NCBI GenBank assembly: GCA_963921275.4
Contig: OZ001293.3
Location: forward strand, 3,104,001-3,168,000
Length of the DNA stretch: 64,000 nt
Direction: 5' to 3'
DNA from: an uncultured Hormoscilla sp.
GTDB lineage: Bacteria; Cyanobacteriota; Cyanobacteriia; Cyanobacteriales; Desertifilaceae
Shown: positions 1-64,000 of the stretch, piece by piece
Numbering within the stretch: the stretch's first letter is position 1
Layout: every line of letters starts with the position of its first letter
The notes under the pieces: generated by a model
What the model was told of the DNA's origin: nothing
Seen by the model: only the letters and a program-made list of their open reading frames with translations
Database searches by the model: none
Program-made: the position numbers and the translations under genes

Positions 1-95
1 CGGGGTTTGAAGAGCATCATATTTCCCCTCATTGCTAGTTCCGGCGGAAGCAGAGCCTCTTCTGTTCCCTGACTCTGGCAGGGAACGAGAGATAA
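1..95. repeat. ~100-bp dispersed repeat containing a GTTCCC...GGGAAC palindrome; second copy at ~1014-1118
   Basis: cggggtttgaWgagcatcatatttYccctcattgctagttccRgcg is shared by 1-46 and 1014-1059, each followed by gttccctg...cagggaacgagaga. Confidence 0.75.
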
Positions 96-132
96 CCATT
101 GTCTCCTATGGTAATGGTTAATTTTTCACCTC

Positions 133-587
133 TCAAGTCAGCGGACCAAAATAAAAGGTATCGGTAGATGGATTAACCGCGTAGCAAATTCTTTCGAGAA
201 AACTAATTTGACCGATAAACGAGGGAAAATTTCCCCAGTATTCCTCGACATCAGGAATAAACGCCGTAGCATCTACATCCAAATCTTCGCCCTCGTCATG
301 GGGCAAAGTTATAGTCAGACGAATCACACTCCCCTCTAGTCGCATCCCTCTAATCAGCATGGTTAATCTTTCCAGGGGAGTAACGCGGTCCAATCGGACC
401 TGTCTAGCAATTCTAGGTGCGATTATCGGATAAGGTGCGCCTGTATCAAGGATTCAGTTTTGATCCCTTCGATTTTCACAAGTAAAATAATCCGATTGGT
501 GGTTTCACTGGGAGTTGCAGGAGCATAATCATAACGAATTGCGCCTGTAGCAAAGGTTTCACCGTCCGGCAAAAGTAGTAGAGCCAT
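133..587 (-). pseudogene. Retropepsin-like aspartyl protease, frameshifted
   Basis: ATG at 587 (TAATG overlap with upstream gene) reads MALLLLPDGETFATGAIRY...; after a frameshift near 455 it reads LDTGAPY (DTG catalytic motif) and continues into ORF 133..393. Confidence 0.7.
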
Positions 588-949
588 TAATAAATCACCG
601 TCACAAATACATCATTTAGATCGCCAATCTGCTCAACTAATTCATCAAGGGAACTGCCCGTAGCCAATAATTCCCCATCCCGGACTGCTACCCATTGATT
701 TAGATAGTTACGGTTACGGCGTTGCTGCCTTACCCACTCTCGACTCTTTTGTAAACCTTTGTCAATTGGTCTTTTCACGGAAGTTGCTCGAGCTGGTTTC
801 AAAATATTAACACAGTTCTGGATATATTCCCGATCGGGAAAATGCTCGATCTCCTGAATTGAAAGCTGCCGTGCCTTGAGGAAATCCCCGATCAACAATG
901 CTTGTCGCATAGCTTGGATAAAATATTCTGGGCTGTTGTCATTCATCAT
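587..949 (-). CDS. DUF5678-like small protein
   Basis: C-terminal Y.NQWVAVRDGELLATG.SL.EL motif; translationally coupled to the protease gene. Confidence 0.65.
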   Translation of the reverse strand: MMNDNSPEYFIQAMRQALLIGDFLKARQLSIQEIEHFPDREYIQNCVNILKPARATSVKRPIDKGLQKSREWVRQQRRNRNYLNQWVAVRDGELLATGSSLDELVEQIGDLNDVFVTVIY

Positions 950-1709
950 ATCTAAATTGCTCTATCTTATTTTATTATAGGGCAGATCTCAAATAATGTC
1001 ATCCGCCTCGTATCGGGGTTTGATGAGCATCATATTTTCCCTCATTGCTAGTTCCAGCGTAGCGTGTCCGCAGAGCCTATGAATGGGCGGTTCCCTGCCT
1101 TCGTCAGGGAACGAGAGAATTAAGGGAACTCAAGCGTAAATAATCGGACAAAATTATCCAGTAGTCAAGATGCACCAGTTGGTACAGCGATATAAGTTGG
1201 GGAATTTATTTTTTGGAACTCCCTAAGCCCGCGCAGGCGGGCAAGGTTGCTCGTCGCCCCACCCCGGCGACGGGGGTCTCCCTAGGAACGGGTTCCAGCG
1301 TAGCGTGTGGTAGCTAAGCTAAGCTTGCGTCGGGATGCGCCTGGATATAGCGTCCATCTTCGCCCAGCCCAGAGGACAGTTGCATAAGTGTCTCCACACC
1401 TGCCAACCCTGGAACTTATCTTACTAGACTTGTTGTATCAGATAGATATGGTTTTCCCGAGTGGTAGCTATCCGGACTGCCTTCTGCTGATAGATGACTG
1501 TAATGCTGATGCTTGCAGTCCTCTCCTCTCCCACCGGCTACCCCGAGCGCTGCCCCTCTAGCAGCTATCTTGTCCGGATTACTACTTAGTCAAAATTACT
1601 ATGGCTTTCGGTATAAACACGATTTATTTGTTACCCAATCCGCCATCAGGAGTAAAAAAGCTCCCAACCCGATCGCACTAACACTAAGTAACTCAAACAG
1701 GAGACATTC

Positions 1710-1985
1710 ATGATGCTGAAAAAATTTATGTCAATTTTCTACAAGGTAAAGGACTTCCTAGAAGATCCCAGTCCTGATACCGAAACCCCACTGTCTGGCT
1801 TCACAGGAGAAGCCACAGTATCTGAGACCATCGTCGGTCCCGATCGAGAAGGGCGCGTGTATTTTCGAGGCACTTGGTGGCCCGCCCGCTGCGAGCAATT
1901 TGTCACTCTCAAGCCCGGCGATACAGTCCAAGTTATCGATATGAGCAACATCACCCTGCTCGTAGAACCAGTCCATTTTAGCTAA
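1710..1985 (+). CDS. NfeD-like C-terminal OB-fold protein
   Basis: GEATVSETI...GRVYFRGTWWPARC...LKPGDTVQVI...ITLLVEP; AGGAG RBS. Confidence 0.8.
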   Translation: MMLKKFMSIFYKVKDFLEDPSPDTETPLSGFTGEATVSETIVGPDREGRVYFRGTWWPARCEQFVTLKPGDTVQVIDMSNITLLVEPVHFS

Positions 1986-2112
1986 TCCTAACTTATCCAG
2001 TAAAAAGTATGGTAGCTATCCGGACTGCCTTCTGCTGATAGATGACTGTAATGCTGATGCTTGCAGTACCCGATCGCACTAACACCAAGTAACTAAAACA
2101 GGACACATTTAT

Positions 2113-2370
2113 ATGATGCTGAAAAATTTTATGTCAGTTATCTACCAGGTAAAGGAATTCCTAGAAGATGCCAGTAAAGATGCCGAAACTCCACTGTTGG
2201 GCTTGACAAGAGAAGCAAAAGTGTCTGAGACCATCGTCGGTCCCTATCAAGGCGTTTATTTTCGAGGCACTTGGTGGCCCCGAGCAATTTGTCACTCTCA
2301 AGCCTGGCGATACAGTCCAAGTTATCGATATGAGCAACATCACCCTGCTCGTGGAACCATTCCCTTGTAG
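2113..2370 (+). pseudogene. Tandem duplicate of the NfeD-like gene, frameshifted by small deletions
   Basis: Near-identical DNA to 1710-1985; deletion after GTWWP shifts the frame. Confidence 0.8.
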
Positions 2371-2563
2371 CTAATTATAGCTGCTAATTAAAAAGTCAAG
2401 TAAATATCGTTTTACTTTTTACTTAAAAGCCATCGGGAACTAAGAAAACCAGATGGCCTTTTAAGTTCGTAGTTCGTAGTTCGAGATTGCTTCGTTCCTC
2501 GCAACGCTGCGCGGTTCGTAGTTATTTTAAAGTCAAGAATGAAAAACCTATCCAAGCTATCCC

Positions 2564-3292
2564 ATGAGGAAAGTTAAACCCGCGATCGCAGTCTGCAACC
2601 TCTGCTTCTCCTATCCAGACAAGCAGCATGTCTTACAGAATCTGAGTCTGACAATACAGCCAGGAGAACGGGTCGGACTAATTGGTCCCAATGGTGCTGG
2701 TAAAACCACCTTCTTTTTATTGATTTGCGGTGTCTTGCAGCCAACCGCTGGTGAAATTGTACTCTGGGACGAGCCAGTGGTAGCTGGGGAGTTTCGTCCC
2801 GAAATCGGCCTAGTATTTCAGAATCCCAACGATCAGTTATTTTCCGCATCAGTCCGAGATGATGTCGCATTTGGTCCGGAAAATCTTGGCTTGTCACCGG
2901 CGGAAGTAGATGACCGCGTACAAGCAGCCCTCTCCCTGACAGGTGTTTTAGAACTAGCTGCGCGAGTACCTCACCACTTGTCTGGAGGAGAAAAGCGGAT
3001 GGTCGCGATCGCCTCTGTCTTAGCGATGCACCCCCAGCTAGTGATTTACGACGAACCCAGCGCCAACCTGGATCTGCGAGCCCGGTGTCGCCTGATCGAC
3101 TTCTTGCAAGACTCAAACGAAACCCTAGTCATTTCCTCCCACGATTTAGAACTGATTCTGGAACTGTGCGATCGGGTCCTCTTACTTGACCAAGGCCAGA
3201 TCGTCGCCGATGGCCCCCCCCAGGAAGTGATGGCCGATTGGCAACTCATGCAGGATCATGACCTAGAGTGCGATTCGTTTAGCATAAACTAA
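2564..3292 (+). CDS. cbiO: ECF-type Co/Ni transporter ATPase (CbiO/NikO); last codons replaced by group II intron sequence
   Basis: Walker A GPNGAGKT, FQNPNDQL Q-loop, LSGGEKR, YDEPSANLD, SHD; GTGCG intron start at 3268. Confidence 0.85.
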   Translation: MRKVKPAIAVCNLCFSYPDKQHVLQNLSLTIQPGERVGLIGPNGAGKTTFFLLICGVLQPTAGEIVLWDEPVVAGEFRPEIGLVFQNPNDQLFSASVRDDVAFGPENLGLSPAEVDDRVQAALSLTGVLELAARVPHHLSGGEKRMVAIASVLAMHPQLVIYDEPSANLDLRARCRLIDFLQDSNETLVISSHDLELILELCDRVLLLDQGQIVADGPPQEVMADWQLMQDHDLECDSFSIN

Positions 3293-4095
3293 CTTGACAC
3301 GAGTTAAGAAGGGGGACCGCTGGCAGGGTTTATTAGCCCTGACAACTTACAGATGATGGTGGTGAAAGCCCACCCCTCCAGGTGCAGGAGTGACAGCACC
3401 CTCCCCACGGTAGCGATGGCATCAATCCGTGAAGCGGGAAGGAAAGGCGTAATGACTGGCAGCCTAAACTGGTCATCGCTAAGCAAGTAGCTATGATGAG
3501 CATAATGCGAAGATTTGCAACGTCGTTACATGAAACCAGCGGAATAAGGCTAAACACGCTGGCCCAAAAGGGAAAGGATACAGGTCATTGGCGGATTCTG
3601 GACCGACCAATAAGCACTGACAACAAACCCGGCGTATGGAATCCATCTAAGGTTACGACCAATCATCTGTAGGAACGAAGTAAACCGGTTGCAGTACTCT
3701 CCATCACCGGTCGATAGATGGAGTAGCCACCACAGGCGTAACATCTGCTCTCCGGAAGGCAGGTCACAACCGGGAAAGATTGAGTGGAGAAGCAAACGCC
3801 CGTCTGTAATGGATGGGATAAGCTGACGCCCTCACAGTTTCGTCAATTGTAAAGTTGTAAGTAGTAGTGAACATGTCACGGAACTCAGTCGAAAGACAAG
3901 AGTATGAATGGAAGGAGGTGCCCTGGCAAGAGCTGGAGCGCCGAGTCTTTAAGCTACAAAAGCGAATTTACAGAGCGGCACAGGAAGGCAACAAGCAGAA
4001 AGTTCGCAAGCTCCAGGGACTATTGAACAGGTCATGGTCCGCGAAGATGATAGCGGTTTGTCAGGTAACGCAACAGAACCAAGGGAAAAAGACGG
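3268..4095 (+). mobile_element. Group II intron, 5' part (DI-DIV) with truncated RT/maturase
   Basis: 5' end GTGCGATTCGTT; ggtgaaagccc and other group IIB-like segments; RT N-terminus WKEVPWQELERRVFKLQKRIYRA...VTQQNQGKKT from 3867, cut by an IS1 fragment. Confidence 0.85.
3867..4095 (+). pseudogene. Group II intron reverse transcriptase N-terminal fragment (RVT_N)
   Basis: Conserved N-terminal motif; rest of ORF 3867..4367 is antisense IS1 sequence. Confidence 0.85.
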
Positions 4096-4465
4096 TCTTC
4101 CCAATCGATGACAGTTTTCTTGGAGACGTTAAGGTTCGTGCAACTGCATTGAGACCCATCCCTTCACTCCTGGCTTTGAGAACTTGGATAATCCGACTTC
4201 AGGGAGTTCGTAGACCCGCTAAGTGGCCAAGGTTTCACTGTAGTAAATGTCACACGCCTGGCAATGGTGGATGGTGCGCTACCGTTGTGTTGAGTCTCAG
4301 GGAGGGTGGTGAGGCTGTACCTCTTCACTCCCACAACAGGGACAACACTGCGAGAATAGTTCCATAACACACCTCTAATTCCGGAAAAGTCTCAGCCTCT
4401 CTATGATCATCTATAATTCATAGAGGGCAAGTCTTTGGGCTATCCTGTTCAGCGGAACCAGTGCC
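4091..4465 (-). mobile_element. IS1-family left-end fragment
   Basis: Reverse complement of 29198-~29580, including TIR GGCACTGGTTCCG. Confidence 0.85.
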
Positions 4466-4479
4466 CAAGATAGGGTCCC

Positions 4480-5197
4480 GGAAAAATCCATACCATGAAG
4501 ATATATTTGTTGACCTCTTTTTACTACTTGATTAACTTGGCTTCCACTTTTCAGGCGACGATCCGGATCGGATACCTATTATTGCATGAAAAATTTTCCG
4601 CTCGCGTACCCATTTAAGCATCTCAATACTACCAAAGCCAGTATCGGCTAAAATTCTAACCTGAAAACACTCTGTTAGCTTTTTCGGTATAGTTAAAATC
4701 AAATTTTGCGCCAAAGGGGTTTTCTCGCCCTTACCCCGATAAACTCTAAAACCCCAAGGTATACGAAAATCTCCGAGTAAAATATAAAGGACAAGAAGAT
4801 GGAGCCCCCGTTTACCATTGTAGACTCCGATAAAATTATTTAATCCTTTGAACTTCCCTACTTTCTCTAATGTTGTCAAGTCAATAACTACCTCCAAGAT
4901 CGGTTTGCGACCTTTGCGACCAGGAGGGCGTTTGGCTAATAACAGTTCAACAATCTTATTTCTTATAGCCCTAATCACTCTACGAGTTGGCCATTTGTAT
5001 ATATTTAGGAAACGGCTAATTGCACTTGGAGATTTGGTTTGACAGTGCTGGAGCAGGGGATATCCATTGGCTTGTAAAAATAGTCCAAGTAAGCTCTCAA
5101 GGCTCTCTGACTGGTAAATACTTGGCATTAATCCAAGTAGAAATTGAACTAATACCTGGGTATATTTAACTAGAATGTCCATTGATAGATTTGCCAA
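4480..5197 (-). mobile_element. IS4/IS701-like DDE transposase, 3' truncated
   Basis: VVIDLTTLEKVGKF, GLHLLVLY, ILADTGFG motifs. Confidence 0.75.
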
Positions 5198-5352
5198 TCG
5201 GTGTTAAGCGAGCAATCTTCTTTATTATACAACAATTATACAACAGTATGCTGTGTCAATTAATAGAGTATCTATGACTAATGGTCAGTTGTAAACGATG
5301 AGCGTCAAAACATGATAATTATTTTTACTCAAGGAATACCAGAGACAAGAAA

Positions 5353-5565
5353 TTATAGCGGGCCATCGGGCTTGTTGAGAATGGTGCAAGATGTCAGTGA
5401 TAACATACTTGTTTCATACATTCGCACTTCCACGGTCACCACATACTTATCACTTAATTGGCGATTAAGTGAGTTGGCAATCTCAATAATTAGCCAATGA
5501 TGAACCCCTGGCCAAAACTCTGGATCTTCAAAATAAGGATTCATTCCTGGAAATGGTGAAGGCAT
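5353..5565 (-). pseudogene. DUF4058 family N-terminal fragment
   Basis: MPSPFPGMNPYFEDPEFWPGVHHWLI signature; truncated. Confidence 0.75.
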
Positions 5566-5674
5566 ATTTTTCTCTCCTTTTCCTCTATTTTAGCATTCTC
5601 GATCGAGTTGAACCAATAGTCAATCTCCTTGATATTTCGGACTACCGAGAGCCTGTTGGGACGGTGAGTATAAG

Positions 5675-6153
5675 TCAGTGATGAATTTCCAGATCGAGGA
5701 CGTAGCGACCCAGCTGCAACTTATCCGACCATAACTCGTATTCCAACCGTAAATGTTCCGGTATGGATTTGCCCGTCAAGGTCAGCGATCGGGTAAAATT
5801 ACGCAGAGTAATCTGACCGATACCATTTAAGCATCGCTCTGCAACCAATATCGCGATCGACCATACATCCGGTTTTGCCACAGGTGGCGATAGCTAAAAT
5901 TGCCATTGCCTTGCACGGTCATAATCACCCGGTAGAGGGAGATATCCAGCCATAACATCTGGGAGGTATCCACAGCAACTACTGGTTGCCCCTTAGCTGG
6001 AGTGCTAGCGGGCACCGCAGGGAAGTTCAGCAGCAGGTGGAAGCGAGAAAGCTCCTTTTGATAAAGAGTAGCGGAGGTATCAACGGCAGACCGGACAGGT
6101 AGGTCAAGAGAAATTAGGGAAAGACTTACAGGAAAACGGTGATGGGTAAGCAT
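5675..6153 (-). pseudogene. Conserved cyanobacterial hypothetical protein split by a frameshift
   Basis: Overlapping ORFs 5827..6159 and 5675..5881 form one protein (...LWLDISLYRVIMTVQGNG...SRYWL / LRNFTRSL.L.G...P.HLRLEYELW). Confidence 0.55.
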
Positions 6154-6251
6154 ATTCAATAGAAAAGCTTTGCACTAAACACAAAAAAAGTCTTCGGATG
6201 ACTCTAGTCGCGGTAGAATCATCCTAGGTCATACCACCTCAGTCTAGCTTT

Positions 6252-7607
6252 ATGAAAGCCCCGATCGTCACCCTGAACAGTAATGTTGATGCTCAAGATT
6301 TAATCATCGCCAGACCGGCGGCGGGGCTATCCCTGCAAGGTCGCATCCAGGTTCCTGGAGATAAGTCGATTTCTCATCGGGCCTTGATGTTGGGCAGCAT
6401 CGCCCGAGGAGAAACTACTATAAGTGGCTTGCTTTTAGGAGAAGACCCCCGCAGCACGGCCAACTGTTTTCGGGCTTTGGGTGCTGAAATTTCCCCTCTG
6501 AATACAGAAAAAGTGCAAGTAGTAGGCATCGGTTTAGGAGAATGCAGTGAACCGACTGATGTCTTGGACTGCGGTAACTCTGGCACCACGATGCGCCTGA
6601 TGTTGGGCATTTTGGCATCTCATCCGGGTCGCTTTTTTACGGTGACGGGGGATAAGTCCTTGCGCGCACGCCCCATGTCCCGAGTAGTGCAGCCCCTCAG
6701 ACAAATGGGAGCGCAAGTCTGGGGGCGCAAAGAAGCAAGTCTGGCACCCCTGGCAATTCAAGGCACCCAGCTACAGCCGATTCATTATCACTCGCCCGTA
6801 GCCTCCGCTCAAGTTAAATCCTGCATTCTGCTAGCTGGTTTAATGGCAGCAGGAGAAACCACCGTCACCGAACCAGCACTCTCTCGGGACCACAGCGAAC
6901 GGATGCTGCAAGCTTTTGGCGCATCCGTCAGCATCGACCCAGAAACCAACAGTGTTACAGTAACTGGTCCGGCCCAGCTGCAAGGACAATCGGTAATAGT
7001 ACCAGGAGATATCAGTTCCGCTGCCTTCTGGTTAGTCGCAGGGGCGATCGTCCCTGGTTCGGAACTGATAATTGAAAATGTAGGCGTTAATCCCACTCGT
7101 ACAGGAGTGCTAGAAGCTTTGGAGATGATGGGTGCAGACATCACCCAAGAAAATCAGCGGGTAGTTGCTGGGGAACCCGTGGCAGATTTGCGAGTGAAGA
7201 CCGGATATCTTCAGGGTTGCTCCATCTCTGGGTCCATAATTCCGCGCTTGATTGATGAAATTCCCATTTTGGCAATAGCAGCTGTGTTTGCCAAAGGGAA
7301 AACCGCGATCAAAGATGCTGCAGAGTTGCGGGTGAAAGAGAGCGATCGCATTGCCGTCATGGCCGCACAGCTGAACCGCCTGGGGGCAAGAGTTACAGAA
7401 TTACCCGATGGTCTAGAAATCATCGGCGGCACGCCTTTAACTGGCACCGATGTCCAATCTGAATCGGATCACCGAATTGCTATGAGTCTGGCCATTGCTG
7501 CCCTGAACGCCACTGGCACTACCACCATCGGTGGTGCCGAAGCTGCTGCCATCTCCTACCCAGATTTCACAGCCACCCTACAACAGGTATCAATACCTCT
7601 CGGTTAA
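6252..7607 (+). CDS. aroA: 3-phosphoshikimate 1-carboxyvinyltransferase (EPSP synthase)
   Basis: [41 protein letters not shown] motifs. Confidence 0.98.
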
Positions 7608-7829
7608 GCAGGGAGCACCCGAGCACCTGAGTAGGGAGCAGGGAGATTGCTTCGAGGAGGTTAACTCAATTGAGCATAAGTTAATCGCGGTTGTTCCCCC
7701 CCTCACAATGACAAATGAAATCCTTAACCGAGAAGTATTGCAACAGGTGTTATGTATTTAAAGGATGTCTTGATTGCTCTTTAGCAGAAGTTAATTAGCC
7801 GTTGATATACCAGCACAAGGATAAAACCG

Positions 7830-8486
7830 ATGACAAAGATTTTGGTAATTGAAGACGATCCACCTGTACGTACCAACCTGCTCAAACTTCTGGAAGCCGA
7901 GGGGTTTGAAGTCAAGGGAGCTGAAAACGGTGAGGCTGGTGTCTCCTTGGCTATTGAGCAAGTTCTCGATTTGATTCTTTGCGACATTATGATGCCGGAA
8001 CTGGACGGACATGGCGTGCTCGAAGCCCTACGCAAAAACATAGCTACGGCGGCAATTCCGTTTATTTTTCTCACTGCTAAGGCCGAGCGATCGGATTGGC
8101 GTCAAGGAATGGAATTAGGAGCGGATGATTATCTGACTAAACCATTTACCAGAGATGAGTTGCTGGGAGCTATTGCTACGCGCCTTAAAAAACAGGAAGC
8201 AGCTATGATCAAATATCAAGCTGAGCGCAAACGAGCTGAATATCTGTCATAAAAATGCCTTGAACTCCAGGAGTTTGTTAATGCTAAAGATGAACTTTTG
8301 AATAGTCTATCCCAGGAGTTACGCCAGCCATTGTCTAATATCAATATGGCTCTGTATATACTGATCAACCAAGTGTCAGAACTGCAACAGTTTCTCACCC
8401 CTGAAAGTGTCAAGCTTCTCAGTCAATTTAAGCTTTTGAAGGGCCCAACAGGATTGGGGACTGAATTGCCCAAATCTTTGTCCTGA
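7830..8486 (+). pseudogene. Response regulator receiver + HisKA-like coiled coil, interrupted by TAA at 8250
   Basis: ILVIEDD, DIMMP, FLTAK, YLTKPF; frame continues after the stop into SQELRQPLSNINMA. Confidence 0.7.
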
Positions 8487-8729
8487 GTAGTCAGTTGCTC
8501 CCGACAGGCTCGGCGTCTCCTGAGAGCGCTAGCGCACTACCCAGGAGACACCGCCCGCCTGTCCGGGAGTTGTCAGTTGACGGTAGTTTAAGTATACCAG
8601 TGATTAAACCTTTTGTCAACCCTCTAGATCGAGAAAAACGCCGATTTTTAACCACCGGCAGCGGCTATGAGTGCGATCGCGCTCCTTTTTAGCCGCTGTA
8701 ATAATTATCTTGACAGATGCTTTAGCCTA

Positions 8730-8760
8730 TGTGATGAATATTGACTATAATTATCAATAG
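8730..8760. promoter_or_regulatory. Putative Fur-type iron box
   Basis: AT-rich imperfect palindrome ATTGACTATAATTATCAAT upstream of a 2Fe-2S protein gene. Confidence 0.4.
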
Positions 8761-8936
8761 ATCGAAGGCTCCGCGTTGGCGGTGGGCTAGATTGTCGAGG
8801 CAACCAGCCACCGACAGTACCGCAGTGTCTCCTGGGTAGTGCGACTACGATGTCCCCCGGGTAGTGCAGCGCTCCTGGAGAACATCGAGCGACCAGGAGA
8901 CACCGGATGAAGCACAGTTAGAGAATCATAAAAAAT

Positions 8937-9515
8937 ATGGATAAATTAGAAACCCGATTCAATCTGGAAAGGCAGTTTCTGGGATTTGGGCTTAAAGATG
9001 GTTACAAAATCAAATACTTGCGGTTGGCCACCGCAACAGGGGAAGACTGGATCAAAATGGACAAAAGGTTACGTGCCTCTCTCTACGGCCATTCTTTCAC
9101 CCCAGGAGACTGGCTCCAGGTTTCTGGCGAGCAAAAATTTCAGCCCAAAACCGATCAATTCAAGCTCAAGGCCGATCGAGTAGTGGCGATCGCCGTCCCT
9201 AAAGGCCCCAGGACTGCCTCCACCCCAGTCAAGGCCAAATCAGGCAAAGCCCGGGTTTTAGTCTGTCAAAAATTAGATTGTGGCAAACGTGGCAGCTTGA
9301 GAGTCTGCCAAGCCCTAGAGTCGGCCCTGTGCGCCAGCGGTCTTGCTGACCAGGTAGAGATCAAGAAAACTGGTTGCCTGAAAAACTGCAAAGCTGGTCC
9401 CAACCTTGTGGTTATGCCTGATAAAACCCGCTATAGTCGCATTGGTACTCGCGAAATCCCAGCATTAATTGAAAGACATTTTTCACAGATCGCGAATGTG
9501 CGAACCCAAAATTGA
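8937..9515 (+). CDS. OB-fold + thioredoxin-like (2Fe-2S) ferredoxin protein
   Basis: VLVCQKLDCGKRG...GCLKNCKAGPN cysteine pattern. Confidence 0.8.
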   Translation: MDKLETRFNLERQFLGFGLKDGYKIKYLRLATATGEDWIKMDKRLRASLYGHSFTPGDWLQVSGEQKFQPKTDQFKLKADRVVAIAVPKGPRTASTPVKAKSGKARVLVCQKLDCGKRGSLRVCQALESALCASGLADQVEIKKTGCLKNCKAGPNLVVMPDKTRYSRIGTREIPALIERHFSQIANVRTQN

Positions 9516-9525
9516 CAGATCCCAA

Positions 9526-9578
9526 AGTATCACTTGACTAGATGCGATCCGATTAGATCGCGCATGTCAAGTGATACT
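9526..9578. repeat. ~55-bp palindromic mini-element AGTATCACTTGAC..GTCAAGTGATACT (other copies 10845-10901, 28072-28130, 59750-59806)
   Basis: Four copies with conserved inverted arms and variable centres. Confidence 0.85.
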
Positions 9579-9656
9579 GCTGTCTAACAGAGTCACTTGA
9601 AGGGATGAGACATAAACCTGTAAAATCGGGGTACTGTAGCTGCATAGGTAATTTCT

Positions 9657-10763
9657 ATGAGTAATTCTTCCGATCCCGATCGACAGTCTTCTGGCAAAAA
9701 GCACCTCGATCTTGATGAGTGGGTGGCCATAATTGTGGCCTTATTAACTATAGGCACCATCTTCGCTTGGTCTATTAGGCCAAGGGGAGGAGGCTGGCGC
9801 TGGCCCTTCGCCTCAAAGGCTCCTCTGTCCCCATCAGCAACTCTGCCAGTTCCCATCTCCCCAGTAGACCCTCTAGTAACTCCTGGGGATATAGGAGACT
9901 CTACTCTAACTCCTGTATCCCCAGAAGACTCTGGGACAACTGAATCGACACTGGATGATGAGAAACCAGCATCATCAGTTTCCCCAGTTACGAAGATACC
10001 AGTACTGAGTCAAACTTCACCAGAAATAGGCTTACTACCAACCAAACGGCCCCAAACACCGGCGCCAACTGACTCAATAACCGATTCCACGGAAACACCG
10101 GCACCGACTGATTCAACAACTGAGTCGCCAGAAACACCGGCACCGACTGATTCAGATCGCGATCGAGGGGTGAAATTCAAAGATGTTCCAGATGACTTTT
10201 GGGCATTTCCTTTTATTACAGCTTTAGTTGAGCGTGACCTTTTTGATAGGGCGGCAGATACTGATATTTTCCAACCTAATGCACCGATGACCCGCGCTGA
10301 ATATGCCGTCGCCCTGCGAAAAGCCTTTAAACAAAATCCGACTCAGAATCAGTTGAATTTTCAGGATGTTCCAGGGGATTACCCAGTAGGTGAGCCCATT
10401 AAGAGAAGCACCGAAACGGGATTTTTAAGAGGCTATCCTGGACAAATATTCCGACCCAACCAACCCATTCCGCGAGTGCAGGTGATTGTCTCCCTAGCCA
10501 ATGGATTAGGATTGAAGGCCCCGTCTAATCCCAATCAAATCCTCCAGCGCTACCAGGATGCCAGTCGCCTACCGGCATATTCGGTCTCGGCGGTGGCAGC
10601 TGCAACCAAAGCGGGTCTTGTGGTTAACTATCCTAATCCCTCACGGCTTAATCCCAACCAAGTCGCTACTCGGGCTGATGTTGCTAGCTTGATTCATCGA
10701 GCCTTAGTTATCCAAGGAAAGGTGCCAGAAATTCCTTCCCAGTATATTGTTCAACCTGATTGA
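9657..10763 (+). CDS. S-layer homology (SLH) domain membrane protein
   Basis: N-terminal TM, Pro/Thr linker with TPAPTDS repeats, three SLH repeats (FKDVPDDFWA, GYP...FRPNQPIPR, LNPNQVATRAD). Confidence 0.9.
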   Translation: MSNSSDPDRQSSGKKHLDLDEWVAIIVALLTIGTIFAWSIRPRGGGWRWPFASKAPLSPSATLPVPISPVDPLVTPGDIGDSTLTPVSPEDSGTTESTLDDEKPASSVSPVTKIPVLSQTSPEIGLLPTKRPQTPAPTDSITDSTETPAPTDSTTESPETPAPTDSDRDRGVKFKDVPDDFWAFPFITALVERDLFDRAADTDIFQPNAPMTRAEYAVALRKAFKQNPTQNQLNFQDVPGDYPVGEPIKRSTETGFLRGYPGQIFRPNQPIPRVQVIVSLANGLGLKAPSNPNQILQRYQDASRLPAYSVSAVAAATKAGLVVNYPNPSRLNPNQVATRADVASLIHRALVIQGKVPEIPSQYIVQPD

Positions 10764-11110
10764 TAGTATCAAACGGCGATGTCTCCCGGGTTTTCGCCGT
10801 GCGTCCGGGAGACATCGAACAACCCCCTTGTTGGGCTCTTCGGTCAGTATAACTTGACAAGACGATATCTAATATACGATCGCCCATGTCAAGTTATACT
10901 GCCCTCCGATGTGCTCTGCGCGGAGCACATTAATCGCACATCGATGACTGACTTGGGCGGTCCAGTCCCTAGGCGTTTCGATATCCCCAGAGGGGACGCG
11001 CTATTCGCACTACCCAGAGATATCGAGGGCCCGTCCCCATGCCCTCGCTGTGGGTCGGGCGCAGCCGGGGCCAGGACAGCGCTTCCAGGAGACACCGCAA
11101 GCCACGCAAC

Positions 11111-11584
11111 TTAGTCTTTTGGTTCTCTTCCACCCGTCACTTGATCTCCTAGGGCCTTGATATCCTCTATCAACTCCTTGCGAGTAGAGGCACGGGCTAA
11201 ATAGCGCCAAATAAACCAACCTGAGTACCCGAGCCCGATTACTTCAAAAAGCGGTGATAGCAGGGGAATATCATTAATAGCATTGATCGCTGCTAGGATT
11301 ACCTTAACTGCAACAAATGCCACCACAATCAGAACCAGCATGGTTATTGGTCCCTGGTATTTAGCAAAAAAATCGCCCAAGTAATCTAACTTACCCAAAT
11401 ACTCTAGCGCTTGCTGCCCATATTCCTTCCACGGCTGTTTGGCCCAGCCTACCGACTTGGGTTTACTGATTGAACCGGATGGTTCATCCACAAAATCGAT
11501 CGAGGTTTTCACATCGGGTTCGGCGGTGGGAGTTGTCGCCTCGGGCTCTTTAACTGGTCGATCTTTAGGTTCTGGATCTGCCAT
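11111..11584 (-). CDS. CAAD-domain (CURT1/CurT-like) thylakoid membrane protein
   Basis: AINDIPLLSPLFEVIGLGYSGWFIWRYL...RKEL motif. Confidence 0.85.
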   Translation of the reverse strand: MADPEPKDRPVKEPEATTPTAEPDVKTSIDFVDEPSGSISKPKSVGWAKQPWKEYGQQALEYLGKLDYLGDFFAKYQGPITMLVLIVVAFVAVKVILAAINAINDIPLLSPLFEVIGLGYSGWFIWRYLARASTRKELIEDIKALGDQVTGGREPKD

Positions 11585-11642
11585 ATTGTTATCTCACTCA
11601 ATTACAACCTGTTTCTGGGGTGAATGGCGGGGAATGACGCCC

Positions 11643-11683
11643 CGGTGTCTCCTGGGTAGTGCGACTAGGGGTCGGGAGACACC
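11643..11683. repeat. ~42-bp hairpin small dispersed repeat CGRTGTCYCC...GGRGACAYCG (copies near 8511, 8820-8905, 10777, 11809, 36020-36140, 36800-36885, 57100-57273, 59625-59685, 60982)
   Basis: Recurrent arms and internal module gggtagtgcgactag / cgcactaccc. Confidence 0.85.
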
Positions 11684-11974
11684 GCTACTCAAACCATTCG
11701 TTAAATCAAAAACATACTTGACAGTAAAACAGAGCTGGATTATTTGCAAGCCTGGCTAATTACCATCAATTTTATGTTACAATAGCAACTTATCTCGACT
11801 TCCAAGGGCGGTGTCTCCTGGGTAGTGCGACTAGGGGTCGGGAAACACCGGAAGAATAAGGGTAGTGGTCAATATGCAGTGATTTGACTACAGTCTGCCC
11901 AGGGTTTCAGGTGCTAAAATCACTACTTGTACCCTCGCCTGACCCACTACCTAGACAAGCATGACTGGCTGCTG

Positions 11975-13006
11975 CTACTGGCTGCTGCTACTAGATTTGG
12001 CACTGACAATCCGTTGAGCCGTGACTTGATTTGGGCATGAACGGCCCTGCTCAAAGTCGGTGATGTTTGCGATCGTCGTCTCGGCAATCTTAGTCATGGC
12101 AGTTTCCGTGAAAAACGCCTGATGTCCGGTGATGAGCACATTGGGAAATGTCAGCAGCCGCCCAAATATATCGTCTTCAATTACGGTATCGGATAAATCC
12201 TCAAAAAATAAATCCTCTTCTTGCTCGTAGACATCTAAACCAAGATAGCCTATTTTACGGGATTTTAAGCCCTCAATCACCGCTTCAGTGTCAATCAATC
12301 CCCCGCGACTGGTGTTGATCAGCATTATCCCAGGCTTCATCTGGGTGATGGCTGACTTGTCGATCATATGGTACGTGGCAGGAACTAGGGGACAATGTAA
12401 AGTAATGATGTCCGAGGCCGGCAGTAGTGAGGGCAGGGAGACGTACTTAACACCTAGAGCTTCGCAATTGGGGTTATGTGCTACATCATAGGCTAGCAGC
12501 TGGCAGCCGAATCCTGTCAGAATTTGCGCCATGACCTCCCCAATTTTACCCGTCCCAACGATCCCGACTGTAGACCCGTGCAAATCAAACCCCAACAAAC
12601 CATTGATGGAAAAATTACCTTCCCGCACTCGTGCATGGGCGCGGTGAATTTTACGGTTCAGAGTCATGATTAGCCCGATCGCGTGTTCGGCAACGGCATA
12701 GGGCGAATAAGCGGGGACGCGCACCACTGTCATCCCTAACTCGGCGGCGGCCTTCATGTCTACGTTGTTAAACCCAGCACAGCGCAAGGCAATCAGGCGG
12801 ACGCCGGAGTCAGCTATTTTCTTTAAGGTCGTCTCATTGAGATTGTCGTTGACGAAGACGCAAACAGCTGCAAACCCTGATGCCAGCACAGTTGTTTCCG
12901 GCCCCATACGTGCTTCAAAAAATACCAGTTCATGTCCCTGGGATAAGCTTGCTGCCTCTAAAAATCGCCGATCGTAGGGTTTGGTGCTGAATACAGCCAC
13001 CTGCAT
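11975..13006 (-). CDS. ldhA: D-lactate dehydrogenase (D-2-hydroxyacid dehydrogenase)
   Basis: [12 protein letters not shown] start, [37 protein letters not shown]. Confidence 0.92.
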
Positions 13007-13102
13007 AAATTTAACCTCCGTGAGTTTTGGCACTAGGCTGGGACGCACCCCTGGGATCCGTCGGGGTGCGTTTTGATGATGGGCAATTAACCTGACTTTA
13101 TC

Positions 13103-13465
13103 TTACTGAGCAATTTGGCGCTCGATGGGTGCTGCTTGTGCTGGAGTCTGCATTCTCTGTAACTGCTGCCTGCGAAATTCTGCTGCTACGTCATTGATTT
13201 GTTGGCGCTGTTGAGTCCTGAACTGATTCATGTTCATACCATTATTCAACCGCGCCCGGTGGATCAGATCGTAGACACTACTGGCATTGCTCGAACCGGA
13301 GAAGGGGTCGGAACTGCCATCGGTGGTGCGTAAGTCCTCTAAAGGATCGATCTTAGTAGCTTGCGATCGCCCTGGCATGGGCAATAATAGGGATGCTGTT
13401 GACAGTCCAGCCAGCAGACTCAGTGCTAGACGGGTGTAAGGTTTCATTGATGTTGGTGCTCTCAT
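13103..13465 (-). CDS. Secreted hypothetical protein
   Basis: Signal-peptide-like N-terminus; co-oriented with the ABC operon. Confidence 0.65.
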   Translation of the reverse strand: MRAPTSMKPYTRLALSLLAGLSTASLLLPMPGRSQATKIDPLEDLRTTDGSSDPFSGSSNASSVYDLIHRARLNNGMNMNQFRTQQRQQINDVAAEFRRQQLQRMQTPAQAAPIERQIAQ

Positions 13466-13496
13466 TTTTCTTCCTCTGGTAACAGTAAGGTAAGCT

Positions 13497-14387
13497 TCAA
13501 GACAAGGTCCGACGCAGCAGGGGTTGAATGCCTAGTAGGGCTACGCCATCGAACAAGAGCAGAACTAATAGCGCTCCACCAAAGGTGACATCACCCCAAG
13601 GTGCTGACATGACAATGTTACTCAATCCCCAGTCACTGTGCAGATATAGATAACGAATGGGCTCGATCGCGTAACTCAGGGGATTGAGAGTGACAACTAC
13701 TTGTAACCAGTTGGGCATGAAGGATAGGGGGGCCAGGGCTGTGCTTGCGAACAACAGGGGCAAATTCGTAACAAAAATCACGGCTATCAGTTCTATGTGA
13801 CCCGGTAACGCAAAGGCTAGCCCCAAGCTTAAGCCTGTTACGCCCAATACTAATAAGAGAACAATCAGGGCGATCGTCCCTATACCTAGTAAATCTGGCA
13901 GGCCAGCACCCAGGAAAGCTCCCGCTGCGACAATTACTGCGGCTTGGATCAAACTCAGGGTAACGATATATATTGCCGATGCCAGGACAATGGAGAACCG
14001 GGAAGCTAACGGCGCTACCAGTAACCGGTTCAGGAAGCCAAATTCCCGATCGAACATCACTGGCAATCCGGCATTCAGAGCACCGGCGAAGGCTGTAAAC
14101 ACGATCACGCCAGCACCCAGAAACTGTTCGTAACTAACGATTTCTCCAAATAAGCCTTTGGGAGCATTTTGAAACAATGCGCCGAACAAAATTAACCACA
14201 TCAAAGGTTGAATAATGCCAGCGATCAGGGTTGAGGAACGACGTTGCAGCTGGATAAACAGGCGCTTGGTTAAAGCTAGGGTTTCTTGAGTTACTTCGCC
14301 GAAGCTGAACCCGGCCTTGATATTTTTTGCAGTTGCTGCGGACTGGATCTTTAAGTCTGGTTTTTCAGGGGTAACAGTGCTACTCAT
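13497..14387 (-). CDS. ABC-2 type exporter permease (DrrB-like)
   Basis: Multiple TM helices, DREFGFLNRLLVAP, NPLSYA. Confidence 0.92.
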   Translation of the reverse strand: MSSTVTPEKPDLKIQSAATAKNIKAGFSFGEVTQETLALTKRLFIQLQRRSSTLIAGIIQPLMWLILFGALFQNAPKGLFGEIVSYEQFLGAGVIVFTAFAGALNAGLPVMFDREFGFLNRLLVAPLASRFSIVLASAIYIVTLSLIQAAVIVAAGAFLGAGLPDLLGIGTIALIVLLLVLGVTGLSLGLAFALPGHIELIAVIFVTNLPLLFASTALAPLSFMPNWLQVVVTLNPLSYAIEPIRYLYLHSDWGLSNIVMSAPWGDVTFGGALLVLLLFDGVALLGIQPLLRRTLS

Positions 14388-14459
14388 CTTGGAATTTGGG
14401 ATGTTATATACTTCGATTTTTCTGCGGCAGGCGGGGACTACGCGGCAGGCGGGTAGGTT

Positions 14460-15479
14460 TTATCGCATATTCTGCTTTTTTTCTTTCTTCAGATCGCGGG
14501 TGCCTGCTGCTGCCAGTTCAGCATCGTTAATGGTTTGACCTGTGGCAGCGAGGTAAACATCATCTAAACTAGGGCGAGATTGAGCAATGCCAAAAGTGGG
14601 TAAACCAGCATCCTGCAATGCTTTCTGTACAGTCATCAAGGCGTCACTTTGCGGAGTTACCACTAAGTTCAGAGAGTTGCCTTGAGCCGTATTAATGATT
14701 GCCGACTGTACCATTGGTAGAGTAGAGAGCATCTGTTTGGCTTTTTCTGCTTCTTCGGCAGGGGAAAATTCCCGAATGCGCAGGGTGATGCGATCGCCTC
14801 CCACCCGGTCTTTCAATTGGGAGGGCGTCCCGGAGGCTATTACCACACCTTTATCTACGATCGCCACGCGGTCAGCTAAAGCGTCAACTTCTTCTAGATA
14901 ATGGCTGGTAATCAACACCGTTGTCCCATCCGATCGCAGTTTACGCAAAAAATTCCATACCGCCATCCTGCTTTCGATATCCAGTCCCACTGTCGGTTCA
15001 TCTAAAACCAGGACATCTGGTTTATGCAGTAGTCCTGCTGCTAAATCTAAGCGCTTCCGCAAACCGCCCGAGTAGGTGCCTGTCTTTTGATTAGCATACT
15101 CTTGCAGACCTAGCAAGTTGAGGGCAAAATTAATCCGTTCTGGAATAATTTTGCGGGGCAGATGGTAAAGTGCTGCTTGTAATTCTAGCAGTTCTCGTCC
15201 TGTGAGCACCTTATCCAGAGCCACTTCCTGCGCTACATAGCCCAGGAGTTGTCTCGCGACTTTGGGGTTGTCGAGAACCGAGATGCCTGATACTTCAATT
15301 AAGCCACTGTCGGGGGTGCTTAAGGTGCAAAGACAGCGCAAAGTTGTGGTTTTGCCCGCGCCATTGGGACCGAGGAGCCCAAATATCTCTCCCGGTTCTA
15401 CTTTTAGGGTAACGTCTTTCACCGCTGTCACGCTGCCGTAACGCTTTTGCAGATTTTCGATTAAAACAGCTGGAGCCAT
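14460..15479 (-). CDS. ABC exporter ATP-binding protein (DrrA-like)
   Basis: GPNGAGKT, YSGGLRKR, LDEPTVGLD, SHY, RPSLDDVY. Confidence 0.93.
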   Translation of the reverse strand: MAPAVLIENLQKRYGSVTAVKDVTLKVEPGEIFGLLGPNGAGKTTTLRCLCTLSTPDSGLIEVSGISVLDNPKVARQLLGYVAQEVALDKVLTGRELLELQAALYHLPRKIIPERINFALNLLGLQEYANQKTGTYSGGLRKRLDLAAGLLHKPDVLVLDEPTVGLDIESRMAVWNFLRKLRSDGTTVLITSHYLEEVDALADRVAIVDKGVVIASGTPSQLKDRVGGDRITLRIREFSPAEEAEKAKQMLSTLPMVQSAIINTAQGNSLNLVVTPQSDALMTVQKALQDAGLPTFGIAQSRPSLDDVYLAATGQTINDAELAAAGTRDLKKEKKQNMR

Positions 15480-15689
15480 TGGTCTGGTGTCCTTTGGGGA
15501 TGCTACATAAATCTTAACATGCTTTTTCTCTATTGTAGGAGGTTGCCATATTTTATATATTTGACATTATTTGACTATTCTATTATGTTTAGTGGGCGAT
15601 CGCCCCAATAATAACACACATATCTAGGAATTTGTCAAGGTTCGCCTGGGGAAAGGCAAAGAAGGTGGGCCTTGCCCATCCTACATTTA

Positions 15690-18600
15690 CTATTCTTTTA
15701 CAACTTCTAGTAACCACTCTTTGATCTGGCTTCTTTCTTCTGAAGATGCTCCCGAAATATTCAACAGCTTCGGAAGCAGCGATCGCCTCTGCTCGAAATT
15801 TTTCTTAATTTGAGGATAGGATGGTAATTTGCCATCCACTGCCAGATGAGTTTCTGGCAAGATTCTGACTCGATCTCATATTTCTTGACTGAGAGTCACT
15901 CCAGTAGTATGCCATGCAACACACTGACTCAAACACGAGAGCAAGCATATAGTTTCTCTAGGATCTGTTCTGCGATCGTCTAGCTTATTGAGAACCAGTT
16001 GAGCAGCTTGCTCAACATCTGTTTGCTTAGCTTGCCATCTTTCTGGTTGACCTAGACTTATTAGCCTTCCTAAAGCCCACGCTGCTTTCATTCGTTGTCC
16101 TAAATGTTGACCATTTGCGATCGCATCATATAGAAAATTCAAGGTTGTTGGAGAAGGCTGTCCGCATTTTCCCAGAGAATTGATAAATGATTGGGATCTT
16201 TTTTGATGTTTGTCGGAATTAAATGCTTTGATTATCTCTAAATCAAAACCATGCCAAAACAATTTACCCGGCGTTTGTGCCAGTGTTTCATATAAAGCCT
16301 GTTTTGATTTATTCATTGTTGATAAGTCACTCGTAAGCTTACTCTTAATCCACTGCTGAAACCTTTTTTCCAAATTATTCGCGTCTGTCGAGTCAATTGA
16401 CTGAAAAATTGTGCTTAAAGCCATCGCCGCTAGTAAAGCTTTAGTCTCGCTCAATGAATTAACCATACCACTCATATCTAGCCATCTGAGCAGTTCGCCG
16501 ATAATAGAAAGACGGTTTTTGGCTATAGCCGTTGTTTGTTCAAGTTTTCTGCGTTCTTGATGCACCTCCTTCTTGATAGTATTACTTGTATCACTATTGA
16601 AGCTGTTTGCAAGTGCTTCCCACTGATTAAAATTTACTCGGACTATTTCAGTAATGGGCTTCCCTTTTCTGAGTCTGGGAATAGAGAAAATAGATATTTT
16701 TTTAATCGCCTGACGCGAAACAATAGATGGAGGCTTATCTAAACCCCCAGGAGATGCCACCTCTAGCTTAAATCGCGCCTCACTACTTTCTTTGGGCGTG
16801 AGTGTCAGCAAAAGCCGTTCGTCAAAAGTGTATTCTACTTCAAGATTGAGAGTACAATTGGGTGGTAGGTTGGCGGCATTAATCTCCTCAATAGCAACTT
16901 GACGTAGCCTTTGCAGTGTAGTATTATGGTTGGGCTTCGTTCCCATTCCCACCCAAACCTTAAAGCTCAAATAGCCACTGCTCGTATCGGGTAACTTTAA
17001 TCCTGATAATACAGTTCTGTAGGGGTATTTTTGCCCTTGGGCTACCAGCAAACGTAGGGATCTTTTACCTTCGAGTACCTCAAGATAAATGTTGGTCGGA
17101 TTTACCCTTTGAGTTGACTTGAGTACACCTGCTGCATAGAGCGCTGCTCCCCTGGCTACTGCCCGATCGGGGTTATGACCATCTATGATGGGCACATCTC
17201 CAAATAAGCTTTGCAGGCGATCGCGTACCAGTGGGAAATAAGTCATGCCACCATTTAAGAGCACTGCATCGATTTTCGGGATTTCACCGCTGCTTTGCTT
17301 GGCCTTGAGGATAACTTCCAGCACCGGCACGATAAAGGTGTTAAGTCGATCCGTAAATGGAGGTTCATCGAAAGCCTTTTGCGGATCCAAGGCCGTTCCA
17401 GAGGCTAACGTTAGCTCTTCACAGAGTAGAGGTGAGATAATTTCTGCCATCTGAGATTTACTGATGTAGTATCTGATGGGAAATTGTCCCTCTAACAATA
17501 TTGGTTGAAAGAGGTACTTGAAATTCTCCTTATCCCCGGTACTACCATATTCAGCGCCCCACATCTTCTTAAACTTCTCAGAAAAAATTAGCAGTTCGTA
17601 GGCCAGTTTTTGACCATCGGCTTCAGAGAGATTTTTACATGCAGACCAATTATCTAATATATAATTGGCAATTAGCCGATCTATAGTATCTCCTCCTACC
17701 CGGGTACGGGAGCAAATTGCTAAATCATCAATGATAAAATAGTTAGCCGATTGATCCCACAGTACATTGTGCAGGGTGACATCTAAGGTGCCGCCACCCA
17801 AGTCATAGACCAGGATATTAGATGGCTGCATCACATCGAACAAAGGTGTCAGTTCGCCCTTCTGCACGCGATGCAAGTAATCATATAAAGCCGCTTGAGG
17901 TTCTGGGAGTAATACAACTTCCTCCTCTTGCCATCCCGCTAGCACTGCTGCTTTGCGAGTCGCTTCAATGGCATCTGATTCATAGGAAGCAGGATGCGTT
18001 ATCACTGCACCCTGCACTGAACCATACTTCTGGATTAGCTTATCTCGACAGAAAGCTAGTACCTTAGCAGCCGCTTCTTCAGGAAAAATTGTTCCCTCCG
18101 TCAGATCGTAAGCAAACTGCTTGCCATTGGTCGATCGGCCCATGTCATGTTTCCAGGCCAGAATAGTCTGGTCGCGAAAAGCATAAGCCTGAGCTTTAAC
18201 ATATCCCCCTACCTCTGCTTCAGTTTGTCCCTTGAAGCGGACCGCAGAAGGAATGATATCATTGGTAACTAAACCCTGTTCTTCCCTAATCGAAACACCA
18301 ACTGCTGCCGCAGTCCATTGCTTCGTCATCAGATTGACATTCGCCAGAGCCATGACTGTATTCGTAGTTCCCAAGTCAATCCCTACATAGGTAGGTCGCA
18401 TGACTTCTTTGAGAGGTTCTACATAATCAGCCACCTCCCGCAATCTATTACCGATCCGATCGCCAATGACTAGGGTTTCGATCCCTTTGCGTTTTAACCT
18501 CCCAAACAAACTAGCATAACCATTGTCATTACTGACAACAGCAATCATTGAGACCTGATAATCTGCATTACCAGTAATTTCATCAGCCGTGCGCTCGATC

Positions 18601-18827
18601 AGTCGATCGACCTCTTGAGACACGGGTTTGAGTCCAGGAGTCAACTCAAAGCGATAGCCAAACTCGCGAAAAGCTCCACCATAAGCGGTAAGTACCGACG
18701 GCGTATTAGAGAAAGCCCGGCGAACTACAAGTTGTCCATGTTTCTCATGATGAGTTTGACAAATTCTTTCTATATCAGCCAGTTTCGGCTTGATATTATC
18801 CAAATCAAGTAAGACAGCAATACTCAT
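15690..18827 (-). CDS. NYN (PIN-fold) RNase - Hsp70-like ATPase - helical-repeat fusion; TGA at 15876 followed by 61 more open in-frame codons
   Basis: NYN: LLDLDNI, EVD, VSNDNGY, KGIETLVIG; Hsp70: GIDLGTTN, THPASY, EPQAA, YDLGGGTLD, GGDTID, LNGG, NPDRAVARGAA; HEAT-like SLGKCG, AAWALGRL. Confidence 0.85.
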
Positions 18828-18852
18828 AATTTTCCTCCCTTCTAGTTTCCGC

Positions 18853-20700
18853 TTATTCCGTAACTTCCTTCACCCGAGCTGGCGTAATGACTTCTTCACC
18901 CACACGCCATCCCGGATGAATACAACGTACTACTTTTTTATCTTCTGAGTTAGCAAAAGCGGAGCCCTCAACATAAGCATATGCGGACAACTGCTCGCTC
19001 TGCAATTCAAAAACTTGATCCTCCTGGGCTGGATATCGTGTCACATTAAGTGAATTTAATGCTTGCAACAAATTTTCTAAAGCAATCAAAATGCCCAGAG
19101 AGTCGCTGGGAGACAAAGATAACTCCGAGTTTGACTCTGACATTTTATTTAACCGTTGGTACAGGAGCATAATTTGATCCAAAACTGGTTGATCCTGTTT
19201 CTGAAGAGTTGTGACCAATTGACAAACCGCTGATTGGAGTGCTTGAGAACGAATTTCTGACAGCTCTTTTTTCAATTTTTCATTTTCCTGCTGCAAAAGT
19301 TCCACTTGATTTGTGAGGTTAGCTTCAGTCTCTCCTAACTCCCAAACTAAATTCTGAGCGGCTTCCTCCTTAATTGCCGTCGGCGTGATGTTAAATTATT
19401 TTTGCAGTTGCAATCCTAACTCACCGAGAGACCAAGAAGCCCCCCACTTTAATAATGTTTTATAGCCATGAGATGAGTTAAGCAGATCGCGTACCTTTTG
19501 ATCTACTACTGAGGGAAGTTCCGCTAAAAATAAAAATGTTCTCTCTTGGGAATTTTTGAAATAGTCAATTACCTCACAAAACTCACTCAGCTTAGTCAAA
19601 TCCCGGTTTTCCGAATCCGCAGAATCCGCAAAAGCATATTCTGCTAGTTCGACAAACTTACTCAGATTTGCCTGAAGTTGCTGTCTAACTGTCTGGGGAG
19701 ACTCGCTATACTTTCTTGACAGGTAAAAAAAGAATTTTTCTGCCGTATCGTACTCAACTGAATCAAATTTTCGGTTAAGTATTTCCTTCCAGCTATCCCC
19801 TTCTTTCACAACTCTTACACATTTATGGTGAATAGGAGCAATAGCTTCCTGTCTTTCTTTATACTTCTGACTTTGCGGCACAAATCCCCTGTAGGAATAA
19901 TTGAGAAAATTCACTAATCTTCTCCAAGGAGATGATGCTAACTCCTTCTTCAAGAGTTCCACTTGCCGGTTGGCTTTCGTCTCTCCTAAATCCTGAACTT
20001 TCTTTATCTTGATATCCTTATTCACTTCCTTCTTTTCCTGCTTAACTTCCTTACGCGCGATCCCCAATCTCTCTTCCAGTTGCCATCCGAATTCATTCAG
20101 AAAGGGAGAAGCTCCCCACTGTAATAATGCTTGATATCCTGCCGATGAGTTAAGCATCTCCCGGTCCTTTTGCTCCAGAACGGAGGGAAGTTCTGACAAA
20201 AACCAATATGTTTTCTCTCGCGACTTTTTGAAATAGTCTATTACCTCACCCAACTCACTCAGCTTGGTCAAATCCCGGTTTTCCGAATCTGCCAAAGCAT
20301 ATTCTGCTAGTTCCACAAACTGACTCAGTTTTGCTTGCATTTGCTCTCTAACTTCCTGGGGAGACTCGCTGCTTGACAGGTCATCAAAGAATTTTTTGGC
20401 CGCCTCGTACTCAACTGAATCAAAATTTTGGTTAAGTATTTCCTCCCAGCTATCCCCTTCCTTCACAACTCTTACACATTTATGGTGAATAGGAGCAATA
20501 GCTTCCTGTCTTTCTTGATCTTTCTGGCTTTTCGGCATAATTTTTCTGTAGAAATCATTGAGACAATTCACTAATCTTCCCCAAGGGGATGCTGCCAACT
20601 CTTCTGGGGAAAATCCTGGTTGAACTGGTTTGTTTTTCTCTGGACGTGCCAATGCCTTATTTTCTGATGTCTTTTTCGGTTTTGGTTTTTCTGTCTTCAT
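18853..20700 (-). pseudogene. Tandem-repeat-domain / coiled-coil / GrpE-like protein split by one in-frame TAA at 19396
   Basis: ORFs 19396..20700 and 18853..19305 are in the same frame with no other stop between; C-terminal VVRCIHPGWRVGEEVITPARV resembles the GrpE beta-domain; two ~170-aa repeats (ELAASPWGRLVN / ELASSPWRRLVN). Confidence 0.7.
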
Positions 20701-20745
20701 TGCTATTGCTTATACGGATTGCGTTGTGCTGCGCGGATGTGCCGA

Positions 20746-20826
20746 TGACTCTCGGAAGGTCATCTGTGACTCCGGGAGGGTCAGATCGTGACTCTCGGAA
20801 GGTCATCTGTGACTCCGGGAGGGTCA
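20746..20826. promoter_or_regulatory. Array of four TGAC-N9-GTCA palindromes (two 43-bp tandem units)
   Basis: Sites at 20746, 20767, 20789, 20810 (21/22/21-bp spacing), ~45 bp upstream of the operon ATG at 20700. Confidence 0.6.
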
Positions 20827-20889
20827 TTTAACAATAGTCCGGACAGTTTTTGGGTAAACGGCTGAAACTGGCATTCTACCGTTGGTGAG

Positions 20890-21111
20890 TGAGAGCGTCA
20901 AATAATTCATGACGAATCTCTCTTAAAAGTAGGAATAGTTTAGCTTTTCGTATCCGTTTGGCCACTTGCCGCTCCGAAGATGAAAGTTCAATTGGGGGAT
21001 TCCAGGGGACTGGACGCATATGTCTACTCCTGTTTACATTTTTACAGGTTTTTATATTATACACACATTTTCGGTTTTTTGTCAACCCCCTCTACTGGAC
21101 CGACGCTCTAG
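20890..21111 (-). mobile_element. IS1182-like left-end remnant
   Basis: TIR CTAGAGCGTCGGTCCAGTAGA and MRPVPWNPPIELS start, homologous to 61075-61307. Confidence 0.8.
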
Positions 21112-21303
21112 CATTTCAATTATCGTCCGGGCTGAGTTGAGGGCGTTTCTGCCGGCTATCTGAGATTTTACCGACTCGGACAGGGTCTTGCCGTAGCGAT
21201 GGGCGATCGCCTGATAGACTTGAGCGTAAATAGGTTGTTCGGTATCTAGCAGCAGACCATCTAGATCGTAAATGATGTGAGTAATTTTTTTGAAGTCAGG
21301 CAT
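21108..21303 (-). pseudogene. HAD-family hydrolase truncated by IS
   Basis: IYDLDGLLLDTE motif I; ORF runs into the IS TIR (LERRSSR). Confidence 0.8.
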
Positions 21304-21570
21304 GGGCAGATGTCAGGTAAATCAGGTTTCTGGTAATTGTAAGCTAAAAGACCAGCCCTGTTGCTTGAAGCCCAAAGATTCGTAAACAGCATGGGCCCTC
21401 GCGCGTTTTAGACTAGAAGCAAAAGTCCGCCTGCTGCAAGCATATTCACTATCAATGCATCAGGGGCGACATGAGCCTTCAAACCCTTGCTATATAAGGC
21501 TTTGAGACGAATAAACCCGGGAACTCCTCTGTTATCGGGTTTCGTAATCTTTTGTGGAGATGCTTCCAAC

Positions 21571-22596
21571 CTAAAGGTTTTTGACTAAGCGAAAGCCAAT
21601 GTGAGTTGTTCCGGTATCGGGGGCTTGAGACTCCCGCGCTGCTGGTCGATAGCGACTACAATAATTCTGGGCACAGAGGTGAGAGCCACCTTTAATCACG
21701 TGCATTGCACCTTCATAGGGTTTTTTCGAATCGAAACTGTTAACTTTGTCAGGTCCGGATGGGTTGAGACTGTGACCTTTGCCATCGTGCCCCACCCGAT
21801 ACCAATCTGAGGTTAATTCCCAAACATTTCCCGTCATGTCATAAAGTCCATAGCCATTGGGGGGAAATGATTCTACTGGTGCCGTACCCAAATAGCCATC
21901 CTTTTTGGTGTTGAAGAATGGAAAGAAACCTTGCCAGGTATTGGCTTTTCGGGCCGAATAACTATCACCCCAACTGAATTCTTTATCTTTCAGACCGCCC
22001 CGGGCTGCATATTCCCATTGGGCTTCGGTGGGGAGAGATTTACCCGCCCACTTGGCATAAGCTACGGCATCATCGTAGGCTATGTGAACTACGGGATGGT
22101 TATCTTTGCCGATGATGTTGCTGTCTGGACCATAAGGATGTTGCCAGTTAGCACCGACTACCCAATGCCACCAGCTTAAATAAGCAATCTGCTGTATCCC
22201 TTCGGAGGGTGGCTGAAAGACGATCGAACCAGGTTGCCGTTCGGAGTCGGTTAGCCCGGGAAATTCTGCTTTCGGCAGAGGGATCTCGGCAATGGTTTTG
22301 TAGCCCGTGGCTTCCACAAATTTGCGGAATTCTGCGTTGGTGACTTCGTGGCGATCGATACAAAAACTATCCACGGTCACATCTGGCGCAGGAATCTCTG
22401 ACGGATAGTAACTCTTCGATCCGATGTTGAAAGTTCCTCCGGGAATAAAGATCATTCCTTCCGGACAAGAGGGATTGGAAGAGGAAGCGGCGATCGCATC
22501 TCCATTTAAAAGGCTAGGTAAAGCCAGAAATAGCGATACCGTCAGATAAAGCAGGGTAAGTTTATGGATTAAATAGGAAGCCCAGGGAGAATTCAT
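21571..22596 (-). CDS. Formylglycine-generating enzyme (SUMF1/FGE family)
   Basis: LPTEAQWEYAARGG, NGYGLYDMTGNVWE, KGGSHLCAQNYCSRYR, HIGFRL. Confidence 0.93.
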   Translation of the reverse strand: MNSPWASYLIHKLTLLYLTVSLFLALPSLLNGDAIAASSSNPSCPEGMIFIPGGTFNIGSKSYYPSEIPAPDVTVDSFCIDRHEVTNAEFRKFVEATGYKTIAEIPLPKAEFPGLTDSERQPGSIVFQPPSEGIQQIAYLSWWHWVVGANWQHPYGPDSNIIGKDNHPVVHIAYDDAVAYAKWAGKSLPTEAQWEYAARGGLKDKEFSWGDSYSARKANTWQGFFPFFNTKKDGYLGTAPVESFPPNGYGLYDMTGNVWELTSDWYRVGHDGKGHSLNPSGPDKVNSFDSKKPYEGAMHVIKGGSHLCAQNYCSRYRPAARESQAPDTGTTHIGFRLVKNL

Positions 22597-22777
22597 GGTT
22601 CAGTGTAGTTTCTGTTAATGTCTTGTATAGTCTTGTATAGTATTGCAAATTGGGGGTGAAATAGGAAATTTTTAAAGACTGTGCTGCCAATGCCTCAAAA
22701 TCCCCATTGAGATCGAGCAATGGAAAATCATTGGCAATTGACAGCAACAGTCCTCAAAAGAGCCTACAAGTTTTAAA

Positions 22778-24700
22778 TTAGTCGTGAGGACTAATCAGTT
22801 GATGGGCAGGCTGGATATTTATTGATGGTTTTTCCGGCTCCCGATGGGGGAACTTTTCGATCAGCTTCAAGTGGGCGTCCAGTAGATTTTGGATGGGGGT
22901 GACTGTCCAGAGATAAGGGTACAGCTCGCCGTACTTCTCTCCAGGATCCCGCATCACGTTGAAAGCCTCCATTTCTGGCAAGCCACCAGAACTCTCCCCT
23001 GAGGGAAAAAACTTGAAGTCTTCATAGCGGATAGCTCCTACTTCCGAGCCATTGTAGTGGAACATATAGTTCCGGTGAGAATGCCCTTCACCCAACAGTA
23101 ACAGTGCCGTCTGGTCTACACCGTCGGTCACGCGATCGTTGGGGATGTTGTCCAGAGCCCCTCCGATCCTTGCTGCTGTGGTGTAGAGGTCGGTGAGATG
23201 GATGAAGTCAATCGGATCTTGATTGGGTTCGATCGTTCCCGGCCACCAAGCCATAGCGGGTACGCGAACTCCGCCCTCTAGCACATCTCCTTTACCACCT
23301 TGCAGCCAAGTGTATCCGGCGGTCGGCCAAAAGCCATACATGGGACCGTTATCACTCCACCAAACCACCAGCGTATTCCTTTCTATCCCTGCGTCTTTAA
23401 GGGCTTGCAAAAGCTGGCCCACATGCTTGTTGTGCATGGCCATAAAGGAGGCTTGAACATTGACGGGATCGACATAATCATCTTCCTGATGCTGCGCGGA
23501 ACCTGACAGTTGTTGCGCGTAGCTCGCCCAGTAGATGAAGAAAGGTTTATCGCCGTTGCCCTTTTCCTCGATATAATCTGTTATCCCCTTAATGGATCGT
23601 TCCTCAAATGCTTCTTGCCGTTTGGGTCCGAGAGTGCCTGCCAGTCCCCGAACTGCATGACGCTCTGTATCTCCATCATCTTTGTTGAACTGAAAAGCAG
23701 CCGGATCCAACTTAATTCCGGTTAATGCCGTATATTCTTCATCACCGGGGTAATCGTAAAACGGCGGCAAGATCGTGCTGGGTGCTTTAGCACCTTTCAG
23801 TTCGTCTTCGAGGTCTCCTGGAAGGGCATTCCCCAGTTTGGGCAGATTGGGAAATTTATTCAACAATCCGTAGGGGGTGGTGTTTTCAATGAACTCTGCA
23901 CTGGCATCCCACATATCTGGAGCCCCATTCCACAATCCGTAGTAGGTGCGATCGAACCCTTGCTTTTCCGGTGCCTGCCATGGCATCTCTCCCAGGTGCC
24001 ACTTGCCCCACATGGCGGTGTCATAGCCTGCTTCAGAGAGCACTTCAGCCAGGGTCTTTTCATCTGGAGACAAGCCATCACTCTGTCCCGGCCACAATAC
24101 AGAGAGGAGACCCGTCCGTACTGGATGCCGTCCTGTCATGATCGCCACCCGGGAGGGGGTGCAGGAAGGCTCGGAGTAAGCATGAAAGAACCGCATACCC
24201 TCAGAGGCCATCTGGTCTAATTCGGCGGAAGGGGTACCTCGATGCTTGCCGCCTCCTTGCCAGCCCAGTTCCCCCCAACCGACATCGTCCGTCAGGATAT
24301 AGATAATATTGGGTTTTTTCCCAAACTCTGCTTCCAGTGCGTCCAGCTTGTCCTGAACATCATCTTTATAGTCTGCCCATTCTTCTGCCTTCCGTTGAGC
24401 CAGTTTACAGAAAGGGGCATCAAAGATTGGCCCTGGTGAATTGACTTCCACATCCATATCTACTGTCAATTCTTCTGGCTCTGTCTCTGGCTTCAGTTGA
24501 CTCAGTGTGCAGTAAGGACCATTAAAGATGATTGGATCTACTGTACTGACCGCTACGGCCCGATCTGCTGGCGAGAACAAAAGCATGACCATTGCTATGG
24601 CAATTGTGACCGCACTGGTAAATAGTTCCCGTCCTGCTGTCTGGATCGCTAAGCACGGGAGCCGCGGTATACTTCCGGCCTTGTTCCAAGATTTCATCAT
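22778..24700 (-). CDS. Exported arylsulfatase (Cys-type)
   Basis: PNIIYILTDDVG, SCTPSR (CxPxR), GKWHLG, SDNG, EGGVRVP; N-terminal signal/TM. Confidence 0.92.
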   Translation of the reverse strand: MMKSWNKAGSIPRLPCLAIQTAGRELFTSAVTIAIAMVMLLFSPADRAVAVSTVDPIIFNGPYCTLSQLKPETEPEELTVDMDVEVNSPGPIFDAPFCKLAQRKAEEWADYKDDVQDKLDALEAEFGKKPNIIYILTDDVGWGELGWQGGGKHRGTPSAELDQMASEGMRFFHAYSEPSCTPSRVAIMTGRHPVRTGLLSVLWPGQSDGLSPDEKTLAEVLSEAGYDTAMWGKWHLGEMPWQAPEKQGFDRTYYGLWNGAPDMWDASAEFIENTTPYGLLNKFPNLPKLGNALPGDLEDELKGAKAPSTILPPFYDYPGDEEYTALTGIKLDPAAFQFNKDDGDTERHAVRGLAGTLGPKRQEAFEERSIKGITDYIEEKGNGDKPFFIYWASYAQQLSGSAQHQEDDYVDPVNVQASFMAMHNKHVGQLLQALKDAGIERNTLVVWWSDNGPMYGFWPTAGYTWLQGGKGDVLEGGVRVPAMAWWPGTIEPNQDPIDFIHLTDLYTTAARIGGALDNIPNDRVTDGVDQTALLLLGEGHSHRNYMFHYNGSEVGAIRYEDFKFFPSGESSGGLPEMEAFNVMRDPGEKYGELYPYLWTVTPIQNLLDAHLKLIEKFPHREPEKPSINIQPAHQLISPHD

Positions 24701-24727
24701 CGTTACTCCTAAATCATTAATGTGTAC

Positions 24728-24981
24728 CTAGGGTGTGTCATCAATCAAATTGCTTGACAGAAATAGATGGATACGGTATGGAGTCCTTATCCAGCAATAA
24801 CAATCAAGAGGGCATGATATGAGACGCTATGGCTTGCGAGACGACCAGTGGGAACGGATCGAACACCTTTTACCTGGTAAGGAGGGTGACCCAGGCGCTA
24901 CAGATAAAACGGCTCGCAATTTCTTGGGTGCCATCTACCTCGCGGCAGCTGTAATATGGCTTAATTGATGACACGCCCTAG
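24728..24981 (+). mobile_element. Internally deleted IS5-family derivative (MITE)
   Basis: TIRs CTAGGGTGTGTCATCAAT / ATTGATGACACGCCCTAG; both ends match 28272-29150. Confidence 0.9.
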
Positions 24982-25040
24982 GGACTTGCAAAAAAAATAA
25001 AGTACCGGCTATAGCATATTAAATTGCTAGTCCCTTAGCT

Positions 25041-25237
25041 CAATAGTCCGGACAGTTCTGGTAACGTAGCTGTAAGGCTTACAGGGTAAGTCTTTGCTCG
25101 ATAGAGCAATTTTTGGCAAGTTAGCCCTGGGGCTGACATTGAAAAAATAGCGCTGCGCGCCGCTGCGCGATAAGACAAGTAGGCTGCAACCCTTGCATTG
25201 TCGTCGTTCTGGAGTCAAAAAACTGTCCGGAGTATTG
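25041..25237. mobile_element. 197-bp MITE with 17-bp TIR and 6-bp TSD
   Basis: CAATAGTCCGGACAGTT / AACTGTCCGGAGTATTG; TTAGCT at 25035-25040 and 25238-25243; a lone end at 20832. Confidence 0.85.
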
Positions 25238-25468
25238 TTAGCTAGTTTGCCATTGAATGGCTAGCGTAATTCTATTTGCCTGTGATGTCAATGTCAACCC
25301 CCTAAATCAAAAATTTTTACTCCGAATATCTACTTATCATGGCCTCACTACAGGGATGGGCCAATTGCGCTCTGCCACCGTTCCGTTCCCACGGCTCTGC
25401 CTAGGAACGGGTGGAACTGGCGAGGCAAGCAAGGAGCGATCGCACTGTCCGCCGGACATCTTGCTATC

Positions 25469-26452
25469 TTAGGACCTACAAAGGATAGAGGCAATCGGAG
25501 TCTGGATATTCTCGGCACAGGCGCTAACCAAGTAATGGGTGACTGGCAAACTATCAATCACCATGGCAGTACAAAGTAGCATCATGTACAGGATGGAGTA
25601 TTTGAACAGGGATTTGGCCAAGGGTTTATCAGATGGATTTTGTAACAGCTGCCAGGCTTTTTTGAGAAAAATAGCGCCCAACAAGAGAGCGATCGCGCCA
25701 TAAACAAAACCAGAGGCACCCAAGGGATAAATCAGCAACAGGGAAACAGGCACCACTAACAGGGAGTAAAACCAGATTTGCACAGATGTAGACTCTTCAC
25801 CCTCGACTACAGGCAGCATCGGAATACCTACCTTAGCATAATCATCCTGAATCATCAACGCCAAAGCCCAGAAATGGGGAGGCGTCCACAGGAAAATCAG
25901 GGTAAACAGTAGCCAAGGGGTCCAACCCAGACCCCCGGTTACAGCAGCCCAACCTACCAGGGGCGGAATTGCACCAGCTGCACCGCCAATCACAATATTC
26001 TGGGTGCTATGACGTTTGAGCAAATGGGTGTAGACCAACATATAGAAGACTATACCAGACATGGCTAGTAAAGCCGCTAGCAAGTTGGCAAAAACAGTTA
26101 ACAGAGTAAAAGAAAGAAGTCCCAGAAGAATGGCAAAGATGAGGGCATTGCGCGGCTGTACTGTACCGGAAGGCAAAGGACGCTTGCGAGTGCGTTCCAT
26201 TGCATAGTCAATGTCGAGGTCGTAAATACAGTTAAGGGTTTGAGCAGATGCAGCTGCTAGGGTTCCCCCAGTCAGGGTCACCAACAGTAATATGGGGTCT
26301 ACCCTGCCGTCCGAGGCGATCCACATACTAGCAGCTGTGGTAATCAGTAGTAGCGGGATAATCCGAGGCTTTGTCAGCTGGTAGTAGCTGCGAATTGCTT
26401 CCAGAAAGTTCTGAGTGCGAGGGGATATATTCACCCCAATTAATTCTTGCAT
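25469..26452 (-). CDS. ctaB: Heme O synthase (protoheme IX farnesyltransferase)
   Basis: [43 protein letters not shown]. Confidence 0.96.
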
Positions 26453-26493
26453 GGATTCCTTTGTTGAATAAACTTCTTCTAGTCGCCGTGGGA

Positions 26494-27441
26494 CTATCGT
26501 CCTGAGACTGCTGATTCCCTGTCCGGGACGATCGCTTGCTGGAGATCCCTATCTCTTATTCCCACCACCGTAAAGGCTACCAATGTCCCCAGCAATGCAG
26601 CACCAATGGCTTGGTGAGCAACTGTCAGGGGTTCTACTTGCAGATGTAACCAGAAGGTAGCAACTCCCAAAATTATCTGCACAACTAACAAGCCACCTGC
26701 ACAGGAAGCTAGACGCCTCAGCAGCGGATGTAATGCCGCCGTTTTTAAAGCTAGAATCACTAGGATCCCAGTTGTGAGGGTAGGGGGGACAACACCAGCA
26801 ATGTGGCTATGCATCACTGCACATAGCTGCTGATATCCAAAACATTGATGCAATGCCCACTGAGAGGCAACCAGTCCGCCTAATATACTTTGTAGATAAA
26901 CCAGAATTGCCCCAGTTAAGCCGATCCAAGTTAATTTCCCAGCGGCACCCGTACCTTGATAAGGTTCTAATGCCATGACGATCGCTATCAGGGTGGTGAA
27001 AAATAACAGAGCACATCCCAGATGTGCGGCGACGATATCAAACCTCAGCAGTTCGGTAACGGTGAGTCCTCCTAAGACTCCTTGGAAGATGACTAACCCT
27101 AGTGCGCCAGTAGAGGCCCAGGGGAGCCAGTTCGGTAGTTGCTGGCGATACCACCAGCATAATCCGACTAGGGCGATCGCCATCAATCCAATCAACCCCG
27201 CATCCAACCGGTGAAACCACTCCAGAAATACCTGAAGATTCATCTCCTGCGCCGGTACTAGCTTGCCGTAGCACAAGGGCCAATCTGGGCAGGCCAGACC
27301 CGCATTCATCACCCGCGTGGCACTCCCGATCGCCATCAGCAGCAGCGTCGCGATCGCCATTTTCCAGGTTAGGCCACGGATACGGTCTTTAATTTCCTCT
27401 GGTGACAAGCCAAGATTTTGAGGCAGTACTGACTCAATCAT
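26494..27441 (-). CDS. ctaA: Heme A synthase (COX15/CtaA)
   Basis: [18 protein letters not shown], conserved His residues. Confidence 0.95.
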
Positions 27442-28271
27442 ACCACTTTTCAGCTAAATTGTCAAGCTCTATCAAGTTACGAATGCGCGAGCGCTCACAT
27501 CCCTCTTTACTTTAATCAGGCTGTCTCTAGAAGCCAAAAGGCTTTGTAATTTCTTCCGATTTTGACAAATTGTTAAGTTATATTTCGTTTAATTATCATA
27601 AATTTAAGAAAATTAACAAATAACTGGCGATCGGGAAGCAGATGGCCGGGGAAAAATCGGAAAAAAGTATTAAAATAGGTAAAAATTACTCCCACAATAG
27701 GCGATCGTTGCTTTAGGGTAGTAGGTAAGTGACTGGGCCCTGGTTCTGGTAAGTCAAAGCCCGTTCGAGATTGCTTCGTTTCCTCGCAACGCTTCGTGCT
27801 TCCCAGGCGCGATTGGCGCCTAGAGAGTTGGTCAAGTAGAACCGACGCTCTAGCAGTTTTTAGTCTTGTGGTTGGTTTATACCCAGAACGGGATAGACTT
27901 GCGCTCTCGTTCCCACGGCTCTGCCTGGGAACGTGCGATTAAATGTGTCCGGAGCGAGGGGGTTTTTGCGAGATTACTGGATACTCACACGGAAAGTCCC
28001 CCGTAGCGCTACCGTAGCGCTACGAGGGGGTTTACTCCACCAGACACAAAGCTCTCTCAATTATCCCCCCCCAAGTATCACTTAACATGCTTGATATGAT
28101 GTATTATCACGCTATGTCAAGCGATACTTGCCTCGCAATGACATATGGCCCTAAGAACAAAGGGACCCTTCGGAATATAGGACTACTGTTGAAGATTGTT
28201 GAGGCGATCGCATATTATGGCAGGACTTACGCAGATATAATATATATATGGTAATAGGGTGATTTATTCTC

Positions 28272-29150
28272 CTAGGGCGTGTCATCAATTAAGCCATATT
28301 ACAGCTGCCGCTAGGTAGATGGCACCCAAGAAATTGCGAGCCGTTTTATCGTAGCGTGTCGCCAGAGCCCTGTATTGCTTGAGTTTTTGGAATAGATTTT
28401 CAATTAGATGCCGCCACTTGTACATTTCTTCATCGTATTCTCTGTGTTCTGTGCGGTTACTTTTTGGAGGAATGACAGCCATCCAATCCGCCTCTTTCAG
28501 GCGCTCGAGCACACGTTGTTCCGCATCATAGGCTTTATCTGCAAGCAGCGCGCCAATCTCACCGATTTTATCCAATAGCACGTCAGCGCCTTTCCCGTCG
28601 TGGGCTTGGCCAGGGGTAAGATGAAATCCTGTGGGATTGCCTTGGGCAATCGCAAGTGGCATGAATCTTTGTCGATAGTCCCCCTTTACTACGGCCTATG
28701 GCTTGGGTTTCGCACGTATCTGAGGGTGTTTTTTTTTGCACCCGCACGCTCGTTGATGGGCACGCAGGATGGTGGCATCAATCGCGGCGTATTCGTTATC
28801 GGCGTCTGAGGCCAAGACATCGAATACCTGCTTCCAAACTCCCTTTTCAGACCAACGGGTATGGCGGGTATGAACAACCCGAAAATCCCCAAAACACTCC
28901 GGTAAATCCCGCCAGGGAATGCCAGCACGATATCGATATAACACGGCAGAACACGAATAATCTATTGTTCTTGGCTGTAGCGCCTGGGTCACCCTCTTTA
29001 CCAGGTAAAAGGTGTTCGATCCGTTCCCACTGGTCGTCTCGCAAGCCATAGCGTCTCATATCATGCCCTCTTGATTGTTATTGCTGGATAAGGACTCCAT
29101 ACCGTATCCATCTACTTCTGTCAAGCAATTTGATTGATGACACACCCTAG
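28272..29150 (-). mobile_element. IS5-family element (IS427-type, DUF4096 + DDE), frameshifted
   Basis: TIRs with CTAG ends; [59 protein letters not shown]. Confidence 0.9.
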
Positions 29151-29197
29151 TTTCAGCCAACCTTTACGAATAGCGTATAGTAGCCGGTCGATAGCTG

Positions 29198-30407
29198 GGC
29201 ACTGGTTCCGCTGAACAGGATAGCCCAAAGGCTTGCCCTCTATGAATTATAGATGATCATAGAGAGGCTGAGACTTTTCCGGAATTGGAGGTGTGTTATG
29301 GAACTATTCTCGCAGTGTTGTCCCTGTTGTGGGAGTGAAGAGGTACAGCCTCTCACCACCCTCCCTGAGACTCAACACAACGGTAGCCGCACCATCCACC
29401 ATTGCCAGGCGTGTGACATTTACTACAGTGAAACCTTGGCCACTTAGCGGGTCTACGAACTCCCTGAAGTCGGATTATCCAAGTTCTCAAAGCCAGGAGT
29501 GAAGGGATGGGTCTCAATGCAGTTGCACGAACCTTTAACGTCTCCAAGAAAACTGTCATCGATTGGGAAGACCGTCTCGGGGAGTTCAAACCAGTTCTGA
29601 GGCTCTCTGCCTGGCTCCATCAGTTGATAGAATTGATGATTGAAGGAGATGAACTCTATACATTGGTGGAGAAAAATGAGCCGCCTGGCCTGAGTCAAGG
29701 GTGGACGATTGTTAGTCGGGATCTCCGGCCTCTTCCGCGTACTCTTGTCCTGAAGGACAAGAGTACGCGGAAGACACCGCCCAGTCGTTTTTTGTGGGAG
29801 TTGCACTGTGGCTCGAAAGACCAACAACTGTTGAAGCGAGCCTTAAATACTTTGGTTGAAGTGATTTCGCAAACCGAGGATCTTAGCCTGTTTACCGATG
29901 GGGAACGGCGTTATGGTAATTTGCTCTTTGACATTTGCCATGAGGTGATCCGAGATGGCAAACCCGGTCGTCCCCCCAAACCTCTGCCTAAAGGAATACG
30001 GGTCAGACTCAAGCATAAAGGAGCCAAGAAGCGAGTGGGTCGTCCTCGTAAGAAATATGAAGCTCCCGTGCCTGAGCATCCTCAGACAGAGACGAAAGTG
30101 GTAGAAAACGAGATTCATGCCAACCATGTTGAGGGATTCGATGCCTGAATGCGACGGCGAAATTCGGCTTTCCGTCGCCAAACCAACACCGATGCGAAGT
30201 CTCGTCAACATCTCCAAAGAACCCTGGATTTCTTCTGGGTCATCCACAACTTTGTACGGGTGCATTTCACGACTAAAGTTGTCCCTGCTGTCAAGTTAGG
30301 GCTCTTGGAAACCGGAATATCAAGGTCTCAATTATTTAGCATACGATCTGCTCTGTAATTCCCTAAATTCAGCAGCAAGACCCCAAACACTTAACGGAAC
30401 CAGTGCC
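29198..30407 (+). mobile_element. IS1-family element, degraded
   Basis: TIR GGCACTGGTTCCG / CGGAACCAGTGCC; CPCC zinc finger, EGDELYT, FTDGERRY, HANHVE; no TSD. Confidence 0.85.
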
Positions 30408-30773
30408 AGTTCAACTCATCTGGTAGAAATTGACTTACTCCGGAAAGGAGGAAGGATGGAAATTGTGCTGGATGCGATTAAAAGTGATTATCGGATTTTA
30501 GTCAGTCCCAGGAACAGATGACCTAAAGCTGATTTATATGCTTTTAATCTTCGAGAGGCAATTCCTGGTTTTCCTCTGCCTTTGCGCCCAGAAGATAGGG
30601 AACCGGTGCTGGATTTAAAGACTGTCATTGATGAGATATATGATAAAGGATATTACGATCGTATGCTAGATTACAGCCAAGACCCAGTACCAGCTTTATC
30701 AGAAACGGATGCAGTTTGGGCGGCTATTGCGCGATCGGGGTTTGCGGTGATGGGAGTTATGGATATGGTATGA
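30408..30773 (+). pseudogene. DUF4058 family C-terminal fragment
   Basis: STHLVEIDLLRKG, DYRILVS, ADLYAFNLR, LPLRPED.EPVLDL, Y.QDPVPALS. Confidence 0.7.
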
Positions 30774-30815
30774 TTGATATATGGAAAAATAAATTCCTAT
30801 ATGATGCCGCACAAC

Positions 30816-31753
30816 TATAGCATTTCTCAAAATGGTGAGGTACAGTAGCAACGTAAAAAAGTTGTATAGGTCTGACAAACTAACATTTTCAAAACCATCA
30901 GTAATTGCATGGTTATCGGTGGCATTTTTTTCTTATAGCAGCTGCGACCAAAAGTTCTCAATTGGAGAAAAATCGGGAGAATAAGGAGGTAGATAGACTA
31001 ACCGCGCACCTACTTGTTCAATAGCTGCTCTTATGGCTTTTCCATTATGTATTGTACATCGGTCCATGACCAGGCTCCTTTCCATAAACGAGGAACTAAA
31101 TGTCTAACTATAAAAGCTTCAAAAGTTAAGCTATCATAAGAACCTAAAATCTTGAATGAACTCACTACTCTCTTAAGACGATCCGACTATCAAAACGTTT
31201 TTTACTCGCTTACTTGGCTTACTTCCATGGGCTCTTTGCGTGTTAGGTTAACTCGTCCAAGACGATTAAGTCAAAAGGGTCTATTCTTTCTATTTCTTTC
31301 CAGTAGTCTACCCTTAATTTTTGGACTCTATCACTTCTTTTCTCTGTTGGATGTAACGCTTTTTTTGACGGTAAATCCCAACTTCTTTATCATCCTATCT
31401 ATTGTCGAACGGCTGACCACCGGTCTCTTTTTCAAGACTAGATTGATATTCTTCTAAGGTCCAGTCATTATTTTCCTTTACTAAATTATGAATAATTGCC
31501 AGTTCTTCATCCTTAAGTTTTCGTGGACGACCAGGACTTTTCTTAGGTAACAAATTGCCGCCGCTCCTGCTGGATGATTTTGGTAACAAAACTTAGAGCT
31601 ACCCTAAATCTGCTCGCCAGTTTTCTTTGTGATATATTCTCATTTTTATAGACCGATTTTTTTGCCTAGATCTACTGAATAGGGTTTCATGGCTTTCTCC
31701 TCCATATATTCTTGACTCTCTTATTGTACCTCATGTTTTTGAGAAATGCTATA
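30816..31753 (-). mobile_element. IS630-family element, heavily degraded
   Basis: TIR TATAGCATTTCTCAAAA..TGAGGTACA at both ends; MKPYSVDL start at 31690; YLPPYSPDFSPIEN motif. Confidence 0.85.
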
Positions 31754-32110
31754 AAATCGTTGTTCATCAGCTGCCAAAAAAACAGAAACCCTCTGGTTAA
31801 GGTTGCTGGGTCGGTAAAGCGTACAGAAACAAGCGATCAATGAACTAGAACTTAGTTGAGTAGAACAAATTTTGGCTAACATAATGAGGGTCGGAGGGAG
31901 GGAGAGGGAGAAGGGGAGACGAGAAGATGTTGATTTGACTTTGATTCACAGATGTTTTAATTTGTCAAGTATTATGAATGAACTGATGCTCTACTGCAAT
32001 TTTCCCGTGAAGAACTTGTGGGTCAATTTCGCCCACAACACTATAATTGTGAATTGTCAATTGCCATTAGCAATTAGGGCAAGCTTGGCTCATTAGTTAT
32101 TGATAATTAA

Positions 32111-32569
32111 CTAATTAAATTCCCGGCGGTGAATCTTATCTTCAAGAGCATTAATATTTTGATTTAACTCCCGGGTCCGACGAGACAGCATGCGAATGAT
32201 ATTTATGGCAATTCCTGGGGTCTCCTCGATCGCGTCATAAAGTTGCTGCTGAGTTAGCATCAGACATTCGCTGGGTTCAATAGTGGTCACCGAAGCCGAA
32301 CGAGGTTCAGCATCAAACAGGGACATCTCGCAAAAAGGCGCTCCCTCAGATAGTTGCGCCACATCCCGATCGCCTATATGCACCCGTACTCTACCTTTTA
32401 CCACAATATAGAGAGAGCGCCCTTCCTGCCCTTGTGTAAAAATACTATGCTTCGCCGGAAAAGACAGCTCATCCATAATCGAAGCGACGCGCACGAGAAA
32501 ATCATCCCGCAACTCCTTAAAGATGAGCACTCCCCGGACGAACAGAAGGCGGTCAACACTGGTAAGCAT
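32111..32569 (-). CDS. Cyclic nucleotide-binding (CAP_ED) domain protein
   Basis: IFTQGQEGRSLYIVVKGRV, EMSLFDAEPRSASV. Confidence 0.88.
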   Translation of the reverse strand: MLTSVDRLLFVRGVLIFKELRDDFLVRVASIMDELSFPAKHSIFTQGQEGRSLYIVVKGRVRVHIGDRDVAQLSEGAPFCEMSLFDAEPRSASVTTIEPSECLMLTQQQLYDAIEETPGIAINIIRMLSRRTRELNQNINALEDKIHRREFN

Positions 32570-32694
32570 GTACCTATACTTTTATCTGATAATCATTATA
32601 TTTCCCTCTTAAATGGTCAAAGAAACCCATCTAAGCAGTTAGCGCATAAGTTACATTGTATCGCCGAGGGTAAGAGGGCGCTACAACATTCTGC

Positions 32695-35693
32695 TCAAAT
32701 CAGCCCCAATTCTGCGATCCCAGGGGAATTGGGAAAACTAGCTGTACTGGCACTATTGCTTTGGTCAGGAACTCCAGCAACACCCAACTCCTGCATCATC
32801 GATGAAACTTGGGTACGCACCAAGCTATTGGGGTCATTTTTCATCATTGGCAACAAATCCACCAGCGAGCGAGGGCTAGCAACTTTCAGATAGGCCAACA
32901 CCGCTTCCCGCACAAAACCCGTGGGATGACGCAAACAGGTCAAGGTCTGCTCGGCTGTCAAGCTCCATCGGGCCATCCTGGCGCAATGAAAACAGCAAGC
33001 CAAAGGCCAATCAGGCAAGAAATGACGTAATTCTAACAGATGGCGCAGCCGATCGCTCGGACCTTGGGTTGATAGTATACTAGGGTGCTCAGACCCTCCA
33101 GCTTTTCCTGGTCGCTATATCGATCCAGTACCGTCAGCATCGCGTTTTTGCTCTTGATATCCAGAGTATTGTCCAATATTTCCAACCCCCGCGCCCTATT
33201 CATCATGGAAGCGGACTGCAAATTAAACGCAGTTGCTTGTACGCTGTTGATGGGGTACAGAAACTTCATCAGCAAGAAACACCGGTCGATCGCATCTCCT
33301 TGCAAATCCTTCAGGGCCTGACGCAAGAAATCCGCTTCTCGACCCTGCACCAACTCCTCTGTCATGTCCACCATCGCCCCATAGATCTGCCCCAAAAACA
33401 TCAATTCCTGGTCAATTAACAGTTCTATGCCCGCTCGACCCACCTGCTCTAAAACTCCCTCAATGCCCCGATCTGAGGGCATTTTCAGCAATATGCGTCC
33501 AATATTGCTGCGTGTCGTGCCCCAAGAGGTCATCAGATTATTCGCTAATACCTGCAAAGCTTCGGGCGTATCGATCCTACCAATCCCAGTCCAGGCATAC
33601 TGCCGCACCAGATCCGGCTTGTGGATGTCCAGGGCTAATTCCAGCAGTAATGGTATCGCTTCATTTTCTAAACGCACCAGGGAACGTAATGCCGTTTCCC
33701 TGGTGGATTGGTAAGTCAGGCCCCGCAACACAGAAGGATAATATTCCTCTAAATGGGTTGCCGCGATCGCCTCTAGCAAAGCGCAGCGCACCCGCAAAGA
33801 TTCATCGGCCAACAGGTTGGGGATATAAAGCCGCAGGGCCTGCATATATACTGCTTCTCCCAAGGCCCGACAACCCATCACTCTTTCCCGCTCTTGGGGC
33901 GAAGTTACCAAGAGTCGCAGAGTATTGGTTGCCTCTGCTTTCTGACGAGGGGAGCCACGGCGCAGCATTAACGAAGCTGCCGTCGCTCGCACGATCGGGT
34001 CTACTTCTGGCTGCAAGTACGGTCGCAGTTGCCGAATATCTGGCTCTGGTTCCGTCAGCCATATGTAGCGCAGGGCTACCGCCAACACTTCCGGTTGCAG
34101 CGCTTGACTCGTCAGCATCCGCACTTTATTTAAGTCCGCCTCCTTGGGATGCTCTAGCAGCACTTCCAGACTCTGACGCTGCAATGCTGGTGACATCGAA
34201 GGCAGCAAAGGTACCAGCACCTCATTCAGATTTTCCGGGTCCAGCTGACTGAGCAATTCTATACAGGAACTTTTATCTTCATCTGCTCCTGGCTGCTGCA
34301 AAGTTTCCGCTACTTTCCGTTTCAGCGCTCGTAAGTCTACATCCGATACTCCCAGCTGTCCTTTCTCGGCACTCGTTACTAACAATTTCACGTATCCCGA
34401 TCGCAGGGCCCTGATCGCCACTAACCACCCCAAAGCTAGGATTACTGCCTCTAGTAGAAATATTTTGTCTTGTACTCCCCGTTCTACTTGAGCCCACTCA
34501 CACACCCAAATTGTTGCTAACATCGCCAGCCCCGTCAATCCTGTAGAGATTGGTTCCGCGATGCCACGGATTGCCTGGGCCCTGTTGCGTCCACTCTCAG
34601 GTATTGGTTGGAACAGCGCTGGTCCCGTCCCCGCCACTAGGGTGTAGCGAAACAGATCGTCGATGAATTTCATCGCGATCGCGCCCCAGTACAGGTCTAC
34701 TATGCCTCCCATGAATATTATCCCGCCCAGCCCGATCGAACCTGGCAGCAGAGATGCTGCCACGAATACCCCCAACTTCTCGATCGCCCTTGATGATATG
34801 AACCATTGTACTGCTAGCTCTGCTATTCCCAATATCCCGCTGAACAGTCCTAAAAAGCCTACTATCTGTTCCCTGCTCAACTTGATTTCTAGTTGTCCCA
34901 AGAACTGAAACTCTACTACCTGTAATATTGCTTGGGCGAATACGAATAATAAAATTAATGGTATGACATACTGTCCGATCGGACCTGTTAGTCGCGGCGT
35001 CGTAAATTCTTGATTTTCATCTGACCTGGACCCCTGCCGTGAGTCAGGAAAGAATTGCTGGTAGCTGATAGTGATATAAAACAATATCCCTGCTCCCAGG
35101 GATATCATCACGCTCGACACTAAAACTACGTTGTTTAGCTTAAATACTACTAGGAGTAGCGGCAGCGAGAAACCACTTATCACATCTGCCATCAGTATCC
35201 CGCTGCTTACCAGCGGGTAGGTGCGCTTAATTTCCCTGATATTGAACAGTTGATTTGCCGTGATTGACGTATTCAGTTCGTTCAGCACGTGACATGCTTC
35301 TACCCACAGCCGCAGCAGAAATACCGTTAAGCCGGCCACGTATATTATATCTAACCCGAAACGCAGCCCAAATAACGGGATTGCCATCAACAGGGCGATC
35401 GCTACTATTAACCACCGCAGGGGCAGCCATTTTTCCAGCCAGGAGTACAAAAAACCCAATCCCGAACCCATCACCGCACTGGCAATATATATCCAGGGCA
35501 ATGATTCGGCTCCATACCTATCCAGGAACAATGCTGCCGTACTTGCTTCCGACCAAGTCAGTCCTACACAGGTTGCTGTGTAGAACGCGAGCATCAGCAA
35601 CGTCCGTCCACTATCATCTGGTCGGAGATTTAGTAGTTGCAATAATCCCCTAGCTGATTTGCTCAATCCCGAACCCTGATGCTTTATTTCCAT
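32695..35693 (-). pseudogene. MFS/Npt1-like transporter + HEAT repeats, frameshifted near 33060
   Basis: Multi-TM N-terminus (FNIREIKRTYPL), HEAT repeats; C-terminus continues in ORF 32695..33018; typical partner of the cNMP gene. Confidence 0.75.
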
Positions 35694-36144
35694 AATCTCC
35701 TTCTCCTGTAACTTGACACCGATTATCAAATCTTTAATTATGACTGTCAAGTTACACTACTCGCTAATTGTTAATTGCTAATTGCTAATTGCTTTATTTT
35801 CCTGGACACTTAACACTTAACAATCAACAATTATCCATCTGTGTCCCCCCCTCGTTCCCACGGCGAAGCCTGGGAACGTGCGAGTAGCGCGAGGTAAGCT
35901 GTCGCGCATCGCTCACTGCATATTCGAGCTGCCGATAAAATCTTGGGAACCCTCTACCCATAAGCGGCGATCGCCACCCAGCCTGCCCCATTTTGGACTA
36001 TGCAATTTAAATGCATCACAGCTTATCTCCTGGGTAGTGATCCTACGATGTCCCCGCTTTTGTGCGGCTAGCGCTCCCCGGGGACATCGATCTCCCAGGA
36101 GATACCTCGCCCCGGGAGACACAGCATCCGGGGACACAGCCCTG

Positions 36145-36672
36145 TTATTTTTTTGGAGAAAGCATCATCATCATATTCCGACCTTCTTTCTTCGGTTCCT
36201 GTTGCACCTCTGCCACTTCTTCCAAGTCCTTTGCCATCCGCTTGAGCAATTCTTCTGCCAGGTTACTATGCTGTATTTCCCGACCTCTGAAGGTTATCGT
36301 TGCTTTTACCTTATCTCCTGCTTTTAGAAAGCGCTGGGCGCTATTTACGCGCACCTGATAGTCATGTTCGTCTATCTTGTAACGCATTTTCACTTCCTTT
36401 ACATCAGCCTGGTGCTGTTTTTTCTTTGCTTCCCTGGCTTTTTTCTCTTGTTCAAACTTATATTTGCCGTAGTCAATTATCCTGCAAACTGGCGGATCTG
36501 CCTTGTCACTGACTAGGACCAGATCCAGATCCTTTTGATCCGCCATCTGCAATGCTTCCCTCGGGGTCATCACCCCTAATTGGCCCCCATCAGTATCTAT
36601 GACCCTAATCTTGGGAAATCTAATCCGTTCGTTGATTTGGGGGAGAGCGCGATTTTTTCTTTTCTCTATCAC
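36145..36672 (-). CDS. infC: Translation initiation factor IF-3
   Basis: [45 protein letters not shown]; start uncertain. Confidence 0.95.
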
Positions 36673-37041
36673 AAGCGTTAAAGGTGAAACTTCTAATAGC
36701 GCTACAATGCGCGAAGTTAATTTTTCTTTTGGAGTCAGGTATTTTTTTGCTTTGCTCTGCACCGGCTTTACTGTCCGCAGACATCAACCCTAGCCCAGCG
36801 GTGTCTGGTCGTCGCTCGATGTCCCCGGGGAGCGCTAACCGCACAAAAGCGGGGACATCGTACTCGCACTACCCACGAGACACCGGCTGCTCCTTCTCTT
36901 TATTTCTAGCATATCCGCATCCTGAGAGTGTCAACTTTCTGGCTGCTAGCATCATAATTGCCAATATTTTCATCAAGGACCTACTGGCCCATAGCAGTTC
37001 CTTGAGTATATCTACCTATTTATATTCCCATCGGGGGCTTG

Positions 37042-37410
37042 CTAGCCTAGGACAGTGACTTGCTCTGTGTCCACCTCTGTGGCTCCATCCACTCCCATCG
37101 CTAAATCCACCATTTTGTCAAGAATGTCTTGGCTGGAAACTTCTCCTTTCAACACTACCTTGCTGCTGGTCTGAGCCACCCACAGGCGTTCGGAATCATC
37201 CAGTTCATCGTCTTCATCGAACGCTAGAACCACCCGCTTAGCCAAGCCACTCTGATCGTATTCTCCGTACAACCCTACTCGCTCTGGAGGGATCTCATCT
37301 ACTCCTGCGGCCTCTTGGGCTGCTACTGCGGCCTCTTGGGCTGCTGCTACCGCTTCTTAGTCAGTTTCGGAGGGTTTTTCTAGGCCAAACATTCTTTTTA
37401 ACCAACCCAT
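37042..37410 (-). pseudogene. BON/phospholipid-binding domain protein with an in-frame nonsense codon
   Basis: MGWLKRMFGLEKPSETD*EAV...IPPERVGLYGEYDQSGLAKRV...VDGATEVDT. Confidence 0.75.
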
Positions 37411-37741
37411 AGTCCTTTCGACTCCTACTCTAGTTTTACTTCAACTCCGACCACCGGGCCTACGGCCTCGGATAGTTAGGACCTTCATTTTACCGCGTTA
37501 TCTGTATATGCTGAATATCTTAACGTCTATTTTTCAACTCTGTCTTTCCCACCTGCCAGTCTTCCGGAGTTGGATAGGGGACCGGTATTCAAATAGTAGC
37601 ATCTGCTGGTGAGCGGTCAGAGATGAAAATCTGTTTGATGTGGGGGAGTAGTCTATATAATAGAGGGCTAGACAAAGTTAAACTACCGATCGCCCGAAGC
37701 GGACAGTACGCAACGGACAACTGACAACTGACAACTGACTT

Positions 37742-38260
37742 ATGAAACATACTATATCTGTGCTAGTGGAGGATGTTGCGGGGGTTCTCACTAGGATTGC
37801 CGGTCTATTCGCCCGTCGCGGCTTTAATATTGAGAGTCTAGCAGTGGGCCATGCCGAGCAGCTGGGAGTCTCCCGGATTACCATGGTGGTGCCTGGAGAT
37901 GACCGAATAATTGAGCAGTTGATTAAGCAACTGTACAAGCAAATTAATGTGCTTAAGGTCCAGGATATCACGGAAAGTCCCTGTGTGGAGCGGGAATTAA
38001 TGCTGATGAAGGTGAATGCCACCAGCAGCACTCGCTCAGAAGTGATAGAATTAGCCCAGATTTTTCGCGCTCGTGTGGTAGATGTGGCGGAGGAGTCCCT
38101 GACCCTGGAAGTGGCGGGCGACCCTGGTAAAATGGTGGCGCTCGTCCAGGTGCTGCAAAAGTTCGGCATTCGGGAAATCGCCCGTACTGGCAAAATTGCT
38201 CTGACCCGCGAGTCTGGGGTGAATACTGAATTACTCAAAACTCTGGAAGCTTCGCTTTAG
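37742..38260 (+). CDS. ilvN: Acetolactate synthase small subunit
   Basis: [43 protein letters not shown]. Confidence 0.96.
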
Positions 38261-38587
38261 GTGGGGAGCATTTAGAACTGCTGGTCAGCGATCGGTGGTC
38301 AGCGGTCAGTGGTCAGTAGTCAATTCTGAATTTGGAATTTTGAAGAAAGAATTTTGGGTCTTCGGTACTTGGGAGGCTATAATGATGCTTAAAAACCACC
38401 GAAACCCTTGCTATGTAAGGCTTTGACGAATTGATTAACTCAAATTACCTTCATTATGTAAGCCTTGCCAAGGCTGGAGTGCATTAATTTGATGCCAAAA
38501 TACCATTGCTTTGTACCGAAGAGCCAGAATTTTGAATTAGGTGGAGCTGTCAGTAGAATAAGGAAGATTTATTTGAGGTAAACTCCG

Positions 38588-38893
38588 ATGCCAGTTGCAG
38601 TGGGAGTAATTCAAACTCTCGGTTTTCCAGGTGTGCTAGCTGCTGCTGACGCAATGGTCAAAGCAGCGCGGGTCACCCTGGTCTATTTTGACAGGGCGGA
38701 AAGCAGTCAGTTCGTGGTGGCGATTCGAGGGCAAGTTTCTGAGGTGAAAGTAGCTGTGGATGCGGGTGTCCAAGCAGCTAAAAACACCTACGGCGCGACA
38801 ATACTCATGCATTACATCGTTCCCAACCCACCGGAAAATGTGGTGGCGGTTCTGCCCATCGACTACACGGAAGCGAGCGAACCGTTTAGATAA
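38588..38893 (+). CDS. ccmK3: Carboxysome shell hexamer CcmK3
   Basis: BMC domain AADAMVKAARV; IVPNPPENV; first gene of the ccmK3-ccmK4 pair. Confidence 0.85.
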   Translation: MPVAVGVIQTLGFPGVLAAADAMVKAARVTLVYFDRAESSQFVVAIRGQVSEVKVAVDAGVQAAKNTYGATILMHYIVPNPPENVVAVLPIDYTEASEPFR

Positions 38894-38980
38894 AAAGTTC
38901 CCCTACTTAACAGTAAGAATATAGCAATTAGCTATACTTTTTTCACCGCTCAAAAACACGGGATTTAGAGGAGATTGACA

Positions 38981-39337
38981 ATGGCACAACAAGCGGTTGG
39001 AGCACTGGAAACAAAGGGCTTTCCCGGTGTTCTCGCAGCGGCGGACGCGATGGTGAAAGCAGGTCGGGTGACCCTGGTAGGTTATATCAGAGCTGGGAGT
39101 GCGCGATTTACGGTGATGATTAGGGGAGATGTCTCGGAGGTGAAGGCGGCGATGGATGCGGGTATTGATGCAGTAGAGAAGGCTTTTGGTGCCACTCTAG
39201 AAACTTGGGTGATCATTCCTCGCCCCCATGAAAATGTAGTGGCGGTTCTGCCGATCGATTTCAGTGCGTCGGTCGAAGAGTACCGTCAAGCGGTTGAGGG
39301 CATTACTCTTCCGGGCCGACCGAATGGTTCTAATTGA
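38981..39337 (+). CDS. ccmK4: Carboxysome shell hexamer CcmK4
   Basis: BMC domain with AGSARF and IIPRPHENV. Confidence 0.87.
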   Translation: MAQQAVGALETKGFPGVLAAADAMVKAGRVTLVGYIRAGSARFTVMIRGDVSEVKAAMDAGIDAVEKAFGATLETWVIIPRPHENVVAVLPIDFSASVEEYRQAVEGITLPGRPNGSN

Positions 39338-39884
39338 ATGGTGAATTGTCAGTGGTTAGTTGTCGGTGGTCAGCAGTCAGTAGTCAGTTGTATTAGAGGT
39401 AGGTGGTCCGCAGTCAGCAGTCAATGTAAGAATTTTGAATTTTATAGTTGGCCAATTGGAACTCGCTGGCACCAGTCCCGATACTGTCCATGGCATTAAC
39501 AGAGCCGGAGATGGGGTGGGCTGGGTCTTGCTTTTGACTGGCTGACCGTTTGGGCCAATGCTCCGGTTACTCTCATACCGACCTCGGACCTTAGCCGCTA
39601 GCCCCCTAGAGCGCTGGCGGCTATTTGTGAACTTGTTGTTGCCAGTTCATAAATTTTGTGCTATAGTTATTTTATCACGGAATAATAGGATTTGTAAAGG
39701 GCGCGAGTTGCGCTCCTGGTTGGCGACAGTTGAGGTGGCCCGATCCCGATCGCCTGTTGCAGCTATTCTAGCTCATGTAGTTTGCTCTGCCCGGACGTGA
39801 ACCCTTGGGGCAAGATCTGCTCAGCTGTTAGGGGCTGGGTTTGGATATGATTATAGTCAGGAGTTTACCAAAAAGTTAGGTTGC

Positions 39885-42275
39885 ATGTTAGTAGAAAAGA
39901 CATTAAGAGAAACTTTCTCCAGATCCTTCAAGAAAAAAAGGGTCCAAAATTATTGGTCAGACAGACGGTCATGGGGAGAAATATTCAGAAATACTTTTGA
40001 TTTAAGATGGACGCAGCATGTATTAGATCCGATCCTGGGATGCTTGAAGATGAAGAAGCATTCAATTAAGGTCCACAGGGTAGAAAAAGATCTAGTTTAT
40101 TTAACGACATTGTCGATTAATAAACACAATCAGCTGTTTATTAGTTTGCCAGTTACTCCAGTTTCTGTAGGGACAATGGTAGTTGCCTATAGTGCTCAAA
40201 TTGCCGCTAGCCTATCGGCAAAAGCATTTGTGCTCTGGATCAGAACGGAGGAGGATAGTAAAATCGATAGCTTGAGAACTGCTAAAGCATTTAATTTCAT
40301 AGACCCTTGGCAAAGCCGGATTAATTTTAAGGAAAAAATAGTTGGCTGGACAGCAGAGAAAATAAATGAACCATTATCAGGAAATCAACTCAAGGTGATC
40401 GTGGTTAGAACGCTGGGGGAAGGAGTAGAATTATTGCAGCGGTTTCATAACTGCTCTCTGGTGGTTATGGACGATCCTTCAGGAAAAACTTATCCAAGAA
40501 ACTCTAGCTACGGAGAAGAAGCTTTTGGTTTAGCTAGAGTTTGCAGGAAAAAAAATATTCCTTTGGTGGGAATTGTGCCACCTTGGGTAATGAAAGATAT
40601 AGAAGACAATCAAATAGGGGCGCAAAATACGGAGAATGTGCTACTGTGGCCGATCGACTTCTTTACTTTACGCTCTTATCCGGATGATGGTCATATATAT
40701 GATAAAAATAGGAACAGACCTCATCCGATAGAAGAAAGCTTTTTGCGATTAGAAAGAAAACGTCAATGTTTACATGAGGCGGAGGTAACAATTAGAACAT
40801 TTAGCTGCCAAGTAAAAATTGCCGGGCTATTTCAATCCTCATCGGAGTTGCTGCTGGAGTTGGCGGGACAGCCGCAATGTCAGACTGTGTGGGAAGCAGT
40901 ATGGGAAATCTGGCGGGATCTGGCGGCTCCAGTATTGCCTTTTGAATTGCTATGGGAGCGGTTGCTTTCAAGGGAGTTGGCGCGTTTAGAAAATGCGGCT
41001 AATAACTCACCTCAAGCAATGCGCTTACAGGAAATGCTCCAGACTCTGGCCCGAATGCTGGTGACCCTGAAGGAGAATCCTTTCCTGGATGTAATTGCTA
41101 GGACTGAACCAGAAACTGTGGTGGCGATCGAAAATGCCGAACGGGCCCAGGCTTTAGAGAAGTTTTTAATGGTAAGTCGCTCTCCCGAATTGATGCCGCA
41201 AATTTTACCGATCGGCCAGATTAAAGATATAGGGGGAGAAAAGCTGATTGTGTTGGGTCAACCCAAGGCTTTTCATCGGGACTTGTTGCAAAGATCTTTT
41301 TTTCACAAAGTAGAGGTGTTGCTATGGTCAGCTCTAGCGGATGATGCCGATCGGTGGTGGAGTGATTTGGAGGTTGATGCGCGATCGTGGCATCGTAAAA
41401 CTTGGCTGGAGTTAACGGGAAAAGACCAGATGGTCCGTTATGGCTATAGCGAGCAGCCGACATCGGTGCAGGTTGTGAGTACAGGAAAATCCACAGAGGA
41501 TAAAACTCTGAATATATCAAGGATCGAGGAAAGTTTCAATAGCTTAACGGGCCTCCATGCCGATACTGAGGGGATTAACTGGATATTGAAAGATTTAGAG
41601 TATCACTATCTAGTAGAATTGGAGCAGGGACAGAAAATTAGGGTAGTACGGGATAGCGAATTTTTATTGCTATGGCGCAGACAAACTCGGATAGTGGCTG
41701 CCCCAGACTTGAGAATAGGACCAAAAGTTGTGCTGTGCGAGGGCATGAGCCGGGATTGGTTATTTGCCCAGAAGGTTGGTTTGCTCGAAGATACTAAGGA
41801 GAATTTCCTTTATCGCGCTCAACTAGATAGTTGGCGGTCTTCGGTCAGACAGGAGGTGGAACGGTCTGGTTTGTCTAGGGTATGCCAAAACCTGTTGTGG
41901 GATACAGGTGTATCTGTTGAGCAAGAGACTGTTCGGTCTAAGTGGATGGAGGGTCAGGACTTGCTTGGGGTGCCCAGGGAAAAAGCACATTTCTTTTGGT
42001 TTATACCACCTGTAGCCCAGGCAGGTTTTGAGGAGTTTTGGGAAAAAGCTGATGAATTAAGGATGAAGCGTGCAGAACTGGGAGATACGATTTGTGCTTG
42101 CGCGAAGGATGGATGGAAGGATCGCAAGCATGATGAAATCGTCTTTAGATATCGGCGGGTTTGGATTACTGTAGGTGAGTTACGAGATAGAATGCAGCTG
42201 CTGACAGTGCAGTCAGAGCCGCAATTAATTCCCGAAAAACCGGCCTTTCCTTTTAATCGTCTGTTTAAGGGTTAG
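39885..42275 (+). CDS. 796-aa protein, DrmE-like (degenerate helicase-fold + C-terminal domain)
   Basis: Intact long ORF; C-terminal pattern (DL..G..VV, W...., TV...W......P) and size recall the DrmE family; no clear Walker A. Confidence 0.5.
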   Translation: MLVEKTLRETFSRSFKKKRVQNYWSDRRSWGEIFRNTFDLRWTQHVLDPILGCLKMKKHSIKVHRVEKDLVYLTTLSINKHNQLFISLPVTPVSVGTMVVAYSAQIAASLSAKAFVLWIRTEEDSKIDSLRTAKAFNFIDPWQSRINFKEKIVGWTAEKINEPLSGNQLKVIVVRTLGEGVELLQRFHNCSLVVMDDPSGKTYPRNSSYGEEAFGLARVCRKKNIPLVGIVPPWVMKDIEDNQIGAQNTENVLLWPIDFFTLRSYPDDGHIYDKNRNRPHPIEESFLRLERKRQCLHEAEVTIRTFSCQVKIAGLFQSSSELLLELAGQPQCQTVWEAVWEIWRDLAAPVLPFELLWERLLSRELARLENAANNSPQAMRLQEMLQTLARMLVTLKENPFLDVIARTEPETVVAIENAERAQALEKFLMVSRSPELMPQILPIGQIKDIGGEKLIVLGQPKAFHRDLLQRSFFHKVEVLLWSALADDADRWWSDLEVDARSWHRKTWLELTGKDQMVRYGYSEQPTSVQVVSTGKSTEDKTLNISRIEESFNSLTGLHADTEGINWILKDLEYHYLVELEQGQKIRVVRDSEFLLLWRRQTRIVAAPDLRIGPKVVLCEGMSRDWLFAQKVGLLEDTKENFLYRAQLDSWRSSVRQEVERSGLSRVCQNLLWDTGVSVEQETVRSKWMEGQDLLGVPREKAHFFWFIPPVAQAGFEEFWEKADELRMKRAELGDTICACAKDGWKDRKHDEIVFRYRRVWITVGELRDRMQLLTVQSEPQLIPEKPAFPFNRLFKG

Positions 42276-42280
42276 TTAGC

Positions 42281-42324
42281 GGTCAGTTGTGAGCGGTCAG
42301 TTGTGAGCGGTCAGTTGTGAGCGA
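42281..42324. repeat. Short tandem repeat (GCGGTCAGTTGTGA)n, STRR-like
   Basis: About three 14-bp units after the stop codon; similar heptamer runs at ~2466, ~37716, ~38283, ~39345. Confidence 0.8.
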
Positions 42325-42609
42325 TCGCTTATTTAATCAAAAATTTCGTGATTCTTCGGTAGCCCAGAAACCAGGTTTCTAGCGTATTCCTGCGTCGCGA
42401 GCACGCGCAGGACCGGTAGCCTGTCGGTGCGGCACTGCGTATAGGAGAAACCTGGTTTCTTAATTCAAAGGCACTGGCGATCGCCTGAGTAATGCTGATA
42501 AATATTGTATAATAATACTTTTCCGATTTTGAGCTTGAATAGCAGAAACCTGGGGAGCGACTATTCGATCCCTGGGCATTAACTACACGCTCACCAGTGC
42601 CCCAGTGAA

Positions 42610-43070
42610 ATAATACAAAAGAGTACAAATAATACGTAGCTGGTGAATTACTTATACTGCAAGTAGTATAAACTAGGTGATCGCCCGGTAAAATAATACA
42701 AAAAAGTATAAATAATACGGTAATTAGTGAATTACCCCATGTTATATTATAGCACAAACTGGAGGAGATGAGCCAGTTAAATAATACAAAAAATACAGAT
42801 AATACGGGAGCTAGTGAATTACGTGCGCTACTTTATGCTACAGCTTGCAGGCGATGGCCCGGTGATAATACAAAAAAGTACAGATAAGACGCGCAATTTA
42901 CGTGCGCAACTTCGTAACACGAAGTTGAGGCAATGGGCAGGGTTAATAATACAAAAAAGTACAGATAAGACGCGCAATTTTGAATTACGTGCCCTACTTT
43001 TTAGTATAGATAAAGGCGATCGCCAGGTTGGATAATACAAAAAAGGACAGATAATACTGTTGTTTTGAAT
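42610..43070. repeat. Array of six ~84-bp units with conserved core ATAATACAAAAAAGTACAGATAATAC and variable segments
   Basis: Cores start at 42610, 42693, 42781, 42865, 42946, 43032. Confidence 0.9.
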
Positions 43071-43181
43071 ATGGATATAATTTGGGAAAAAACAAAAGGC
43101 AAGTGGGAAGTGCGATTGCTCGGGGGTTTCCAGATAAGTCGTAACCAAACCAAGATATGTGCCATTCTTTATCTTATATTA

Positions 43182-44193
43182 ACTCAAGTTGCGACCTATA
43201 AAAATTGGATACAAAAAGCTATGATAAAGAGAATTATTTTCAACTCTAATCCCTTAGATGTAACAGCATGAATTGACTTGGGAAACAAATTGGTGATTCG
43301 ACTAAAACAGGTTTCAACTTGTTTTCTTGTTACTTTTTGTATATATTCAAAACAAGAAGATTCTTTTCTTTTTGAGTTCTTTTTTCGCAAAGGTTTTAAC
43401 ATTATACTTGACGACTCTTTTAGTAAATCCTCTAATTGATAATCATTATAAGCTTTATCTCCATAAACTATTGAATTTGATGGTAAGTCAAAGCCAAAAG
43501 ATTGCAAAACTTTAACATCATTATAACTACCAGGATCTAGATAAAATTCTATTGGCTTTCCATTTTTGTTTACCAACATATGAACTCTTAATCCATAAAA
43601 ATAACGTTTTTTACTGGCAATATACCCTCGATATTCTTCCTTGTTATAAATTTGGCATCTATCAATCCTAATATTATCACATACTGGCACCGGGAAACTA
43701 TCAAGAATATATTCTTGACCCGGATTGAGCTCTTTAAATGTTTGAGCTATAACTTGGAAGAAAAACATCCAAATTGGTTCCTCAATATTGTGTAATCGAC
43801 GATTGAACCTACTTTTACTTAACAGATTTTTTATATACTTGTGTTGGACCATAAATTGACAAGAGCGATCATGGTGTCCTCCGAAAAAATATGCAGCAAC
43901 TAATCCGACTGTCATCACTTCGGCATTGTTCATTTTTACTTGTGGATCTTCTTTTATATTTAACGCTTTTAGTAGCTCGTCACAAAGAACAAAAATTGTT
44001 GTAATCATATCTTCCATCATCTACATCCCCCAGCAATTAACTATTATTTTAGTACATTATAACCTATAAACAGCCAACCCGCCGTCTAGCACAAAAAAAA
44101 TATAATTTTGTATCAAAAGCTACGAAATATCCCAAATATCTGTAAAGTCTAAGTGGGTAATTCATATTTTTTTTAATAGGTCGCAACTTAGGT
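43182..44193 (-). mobile_element. IS982-family element, apparently intact (transposase 43196..44020)
   Basis: TIR ACYYAAGTTGCGACCTA, 7-bp TSD TATATTA (43175-43181, 44194-44200); LDSFP, YGDKAY, RKQVET. Confidence 0.93.
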
Positions 44194-44273
44194 TATATTA
44201 CCTATATCTAATCAAAAATTCGGCACCCTTGTCAGCCTGTTAGATAATGGTTAGTTGTGAGTGGTTAGTTGTG

Positions 44274-44786
44274 TTAGAGATAAGCTTTGGGCATGGGTTC
44301 TTCGTAAGAATTATAGATCTTAAAGCCGCGCTTGAGATAAGTATTCAGAGCATAAGGACTATCGAGACTACAGGTATGTACCCACAAGCGTTTAGCACCC
44401 CTCTCCCAGCCATAGTCAACACCATAACTGAGGAGATGCTTGCCTAGTCCTTTGCCCATATAGCCAGAACGGAGACCAAAATAGACAATTTCAGTTGATT
44501 GTTTTCCCTGGGACAGTTCGATGTACCCTGCTGGTACCCCGAACATATAATACATGAACGCTGGTTCCTGGTTCTGCTAAGATTGCTTCCATATCCCGAT
44601 CGGATAGTTTCAGTCTGTCCCGCCAACACCATTTTTACCCAACAGTTCTGTACAAAAAACGATAAAATTCGACATGGGGTATGCCCATTAACATGATGTT
44701 AATGAACTGCTATCATGGAGATAAGCTGGCCGGAATGAAGTGCGATCGCGCATTTCCAGATAAGTTGTTACCAAGATGTCTGCCAT
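44274..44786 (-). pseudogene. GNAT acetyltransferase with frameshifts and stops
   Basis: MADILVTTYLEM..., FYRFLYRTVG, YFGL...MGKGLGK, WVHTCSLD..AL.TY..RGF. Confidence 0.75.
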
Positions 44787-44816
44787 CACTGATTTATTAA
44801 CCTATATAAGACCCCC

Positions 44817-45818
44817 TCAATCAATTAGTAAGGCAATTTTACCTGTCATCGTTCCAGATCCTAGCAAGCGATGGGCTGCTGCTGCTTCTGCTAGGGGGAA
44901 AGTTTCACATAGCTGAATCTGCAACTGACCTTCGTCTATAAGACGGGCAGATTGTTGTAGAATCTTTGCTTGGTCTTGCTGCGCTTCCACTAATCCTTCT
45001 ACCATTGGCGTCAGCATCAGTTCTAGACTAATTCTCAGGTTGCGGTTTCTGGCTATTTTCCAATTTGTAGCTGGATCTGGAGAAAGAATTGTGACCAAAT
45101 CGCCATAAATTTTCACCCCTGGGAAGGTTTTGGCGAAGGTTTCTCCTCCTACGGTGTCGAAGGCGATATCTACTCCTTCTCCTGAAGTCAAATCTAGAAC
45201 AGCGGACACGAAGTCGGTCTGTTTGTAAAGTATGGCTTTGTCAGCACCCAGCCGCCGGACAAATTCGGCTTTTGCTTCCGAACCAACTGTGGTATAAACT
45301 TCAGCACCTTGTAATTTAGCCAACTGCACGGCTACGTGACCGACTCCACCGGCACCAGCGTGAATTAAGGCGGTTTGCCCTGCTTGCAGACGCCCCCGAT
45401 CGTACAGTGATTCCCAAGCGGTAATTAAGACTAACGGCACTGCTGCTGCTTGGGCAAAATTGAGAGATGCTGGTTTTTTGGCGACAAACCGTTCGTCTAC
45501 TACGGCAAATTGGGCGTAGTTGCCAGTCTGTGCCCCCAGACCAGCATTGCAGAAATAGACTTCGTCGCCGACTTGGTAATTTTGCACGGCTGCACCCAGG
45601 GCTTCAACGATACCGGCACCGTCGCATCCCAGGACTGCGGGTCCAGCAGCATCGGGATATAAGGTGCCTCTGGTTCGCAGTTTGGTGTCAATGGGGTTGA
45701 CCCCTGCGGCTTTGAGTCGGACTAAGATTTCTCGGTCCTGGGAAATTTCTGGGTCTGGGATGTCCTGAAGTTGGAGAACTTCAGGACCGCCAGGGGCGGT
45801 CATGACTATTGCTTTCAT
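44817..45818 (-). CDS. MDR-family NADPH:quinone reductase / zinc-type alcohol dehydrogenase-like
   Basis: AAGVNPID, LGCDGAG, HAGAGGVG, GKIAL. Confidence 0.92.
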   Translation of the reverse strand: MKAIVMTAPGGPEVLQLQDIPDPEISQDREILVRLKAAGVNPIDTKLRTRGTLYPDAAGPAVLGCDGAGIVEALGAAVQNYQVGDEVYFCNAGLGAQTGNYAQFAVVDERFVAKKPASLNFAQAAAVPLVLITAWESLYDRGRLQAGQTALIHAGAGGVGHVAVQLAKLQGAEVYTTVGSEAKAEFVRRLGADKAILYKQTDFVSAVLDLTSGEGVDIAFDTVGGETFAKTFPGVKIYGDLVTILSPDPATNWKIARNRNLRISLELMLTPMVEGLVEAQQDQAKILQQSARLIDEGQLQIQLCETFPLAEAAAAHRLLGSGTMTGKIALLID

Positions 45819-45819
45819 C

Positions 45820-46557
45820 TTATTGGTGCTTGACTAAAACTCCGGGTTCTCGCTGGATGGGTAATACGTTGAGAATGTCGAGTTGGGCGCAATATTTCAG
45901 GTCTTCGTAGCAGTTGAGACCGATGAGGCGTTTGCCGTGACTGGCTTGTTGCATCAGCTCTAATAATTGCTCTTGCCACTGGCGGTAAAGGGCGATCGCG
46001 GCATGGACTTCATCGTTAACCTCGGATATAGGCGCAGACCAGGTGAGTTCTGCGAGCAGGTTTTGGGCAATCGCGCCAGCACAGACTGTATCTTCCAGGG
46101 AGTAGCTGCCTTGCCAACCGGATCCGACAATCCAGACTGTTTCTGGCTGATGAGTCATGAGATATTGTACCAATGCCTGACGATTAATTAAGGCGGCAGT
46201 TAACACTACTTTCGCCTTTTGGATCCGCTGTAAGGCACGGGTACCGTTGGTAGTGCTGATGAACAAGCGGCGTCCTTGGACCACTGCGGGAGTGCAGTCC
46301 AGAGGCGAGTTACCTAAGTCGCAGTCTTCCACCTTGGCCCCGCCCCGTTCGCCAGCCCGGAGTCGCTTTTCAGGGGGCCATTCGGCGCTGACTTGCATCA
46401 GCAGGTCAATGTCACTGAAGACTTGGACTGCTTCTGCACCGGCGTCCAAGGCCGTTGCCATTGTGGTCGTGGCGCGGAGGACATCGACTGCGATCGCGCA
46501 ATCGGGTACGCTGTCTGTCGGTGTCTGTTCTGGGGTGTGGTAAACGAATAGCTTCAC
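45820..46557 (-). CDS. comB: 2-phosphosulfolactate phosphatase family
   Basis: [32 protein letters not shown]. Confidence 0.92.
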
Positions 46558-46769
46558 TAGCTGGGGACATTTCCTAACTATCGAGATATTATTTTATGAT
46601 TGAATGTCGCCCAATGGAAGATCGTCATCGGGGTTTTTCTGCGGTAACTGCCTTTTGGGGCCCCGTTACACCGCCGGGGTTCGCTTACCCCGCGTCATAG
46701 CTAAAGTCGGTTGAAAACAGACTAAAAACATTCTGCCAATACCCAAGGCCGTATTTACATGGCTATCCC

Positions 46770-46870
46770 AAAGTAAATGAGGTGAATGTTTCCCTGGATC
46801 TGTATGGCCATCGGGGATGGTCATCTCACCCTGTCAGCGGCGCTAAAACTGGAACCCGAGCCGATTTTTA
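46770..46870 (+). pseudogene. Internally deleted remnant of the PIN toxin/partner pair at 50699-51396
   Basis: aaagtaaatgaggtgaatgtttccct (=51080-51105) joined to tggtcatctcaccctgtcagcggc...ggaacc (=51313-51350). Confidence 0.75.
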
Positions 46871-47058
46871 TGGATTAAATTAGGGGGCGATCGCTCTAAC
46901 ATTATAATCAGATGTAGGTCTGACAATGTTTCCTTTTGCCTTATAGTTAGTATGCCACGTCTGATATCAATTGTACCACATATGATGGACTGGCTTATGT
47001 CTGGGGCGATCGCCCTAAGGCCATTACCACAGACATGTTCTTACCCTCAGCAATCAGT

Positions 47059-47874
47059 CTAGCTTTTCGACTCCTGGTTTAGTGATTCTCCAATTAGCTT
47101 GTGAAGTTCTCTTAGTTGCTCGGAGTCAAAAGATTTAATCAGCTGCTCTCCTGCTTTCTTGGGGTTGTGGCGAGGTATGGATAGCCATAATTCACCATTC
47201 ATTGTAGCAGATTGCGCTTGTTCTAACCAATCTTTTACCACTTTCCGTCCCAGAGCCGCGATCTGGTAATAACCGCGTTTTTTACTCGGTAATGGTTCAA
47301 TCCATCCCAGATCCAGCCACCGTTTCCTCCAGGTATGTGCTGTTCTGATTGAGATTTTCAACTGTTCCCCAATCTTGGCGGCATTAATAGGCTGATTTTC
47401 TGGACAAGATTGAACTAGCTTAGAAAACCTCTGCAAAGATCCCTCTCGACTAGGACCTTCGCCCGTTAGATCTGGGCCAGCACTTGGCTTCGGTGGGTCG
47501 GGCGCAGCCCGGGTATCCTCTACCTCAAACGTCTTGGCATCAACTAATTCCAGTTCCTGAATGATTTGATCGATATCTGACGGAGCGCAACCTAATCCAA
47601 AGGGTGGTTTAGCCTGGCAGAATTCTTCATAACTGCTAAATGCTTTTCCGTCCTTGTTAACAAGTTGGCGATAGCCTGCGTGCTGCTTCATTAAGTCGCG
47701 CCATGCTTTTAACTGTTGAGCATTAAACTTAGCATCATGCCAAAGTGATTGCAGCTCTGACCTGACAGCAATTGCCCAAGGGCGCGTTCCAGAAGGTGCA
47801 TAGAAGTTTCCAGCATTTCCTAAAGTTTCTATGTACCCTTTCAATCTCCCATTGGATAGTTGTTTTGTAGCCAT
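47059..47874 (-). CDS. Hypothetical protein with C-terminal winged-HTH
   Basis: INAAKIGEQLKISIRTAHTWRKRWLDLGWIE; ATG overlaps the end of the helicase frame. Confidence 0.7.
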   Translation of the reverse strand: MATKQLSNGRLKGYIETLGNAGNFYAPSGTRPWAIAVRSELQSLWHDAKFNAQQLKAWRDLMKQHAGYRQLVNKDGKAFSSYEEFCQAKPPFGLGCAPSDIDQIIQELELVDAKTFEVEDTRAAPDPPKPSAGPDLTGEGPSREGSLQRFSKLVQSCPENQPINAAKIGEQLKISIRTAHTWRKRWLDLGWIEPLPSKKRGYYQIAALGRKVVKDWLEQAQSATMNGELWLSIPRHNPKKAGEQLIKSFDSEQLRELHKLIGESLNQESKS

Positions 47875-49730
47875 GCCCACACCTTCCTCAATTCCTCTAG
47901 TGTCATACTTTTTCTGGACTTTTTAAATTTTATCACAATCTCCGAGTTTAAGGTTCCATGTTCTCGGTTATTTTTCCATTCATAGCTACGAACATATTTT
48001 CGATCCCATCCCGCATTCTCTTCTCTTCTTCTCGGGGAGTCAAAGTTTCTTTTCCTCCCAACCCTCGATCGTAGTTTTCTTTTCCGGTTTTCCGACTGTT
48101 CAACAAATCATAAAACTGTTTCATTTTCATGGTGCTAATTCCCGAAATATCACTTTCTTGCATAGCCCATTGGATTTCTTCCGTTTCAAGATAGTCAACT
48201 CTTTCTCCACTACTTAAATCCAAGGCTCTCGCTCTTGTCAAGTCAGATGTTAGTGGGAGAATAGCATTATCTCTTGGCCGATCTGGATCCTCATCTTGGC
48301 GATCATTACCTTGACCGGTTTCTCGCGGCTTTTGTTCTCTTTCCTTGAGAATTGGCTCTTGTTCTGCAAGTATCTTTTCGATACAGTTCTGAGCCCTTCA
48401 TAAGCCATTTGTACCGTTACCAAAACATCAATGGCATCCCTTTTCTGAACGCGGTGTTTCTTGAATCTTTTAATGGCTGTTTGAGCTTCTTTTGATTCAT
48501 CGCTCGTCGCTTTTAATGCTTTTATTTCTAAGTTCTTAAGCCACTTAACATATTCCGTAGCTTTGGGAATTGATGGTGCGATTACCAGGAGTTTAGAGCG
48601 TGAGTTAATAGCTTTATATTCTTGCCAATGTTTGACTGACTTTGTCAAAAGGTCATAAGCATATTCCGTATTAAGGATTGTCCAAATTGCTGCGTTTGTA
48701 TCTCCTCCTGCTTCGGCAATACTTTCTGCGGCACAAACCTGTCCTTTTCTATCTACCCACTCAGCTTCCCCATCTTGAAGTTCAAAATGAAGGGGAACGA
48801 TCGCCCCCTCTCTGAGGGCATCCTCTCGCGTGTAACGAATGACCCTTGCATCTTGACTGTTAGACAGATCGGGAGTCAGGCGATCGCCATTAATTGATTT
48901 ATAGGGCATAAAGGCAATTGGTTTGCCATCTCCCCGCTTATGAGTGCCAGTGACTAGAACTACCAAAACCGCGCTATCAACTAATGGTTGTAATGCTTGA
49001 TGCCACGGGCTACCTTCCTCAACATGATGGAACTCATCCAGCACTAAAATATAACGCTTACGCTGTAGCTCTTGAGCATGAAGGTCTCGAGCGGAAAAAA
49101 TGGCTTGGTAGGTGGCTACATAGCCAGAAGTTCCTTTACATGGGTTAGGTTCATTATTATTTCCCCGAATTCTGTGCTGATGATTGAGCTGTTCTTTGAA
49201 ATACGAATCTTCAAAGTTGCGTTCCGCTTGAGCTTGCAAATTTAGTCTGGGAACCACCCAACATATGGCATCGGCAATAGTACCGTCGAACCTACCCCCA
49301 GAGGCTCGGTTGGGAATCAACTGTGCAGCAGCAATGACGGGAATTAAACTCTTACCGCCTCCGGGAGTAACCAGCATGATAATTTCCCCGATCTGCTTAT
49401 CTCTCTTTAAAAGTTCACATATTCCTAGAAACTCCTGTTGGTGCTTCCTCAGTTTAATCGGCTCTGTGGGCGATTCAAATAGATTGAGTTGTTTGTAGTC
49501 TTCACTCTTCATGTTCTTGTTTTCCTCAGCTGTTTTTTTCCTATGACATTTATGACATAAAGCTTGCATTTCCTGGACATTGGTTCTGCGAGTTTCTGCC
49601 CACCGTTCGATGTGGTCTGCGTGCCAGTCTGGAGGCAGGTCGCACCCGCAAAGTTGGCATTTGCCGTCGGCGGCATACCAGAGGCAGATCTTAGGCGTTT
49701 CGAGCGAAGGTAACGGTTCTGATGGGACAT
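47841..49730 (-). pseudogene. HNH endonuclease - SF2 (ResIII-like) helicase fusion, frameshifted and internally deleted
   Basis: CQLC...ADHI...N...LCHKCH HNH; LRKHQ, TPGGGKS, DEFHH, TGT, AYEGL; motif VI lost; tail KSRKSMTLEELRKVWAWL ends at 47841. Confidence 0.8.
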
Positions 49731-50079
49731 CCTACATCCTACTCAGCGATGAGATCGGGGAAGTTAGCAGATATATCTACTTTAGCATAAGTTGATTTTT
49801 TGAGCAACTGCTCGATCGGGATCGAACGGCCTAGGCCCATCACAGGGAACGATACTATGCATAATTGTACTCCACTGAGGTACTCAACCCAGCCAAACTC
49901 GCTGGAAACAGTGACCATTGACCGGCGAGCGGTCACTTCTGACCGGTGACCAGTGATATCTAGTCCGGCAGCGAAGCCTGTCAGTATTAGGGAGTTGGGT
50001 AGATCGGGAAGAGAGGCGATCGGGTGGCGCGATTTCATATTGATTTAACATTGCTACCTGTCATCTAATCTATCACGAT

Positions 50080-50425
50080 CAAATATCTGGCTCATTACAG
50101 TTTCCCCGCTTTCCATTCAGATGACAAGCGATCGCACTCTGAGTAATATTTTACTATATCCGCTTCGATCCGATCTTTGTTAGCATGATAATAAGCCAAA
50201 GCTGCATAAACCTGTGCTAAAGTCAAATGTGGAAATTACTCGACAATTTTTTCTGGACTCATCCCCGCCCTATAGTCTACGATCAATGTAGGGACAGACA
50301 TTCTGGTTCCGGCAATTCTCATTTGGTTTCCGAGATTGCCCTAGGGTGGGCATCTCTGGAAACGACCCACAGGTTCCAGGAGTAGAGACAATCATTGTCC
50401 CAATGTTGATGATAGTTGTCATCTT
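50080..50425 (-). pseudogene. Degenerate duplicate of the DUF433 gene (51932-52222)
   Basis: High DNA similarity; interrupted by a tttccgag...ggaaacga palindromic insert. Confidence 0.8.
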
Positions 50426-50698
50426 TACCTCGGTTTATTTACCTGATAATATGATAGCATGAAATATCGGAGTTTTATGATTATAGAAAAAGGGGCGATC
50501 GCACTGGAGGAATATCCTTACAGATCGCCTGGTAAGTAGGGTAGTGGCAAAAAAAGAGTCACAAATATTAAAATCAATCCTATCGTTTCCGAGAGTGCCC
50601 ACCCATGTCGTGCGCGGGTGCGACACGACAGGGTGGGCATCTCTGGAAACGACCCTCCAATTGCTAATGCCCTATTTTAAAACTGGAGTTAAGGTGAA

Positions 50699-51148
50699 AT
50701 GAAACTAAAAGTTTATCTGGATACATCGGTATTCAGTGCTTATTACGATGATAATGTCAAGGAGCGTCAAACACAAACCCATGAGTTTTGGTCTCGTCTA
50801 TCTGAATTTGATGTAGCCACTTCTGAATTAGCTCGCCAAGAGCTCAGTCGGACAAGCGATCTGGAGCTACGGCAGAAATTGCTCAATTTACTGGAGGGCG
50901 TCACCATCTACCCGATTACGCCGGAGATAATCGCTTTGGCGAATAAATATATTGAGGCGGGAGTTTTCACCGGAACAATGTTCAATGATGCTGCTCATAT
51001 TGCGGCTGCGGTGTTGAACAACCATGATTTTGTGCTAGCTTGGAATTTCAAGCACTTAGTCAACTTACGTCGCAAGGCAAAAGTAAATGAGGTGAATGTT
51101 TCCCTTAGTTTGCGGACGATTGAGATTATAGCACCCCCAGAAATATAG
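50699..51148 (+). CDS. PIN-domain (VapC-like) toxin
   Basis: VYLDTSV, EL, DAAHIAAA, WNFKHLVN. Confidence 0.88.
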   Translation: MKLKVYLDTSVFSAYYDDNVKERQTQTHEFWSRLSEFDVATSELARQELSRTSDLELRQKLLNLLEGVTIYPITPEIIALANKYIEAGVFTGTMFNDAAHIAAAVLNNHDFVLAWNFKHLVNLRRKAKVNEVNVSLSLRTIEIIAPPEI

Positions 51149-51159
51149 AGGAGGTATAA

Positions 51160-51396
51160 ATGCGTTATTTTGACTATGAGAAGGTCGCTGAAGAAGCGAA
51201 ACTTAGTCCGGAACAGTTGGCGTTATTGTCTGAAATCGCCCGCAAGGACTTTCCTACAGACGACATGCTGTATGAACTTTATTTACTGCGGATGTGTATG
51301 GCGATCGCTTCTGGTCATCTCACCCTGTCAGCGGCACTAAAACCGGAACCAGAGCCAATTTCATTTGCCCAGATGATGACAGCGCTGAAAGGGTAA
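51160..51396 (+). CDS. Small partner protein, probable antitoxin
   Basis: GGAGG RBS, 78 aa, immediately downstream of the PIN gene. Confidence 0.6.
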   Translation: MRYFDYEKVAEEAKLSPEQLALLSEIARKDFPTDDMLYELYLLRMCMAIASGHLTLSAALKPEPEPISFAQMMTALKG

Positions 51397-51579
51397 GTCG
51401 CGAGAAGAGGTTTGGGGCGATCGCGCCCAGAAGCAATTAGTTCCGCTTTGGGACAGAGTTCGCGTACTGGCGAGGTAATTTTGAGGGATTAATTCAAGGG
51501 CGATCGTGTTTTTATGGGATTCTGGAGGGGCGATCGCCTTCCTCAGAATCAAAGTAGTAAGGCACCATCCAATCTAGAT

Positions 51580-51932
51580 TTACTCATCTCTAATGTAAGC
51601 ACTGAGAAACACAAGTTTATTTCTCATGTCCTCTGCTGACTGTTCGGCCATCAATCTTAGAAGTCCCCGCAATTGTTGTCCTATGGAGTAACTCTGCTTT
51701 GATGCTAGAATAATGCCTGCATGTTCTCTCCCTTGTTCCAGATACATTTTGTGCAGACGACAAAAATCTCCCATATAAAAGCTATAGATGACGCGAGCAG
51801 TTGCCCAGATTAACTGCTCTTCGTCATCAGACCGAAGTCTGTTTGCATCGCATCTACAGCAGAGTTTTGTAAGGCTTCTATCAATGAACGGTTGCCAGCA
51901 TCTTCATCAAAATATAAACAAATCTGGCTCAT
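51580..51932 (-). pseudogene. DUF5615 PIN-like toxin, frameshifted
   Basis: MSQICLYFDED..., SDDEEQL, GDFCRLH, HAGII. Confidence 0.75.
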
Positions 51933-52222
51933 TACAGTTTCCCCGCTTTCCATTCAGATGACAAACGAGCGCACTCAGCGTAATATTCTGCTATATCCGC
52001 TTCGATCCGATCTTTGTTAGCATGATAGTAAGCTAAGGCTGCATAAACCTGTGCTAAGGTCAAGTGTGGAAATTCGGAGACAATTTCTTTTGGACTCATC
52101 CCTGCCTTATAGTCTATGGCGATGTTTTGGACGGACATCCTGGTTCCGGCAATTCTCGGACGCCCTCCACAGGTTCCGGGAGTAGAGACAATCATTGTCC
52201 CAATGTCAATAGTAGTTGTCAT
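51932..52222 (-). CDS. DUF433 antitoxin
   Basis: CGGRPRIAGTR, FPHLTLAQVYAALAYY. Confidence 0.9.
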   Translation of the reverse strand: MTTTIDIGTMIVSTPGTCGGRPRIAGTRMSVQNIAIDYKAGMSPKEIVSEFPHLTLAQVYAALAYYHANKDRIEADIAEYYAECARLSSEWKAGKL

Positions 52223-52424
52223 CTTTACCTCTGTTGAGTTACCCGCTCCTATGATAGCATGAAAGCGATGGGGTTTGTCTGGGATTCGGGAACGAGATGC
52301 GATCGCCCTCATGGTGAAACCCGATTTTGCCAAAAAACCGGGTTTCTTAATTAAAAGCTGCTATCCTAAACTGTAAACTTAGGTAAAGTTTGATTGTTTC
52401 AGCTGCTCTGACGTAGGATAAGGT

Positions 52425-53708
52425 ATGGTAACTGCTTGGATAGTCACAGCGGCGTGGGGACTCGGTTCCGTTCTCTGGGTAGAACTAGTCCGAGATCTGT
52501 GCCACGTCCTCTCCCATTCTTGGCAACCCCTCTATCGGTTGCATGTTTGGCATCATCGCGTCTTCCGTCCGGATCTAACTCCTGTTAGTGATATCATCTA
52601 TCGACAAGCTAACTGGTTCCACGATCTGCCAGAATCTTTGGTGATGCTGCTCTTTGGTCTGCTATTATGGTGTTTAGCCTATATTTGCACTCCCGGACAG
52701 CATCTGACCGCGATCGCGGGTTCGGTCTATAGTTTGAGCTTCGTGATGGGCGCGATCGCCCGTGGGACTGGGTTCCCTAGGGCGGATGAAATCACGGACA
52801 GCACTCATCGATCGGGACCTTTTCTCTCCCCACCTTCCCCTTGGTTGGTAAATCGACCTTACCACTGGCGGCATCACTTCGACAACCAAAATGCTTACTT
52901 TTGCGGTGTTTTTACTTTCTTAGATCGACTTATGGGTACAGCACTTTCCATCAAAGGCAAAACTATTGCTGTTACGGGCGCTTCTGGAACTCTGGGCCGA
53001 TCGCTTCTCCTGCATCTGCACCAAGCGGGTGCTAAAGTTATCGCCCTCTCTTCCCAAAATCAGCCCGTTACTTTAACTGTAGATGGTGACAGTTTTCCTG
53101 TGGATACCATAACTTGGCAAATTGGTCAAGAATCTGATTTGGCTTCGGTGTTAGAAAAGGTAGATATTCTGATTCTCAATCACGGGATTAATGTCCACGG
53201 ACAGAGGACTAAAGAGGCGATCGGCCTATCCTACGAAGTCAATACTTTTTCCAGTTGGCGACTGATGGAACTGTTCTTCACCACCGTCCGCAGTAACCAA
53301 GATATAGCACGTAAGGAAGTTTGGGTCAATACCTCCGAAGCAGAAGTTGGTCTCGCTTTCAGTCCCCTCTATGAACTGACTAAACGGGCGATCGGGGACT
53401 TAGTCACCCTGCGGCGTCAGGATGCACCCTGTGTAGTGCGGAAACTAATTTTAGGACCATTTAAGAGTAACCTGAATCCTATTGGGGTAATGTCACCTGA
53501 CTGGGTAGCCAAGCAAATTGTCAAATCTGCTAAAGCAGATATGCGCAATATCATTGTTACCATCAATCCTTTCACATTGGTAGCATTTCCGATCAAAGAA
53601 TTCTGGGTTGGTCTCTACTTTAAGTTGTTTAGTCGTCAGGCGGCTGATTTGAATGTAGTTACCACTACCATGCCCTCATCGGAACCCTCACCTAAAGGGT
53701 GGGGCTAA
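52425..53708 (+). CDS. mgdE: Monoglucosyldiacylglycerol epimerase (fatty acid hydroxylase-like + SDR)
   Basis: His boxes HVWHH, HWRHH; TGASGTLG; NTSEAE; YELTK. Confidence 0.82.
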   Translation: MVTAWIVTAAWGLGSVLWVELVRDLCHVLSHSWQPLYRLHVWHHRVFRPDLTPVSDIIYRQANWFHDLPESLVMLLFGLLLWCLAYICTPGQHLTAIAGSVYSLSFVMGAIARGTGFPRADEITDSTHRSGPFLSPPSPWLVNRPYHWRHHFDNQNAYFCGVFTFLDRLMGTALSIKGKTIAVTGASGTLGRSLLLHLHQAGAKVIALSSQNQPVTLTVDGDSFPVDTITWQIGQESDLASVLEKVDILILNHGINVHGQRTKEAIGLSYEVNTFSSWRLMELFFTTVRSNQDIARKEVWVNTSEAEVGLAFSPLYELTKRAIGDLVTLRRQDAPCVVRKLILGPFKSNLNPIGVMSPDWVAKQIVKSAKADMRNIIVTINPFTLVAFPIKEFWVGLYFKLFSRQAADLNVVTTTMPSSEPSPKGWG

Positions 53709-53710
53709 AC

Positions 53711-53739
53711 GAATAAAGCCCGCCTGCGCGGGCTTTATT
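53711..53739. terminator. Hairpin AATAAAGCCCGC-ctgc-GCGGGCTTTATT (REP-like/terminator)
   Basis: Inverted repeat immediately after the mgdE stop. Confidence 0.6.
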
Positions 53740-53855
53740 ACTTGCATCATCAATGCACTCTCTCGCCATCATAATCTAGTGCAGCATGACAGAAATAAAT
53801 ATTATGCCAACTCGATCTAGGTTGTACATCCGACTCTTTGACTGCTATCAAGGCA

Positions 53856-54781
53856 GTGCGATTCGTTCCGGCATAAGCCAGTAGGTGAAAGTCGGGTCTG
53901 GCTCTATCAGCCAGATAACTCTGGTTATCATGGGGGTTAAATTCCCTTTCCCCAGGTACGGGGGTCGAGGGTACTACCGGTCGGAGGTGCTACGGAGCCA
54001 CATCGCCGTGGTGCCTCCCGAGGACTTAAATGTAGGATAACTGGCAGCCTAAGCCGGTGACGCCGCTAGGAAAGATGCTAATGGTTAGAACAAGCGAACC
54101 TATGTAAACCTCGTTAACCAGAACCAGCGGAAGAAGGCTTATGCGCTTGCCCAAAAAGGGAAATGGTAGTTAGTATTAGCTCTTGCCTCTGGCTAATAAC
54201 GTACTCAAAGAACTCCCGGGGTATAGTAGGAACCTAAAAGCATCGTGAAATGATACTAGGGAACGAAGTAACCTCTCGTGAGCTGTCCCCATTTGGACAA
54301 GTTAGATGTAAAGCGCAAGCCACGAAGAAGAAGGATGTCCTAAGAAGCTAACGCCCAGGGTAATGCCTGTGGATATGCAGACGTAGGACGGATATGGTAA
54401 GACACCCTTGGGAAAAGTAACCTTAATGTCACAGAACTAGGGAGAAATTCCGAAAGTACGAATTTTGGATTCAAATCTTAGCCAGGTAAAGTTCAGAGCC
54501 CTTACGAAAAGCGGAAAGCAGAATGGGGAAGATGTTAGTAAAGAGCGGCGAGTATGGTTTGCTGAACTATCCTCCGCGAACCTTCCGCAGCTCAGTACTT
54601 AAACGGTCCAATAGGATTGACCATAAGGGGTAAAATTTCAAAGGGTAAGGGACAACGGGGGTAACCCCCAGTAATCCTACTGATGACAACAGCTTACCAA
54701 CCAGTAGCCGTGTGCGGTTCCAGTCGCTCTTCAGGTTTCGCTCTTGGAGGGTTGGGGAGTGATTCCCAGCTCGACCCCGAC
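53856..54781 (+). mobile_element. ORF-less group IIB intron with degenerate domain V
   Basis: Starts GTGCGATTCGTT; DV-like AGCCGTGTGCGG at ~54706; DVI GGAGGGTTGGGGAGTGATTCCCAGCTCGACCCCGAC end; no RT ORF. Confidence 0.8.
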
Positions 54782-55396
54782 CAAGAGCTTCAACCCGATC
54801 GAGAATAGCAGCATAATCCAAAGGGTCGAAATTAGTTAGTCTCTGGGCCCACTCGCGACCGGGATGCAGTAAATCCCAAACTGAACGTTTCTGCTGGTAT
54901 CTTCCCCGACCCGGGTCGTGATTACCAAACCCGTCGATGATTTGATTCCACACAGGTTGGAAATGCCGAATCATCACCCCCTCTCCCCAAGATCCTAAAT
55001 CAACTTCCATCGCTACTACTTTAAACTCAAACTCACTAACTGAAAGACCATCGCCTTTTTCAATCGATCTTTTGTGTTCTCTCAATCTATTATAGAGATT
55101 TGATGTTCTTCTTTCAGTACTCCCCGTTCGGCGACCACCTGCTATTGCCTTACCCACATAGATGGGCAAGCAGCAGCGATCGGAGTTCGCTCTGCTGATA
55201 CAAGCGTAAAGTGGATTAGCACCGCGATAGTAAAGAGCATAAACTCCCACATATTGACTGAGTTCTGTCTTTAAATCCTCCATTTCCGTTAGAGAGTAGC
55301 AATCTTGTCGATCGCGCAGCGCGCGCGCCGAAGGCGATCGGAAAACTCCAGTAGATCGTCAGCGAGGGTCTTCGGGACTTGAAATATCTCTAGCAT
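54782..55396 (-). pseudogene. Eco29kI-like GIY-YIG restriction endonuclease, frameshifted
   Basis: GVYALYY, PIYVGKA, RLREH..SI, PVWN..IDGFGNHDPG.GR, WDLLHPGR.WA; ATG 55396; 26-bp insert at ~55310-55335. Confidence 0.85.
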
Positions 55397-56540
55397 AGCT
55401 TAAAGTTATTTTAATGCGTTTAGCCAGTATCTCAGATAAGGTAACTGGAACGGCATTTCCTAGCTGACGCATTGCCTCCGTCCAAGCAACTGGAAACCGA
55501 TAGGAGTCGGGAAATGTTTGCAGTCTCGCAGCCTCGCGGACTGTAAAATACCGGACACTGCCATCAGTTAATCGCATCATGTTTTCTCCTCCTGGTACTC
55601 CGTGAACCCCTGCTTTCAAGGTTTTAGCTGGTTCGTCCAGGGGACTGCCTGTATGACCGGGATACTGTCTCGCACCGGGAACGAAATTATGATTTCCGAT
55701 ATCTTTAGCTTCCTCTTGCCTGGGGTCTGGTAAGTTGTCAATAGCGTCGCGGACTGTCAACCATCGCTGGCGATCGGGCGGGAATAATCTAGACTGTAAT
55801 TTTCGCTGCTGGGAGACTAGCTGAGGCGGTATTTCGGGAGGCGAGAGCGAGAACTGTTCCCAGTATTCTCTCGTTACCCACTGTGAATGCAATAGCGCTT
55901 CTTGGGAATGGGTTGGCTGAGGAAATGACCATTCTTGCTTCAGATCGGAACGGATCCCAATAATAAAAACCCGATCGCGCCTCTGGGGTACTCCGTAGTC
56001 AGCAGCGTTTAGCAGGCGGAAGGTGACATTATAGAAAAGACCGTCTTGCAAACCTTTTCTGTCATACTGCTTCAGGCGTAAGGCATGTTCGTTCCAGTGT
56101 TCTGAAGGGCGAATATGGATTTCTGGATAAGTCAGTTGCCAGATGAGGTACTGAAAATATTCAGCAAAGGATTTGCGTAGCAAACCTTTAACATTTTCTA
56201 CTAATAAAGCTTGCGGTTTTAACGAACGCACGGCGCGGATAAATTGGGGAAACATATCTCTTTTATCCTGGAAACTGCGATGAAGACCGCCATTAGAAAA
56301 TGGCTGACAGGGTGGTCCTCCAGCTAACAGAGCAATGTCATCAGTTATTGATGAAAAGTTAAACTGCGCGACATCGCACCTGGCGACTGCCATCTGCTCT
56401 CCAAACAGATCGTGCTTATTTTGAAGTAAGGTTTGGCAAGCTCGATCATTCCATTAAACTGCAAGTTTATGCTGAAAACCAGATCTATAAATTCCTAATG
56501 TTAAGCCTCCTGCACCTGCAAAAATATCAACTGATTTCAT
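55359..56540 (-). pseudogene. C5-cytosine DNA methyltransferase with a nonsense codon at 56454
   Basis: MKSVDIFAGAGG (motif I), AV*WN, GGPPCQPFS, ENVKG, QRRDR, RQLGNAVP. Confidence 0.9.
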
Positions 56541-56625
56541 TGTTACTTTTTTCATTCATTATATCTCAATTATAACCTGTAAATTATAACCGCTCTGGCT
56601 GACAGCGAAGAGAGAAAGCAATTCC

Positions 56626-58790
56626 TTAGCTGCCATCTCCAATCAGAATAAACGGGGACCAAGACGAATGATGCTGGTACTTGTAAATCTGGGCAAGCTT
56701 CGCCTTTTGCAGCGCTTCCGCTTTGCTCATCTTCCAATCTTTCAGATTCTTGTAAAACTCCAGCATCATTTCCTTGGTGCTTTCGTCCTCCGCATTCCAG
56801 AGACTCGCCATCACCGCACCCGCACCCGCCCGTTCAAATAGATAGGCTAGTCCCGCTATTTCTTCCCCGTTGGAGTCCGCTTCCATTGCGGTTTGACAGG
56901 CGCTGAGGGCGATTAAGTCAACGTTTTCTAGTCCCAGTAGCGCCGCCCCCTAATGTTGAGTTTTCGATCGGCAAATAGCAAGCTATTCTCTTCCATCCGC
57001 AATTTGGGACAACCGCCCTTTTGAAAACAGCCGTGAGTCGCCAGATGCAGTAACTGAGACTGAGGTGCTTCCAGCTTGAAGGCTGACAGGGTGGCGTTTC
57101 GATGTCTCCGGAGTAGTGCGAGTTCGGTGTCCACCGGGTAGTGCGAATACGATGTCTCCCGGGTAGTGCGGTTACGATGTCTCTTGGGTAGTGCGACTAG
57201 CGCTCCCAAGAGACATCGAGCGACCAGGAGACATCGAGCGATAGGGGACACCGAAAGCTCTCCGGAGACATCGTTGCCGAGAAGCAATTTTTCGGCCATG
57301 ATTTCATTAATTTTTCTGGCTTCTTCCTCAGCCCCTGGCAGATGTTGCGGGTGCATCTCACTTTTGCATCTGTGACTCATCATAGATAAATATCTATGAT
57401 GAGTCTTCGATATTTATCTAATAAAAACTTGCAGTCTTTTGGATATTTATACATTATCTATGATAGATTGAAGTCATTTTCTTGCTGCTATGAACCCAGA
57501 ACAACTTTTTGATATGGAGGAATTTGAAATTGACGAATGTATAGACAAAAAAAAATTTGGCTCTACTGGTAAAAATTTTCCAAGGAAAATTTTTAAGATT
57601 TAGAAATTGAACGATTTTCTGCTCGAAAGAGTGGGTTCAGAACTCACAAATTATTGAATACGGGAATAAAAACAGGAAAAAAACGTCAATTGACAACAGG
57701 GAAAGATATCAATCACCAATCGACAAGCTAATTATTTTGAAGTCTCATGTGAAATCCAGTCCCAAAATGGAGAAAAATGCTATGTTAATTTGTGCGAATG
57801 AATCTTATCAAAAGATGATTTAGCAGAGCTCACGGGAATAAAAATTAGTCATAGTACATTACATAGATTAGTTCAAAGGCAGGATGTTGCCAACATCAGT
57901 ATTGGGAGTGAAAGAAGTCGCATGGAGGAAAAGCAAGGATTAGAACAGAAGAAAAAGGACAAGCTTGTGAATGGAAAGATTATAAAGCAGTCAGTGGGAT
58001 ATATTGCGGAGCATTTTTTCAAGCCAACTGGGTAAATTGTCAAAAACTTTTGGCTCCATTTTATTGTCTAGGAGATGGACATGCAGGAATTTGGAAATTA
58101 TTTAAACAGATAGGCGAACCAGGCAAGAGAAGAGAAATATTAGATTGGTATCATCTCAAGGAAAATCTTCATAAAGTAGGAGGCTACGAGGATAAAAAAA
58201 GCTAAAAATCTCCTCTGGTCGGGAAAAGTTGATGAAACAATACTATTATTCAATCGGATCAAAAAGAAACTCATAATTTATGTAATTATTTAGAAAAACA
58301 TCGTTCTCGAATAATTGATTATCAGTATTATCAGTTAGAATCAGTGAGTTCTATCGGTTCTGGTTCAATAGAATCAGTGATTAAACGTATTGGAACACGG
58401 ATAAAAATTTCAGGGGCTCAATGGAATATATCCAACCTTCTCCAAATACTTTCTTGACGTTGTGCTTATATAAATGGGGCCCTTTCTACATGATGTTTTT
58501 GCAAAAGTAAGATGCATCCTTGGCAAAAGCCAATAAATTTTATCATAGATAAAAGTCTATGATAGGTCACAGATGCAAAAGTGAGATGCACCCGATGTTG
58601 CGATCCTGAAGGAACGGGATTTCCTAAGGCTAAGACTCTCGCGGGCGAGGACGCCTGTCTGAGGTCGGGTTTCTCCCTGGCGGAAATGCGGGTGCGATAG
58701 GAAATGGGATATTTCTCGATCGGGTATTGCTCCGTTTCGCTGTCGTACAGGGTTTCAAAGCATCGACTACCGCACGGATTTCTATTCCCT
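56626..58790 (-). pseudogene. CHAT-domain protein C-terminus disrupted by ISKra4, repeats and frameshifts
   Basis: LALGNP, LPGAEEE, LHLATHG, LSACQTA, ASLW, WSPFILIG. Confidence 0.8.
57349..58593 (+). mobile_element. ISKra4-family element, degraded
   Basis: TIR GGGTGCATCTCACTTTTGCA at both ends; 8-bp TSD GATGTTGC; CLGDGHAGIW, EILDWYHL, IGSG.IES..K, GAQW fragments. Confidence 0.88.
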
Positions 58791-58794
58791 GGGA

Positions 58795-59398
58795 GTGACG
58801 TTTTTTGAACTCCTGACCGGACAATTGCCCTTTTCAAGCCAGGATCCAATGGAGTTAGTGCATTGTCACATTGCCCAGGGGGTGCAGTTTCCAGCAGACA
58901 GTCAAGTGGACGAGGTGGTGCAAGGGATTGTACTCAAGTTGATGGCGAAAAATGCCTCAGACCGCTATCAAAGTGCCTTGGGTTTGAAGCACGATCTAGA
59001 GCGATGTCTGCAACAGTTGGAAAGCACTGTGCAAATTACCCCATTTTCCCTTGGCCAGCGGGATATGTGCTCACGCTTTATCATTCCCGAAAAACTCTAC
59101 GGACGGGAAGCAGAAGTTCAAACCTTACTAGATGCCTTCGAGCCCGTGGCGAATGGGGCAAGGTCAATGATGCTAGTAGCAGGATTTTCCGGAATTGGCA
59201 AAACTGCTGTAGTCTCAGAGGTGCATAAGCCGATCGTGCGCCAGCGGGGCTACTTCATCAAAGGCAAGTTCGACCAGTTAAATCGCAACATTCCCTTTAG
59301 TGCGTTCATCCAAGCCTTCCGCAGTTTGATGGGTCAATTGCTCGGCTCATCCGATGCAGAACTCGCGAATTGGAAGACCAAAATCATGGAAGCGCTAG
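58795..59398 (+). pseudogene. Fragment of Ser/Thr kinase - AAA ATPase sensor
   Basis: ELLTGQLPF, KLMAKNA.DRYQSA, KLYGRE, AGFSGIGKT, GKFDQ; cut by IS TIR. Confidence 0.85.
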
Positions 59399-61307
59399 AG
59401 CGTCGGTCCAGTAGAAGTAGTTGACAAATCAATCAAAATCTGGTCTGACTCAACCAAGTCTTAAATTTTCTGCAGTTTGCTCTTGAGTTGTTACTGGCAT
59501 CCTAGCAAAAACATGAAGATTATGTACAACAGCCAGGCGCCGTAGAGCCAAGAGATTCGTGATGTATCCAAGATAACGCGCGCGCTCGCCCTGCCACTGA
59601 CCGATGTGAGCTTCGATATCCCCCAGAAGGGACGCCCATGGCTGCGCCACGCTACGCGATAGTCGCACTACCCCAGAGATATCGAGGCTATGTTCTACCG
59701 TTACTCGCTCTCGTAGTTTTGAACGACCATTAGGTGTTTTTTGACCTTCCAGTATCACTTGACATGGGTGATAATATAATAGATCACGCTATGTCAAGTG
59801 ATACTGCCACGTAATTCTTGCAATAGAGACTCATCGGGATGAAGAGAAACTGTGCGACCTTTGCTGTTAGTAGTGCATTGAGAACGTCAGGGACAAATCT
59901 CACACTTGTCGCGAGGAAACTGAACCCTTTTTCCTTCCTCAAAAGTTACAGCTACTCCATTAGGACAGCGAATTAATTGTTTTTCCCAGTCGATAACGAA
60001 AGCTGTTCGATCAAAAAACTCACCGTTGCGTACCCGCCAAGCCTTGCCAATTATTGTTAAATCATCGTCGCGTTCTTTAACAAAATGACTGTTAAGATAT
60101 CCTCGAGCTATATGGAATTCTTCTAATGTTACTTGTTGGGCTTCTAAATCAGAAGCGCTCGCTTCTGTAACACTTGATTCAGGAATATTGGCTGGTGTCA
60201 CACCCACTGCTCGCACTAAGCCTGAGTCTAAATCCTTAATAATATGACGTTTGTAACGATCAAACCTTTGACTACGGCTTTTTCGTCCATGACGCATTTG
60301 TAAGTCTTCAATTGCAATGCGCCGCTCTTTAGCTACGCCCTTACGAAGCTTTGGGTCGCCTTCTTCTGTAACCTCCACATCTTGCGCTTCAACTTATCTT
60401 GCTGCTTCCAGACTTTTGTTGACAGCAATCATAGTTGGGTCATCCAAGTTATCTTGTTGTTCAACCCACGATTCAACTTGAGCAAGTAATTGAAGAATCG
60501 TTGTTAAAGCTTCTGTTCTTGCTTGTGGATCATTCCAATCCTTATCTAAAGCTGCTTTGAGACTTAACCCAGTCATAATAGAAGCTCCTAATTGTGAGGC
60601 GATCGTCTCATACTCTTGCTGCTGTTGACGAGCAATTAATTCTAATGCTTTTCGCAGTGACTCAATAGGTTGTAAGTATCTTCGACTCTTGCTGCTCCCC
60701 ACAAAGGACTTGAATCTTGTTGCTCTCAAGGTTCGCGAACTGAATCCCCCTTTTTGCTCGACCATTTCTATTGTGCGTTCCAATAAACGGCGATCGCCTT
60801 TGGATGCAATCAAAGCAGCACGAAATCTGACAAGTGTTCCTTTGCCAAAAGGTGCGCGATCGCAGTCTATGCAATTCTTAACCAATTGCCACCATCTGTC
60901 CAGGCTCAGAGCTTCTATGAGCTCATCATCTGAAATCCCAGTGTAAGCCTGTAAAATGATAGCTAATGCTAGTTGAGCTGGCTGTGTCCCTCGGGTAGTG
61001 CGAGTAGCGCTCTCGGGGGACACAGTGGAACTGGACATAAACCAACTGTGCTGTCTTTATATATAGTTGCTAGTTCACGCATGAAATTGCTCTGAAAATA
61101 ATTCATGACGTATCTCTCTTAAAATTATGAATAGTTTAGCTTTTCGTATCCGATTGGCCACTTGCTGTTCAGCGTCAGAAAGTTCAATTGGGGGATTCCA
61201 GAGGACTGGACGCATATGTGTACTCCTGCTTACATATTTAGATATTTTTCTAGTATATACACATTTTCGTTTTTTTGTCAACCCCCTCTACTGGACTGAC
61301 GCTCTAG
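59395..61307 (-). mobile_element. IS1182-like element, degraded
   Basis: TIRs CTAGAGCGTCRGTCCAGTAGA; fragments MRHGRKS..., LRERVTVEHSL, LRR.AVVHNLH. Confidence 0.82.
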
Positions 61308-61495
61308 GGCAAGATCGCGTAATCTTTACTCACGACGCTGATTTTTTGAGGCTGCATCAACAAGGAGTTGCACATGCAGGTATTGTTTATTCTCGTCCAG
61401 GTCGTCGTTCAATTGGAGAAATTTTACGTACTCTCATCCGGATCTGGGAGTCCCAAACACCATCTTCTATGTACCGACATGTTGAGTTTATTTAG
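61308..61495 (+). pseudogene. DUF5615 PIN-like C-terminal fragment
   Basis: RVIFTHDADFL.LH...HAGIVY. Confidence 0.7.
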
Positions 61496-61657
61496 GATCG
61501 CCTTCTCCCTCGCGCCTCCTTCGCACCGGAACAGAGATCGCCAGATCGGGTGCCGCCCGTGCAGCCCGATCGCCCCCCTGACAGCTATAGGTTATTGACA
61601 ATTGACAAGTGACCCAGAAACCCGGTACGCGCTCGAGTTACCGAGTTCCTTAGTCCA

Positions 61658-62021
61658 TCAACCCGAGCGCAGTCCCACGCGACCTAGTTCCACAATTACT
61701 AGCTTACCTGGAATCTGTTCGACAATCTCCTTTTGTTCGATAAACATCGATAACAATTCCAAAATTACCGCTGCAGATGCATTTCCCGCTATTGCTAGAA
61801 CTACTATTCCTGCATACTCTGCGGGAGGATAGTTGCGAATGTCAGCAAAATCAAAATCTCCTGTGAGAATACTCCACCCACCAGCACGAGCATATTCGGC
61901 AATTTGGATGTCTTCCGCTCCTCTTAAGCCAACCCATGCGGACATCAATAGCTTCATGGGAATACTGTCTTAATAAGTTAGCTGTGGAACGAGGCAGATC
62001 CTCATCAATCAAAAATCTCAC
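61658..62021 (-). pseudogene. DUF5615 PIN-like toxin, frameshifted
   Basis: MRFLIDEDLP..., GLRGAED, LTGDFDF. Confidence 0.75.
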
Positions 62022-62023
62022 AG

Positions 62024-62258
62024 TTATCCTCCTACGGCTACCAGAGGATAAACTTTTTCTTTCTCAATCAATTCCGCTGCTAATCTTTGAGCTGCGAAAA
62101 TATCTTCTTCGGTCACTTCATATTCCATGCACACTTCCTATGCAAGTCATTCCTGCTGCCAACCCACCTACTATGCGGGTTATGGGAATTCTGGTTCCCC
62201 TAATTATTGGCTTGCCTGGGTGGATTTTTGGATCTATTATTATGCGCTGCTCATTCAT
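62024..62258 (-). pseudogene. DUF433 antitoxin, frameshifted
   Basis: RIIIDPKIHPGKPIIRGTRIP...EY.VTEEDI. Confidence 0.75.
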
Positions 62259-62685
62259 CTACTCTTATCTCCCATAGTTGTTACTGCGCAACTCGATCGA
62301 CTACTCTGACTTGACCAAACGTTTTATCGCTGATATTTCTACTGTACCACTTTTTTGCCTGATCGCACCCCCTCACCCCTCCGATCGCGCCTCCGGACAC
62401 CGGTAGGGGCACGGCATCAGAAATTGTCGGTTGATTGCAAATTTTCCTGTCGCCGTGCCCCGGCTGTTTATTCCCGATCGCATCCCCATGAAAGCCCGAT
62501 CTCATTTTCCCGGTGTACGGCCTATTTGACATTTTCATCTCCACCGAAACCTCTGGTATGCCGTACACATACAACCGGTATTCTATTCTATTTTATTTTT
62601 TGATGCGATCGCCCCTTTCCCCGTTCCCGTAGCGAAGCCTGTGCCGCCCCCCGACGGGGCGATCGCACCTGTTCATGAGACTAAT

Positions 62686-62916
62686 TCAACTTGCAAGATT
62701 TAATATCTTTGCTTGCGCTGATTCAAGAATTACATCTCTAATAAAAGAACTTGCCTGAATAATCTCGATTCCGATTAATTCTCCTGCTTCATTTAATTCG
62801 GCAGTTATATTGGGCATAATTTCTACTGTCCCTGCTTCTGGTTCGTCAGAAAGATTGATATGCAGGATGTCTTCTTTCTCGAAGTATCTCATTTTCGCAT
62901 TATTCATTTTATTCAT
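62686..62916 (-). CDS. DUF2283 protein
   Basis: YFEKEDILHI, ELNEAGELIGIEI. Confidence 0.8.
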   Translation of the reverse strand: MNKMNNAKMRYFEKEDILHINLSDEPEAGTVEIMPNITAELNEAGELIGIEIIQASSFIRDVILESAQAKILNLAS

Positions 62917-63030
62917 TTATCGTAAACCTCCCGGTTTTTACACGAAATCGTATTTGTTGGCGGGTTGTACCATGAATAGTTACAGGTATAATTTCTTTGT
63001 CGTCGATATCATAAGGAATTATAACTAATA
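62909..63030 (-). pseudogene. 3' fragment of a DUF4258-like toxin
   Basis: IIPYD....IIPVTIH..TRQQIRFR..TGRF*, overlapping the DUF2283 start. Confidence 0.55.
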
Positions 63031-63039
63031 TATTGTCAT

Positions 63040-63745
63040 GTTTGCCAACGGCGATCTCCCTACCTGTAACGCACCCACATATACGAATCCGCCACCAGCA
63101 GCGATGTGCAAGCGCCCAAAGGTCGGACGATTTTCTATCACCAGTGTATCGACCGCTTCCGTCAGTCTCTCACTCAACTGAATTTTATTGATAGTCTGGG
63201 GAGAAGTCCCTGAGCGAGAAATCGTGTATAGGAAGTTATCTGCGATCGCCATGTCATCAATGTTGTCACCAGAATATTGACGCTGAGTGATAATTTCACC
63301 TGTTAGCAAATCAACGATAACTATCTCATCGCTAGAGGCTACATAAGCCAAACCATCATTCGCTTCTAGATAGTTTGCAGCTATATTTACTGTCTGGGTT
63401 GGTGTTGGGAGCATCGGGTCAGACACATCCACCAACTGCAACCAGCCACTATTGCTAGCTATAGCAGCAATTAGCAAGTTAGCATCAACTGCCACATCTG
63501 TCGCATCACCCGATAAATCAAGTTGACCGAGGACAATGGGGTTATCGAACTGGGAAGCATCTACGATAGCTAGTCCGTGAGAACCTGTAGCAACGTAGGC
63601 AGTTTGTTCCTCGGCGTTGAGAGTTGAGCCTTTGACGATAACTTCCCTTGCTTCACCCTCTAGAGGCAAACTGGAGATAATACCTGTTGGGAAGGCATGA
63701 CCTCCTAACGGGTCAAGTCCTTGCTGAATTTCTGCTAGATCATCG
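63040..63745 (-). pseudogene. Fragment of a large LVIVD-repeat surface protein
   Basis: AYVATGSHGLAIVD, LQLVDVSDP, AYVA..IVIVD repeats; no proper start. Confidence 0.65.
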
Positions 63746-63888
63746 ATTGACTTGCGCTTTAAGGCATTATTGGTGTCATACCGTTACCATCGTGCAGCAC
63801 TTCCCAAGGCAAGTGAGCGAGTTTTTCCGCTGCGGATATGGCTAATATACTTTGAAATCGATTGACTTGCGCTTTAAGGCATTATTGG

Positions 63889-64000
63889 TGTCATTGCGAG
63901 GGGGGCTCTTCTTCGCAGTAACTTCGTCAGCACAACAGGAAGACCCCCCGAAGCAATCTCCCACCCCGCAGGACCGCCGGAGATTGCTTCGGGGGGAGTT
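63889..64000. repeat. GTCATTGCGAG...GAAGCAATC...GAGATTGCTTCG palindromic repeat (other pieces ~2483, ~7643-7713, ~27766, ~28131)
   Basis: Recurrent conserved motifs. Confidence 0.7.

Follow-up and report, generated by a model that had tools for sequence, protein, structure and literature searches.

What does a protein that joins an NYN nuclease to an Hsp70 chaperone do, when it is encoded directly behind a GrpE-type partner, and is such a pair still functional in the genome that carries it? The question is raised by two neighbouring genes, here called A and B, in the window (the whole stretch of 64,000 nucleotides that was analysed). The features of the locus are as follows, in the direction of the genes.

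20873..20901, minus strand: promoter-like site, some 170 nt ahead of gene A
18853..20700, minus strand: gene A in its full original frame of 615 codons and a stop; encodes the long GrpE-type partner, with one nonsense codon inside
20098..20610, minus strand: first copy of the orphan all-alpha N-domain, sharing 71% identity with copy 2
19435..19947, minus strand: orphan all-alpha N-domain, copy 2; single copy in most partner family members
19396..19398, minus strand: in-frame TAA of gene A, a nonsense substitution; Glu in 12 of 12 aligned homologues, within LQ(K/R/Q)EF
18856..19395, minus strand: region homologous to GrpE, built of a long helix, two short helices and a C-terminal beta domain
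15690..18827, minus strand: gene B in its full original frame of 1045 codons and a stop; encodes the fusion of NYN, Hsp70 and helical tail, with one nonsense codon inside
18420..18821, minus strand: NYN (PIN-like) nuclease domain, residues 3-136 (Pfam PF01936)
17133..18407, minus strand: Hsp70 nucleotide-binding (ATPase) domain, residues 141-565 (Pfam HSP70 PF00012)
16728..17132, minus strand: Hsp70 substrate-binding beta domain, residues 566-700 (AlphaFold2 model and Foldseek)
16593..16727, minus strand: variable, partly disordered linker, residues 701-745
15693..16592, minus strand: helical-repeat (HEAT-like) tail, residues 746-1045, its last 61 codons past the nonsense codon
15876..15878, minus strand: in-frame TGA of gene B, a nonsense substitution; Cys in the closest homologue P0002 (89% identical)
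15666..15678, minus strand: terminator-like hairpin, 12 nt past the final stop of the gene B read-through frame

Layout of the locus and its two nonsense codons

Gene A opens with an ATG at 20700, meets its TAA after 434 aa and stays open for a further 180 codons to 18853, ending 25 nt upstream of gene B on the same strand. Gene B runs from an ATG at 18827 to its TGA (983 aa) and then over 61 more codons to a stop at 15690-15692. The promoter-like sites, including a second one upstream of gene A at 21056-21085 with 12 of 12 consensus positions, are consensus matches only and as frequent as chance predicts (10 found, 10.5 expected), and the same holds for the terminator-like sites (7 found against 6.3 expected in shuffles).

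Within about 6 kb the pair is flanked by an ABC transporter, a HAD remnant, a sulfatase and the maturase of the latter. GC content is 43% over 16-20 kb of the window compared with roughly 50% on either side, at 12-14 kb and 22-24 kb, and this, the truncated HAD gene directly upstream and the patchy distribution of the module were counted toward an accessory character. The defence role, of abortive-infection type, that had been proposed for the pair found no support here: PADLOC gave no match for either product and the pair has housekeeping genes as its immediate neighbours, the nearest defence-type genes of the window (PIN, an Eco29kI restriction-modification pair and ResIII) lying at least 29 kb away. 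No J-domain protein was found among the neighbours. Gene fragments and IS elements abound around the pair, and only 68.5% of the window is covered by ORFs of 100 aa or more.

As originally predicted, each gene carries one in-frame stop, at 15876 and 19396, with an open frame beyond it. Since homologues read sense codons at both sites and the sequence past each stop is conserved with them, the distal frames represent real coding sequence and not chance. Moreover, 48 of the 57 clusters of the fusion family are 1025-1074 aa long, which fits the read-through length and not 983 aa. The GAA>TAA change would sever the GrpE part from gene A, and the TGY>TGA change would cost gene B its 62 C-terminal residues, which are conserved. 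At otherwise invariant columns the window copy of the fusion has a single unique change (G372C), compared with 0-9 in intact homologues; because the copy is otherwise unworn, the inactivation is taken to be recent, in agreement with what had been anticipated. Judged from its sequence, the module is thus dead or crippled in the genome of the window and was inactivated recently. The two stops may mirror a general decay of this fragment- and IS-rich region, in which case they would be uninformative on the cost or role of the module.

Both genes would be intact if the stops were sequencing or assembly errors, as the single assembly might allow, the 983-aa and 434-aa products in the protein database coming from one 6.88-Mb contig; this is very unlikely given that assembly errors typically produce indels, whereas each of the two stops is a substitution that leaves the frame intact, and that many other genes of the window are shortened. 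They would also be intact if the stops were read through, by selenocysteine insertion at the TGA, programmed read-through or another genetic code. A TGA that faces a Cys of the nearest homologue is what selenoproteins classically show, and both frames are open and conserved past their stops, but the column varies in the family (C/R/S/Y/V), so that it does not hold a catalytic Cys, two different stop codons are involved, TAA recoding is not known under the bacterial code, and table 11 leaves other long genes of the window uninterrupted. Such a decoding is hardly credible.

Domains of the fusion protein

Residue invariance and Pfam counts were taken over an alignment of 27 fusion family sequences. 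The Hsp70 nucleotide-binding domain of gene B, predicted to hold all main motifs, does so: PF00012 matches above its curated cut-off with an E-value of 8.4e-32, the family profile finds the ATPase domains of BiP, Ssb and DnaK in the PDB at E-values of about 1e-33, and GIDLGTT, K226, E309 and DLGGGTLD are unvarying in all 27 sequences, as are the catalytic residues D151, K226, E309, D342, G344-346, T347 and D349. In the AlphaFold2 model (m88c69d9a95cc, pLDDT 85.6), what had been described as a divergent beta domain proved to be a real Hsp70 substrate-binding beta domain, with 90 Foldseek matches in the PDB at E ≤1e-3, the 40 listed of these 90 all being Hsp70-family chains or Hsp70-containing complexes with a probability of 1.0. 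The linker that follows has pLDDT values below 50 at model residues 135-150 and is the least conserved part of the fusion (mean pairwise identity 0.28). The tail (mean pairwise identity 0.363) is predicted with high pLDDT to form 12 helices, confirming its helical nature. Pfam calls HEAT_2 in only 1 of the 27 members, and in 2 of the 10 nearest relatives outside the family, so that the term HEAT-like is based on the model and on related proteins. Gene B, as read from its sequence, is therefore a complete Hsp70 machine with a putative HEAT-like solenoid in place of the helical lid and an NYN domain fused to its N-terminus.

PF01936 matches the N-terminal region of gene B with an E-value of 1.3e-6 (29.4 bits, cut-off 24.2) and is found at E ≤0.01 in all 27 members (best 3.6e-12). 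The expected DLDN, EVD and SND motifs are present, and D8, D10, N11, D74, S99 and D101 do not vary in the 27 sequences. Residue 103, the second Asp of the usual S-x-D-x-D motif, is Gly in the window, as had been noticed, and the family column is divided between D (17 of 27) and G (10 of 27), which leaves full nuclease activity uncertain. With a mean pairwise identity of 0.567, against 0.560 for the ATPase domain, the NYN domain is nevertheless the most conserved part of the fusion.

The Gly variant could indicate that NYN is a non-catalytic handle for RNA or ribosomes in a specialised RNP-remodelling chaperone, for instance a ribosome-associated Hsp70, that does not cut RNA. The authors of the CoCoNuT papers make a case for RNA or ribosomes as possible binding targets of Hsp70-like/HEAT proteins (PMC10542128, PMC11090510), and a relative of the GrpE region of the partner, P0178, is fused to an RRM domain. 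This appears improbable, however, as all 27 sequences agree at five further active-site positions that are acidic or polar, the domain is so strongly conserved, and the Gly variants keep at least four acidic residues, the number that PIN-like activity is said to require (PMC5499597).

The GrpE-type partner and its pairing with the fusion

Past its stop, gene A matches Pfam GrpE with an E-value of 1.6e-8 (34.8 bits, cut-off 25.8). The model of a partner homologue (pLDDT 85) has the GrpE topology, its top 10 Foldseek matches all being GrpE chains (probability 0.99-1.00; target-normalised TM 0.70 for 4ani_B), and in 16 of 81 loci a local HMM of the C-terminal region also picks up canonical grpE ORFs lying just ahead of dnaK. 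These results bear out the GrpE-like C-terminus ascribed to this gene. Of the two near-identical domains of about 170 aa that had been described upstream of it, the duplication stands and the near-identity does not, the copies being merely similar (122 of 171 positions, E-value 8e-86). Two intact homologues share the double arrangement (P0121, 601 aa; P0122, 615 aa). In the single-copy homologue P0128 the domain (residues 32-206) is modelled as about 10 helices, mostly with pLDDT of at least 87 per 10-residue block; no credible relative was found in Pfam, PDB or Atlas. The domain sits at the N-terminal end of the GrpE long helix and is duplicated in the lineage of the window.

The fusion family is tight: it has about 57 clusters, and E-values jump from 1e-191 to 2e-50 at the next relatives; 12 of the 13 clusters with a named organism are cyanobacterial, and the family (mean column identity 54%) has an ortholog-like spread through Nostocales. 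Six of the 22 partner-family matches, the window and five others, share the exact size of their longest contig with a fusion cluster (341399, 50426, 34554, 15581 and 49771 nt, plus that of the window), and on the 15,581-nt contig both proteins are assigned to the same Cyanobacterium MAG. As the basis is shared contigs, adjacency outside the window is deduced and not seen directly. Over the five pairs, identity to the window is 89, 62, 62, 53 and 48% for the fusion, 95, 58, 56, 49 and 48% for the GrpE part of the partner and 71, 38, 45, 31 and 29% for its N-domain. The two genes therefore co-occur and, at the level of sequence comparison, the GrpE part and the fusion diverge in parallel, in line with the dedicated pair first proposed and identifying a conserved two-gene module that is mainly cyanobacterial. 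The partner N-domain and the fusion tail evolve fastest and are candidate specificity parts.

Related systems and the possible role of the module

A literature search found no description of an NYN-Hsp70 fusion with a long GrpE. As in a canonical grpE-dnaK operon, the exchange factor of the pair lies directly upstream of the Hsp70, the folds are homologous and the ATPase motifs are kept. However, gene B scores only 110 bits against DnaK models with cut-offs of 648-1019 bits, has an extra NYN domain and a solenoid replacing the lid, and has no adjacent dnaJ; the partner (about 390-615 aa) is about twice as long as canonical grpE ORFs (177-221 aa) and bears the orphan N-domain. The nearest relatives outside the fusion family, the Hsp70-HEAT proteins P0058-P0067 of Bacillota and Fusobacteriota (E-values 2e-50 to 2e-35), likewise have a helical C-terminal extension, of 300-400 aa, but no NYN domain, their Hsp70 starting at about residue 6. 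On the Priestia megaterium plasmid pNCT2_2 (L081), a gene for a beta-CASP RNase-type metallo-hydrolase is followed by an Hsp70 gene and a HEAT-repeat gene; no GrpE-like gene was detected there (no local HMM match; hhalign E-value 0.011, 3.7% probability). Among eukaryotes, the kinase-RNase Ire1 is a chaperone-linked RNase. By analogy, gene B would share with it and with sacsin only the concept of joining folding sensing to an RNase, the domains being unrelated; sacsin, as described, is a chaperone-linked RNase made of Hsp90-like, DnaJ and HEPN parts (PMC3710099).

The closest published relatives, as far as they are described, are CnuD of the CoCoNuT systems and an HSP70+GrpE theme in GTPase-centred conflict systems. 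CnuD/CnuCD of Type III CoCoNuT, of which Type III-C is reported mainly from Cyanobacteriota, has Hsp70-like ATPase and substrate-binding domains followed by HEAT-like repeats (PMC11090510, PMC10542128), an order that resembles gene B by description only. Both are associated with an RNase, HEPN for CnuD and NYN for gene B, and both are predicted to act on RNA. The reported partners of CnuD are a McrB-type GTPase and McrC-N (DUF2357), neither of which lies near the pair, and CnuD is described as a weak ATPase with a degenerate Walker A-like motif whereas every catalytic motif is invariant in the gene B family; unlike CnuD as reported, gene B joins the RNase and the Hsp70 in one polypeptide and is accompanied by an exchange factor of its own. 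Neither GrpE nor NYN occurs in the main text of PMC11090510. The theme of Kaur et al. 2020, found in GAP1-N2 systems, also combines a non-housekeeping Hsp70 with a GrpE of its own, as part of what is predicted to be a conflict system (PMC7159879). It is described with a GTPase and FNIII/DnaJ or TPR proteins, mainly from actinobacteria and firmicutes, and with neither NYN fusion nor HEAT tail (PMC7159879). No GTPase is found near the pair.

Taken together, these features would be accounted for by a client-gated RNase. The product of gene A would bind the fusion as the nucleotide-exchange factor of the module, a client would be captured by the beta domain and the tail, possibly helped or selected by the partner N-domain, and the ATP/ADP cycle of the Hsp70, reset by the private GrpE, would control when or where NYN cuts RNA. 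The original prediction went further in assigning to the repeat or HEAT domains the sensing of a ligand such as a phage protein, with GrpE-driven exchange switching the RNase; the one pointer in this direction is the rapid evolution of the tail and N-domain, which may reflect such sensing.

A physiological, non-immune device coupling protein-folding stress to RNA turnover in some cyanobacteria is a possible though rather doubtful alternative, in which the Hsp70 would sense unfolded or nascent polypeptides and NYN would trim mRNA or rRNA, lowering the protein load or processing specific transcripts. It draws on the complete conserved Hsp70 with its genuine substrate-binding domain and exchange factor, on the housekeeping neighbours and lack of a defence-model match, on the high conservation and Nostocales spread, and on PF01936 itself, which includes LabA, a circadian-output regulator of Synechococcus, and whose bacterial genes are linked by neighbourhood to tRNA and rRNA processing (PMC5499597). 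It accords less well with the patchy occurrence (57 clusters only), the GC content below that of the flanks, the fast evolution of the tail and partner N-domain, and the fact that CnuD, among published Hsp70-like/HEAT units the one closest to the fusion, belongs to predicted restriction systems (PMC11090510).

The strong conservation of the fusion and its spread through Nostocales fit a physiological as well as a defence function. The preferred reading, to which we give an even chance, is that the window holds a recently inactivated copy of an RNase controlled by the Hsp70 cycle and served by a dedicated exchange factor, the likeliest role of which would be a conflict- or stress-type RNA shut-off, for example in a defence resembling abortive infection or in RNA decay set off by stress.

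Layout, premature stops and surroundings of the gene pair

The pair lies on the minus strand and consists of gene A, the partner, whose 615 codons encode two copies of an N-terminal domain (N-domain) followed by a GrpE homologue, and gene B, the fusion, whose 1045 codons encode a NYN domain, an Hsp70 and a helical tail. Only 25 nt separate the end of gene A from the start of gene B.

20700, minus strand: gene A start (ATG), 434 codons open before the TAA
19396-19398, minus strand: gene A nonsense codon (TAA), 180 further codons open in frame
18853-18855, minus strand: gene A final stop, ending the read-through frame
18827, minus strand: gene B start (ATG), 983 codons open before the TGA
15876-15878, minus strand: gene B nonsense codon (TGA), 61 further codons open in frame
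15690-15692, minus strand: gene B final stop, ending the read-through frame

A terminator-like hairpin was found 12 nt past the end of the long frame of gene B and promoter-like sites upstream of gene A; these carry little weight, since such sites are not commoner here than in shuffled sequence.

One in-frame stop per gene with an open frame beyond it had been part of the original prediction and was borne out, as homologues read sense codons at both positions. At the TGA, the closest gene B homologue (P0002, 89% identical, 1040 aa) has Cys, and the 61 residues that follow can be aligned with the conserved C-terminus of the family. At the TAA, all 12 aligned gene A homologues have Glu (LQ[K/R/Q]EF), and the sequence past it shows up to 95% identity to homologues. 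The fusion family measures 1025-1074 aa in 48 of its 57 clusters, in agreement with the read-through length of 1045. By this comparison, both stops are read as nonsense substitutions in real genes. Selenocysteine and an alternative genetic code were considered and rejected, and an assembly error of the indel type is likewise unlikely, because the two stops differ (TGA and TAA) and the frames are preserved. At columns where the other 26 aligned sequences agree, the gene B protein has one unique change (G372C) and intact homologues have 0-9; the inactivation is therefore recent, as had been proposed. The copy in the window is a pseudogene pair, and its value lies in pointing to the family.

Only 68.5% of the window is covered by ORFs of 100 aa or more, and mobile-element debris is present as well:

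3867-4367: RVT_N reverse-transcriptase N-terminal fragment
28285-29049: insertion sequence with DUF4096 and DDE ORFs
43196-44020: DDE transposase in a stretch of 37.6% GC
60394-61038: DUF772 transposase fragment

The ORF coverage suggests that the genome is pseudogene-rich, and the inactivation of genes A and B took place within a generally worn region. The neighbours of the pair are an ABC transporter, a sulfatase and a maturase, and a hydrolase remnant matching positions 1-50 of 178 of Pfam HAD_2, after which comes an unrelated 71-aa open frame.

20876-21312, minus strand: HAD-family hydrolase remnant directly upstream of gene A, of which the N-terminal ~76 aa with DxDG survive

Elsewhere in the window, a 796-aa ORF (39885-42275, plus strand) has no Pfam match and lies where the GC skew is strongly positive (38-42 kb), and a 905-aa protein (33033-35750, minus strand) carries HEAT_2 repeats and a weak match to TLC ATP/ADP transporters.

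Domains of the fusion and of its partner

The NYN domain proposed for the N-terminus of gene B was confirmed by Pfam (PF01936, residues 3-136, E 1.3e-6, 29.4 bits against a gathering score of 24.2) and by all 27 family members, which match at E <= 0.01 (best 3.6e-12); a phmmer search of PDB sequences gave no match to a solved NYN structure (best E 3.6). Positions D8, D10, N11, D74, S99, N100, D101 and N102 are invariant in the 27 aligned members, and residue 72 is E or D in every one. Position 103, which corresponds to the second Asp in the common S-x-D-x-D motif, is D in 17 and G in 10 members; the window has G, as had been noticed. Putative metal-binding residues were assigned from the motif pattern. 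PMC5499597 gives at least four conserved acidic active-site residues as the criterion for PIN-like activity, and at least four are retained here, Gly-103 variants included. The domain is a putative metal-dependent endoribonuclease.

The Hsp70 nucleotide-binding domain, also part of the original prediction, was recovered from residue 148 (PF00012, E 8.4e-32), and a profile of the 27 members matched PDB entries for Hsp70 ATPase domains with E about 1e-33. The motifs GIDLGTT, K226, E309, DLGGGTLD and NGG.T, whose residues presumably correspond to the numbered DnaK positions to which they were matched, are invariant in all 27, so that gene B has the actin-like ATPase domain with phosphate-binding and catalytic motifs that defines Hsp70 membership. 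All 11 NCBIfam models among the matches listed score far under their cut-offs (NF001413, 109.8 bits against 648), and the DnaK/HscA models match the ATPase part alone. Consequently, gene B is not a DnaK/HscA ortholog, and the module is not a dnaK operon.

Residues 560-983 were modelled on the family alignment (pLDDT 85.6), giving a structure in which a short linker, disordered, leads from a beta domain to twelve helices. Foldseek against the PDB returned 90 matches at E <= 1e-3; among those listed, all are Hsp70-family chains or Hsp70-containing complexes (probability 1.0), most of them isolated substrate-binding domains of DnaK, BiP, HscA and human Hsp70. The beta domain, which had been called divergent, is therefore a true Hsp70 substrate-binding domain. 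Alignments of 250-290 columns run from the beta domain into the helices with an rmsd above 20 A, and in the model the helices are read as a solenoid standing in place of the alpha-helical lid of Hsp70. The predicted HEAT-like nature of this tail stood as to its helices; Pfam HEAT_2 is matched in just 1 of the 27 members and in 2 of the 10 nearest relatives outside the family, and an Atlas search with the tail gave weak leads (0.88-0.91) in which a minority of cluster members carry HEAT families. Mean pairwise identity is 0.567 in the NYN domain, 0.560 in the ATPase domain, 0.504 in the beta domain, 0.363 in the tail and 0.280 in the linker. Thus, the nuclease domain is held as tightly as the ATPase, and the tail, like the N-domain of the partner, is free to vary.

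In gene A, the two ~170-aa domains foreseen by the original prediction are present, at 71% identity (122/171, BLASTP) and not near-identical as had been stated. An identical 14-nt hairpin-like string occurs on the opposite strand within gene A at 19835-19848 and 20492-20505 (plus), the two copies being 657 nt apart because the N-domain is duplicated internally. Most homologues, about 360-430 aa long, have a single N-domain; the double form is confined to the closest relatives of the window protein, P0121 (601 aa) and P0122 (615 aa).

A GrpE-like C-terminus had also been proposed, and the region after the TAA (18856-19395) matches Pfam GrpE PF01025 at E 1.6e-8 (34.8 bits against 25.8). The same domain was matched in 14 of 38 profile-search matches at E <= 1e-3 and in 12 of 90 at E <= 1e-4; the NCBIfam GrpE equivalogs stay far under their cut-offs. 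P0128, a single-copy homologue that shares 80% identity with the window protein, was modelled (pLDDT 85.2) and has an all-alpha N-domain followed by helices 211-271, 277-294 and 302-321 and strands 324-383. This is how GrpE is laid out, with one 60-residue helix preceding two shorter ones and a beta domain at the C-terminus. The best 10 Foldseek matches of the model in the PDB are all GrpE chains (probability 0.99-1.00, target-normalised TM up to 0.70).

As an independent check, the last 185 residues of 134 profile-search matches were used to build an HMM. It recovers the gene A region of the window at E 8e-58, as well as canonical grpE ORFs of 177-221 aa directly upstream of dnaK in 16 of 81 loci, where the grpE-then-dnaK order is that of genes A and B. 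The generic loci served as a control for this purpose only: a search of genome contigs with the family alignment (motifs VYDLGGGTL and GIDLGTTN) had returned 80 ordinary Hsp70/dnaK loci, 25-33% identical, and none belonging to the family. Among the ORFs scanned for Pfam domains beside the pair and in the window, none encodes a J-domain protein.

Searches of Pfam, PDB sequences and folds, viral folds and the Atlas gave the N-domain no credible relative. A profile search of the PDB gave nothing under E 0.5; beyond its GrpE part, the partner model matched only 14-3-3 proteins among PDB folds (probability < 0.2); the best viral model reached a TM of 0.27, and the Atlas score of 0.76 is under the noise level. 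A Pfam match to FAM195 (26.1 bits against 25, E 1.1e-5), found in one copy only, was dismissed as chance.

Family, pairing and relation to known systems

A homology search with gene B gave 57 clusters (90% identity) at E <= 1e-191, the next match being at 2e-50. Twelve of the 13 organism-named clusters are cyanobacterial and one comes from a Calditrichia MAG; the named cyanobacteria are Nostocales (Dolichospermum, Nodularia, Sphaerospermopsis, Umezakia and Scytonema among them), Cyanobacterium and Geminocystis, with intact copies in Dolichospermum, Nodularia, Sphaerospermopsis and Umezakia. For the partner, the homology search gave 22 proteins and an exhaustive profile search 30 representatives at E <= 1e-30, 22 of which (347-488 aa) match nearly the whole profile, the remainder being fragments. 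In databases the proteins go by 'Hsp70 family protein', 'NYN domain-containing protein' and 'nucleotide exchange factor GrpE'. One partner homologue (P0140, Cyanobacterium aponinum) has 'OmpH family outer membrane protein' as its source name, probably a mis-annotation because of the coiled coil. In plasmids, tblastn found no family member for the fusion (of 107 matching records, none covers 80% or more of the query) and no match for the partner.

For six of the 22 partner matches, the longest contig is identical in size to that of a fusion cluster (341399, 50426, 34554, 15581, 49771 and the window's own 6879066), and both members of the 15,581-nt pair are named from one Cyanobacterium MAG, which is indirect evidence suggesting that fusion and partner are linked outside the window. 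Relative to the window, the five other pairs show 89, 62, 62, 53 and 48% identity in the fusion and 95, 58, 56, 49 and 48% in the GrpE part of the partner; the N-domain declines faster, with 71, 38, 45, 31 and 29%. Co-occurrence and co-divergence are what was shown for the two genes; gene A would be an exchange factor that binds the Hsp70 ATPase domain and speeds nucleotide exchange. Complex prediction for an intact cognate pair, with alignments supplied for both proteins (P0006 residues 1-570, P0130 residues 45-408) and run without controls, gave ipSAE values on either side of the 0.32 mark (0.26, 0.34 and 0.27).

The module had not been recognised as a named system, and this agrees with the searches: no PADLOC-DB 2.0 family matches either product, the PADLOC matches of the neighbouring ABC ATPase being generic ATPase similarity, and searches of the open full-text literature gave no description of the NYN-Hsp70 fusion or the long GrpE partner. 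Two reports describe, for Type III CoCoNuT systems, Hsp70-like ATPase/substrate-binding units with HEAT-like repeats, of the CnuD type, that occur together with HEPN RNases, and Type III-C is mainly cyanobacterial (PMC11090510, PMC10542128). Gene B has this order of units in common with CnuD, a resemblance limited to architecture. Its own ATPase motifs are intact, in contrast to the degenerate ones reported for CnuD; the main text of PMC11090510 has neither GrpE nor NYN; and no Pfam domain of a McrB-type GTPase (CnuB) or McrC-N/DUF2357 (CnuC) was found among the ORFs scanned across the window. For these reasons, the module is not a CoCoNuT. HSP70 and GrpE are also paired in GAP1-N2 GTPase-centred systems of actinobacteria and firmicutes (PMC7159879); no GAP1-N2 GTPase or FNIII protein was matched among the neighbours, and the module does not belong to that theme since no GTPase is present.

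The nearest sequence relatives of gene B are Hsp70-HEAT fusions of 734-945 aa lacking the NYN domain. The best plasmid match to its ATPase domain lies in a Priestia megaterium locus, which we treat as an analogue rather than a member of the family:

pNCT2_2, 3642-10499: four co-oriented genes, as follows
beta-CASP/RMMBL RNase-type metallo-hydrolase, 630 aa
hypothetical protein, 476 aa
Hsp70 family protein, 583 aa (the match to the window ATPase domain, E 4e-37)
HEAT-repeat protein, 576 aa

By analogy, this set looks like a split counterpart of the fusion with a different RNase; the GrpE-likeness of the 476-aa protein is unproven (hhalign E 0.011, 3.7% probability; none with our GrpE-like HMM). 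A HAD-domain gene lies two genes downstream of the Hsp70-HEAT pair on this plasmid, as a HAD remnant adjoins gene A, which is probably coincidence.

The partner profile also reaches ~120 further clusters matching its GrpE part only, most of them 330-400 aa long with an N-terminal half bearing no Pfam domain. Two others fuse GrpE to a metallo-beta-lactamase domain (P0187, 771 aa, matched in plasmids by tblastn through that domain only) or a GrpE-like region to RRM_1 (P0178, 292 aa). These hint that long GrpE proteins form a wider set that is still undescribed. We group the module with the known Hsp70-like/HEAT units that are tied to RNases.

Proposed mechanism and role

Since the catalytic residues of the ATPase are intact and a dedicated exchange factor is predicted, the fusion is expected to alternate between an ATP and an ADP state. 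NYN precedes the ATPase domain and is attached at its N-terminal end. Solved structures of DnaK bound to GrpE have the GrpE helix directed, by its N-terminal end, at the linker and substrate-binding domain; if this geometry holds, the N-domain of the partner would be placed near the beta domain and tail and possibly the NYN domain. The pair may thus work as a client-gated RNase, in which a client would be captured by the beta domain and tail, perhaps after being chosen by the partner N-domain, the nucleotide state would be set by the private GrpE, and both together would determine the moment of RNA cleavage by the NYN domain. We hold this general mechanism to be about evenly balanced between right and wrong.

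Within it, a role in conflict or defence is placed only slightly ahead of a physiological one. The layout, in which a nuclease is coupled to a regulatory NTPase and the repeat parts are variable, argues for conflict, as do the patchy distribution of the family, the GC content, which is about 43% from 16 to 20 kb and about 50% on both flanks, and the parallel with CnuD, its HEPN RNases and the mainly cyanobacterial Type III-C as cited (PMC11090510, PMC10542128). Against it, PADLOC gave no match, the neighbours are housekeeping genes, and the nearest defence-type genes of the window, a loose conflict-type cluster (48250-59424) with several fragmentary members, are at least 29 kb from the pair:

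within 48250-59424: ResIII helicase, 439 aa
50699-51148: PIN toxin-like ORF
51932-52333: DUF433 ORF
54567-56393: Eco29kI restriction endonuclease and C5 DNA methylase
56928-57383: CHAT fragment
58795-59424: AAA_16 fragment

Moreover, a conserved, ortholog-like family fits equally well a physiological link from protein-folding stress to RNA decay, the reading placed slightly behind.

A bolder proposal, which we consider rather unlikely, is that the client-gated pair founds a class of Hsp70-gated RNA effectors turning a protein cue into RNA cleavage by NYN under GrpE timing. The peptide-binding domain and HEAT-like tail would recognise the cue, be it an unfolded, nascent or phage-made polypeptide, and timing of the switch would fall to the private long GrpE, whose fast-evolving N-domain would serve as specificity adaptor. 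Ire1 is a chaperone-controlled RNase, and the pair would then be a bacterial functional counterpart of such enzymes. The class may extend to a wider set of Hsp70-HEAT and long-GrpE systems with swapped RNA-directed parts, toward which P0187, P0178, the beta-CASP gene of the Priestia plasmid and the ~120 long GrpE-like clusters are leads.

Hsp70 is the best-studied chaperone, and no Hsp70 that incorporates a ribonuclease and has an exchange factor to itself was found described or tested in the open literature. If the ATPase cycle gates the RNase, this would be a new coupling of protein recognition to RNA destruction, touching phage defence, stress physiology in bloom-forming cyanobacteria and the workings of the Hsp70-like/HEAT units of CoCoNuT systems. 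GrpE-type proteins would then gain a role beyond housekeeping, for which the further long GrpE-like clusters would be relevant.
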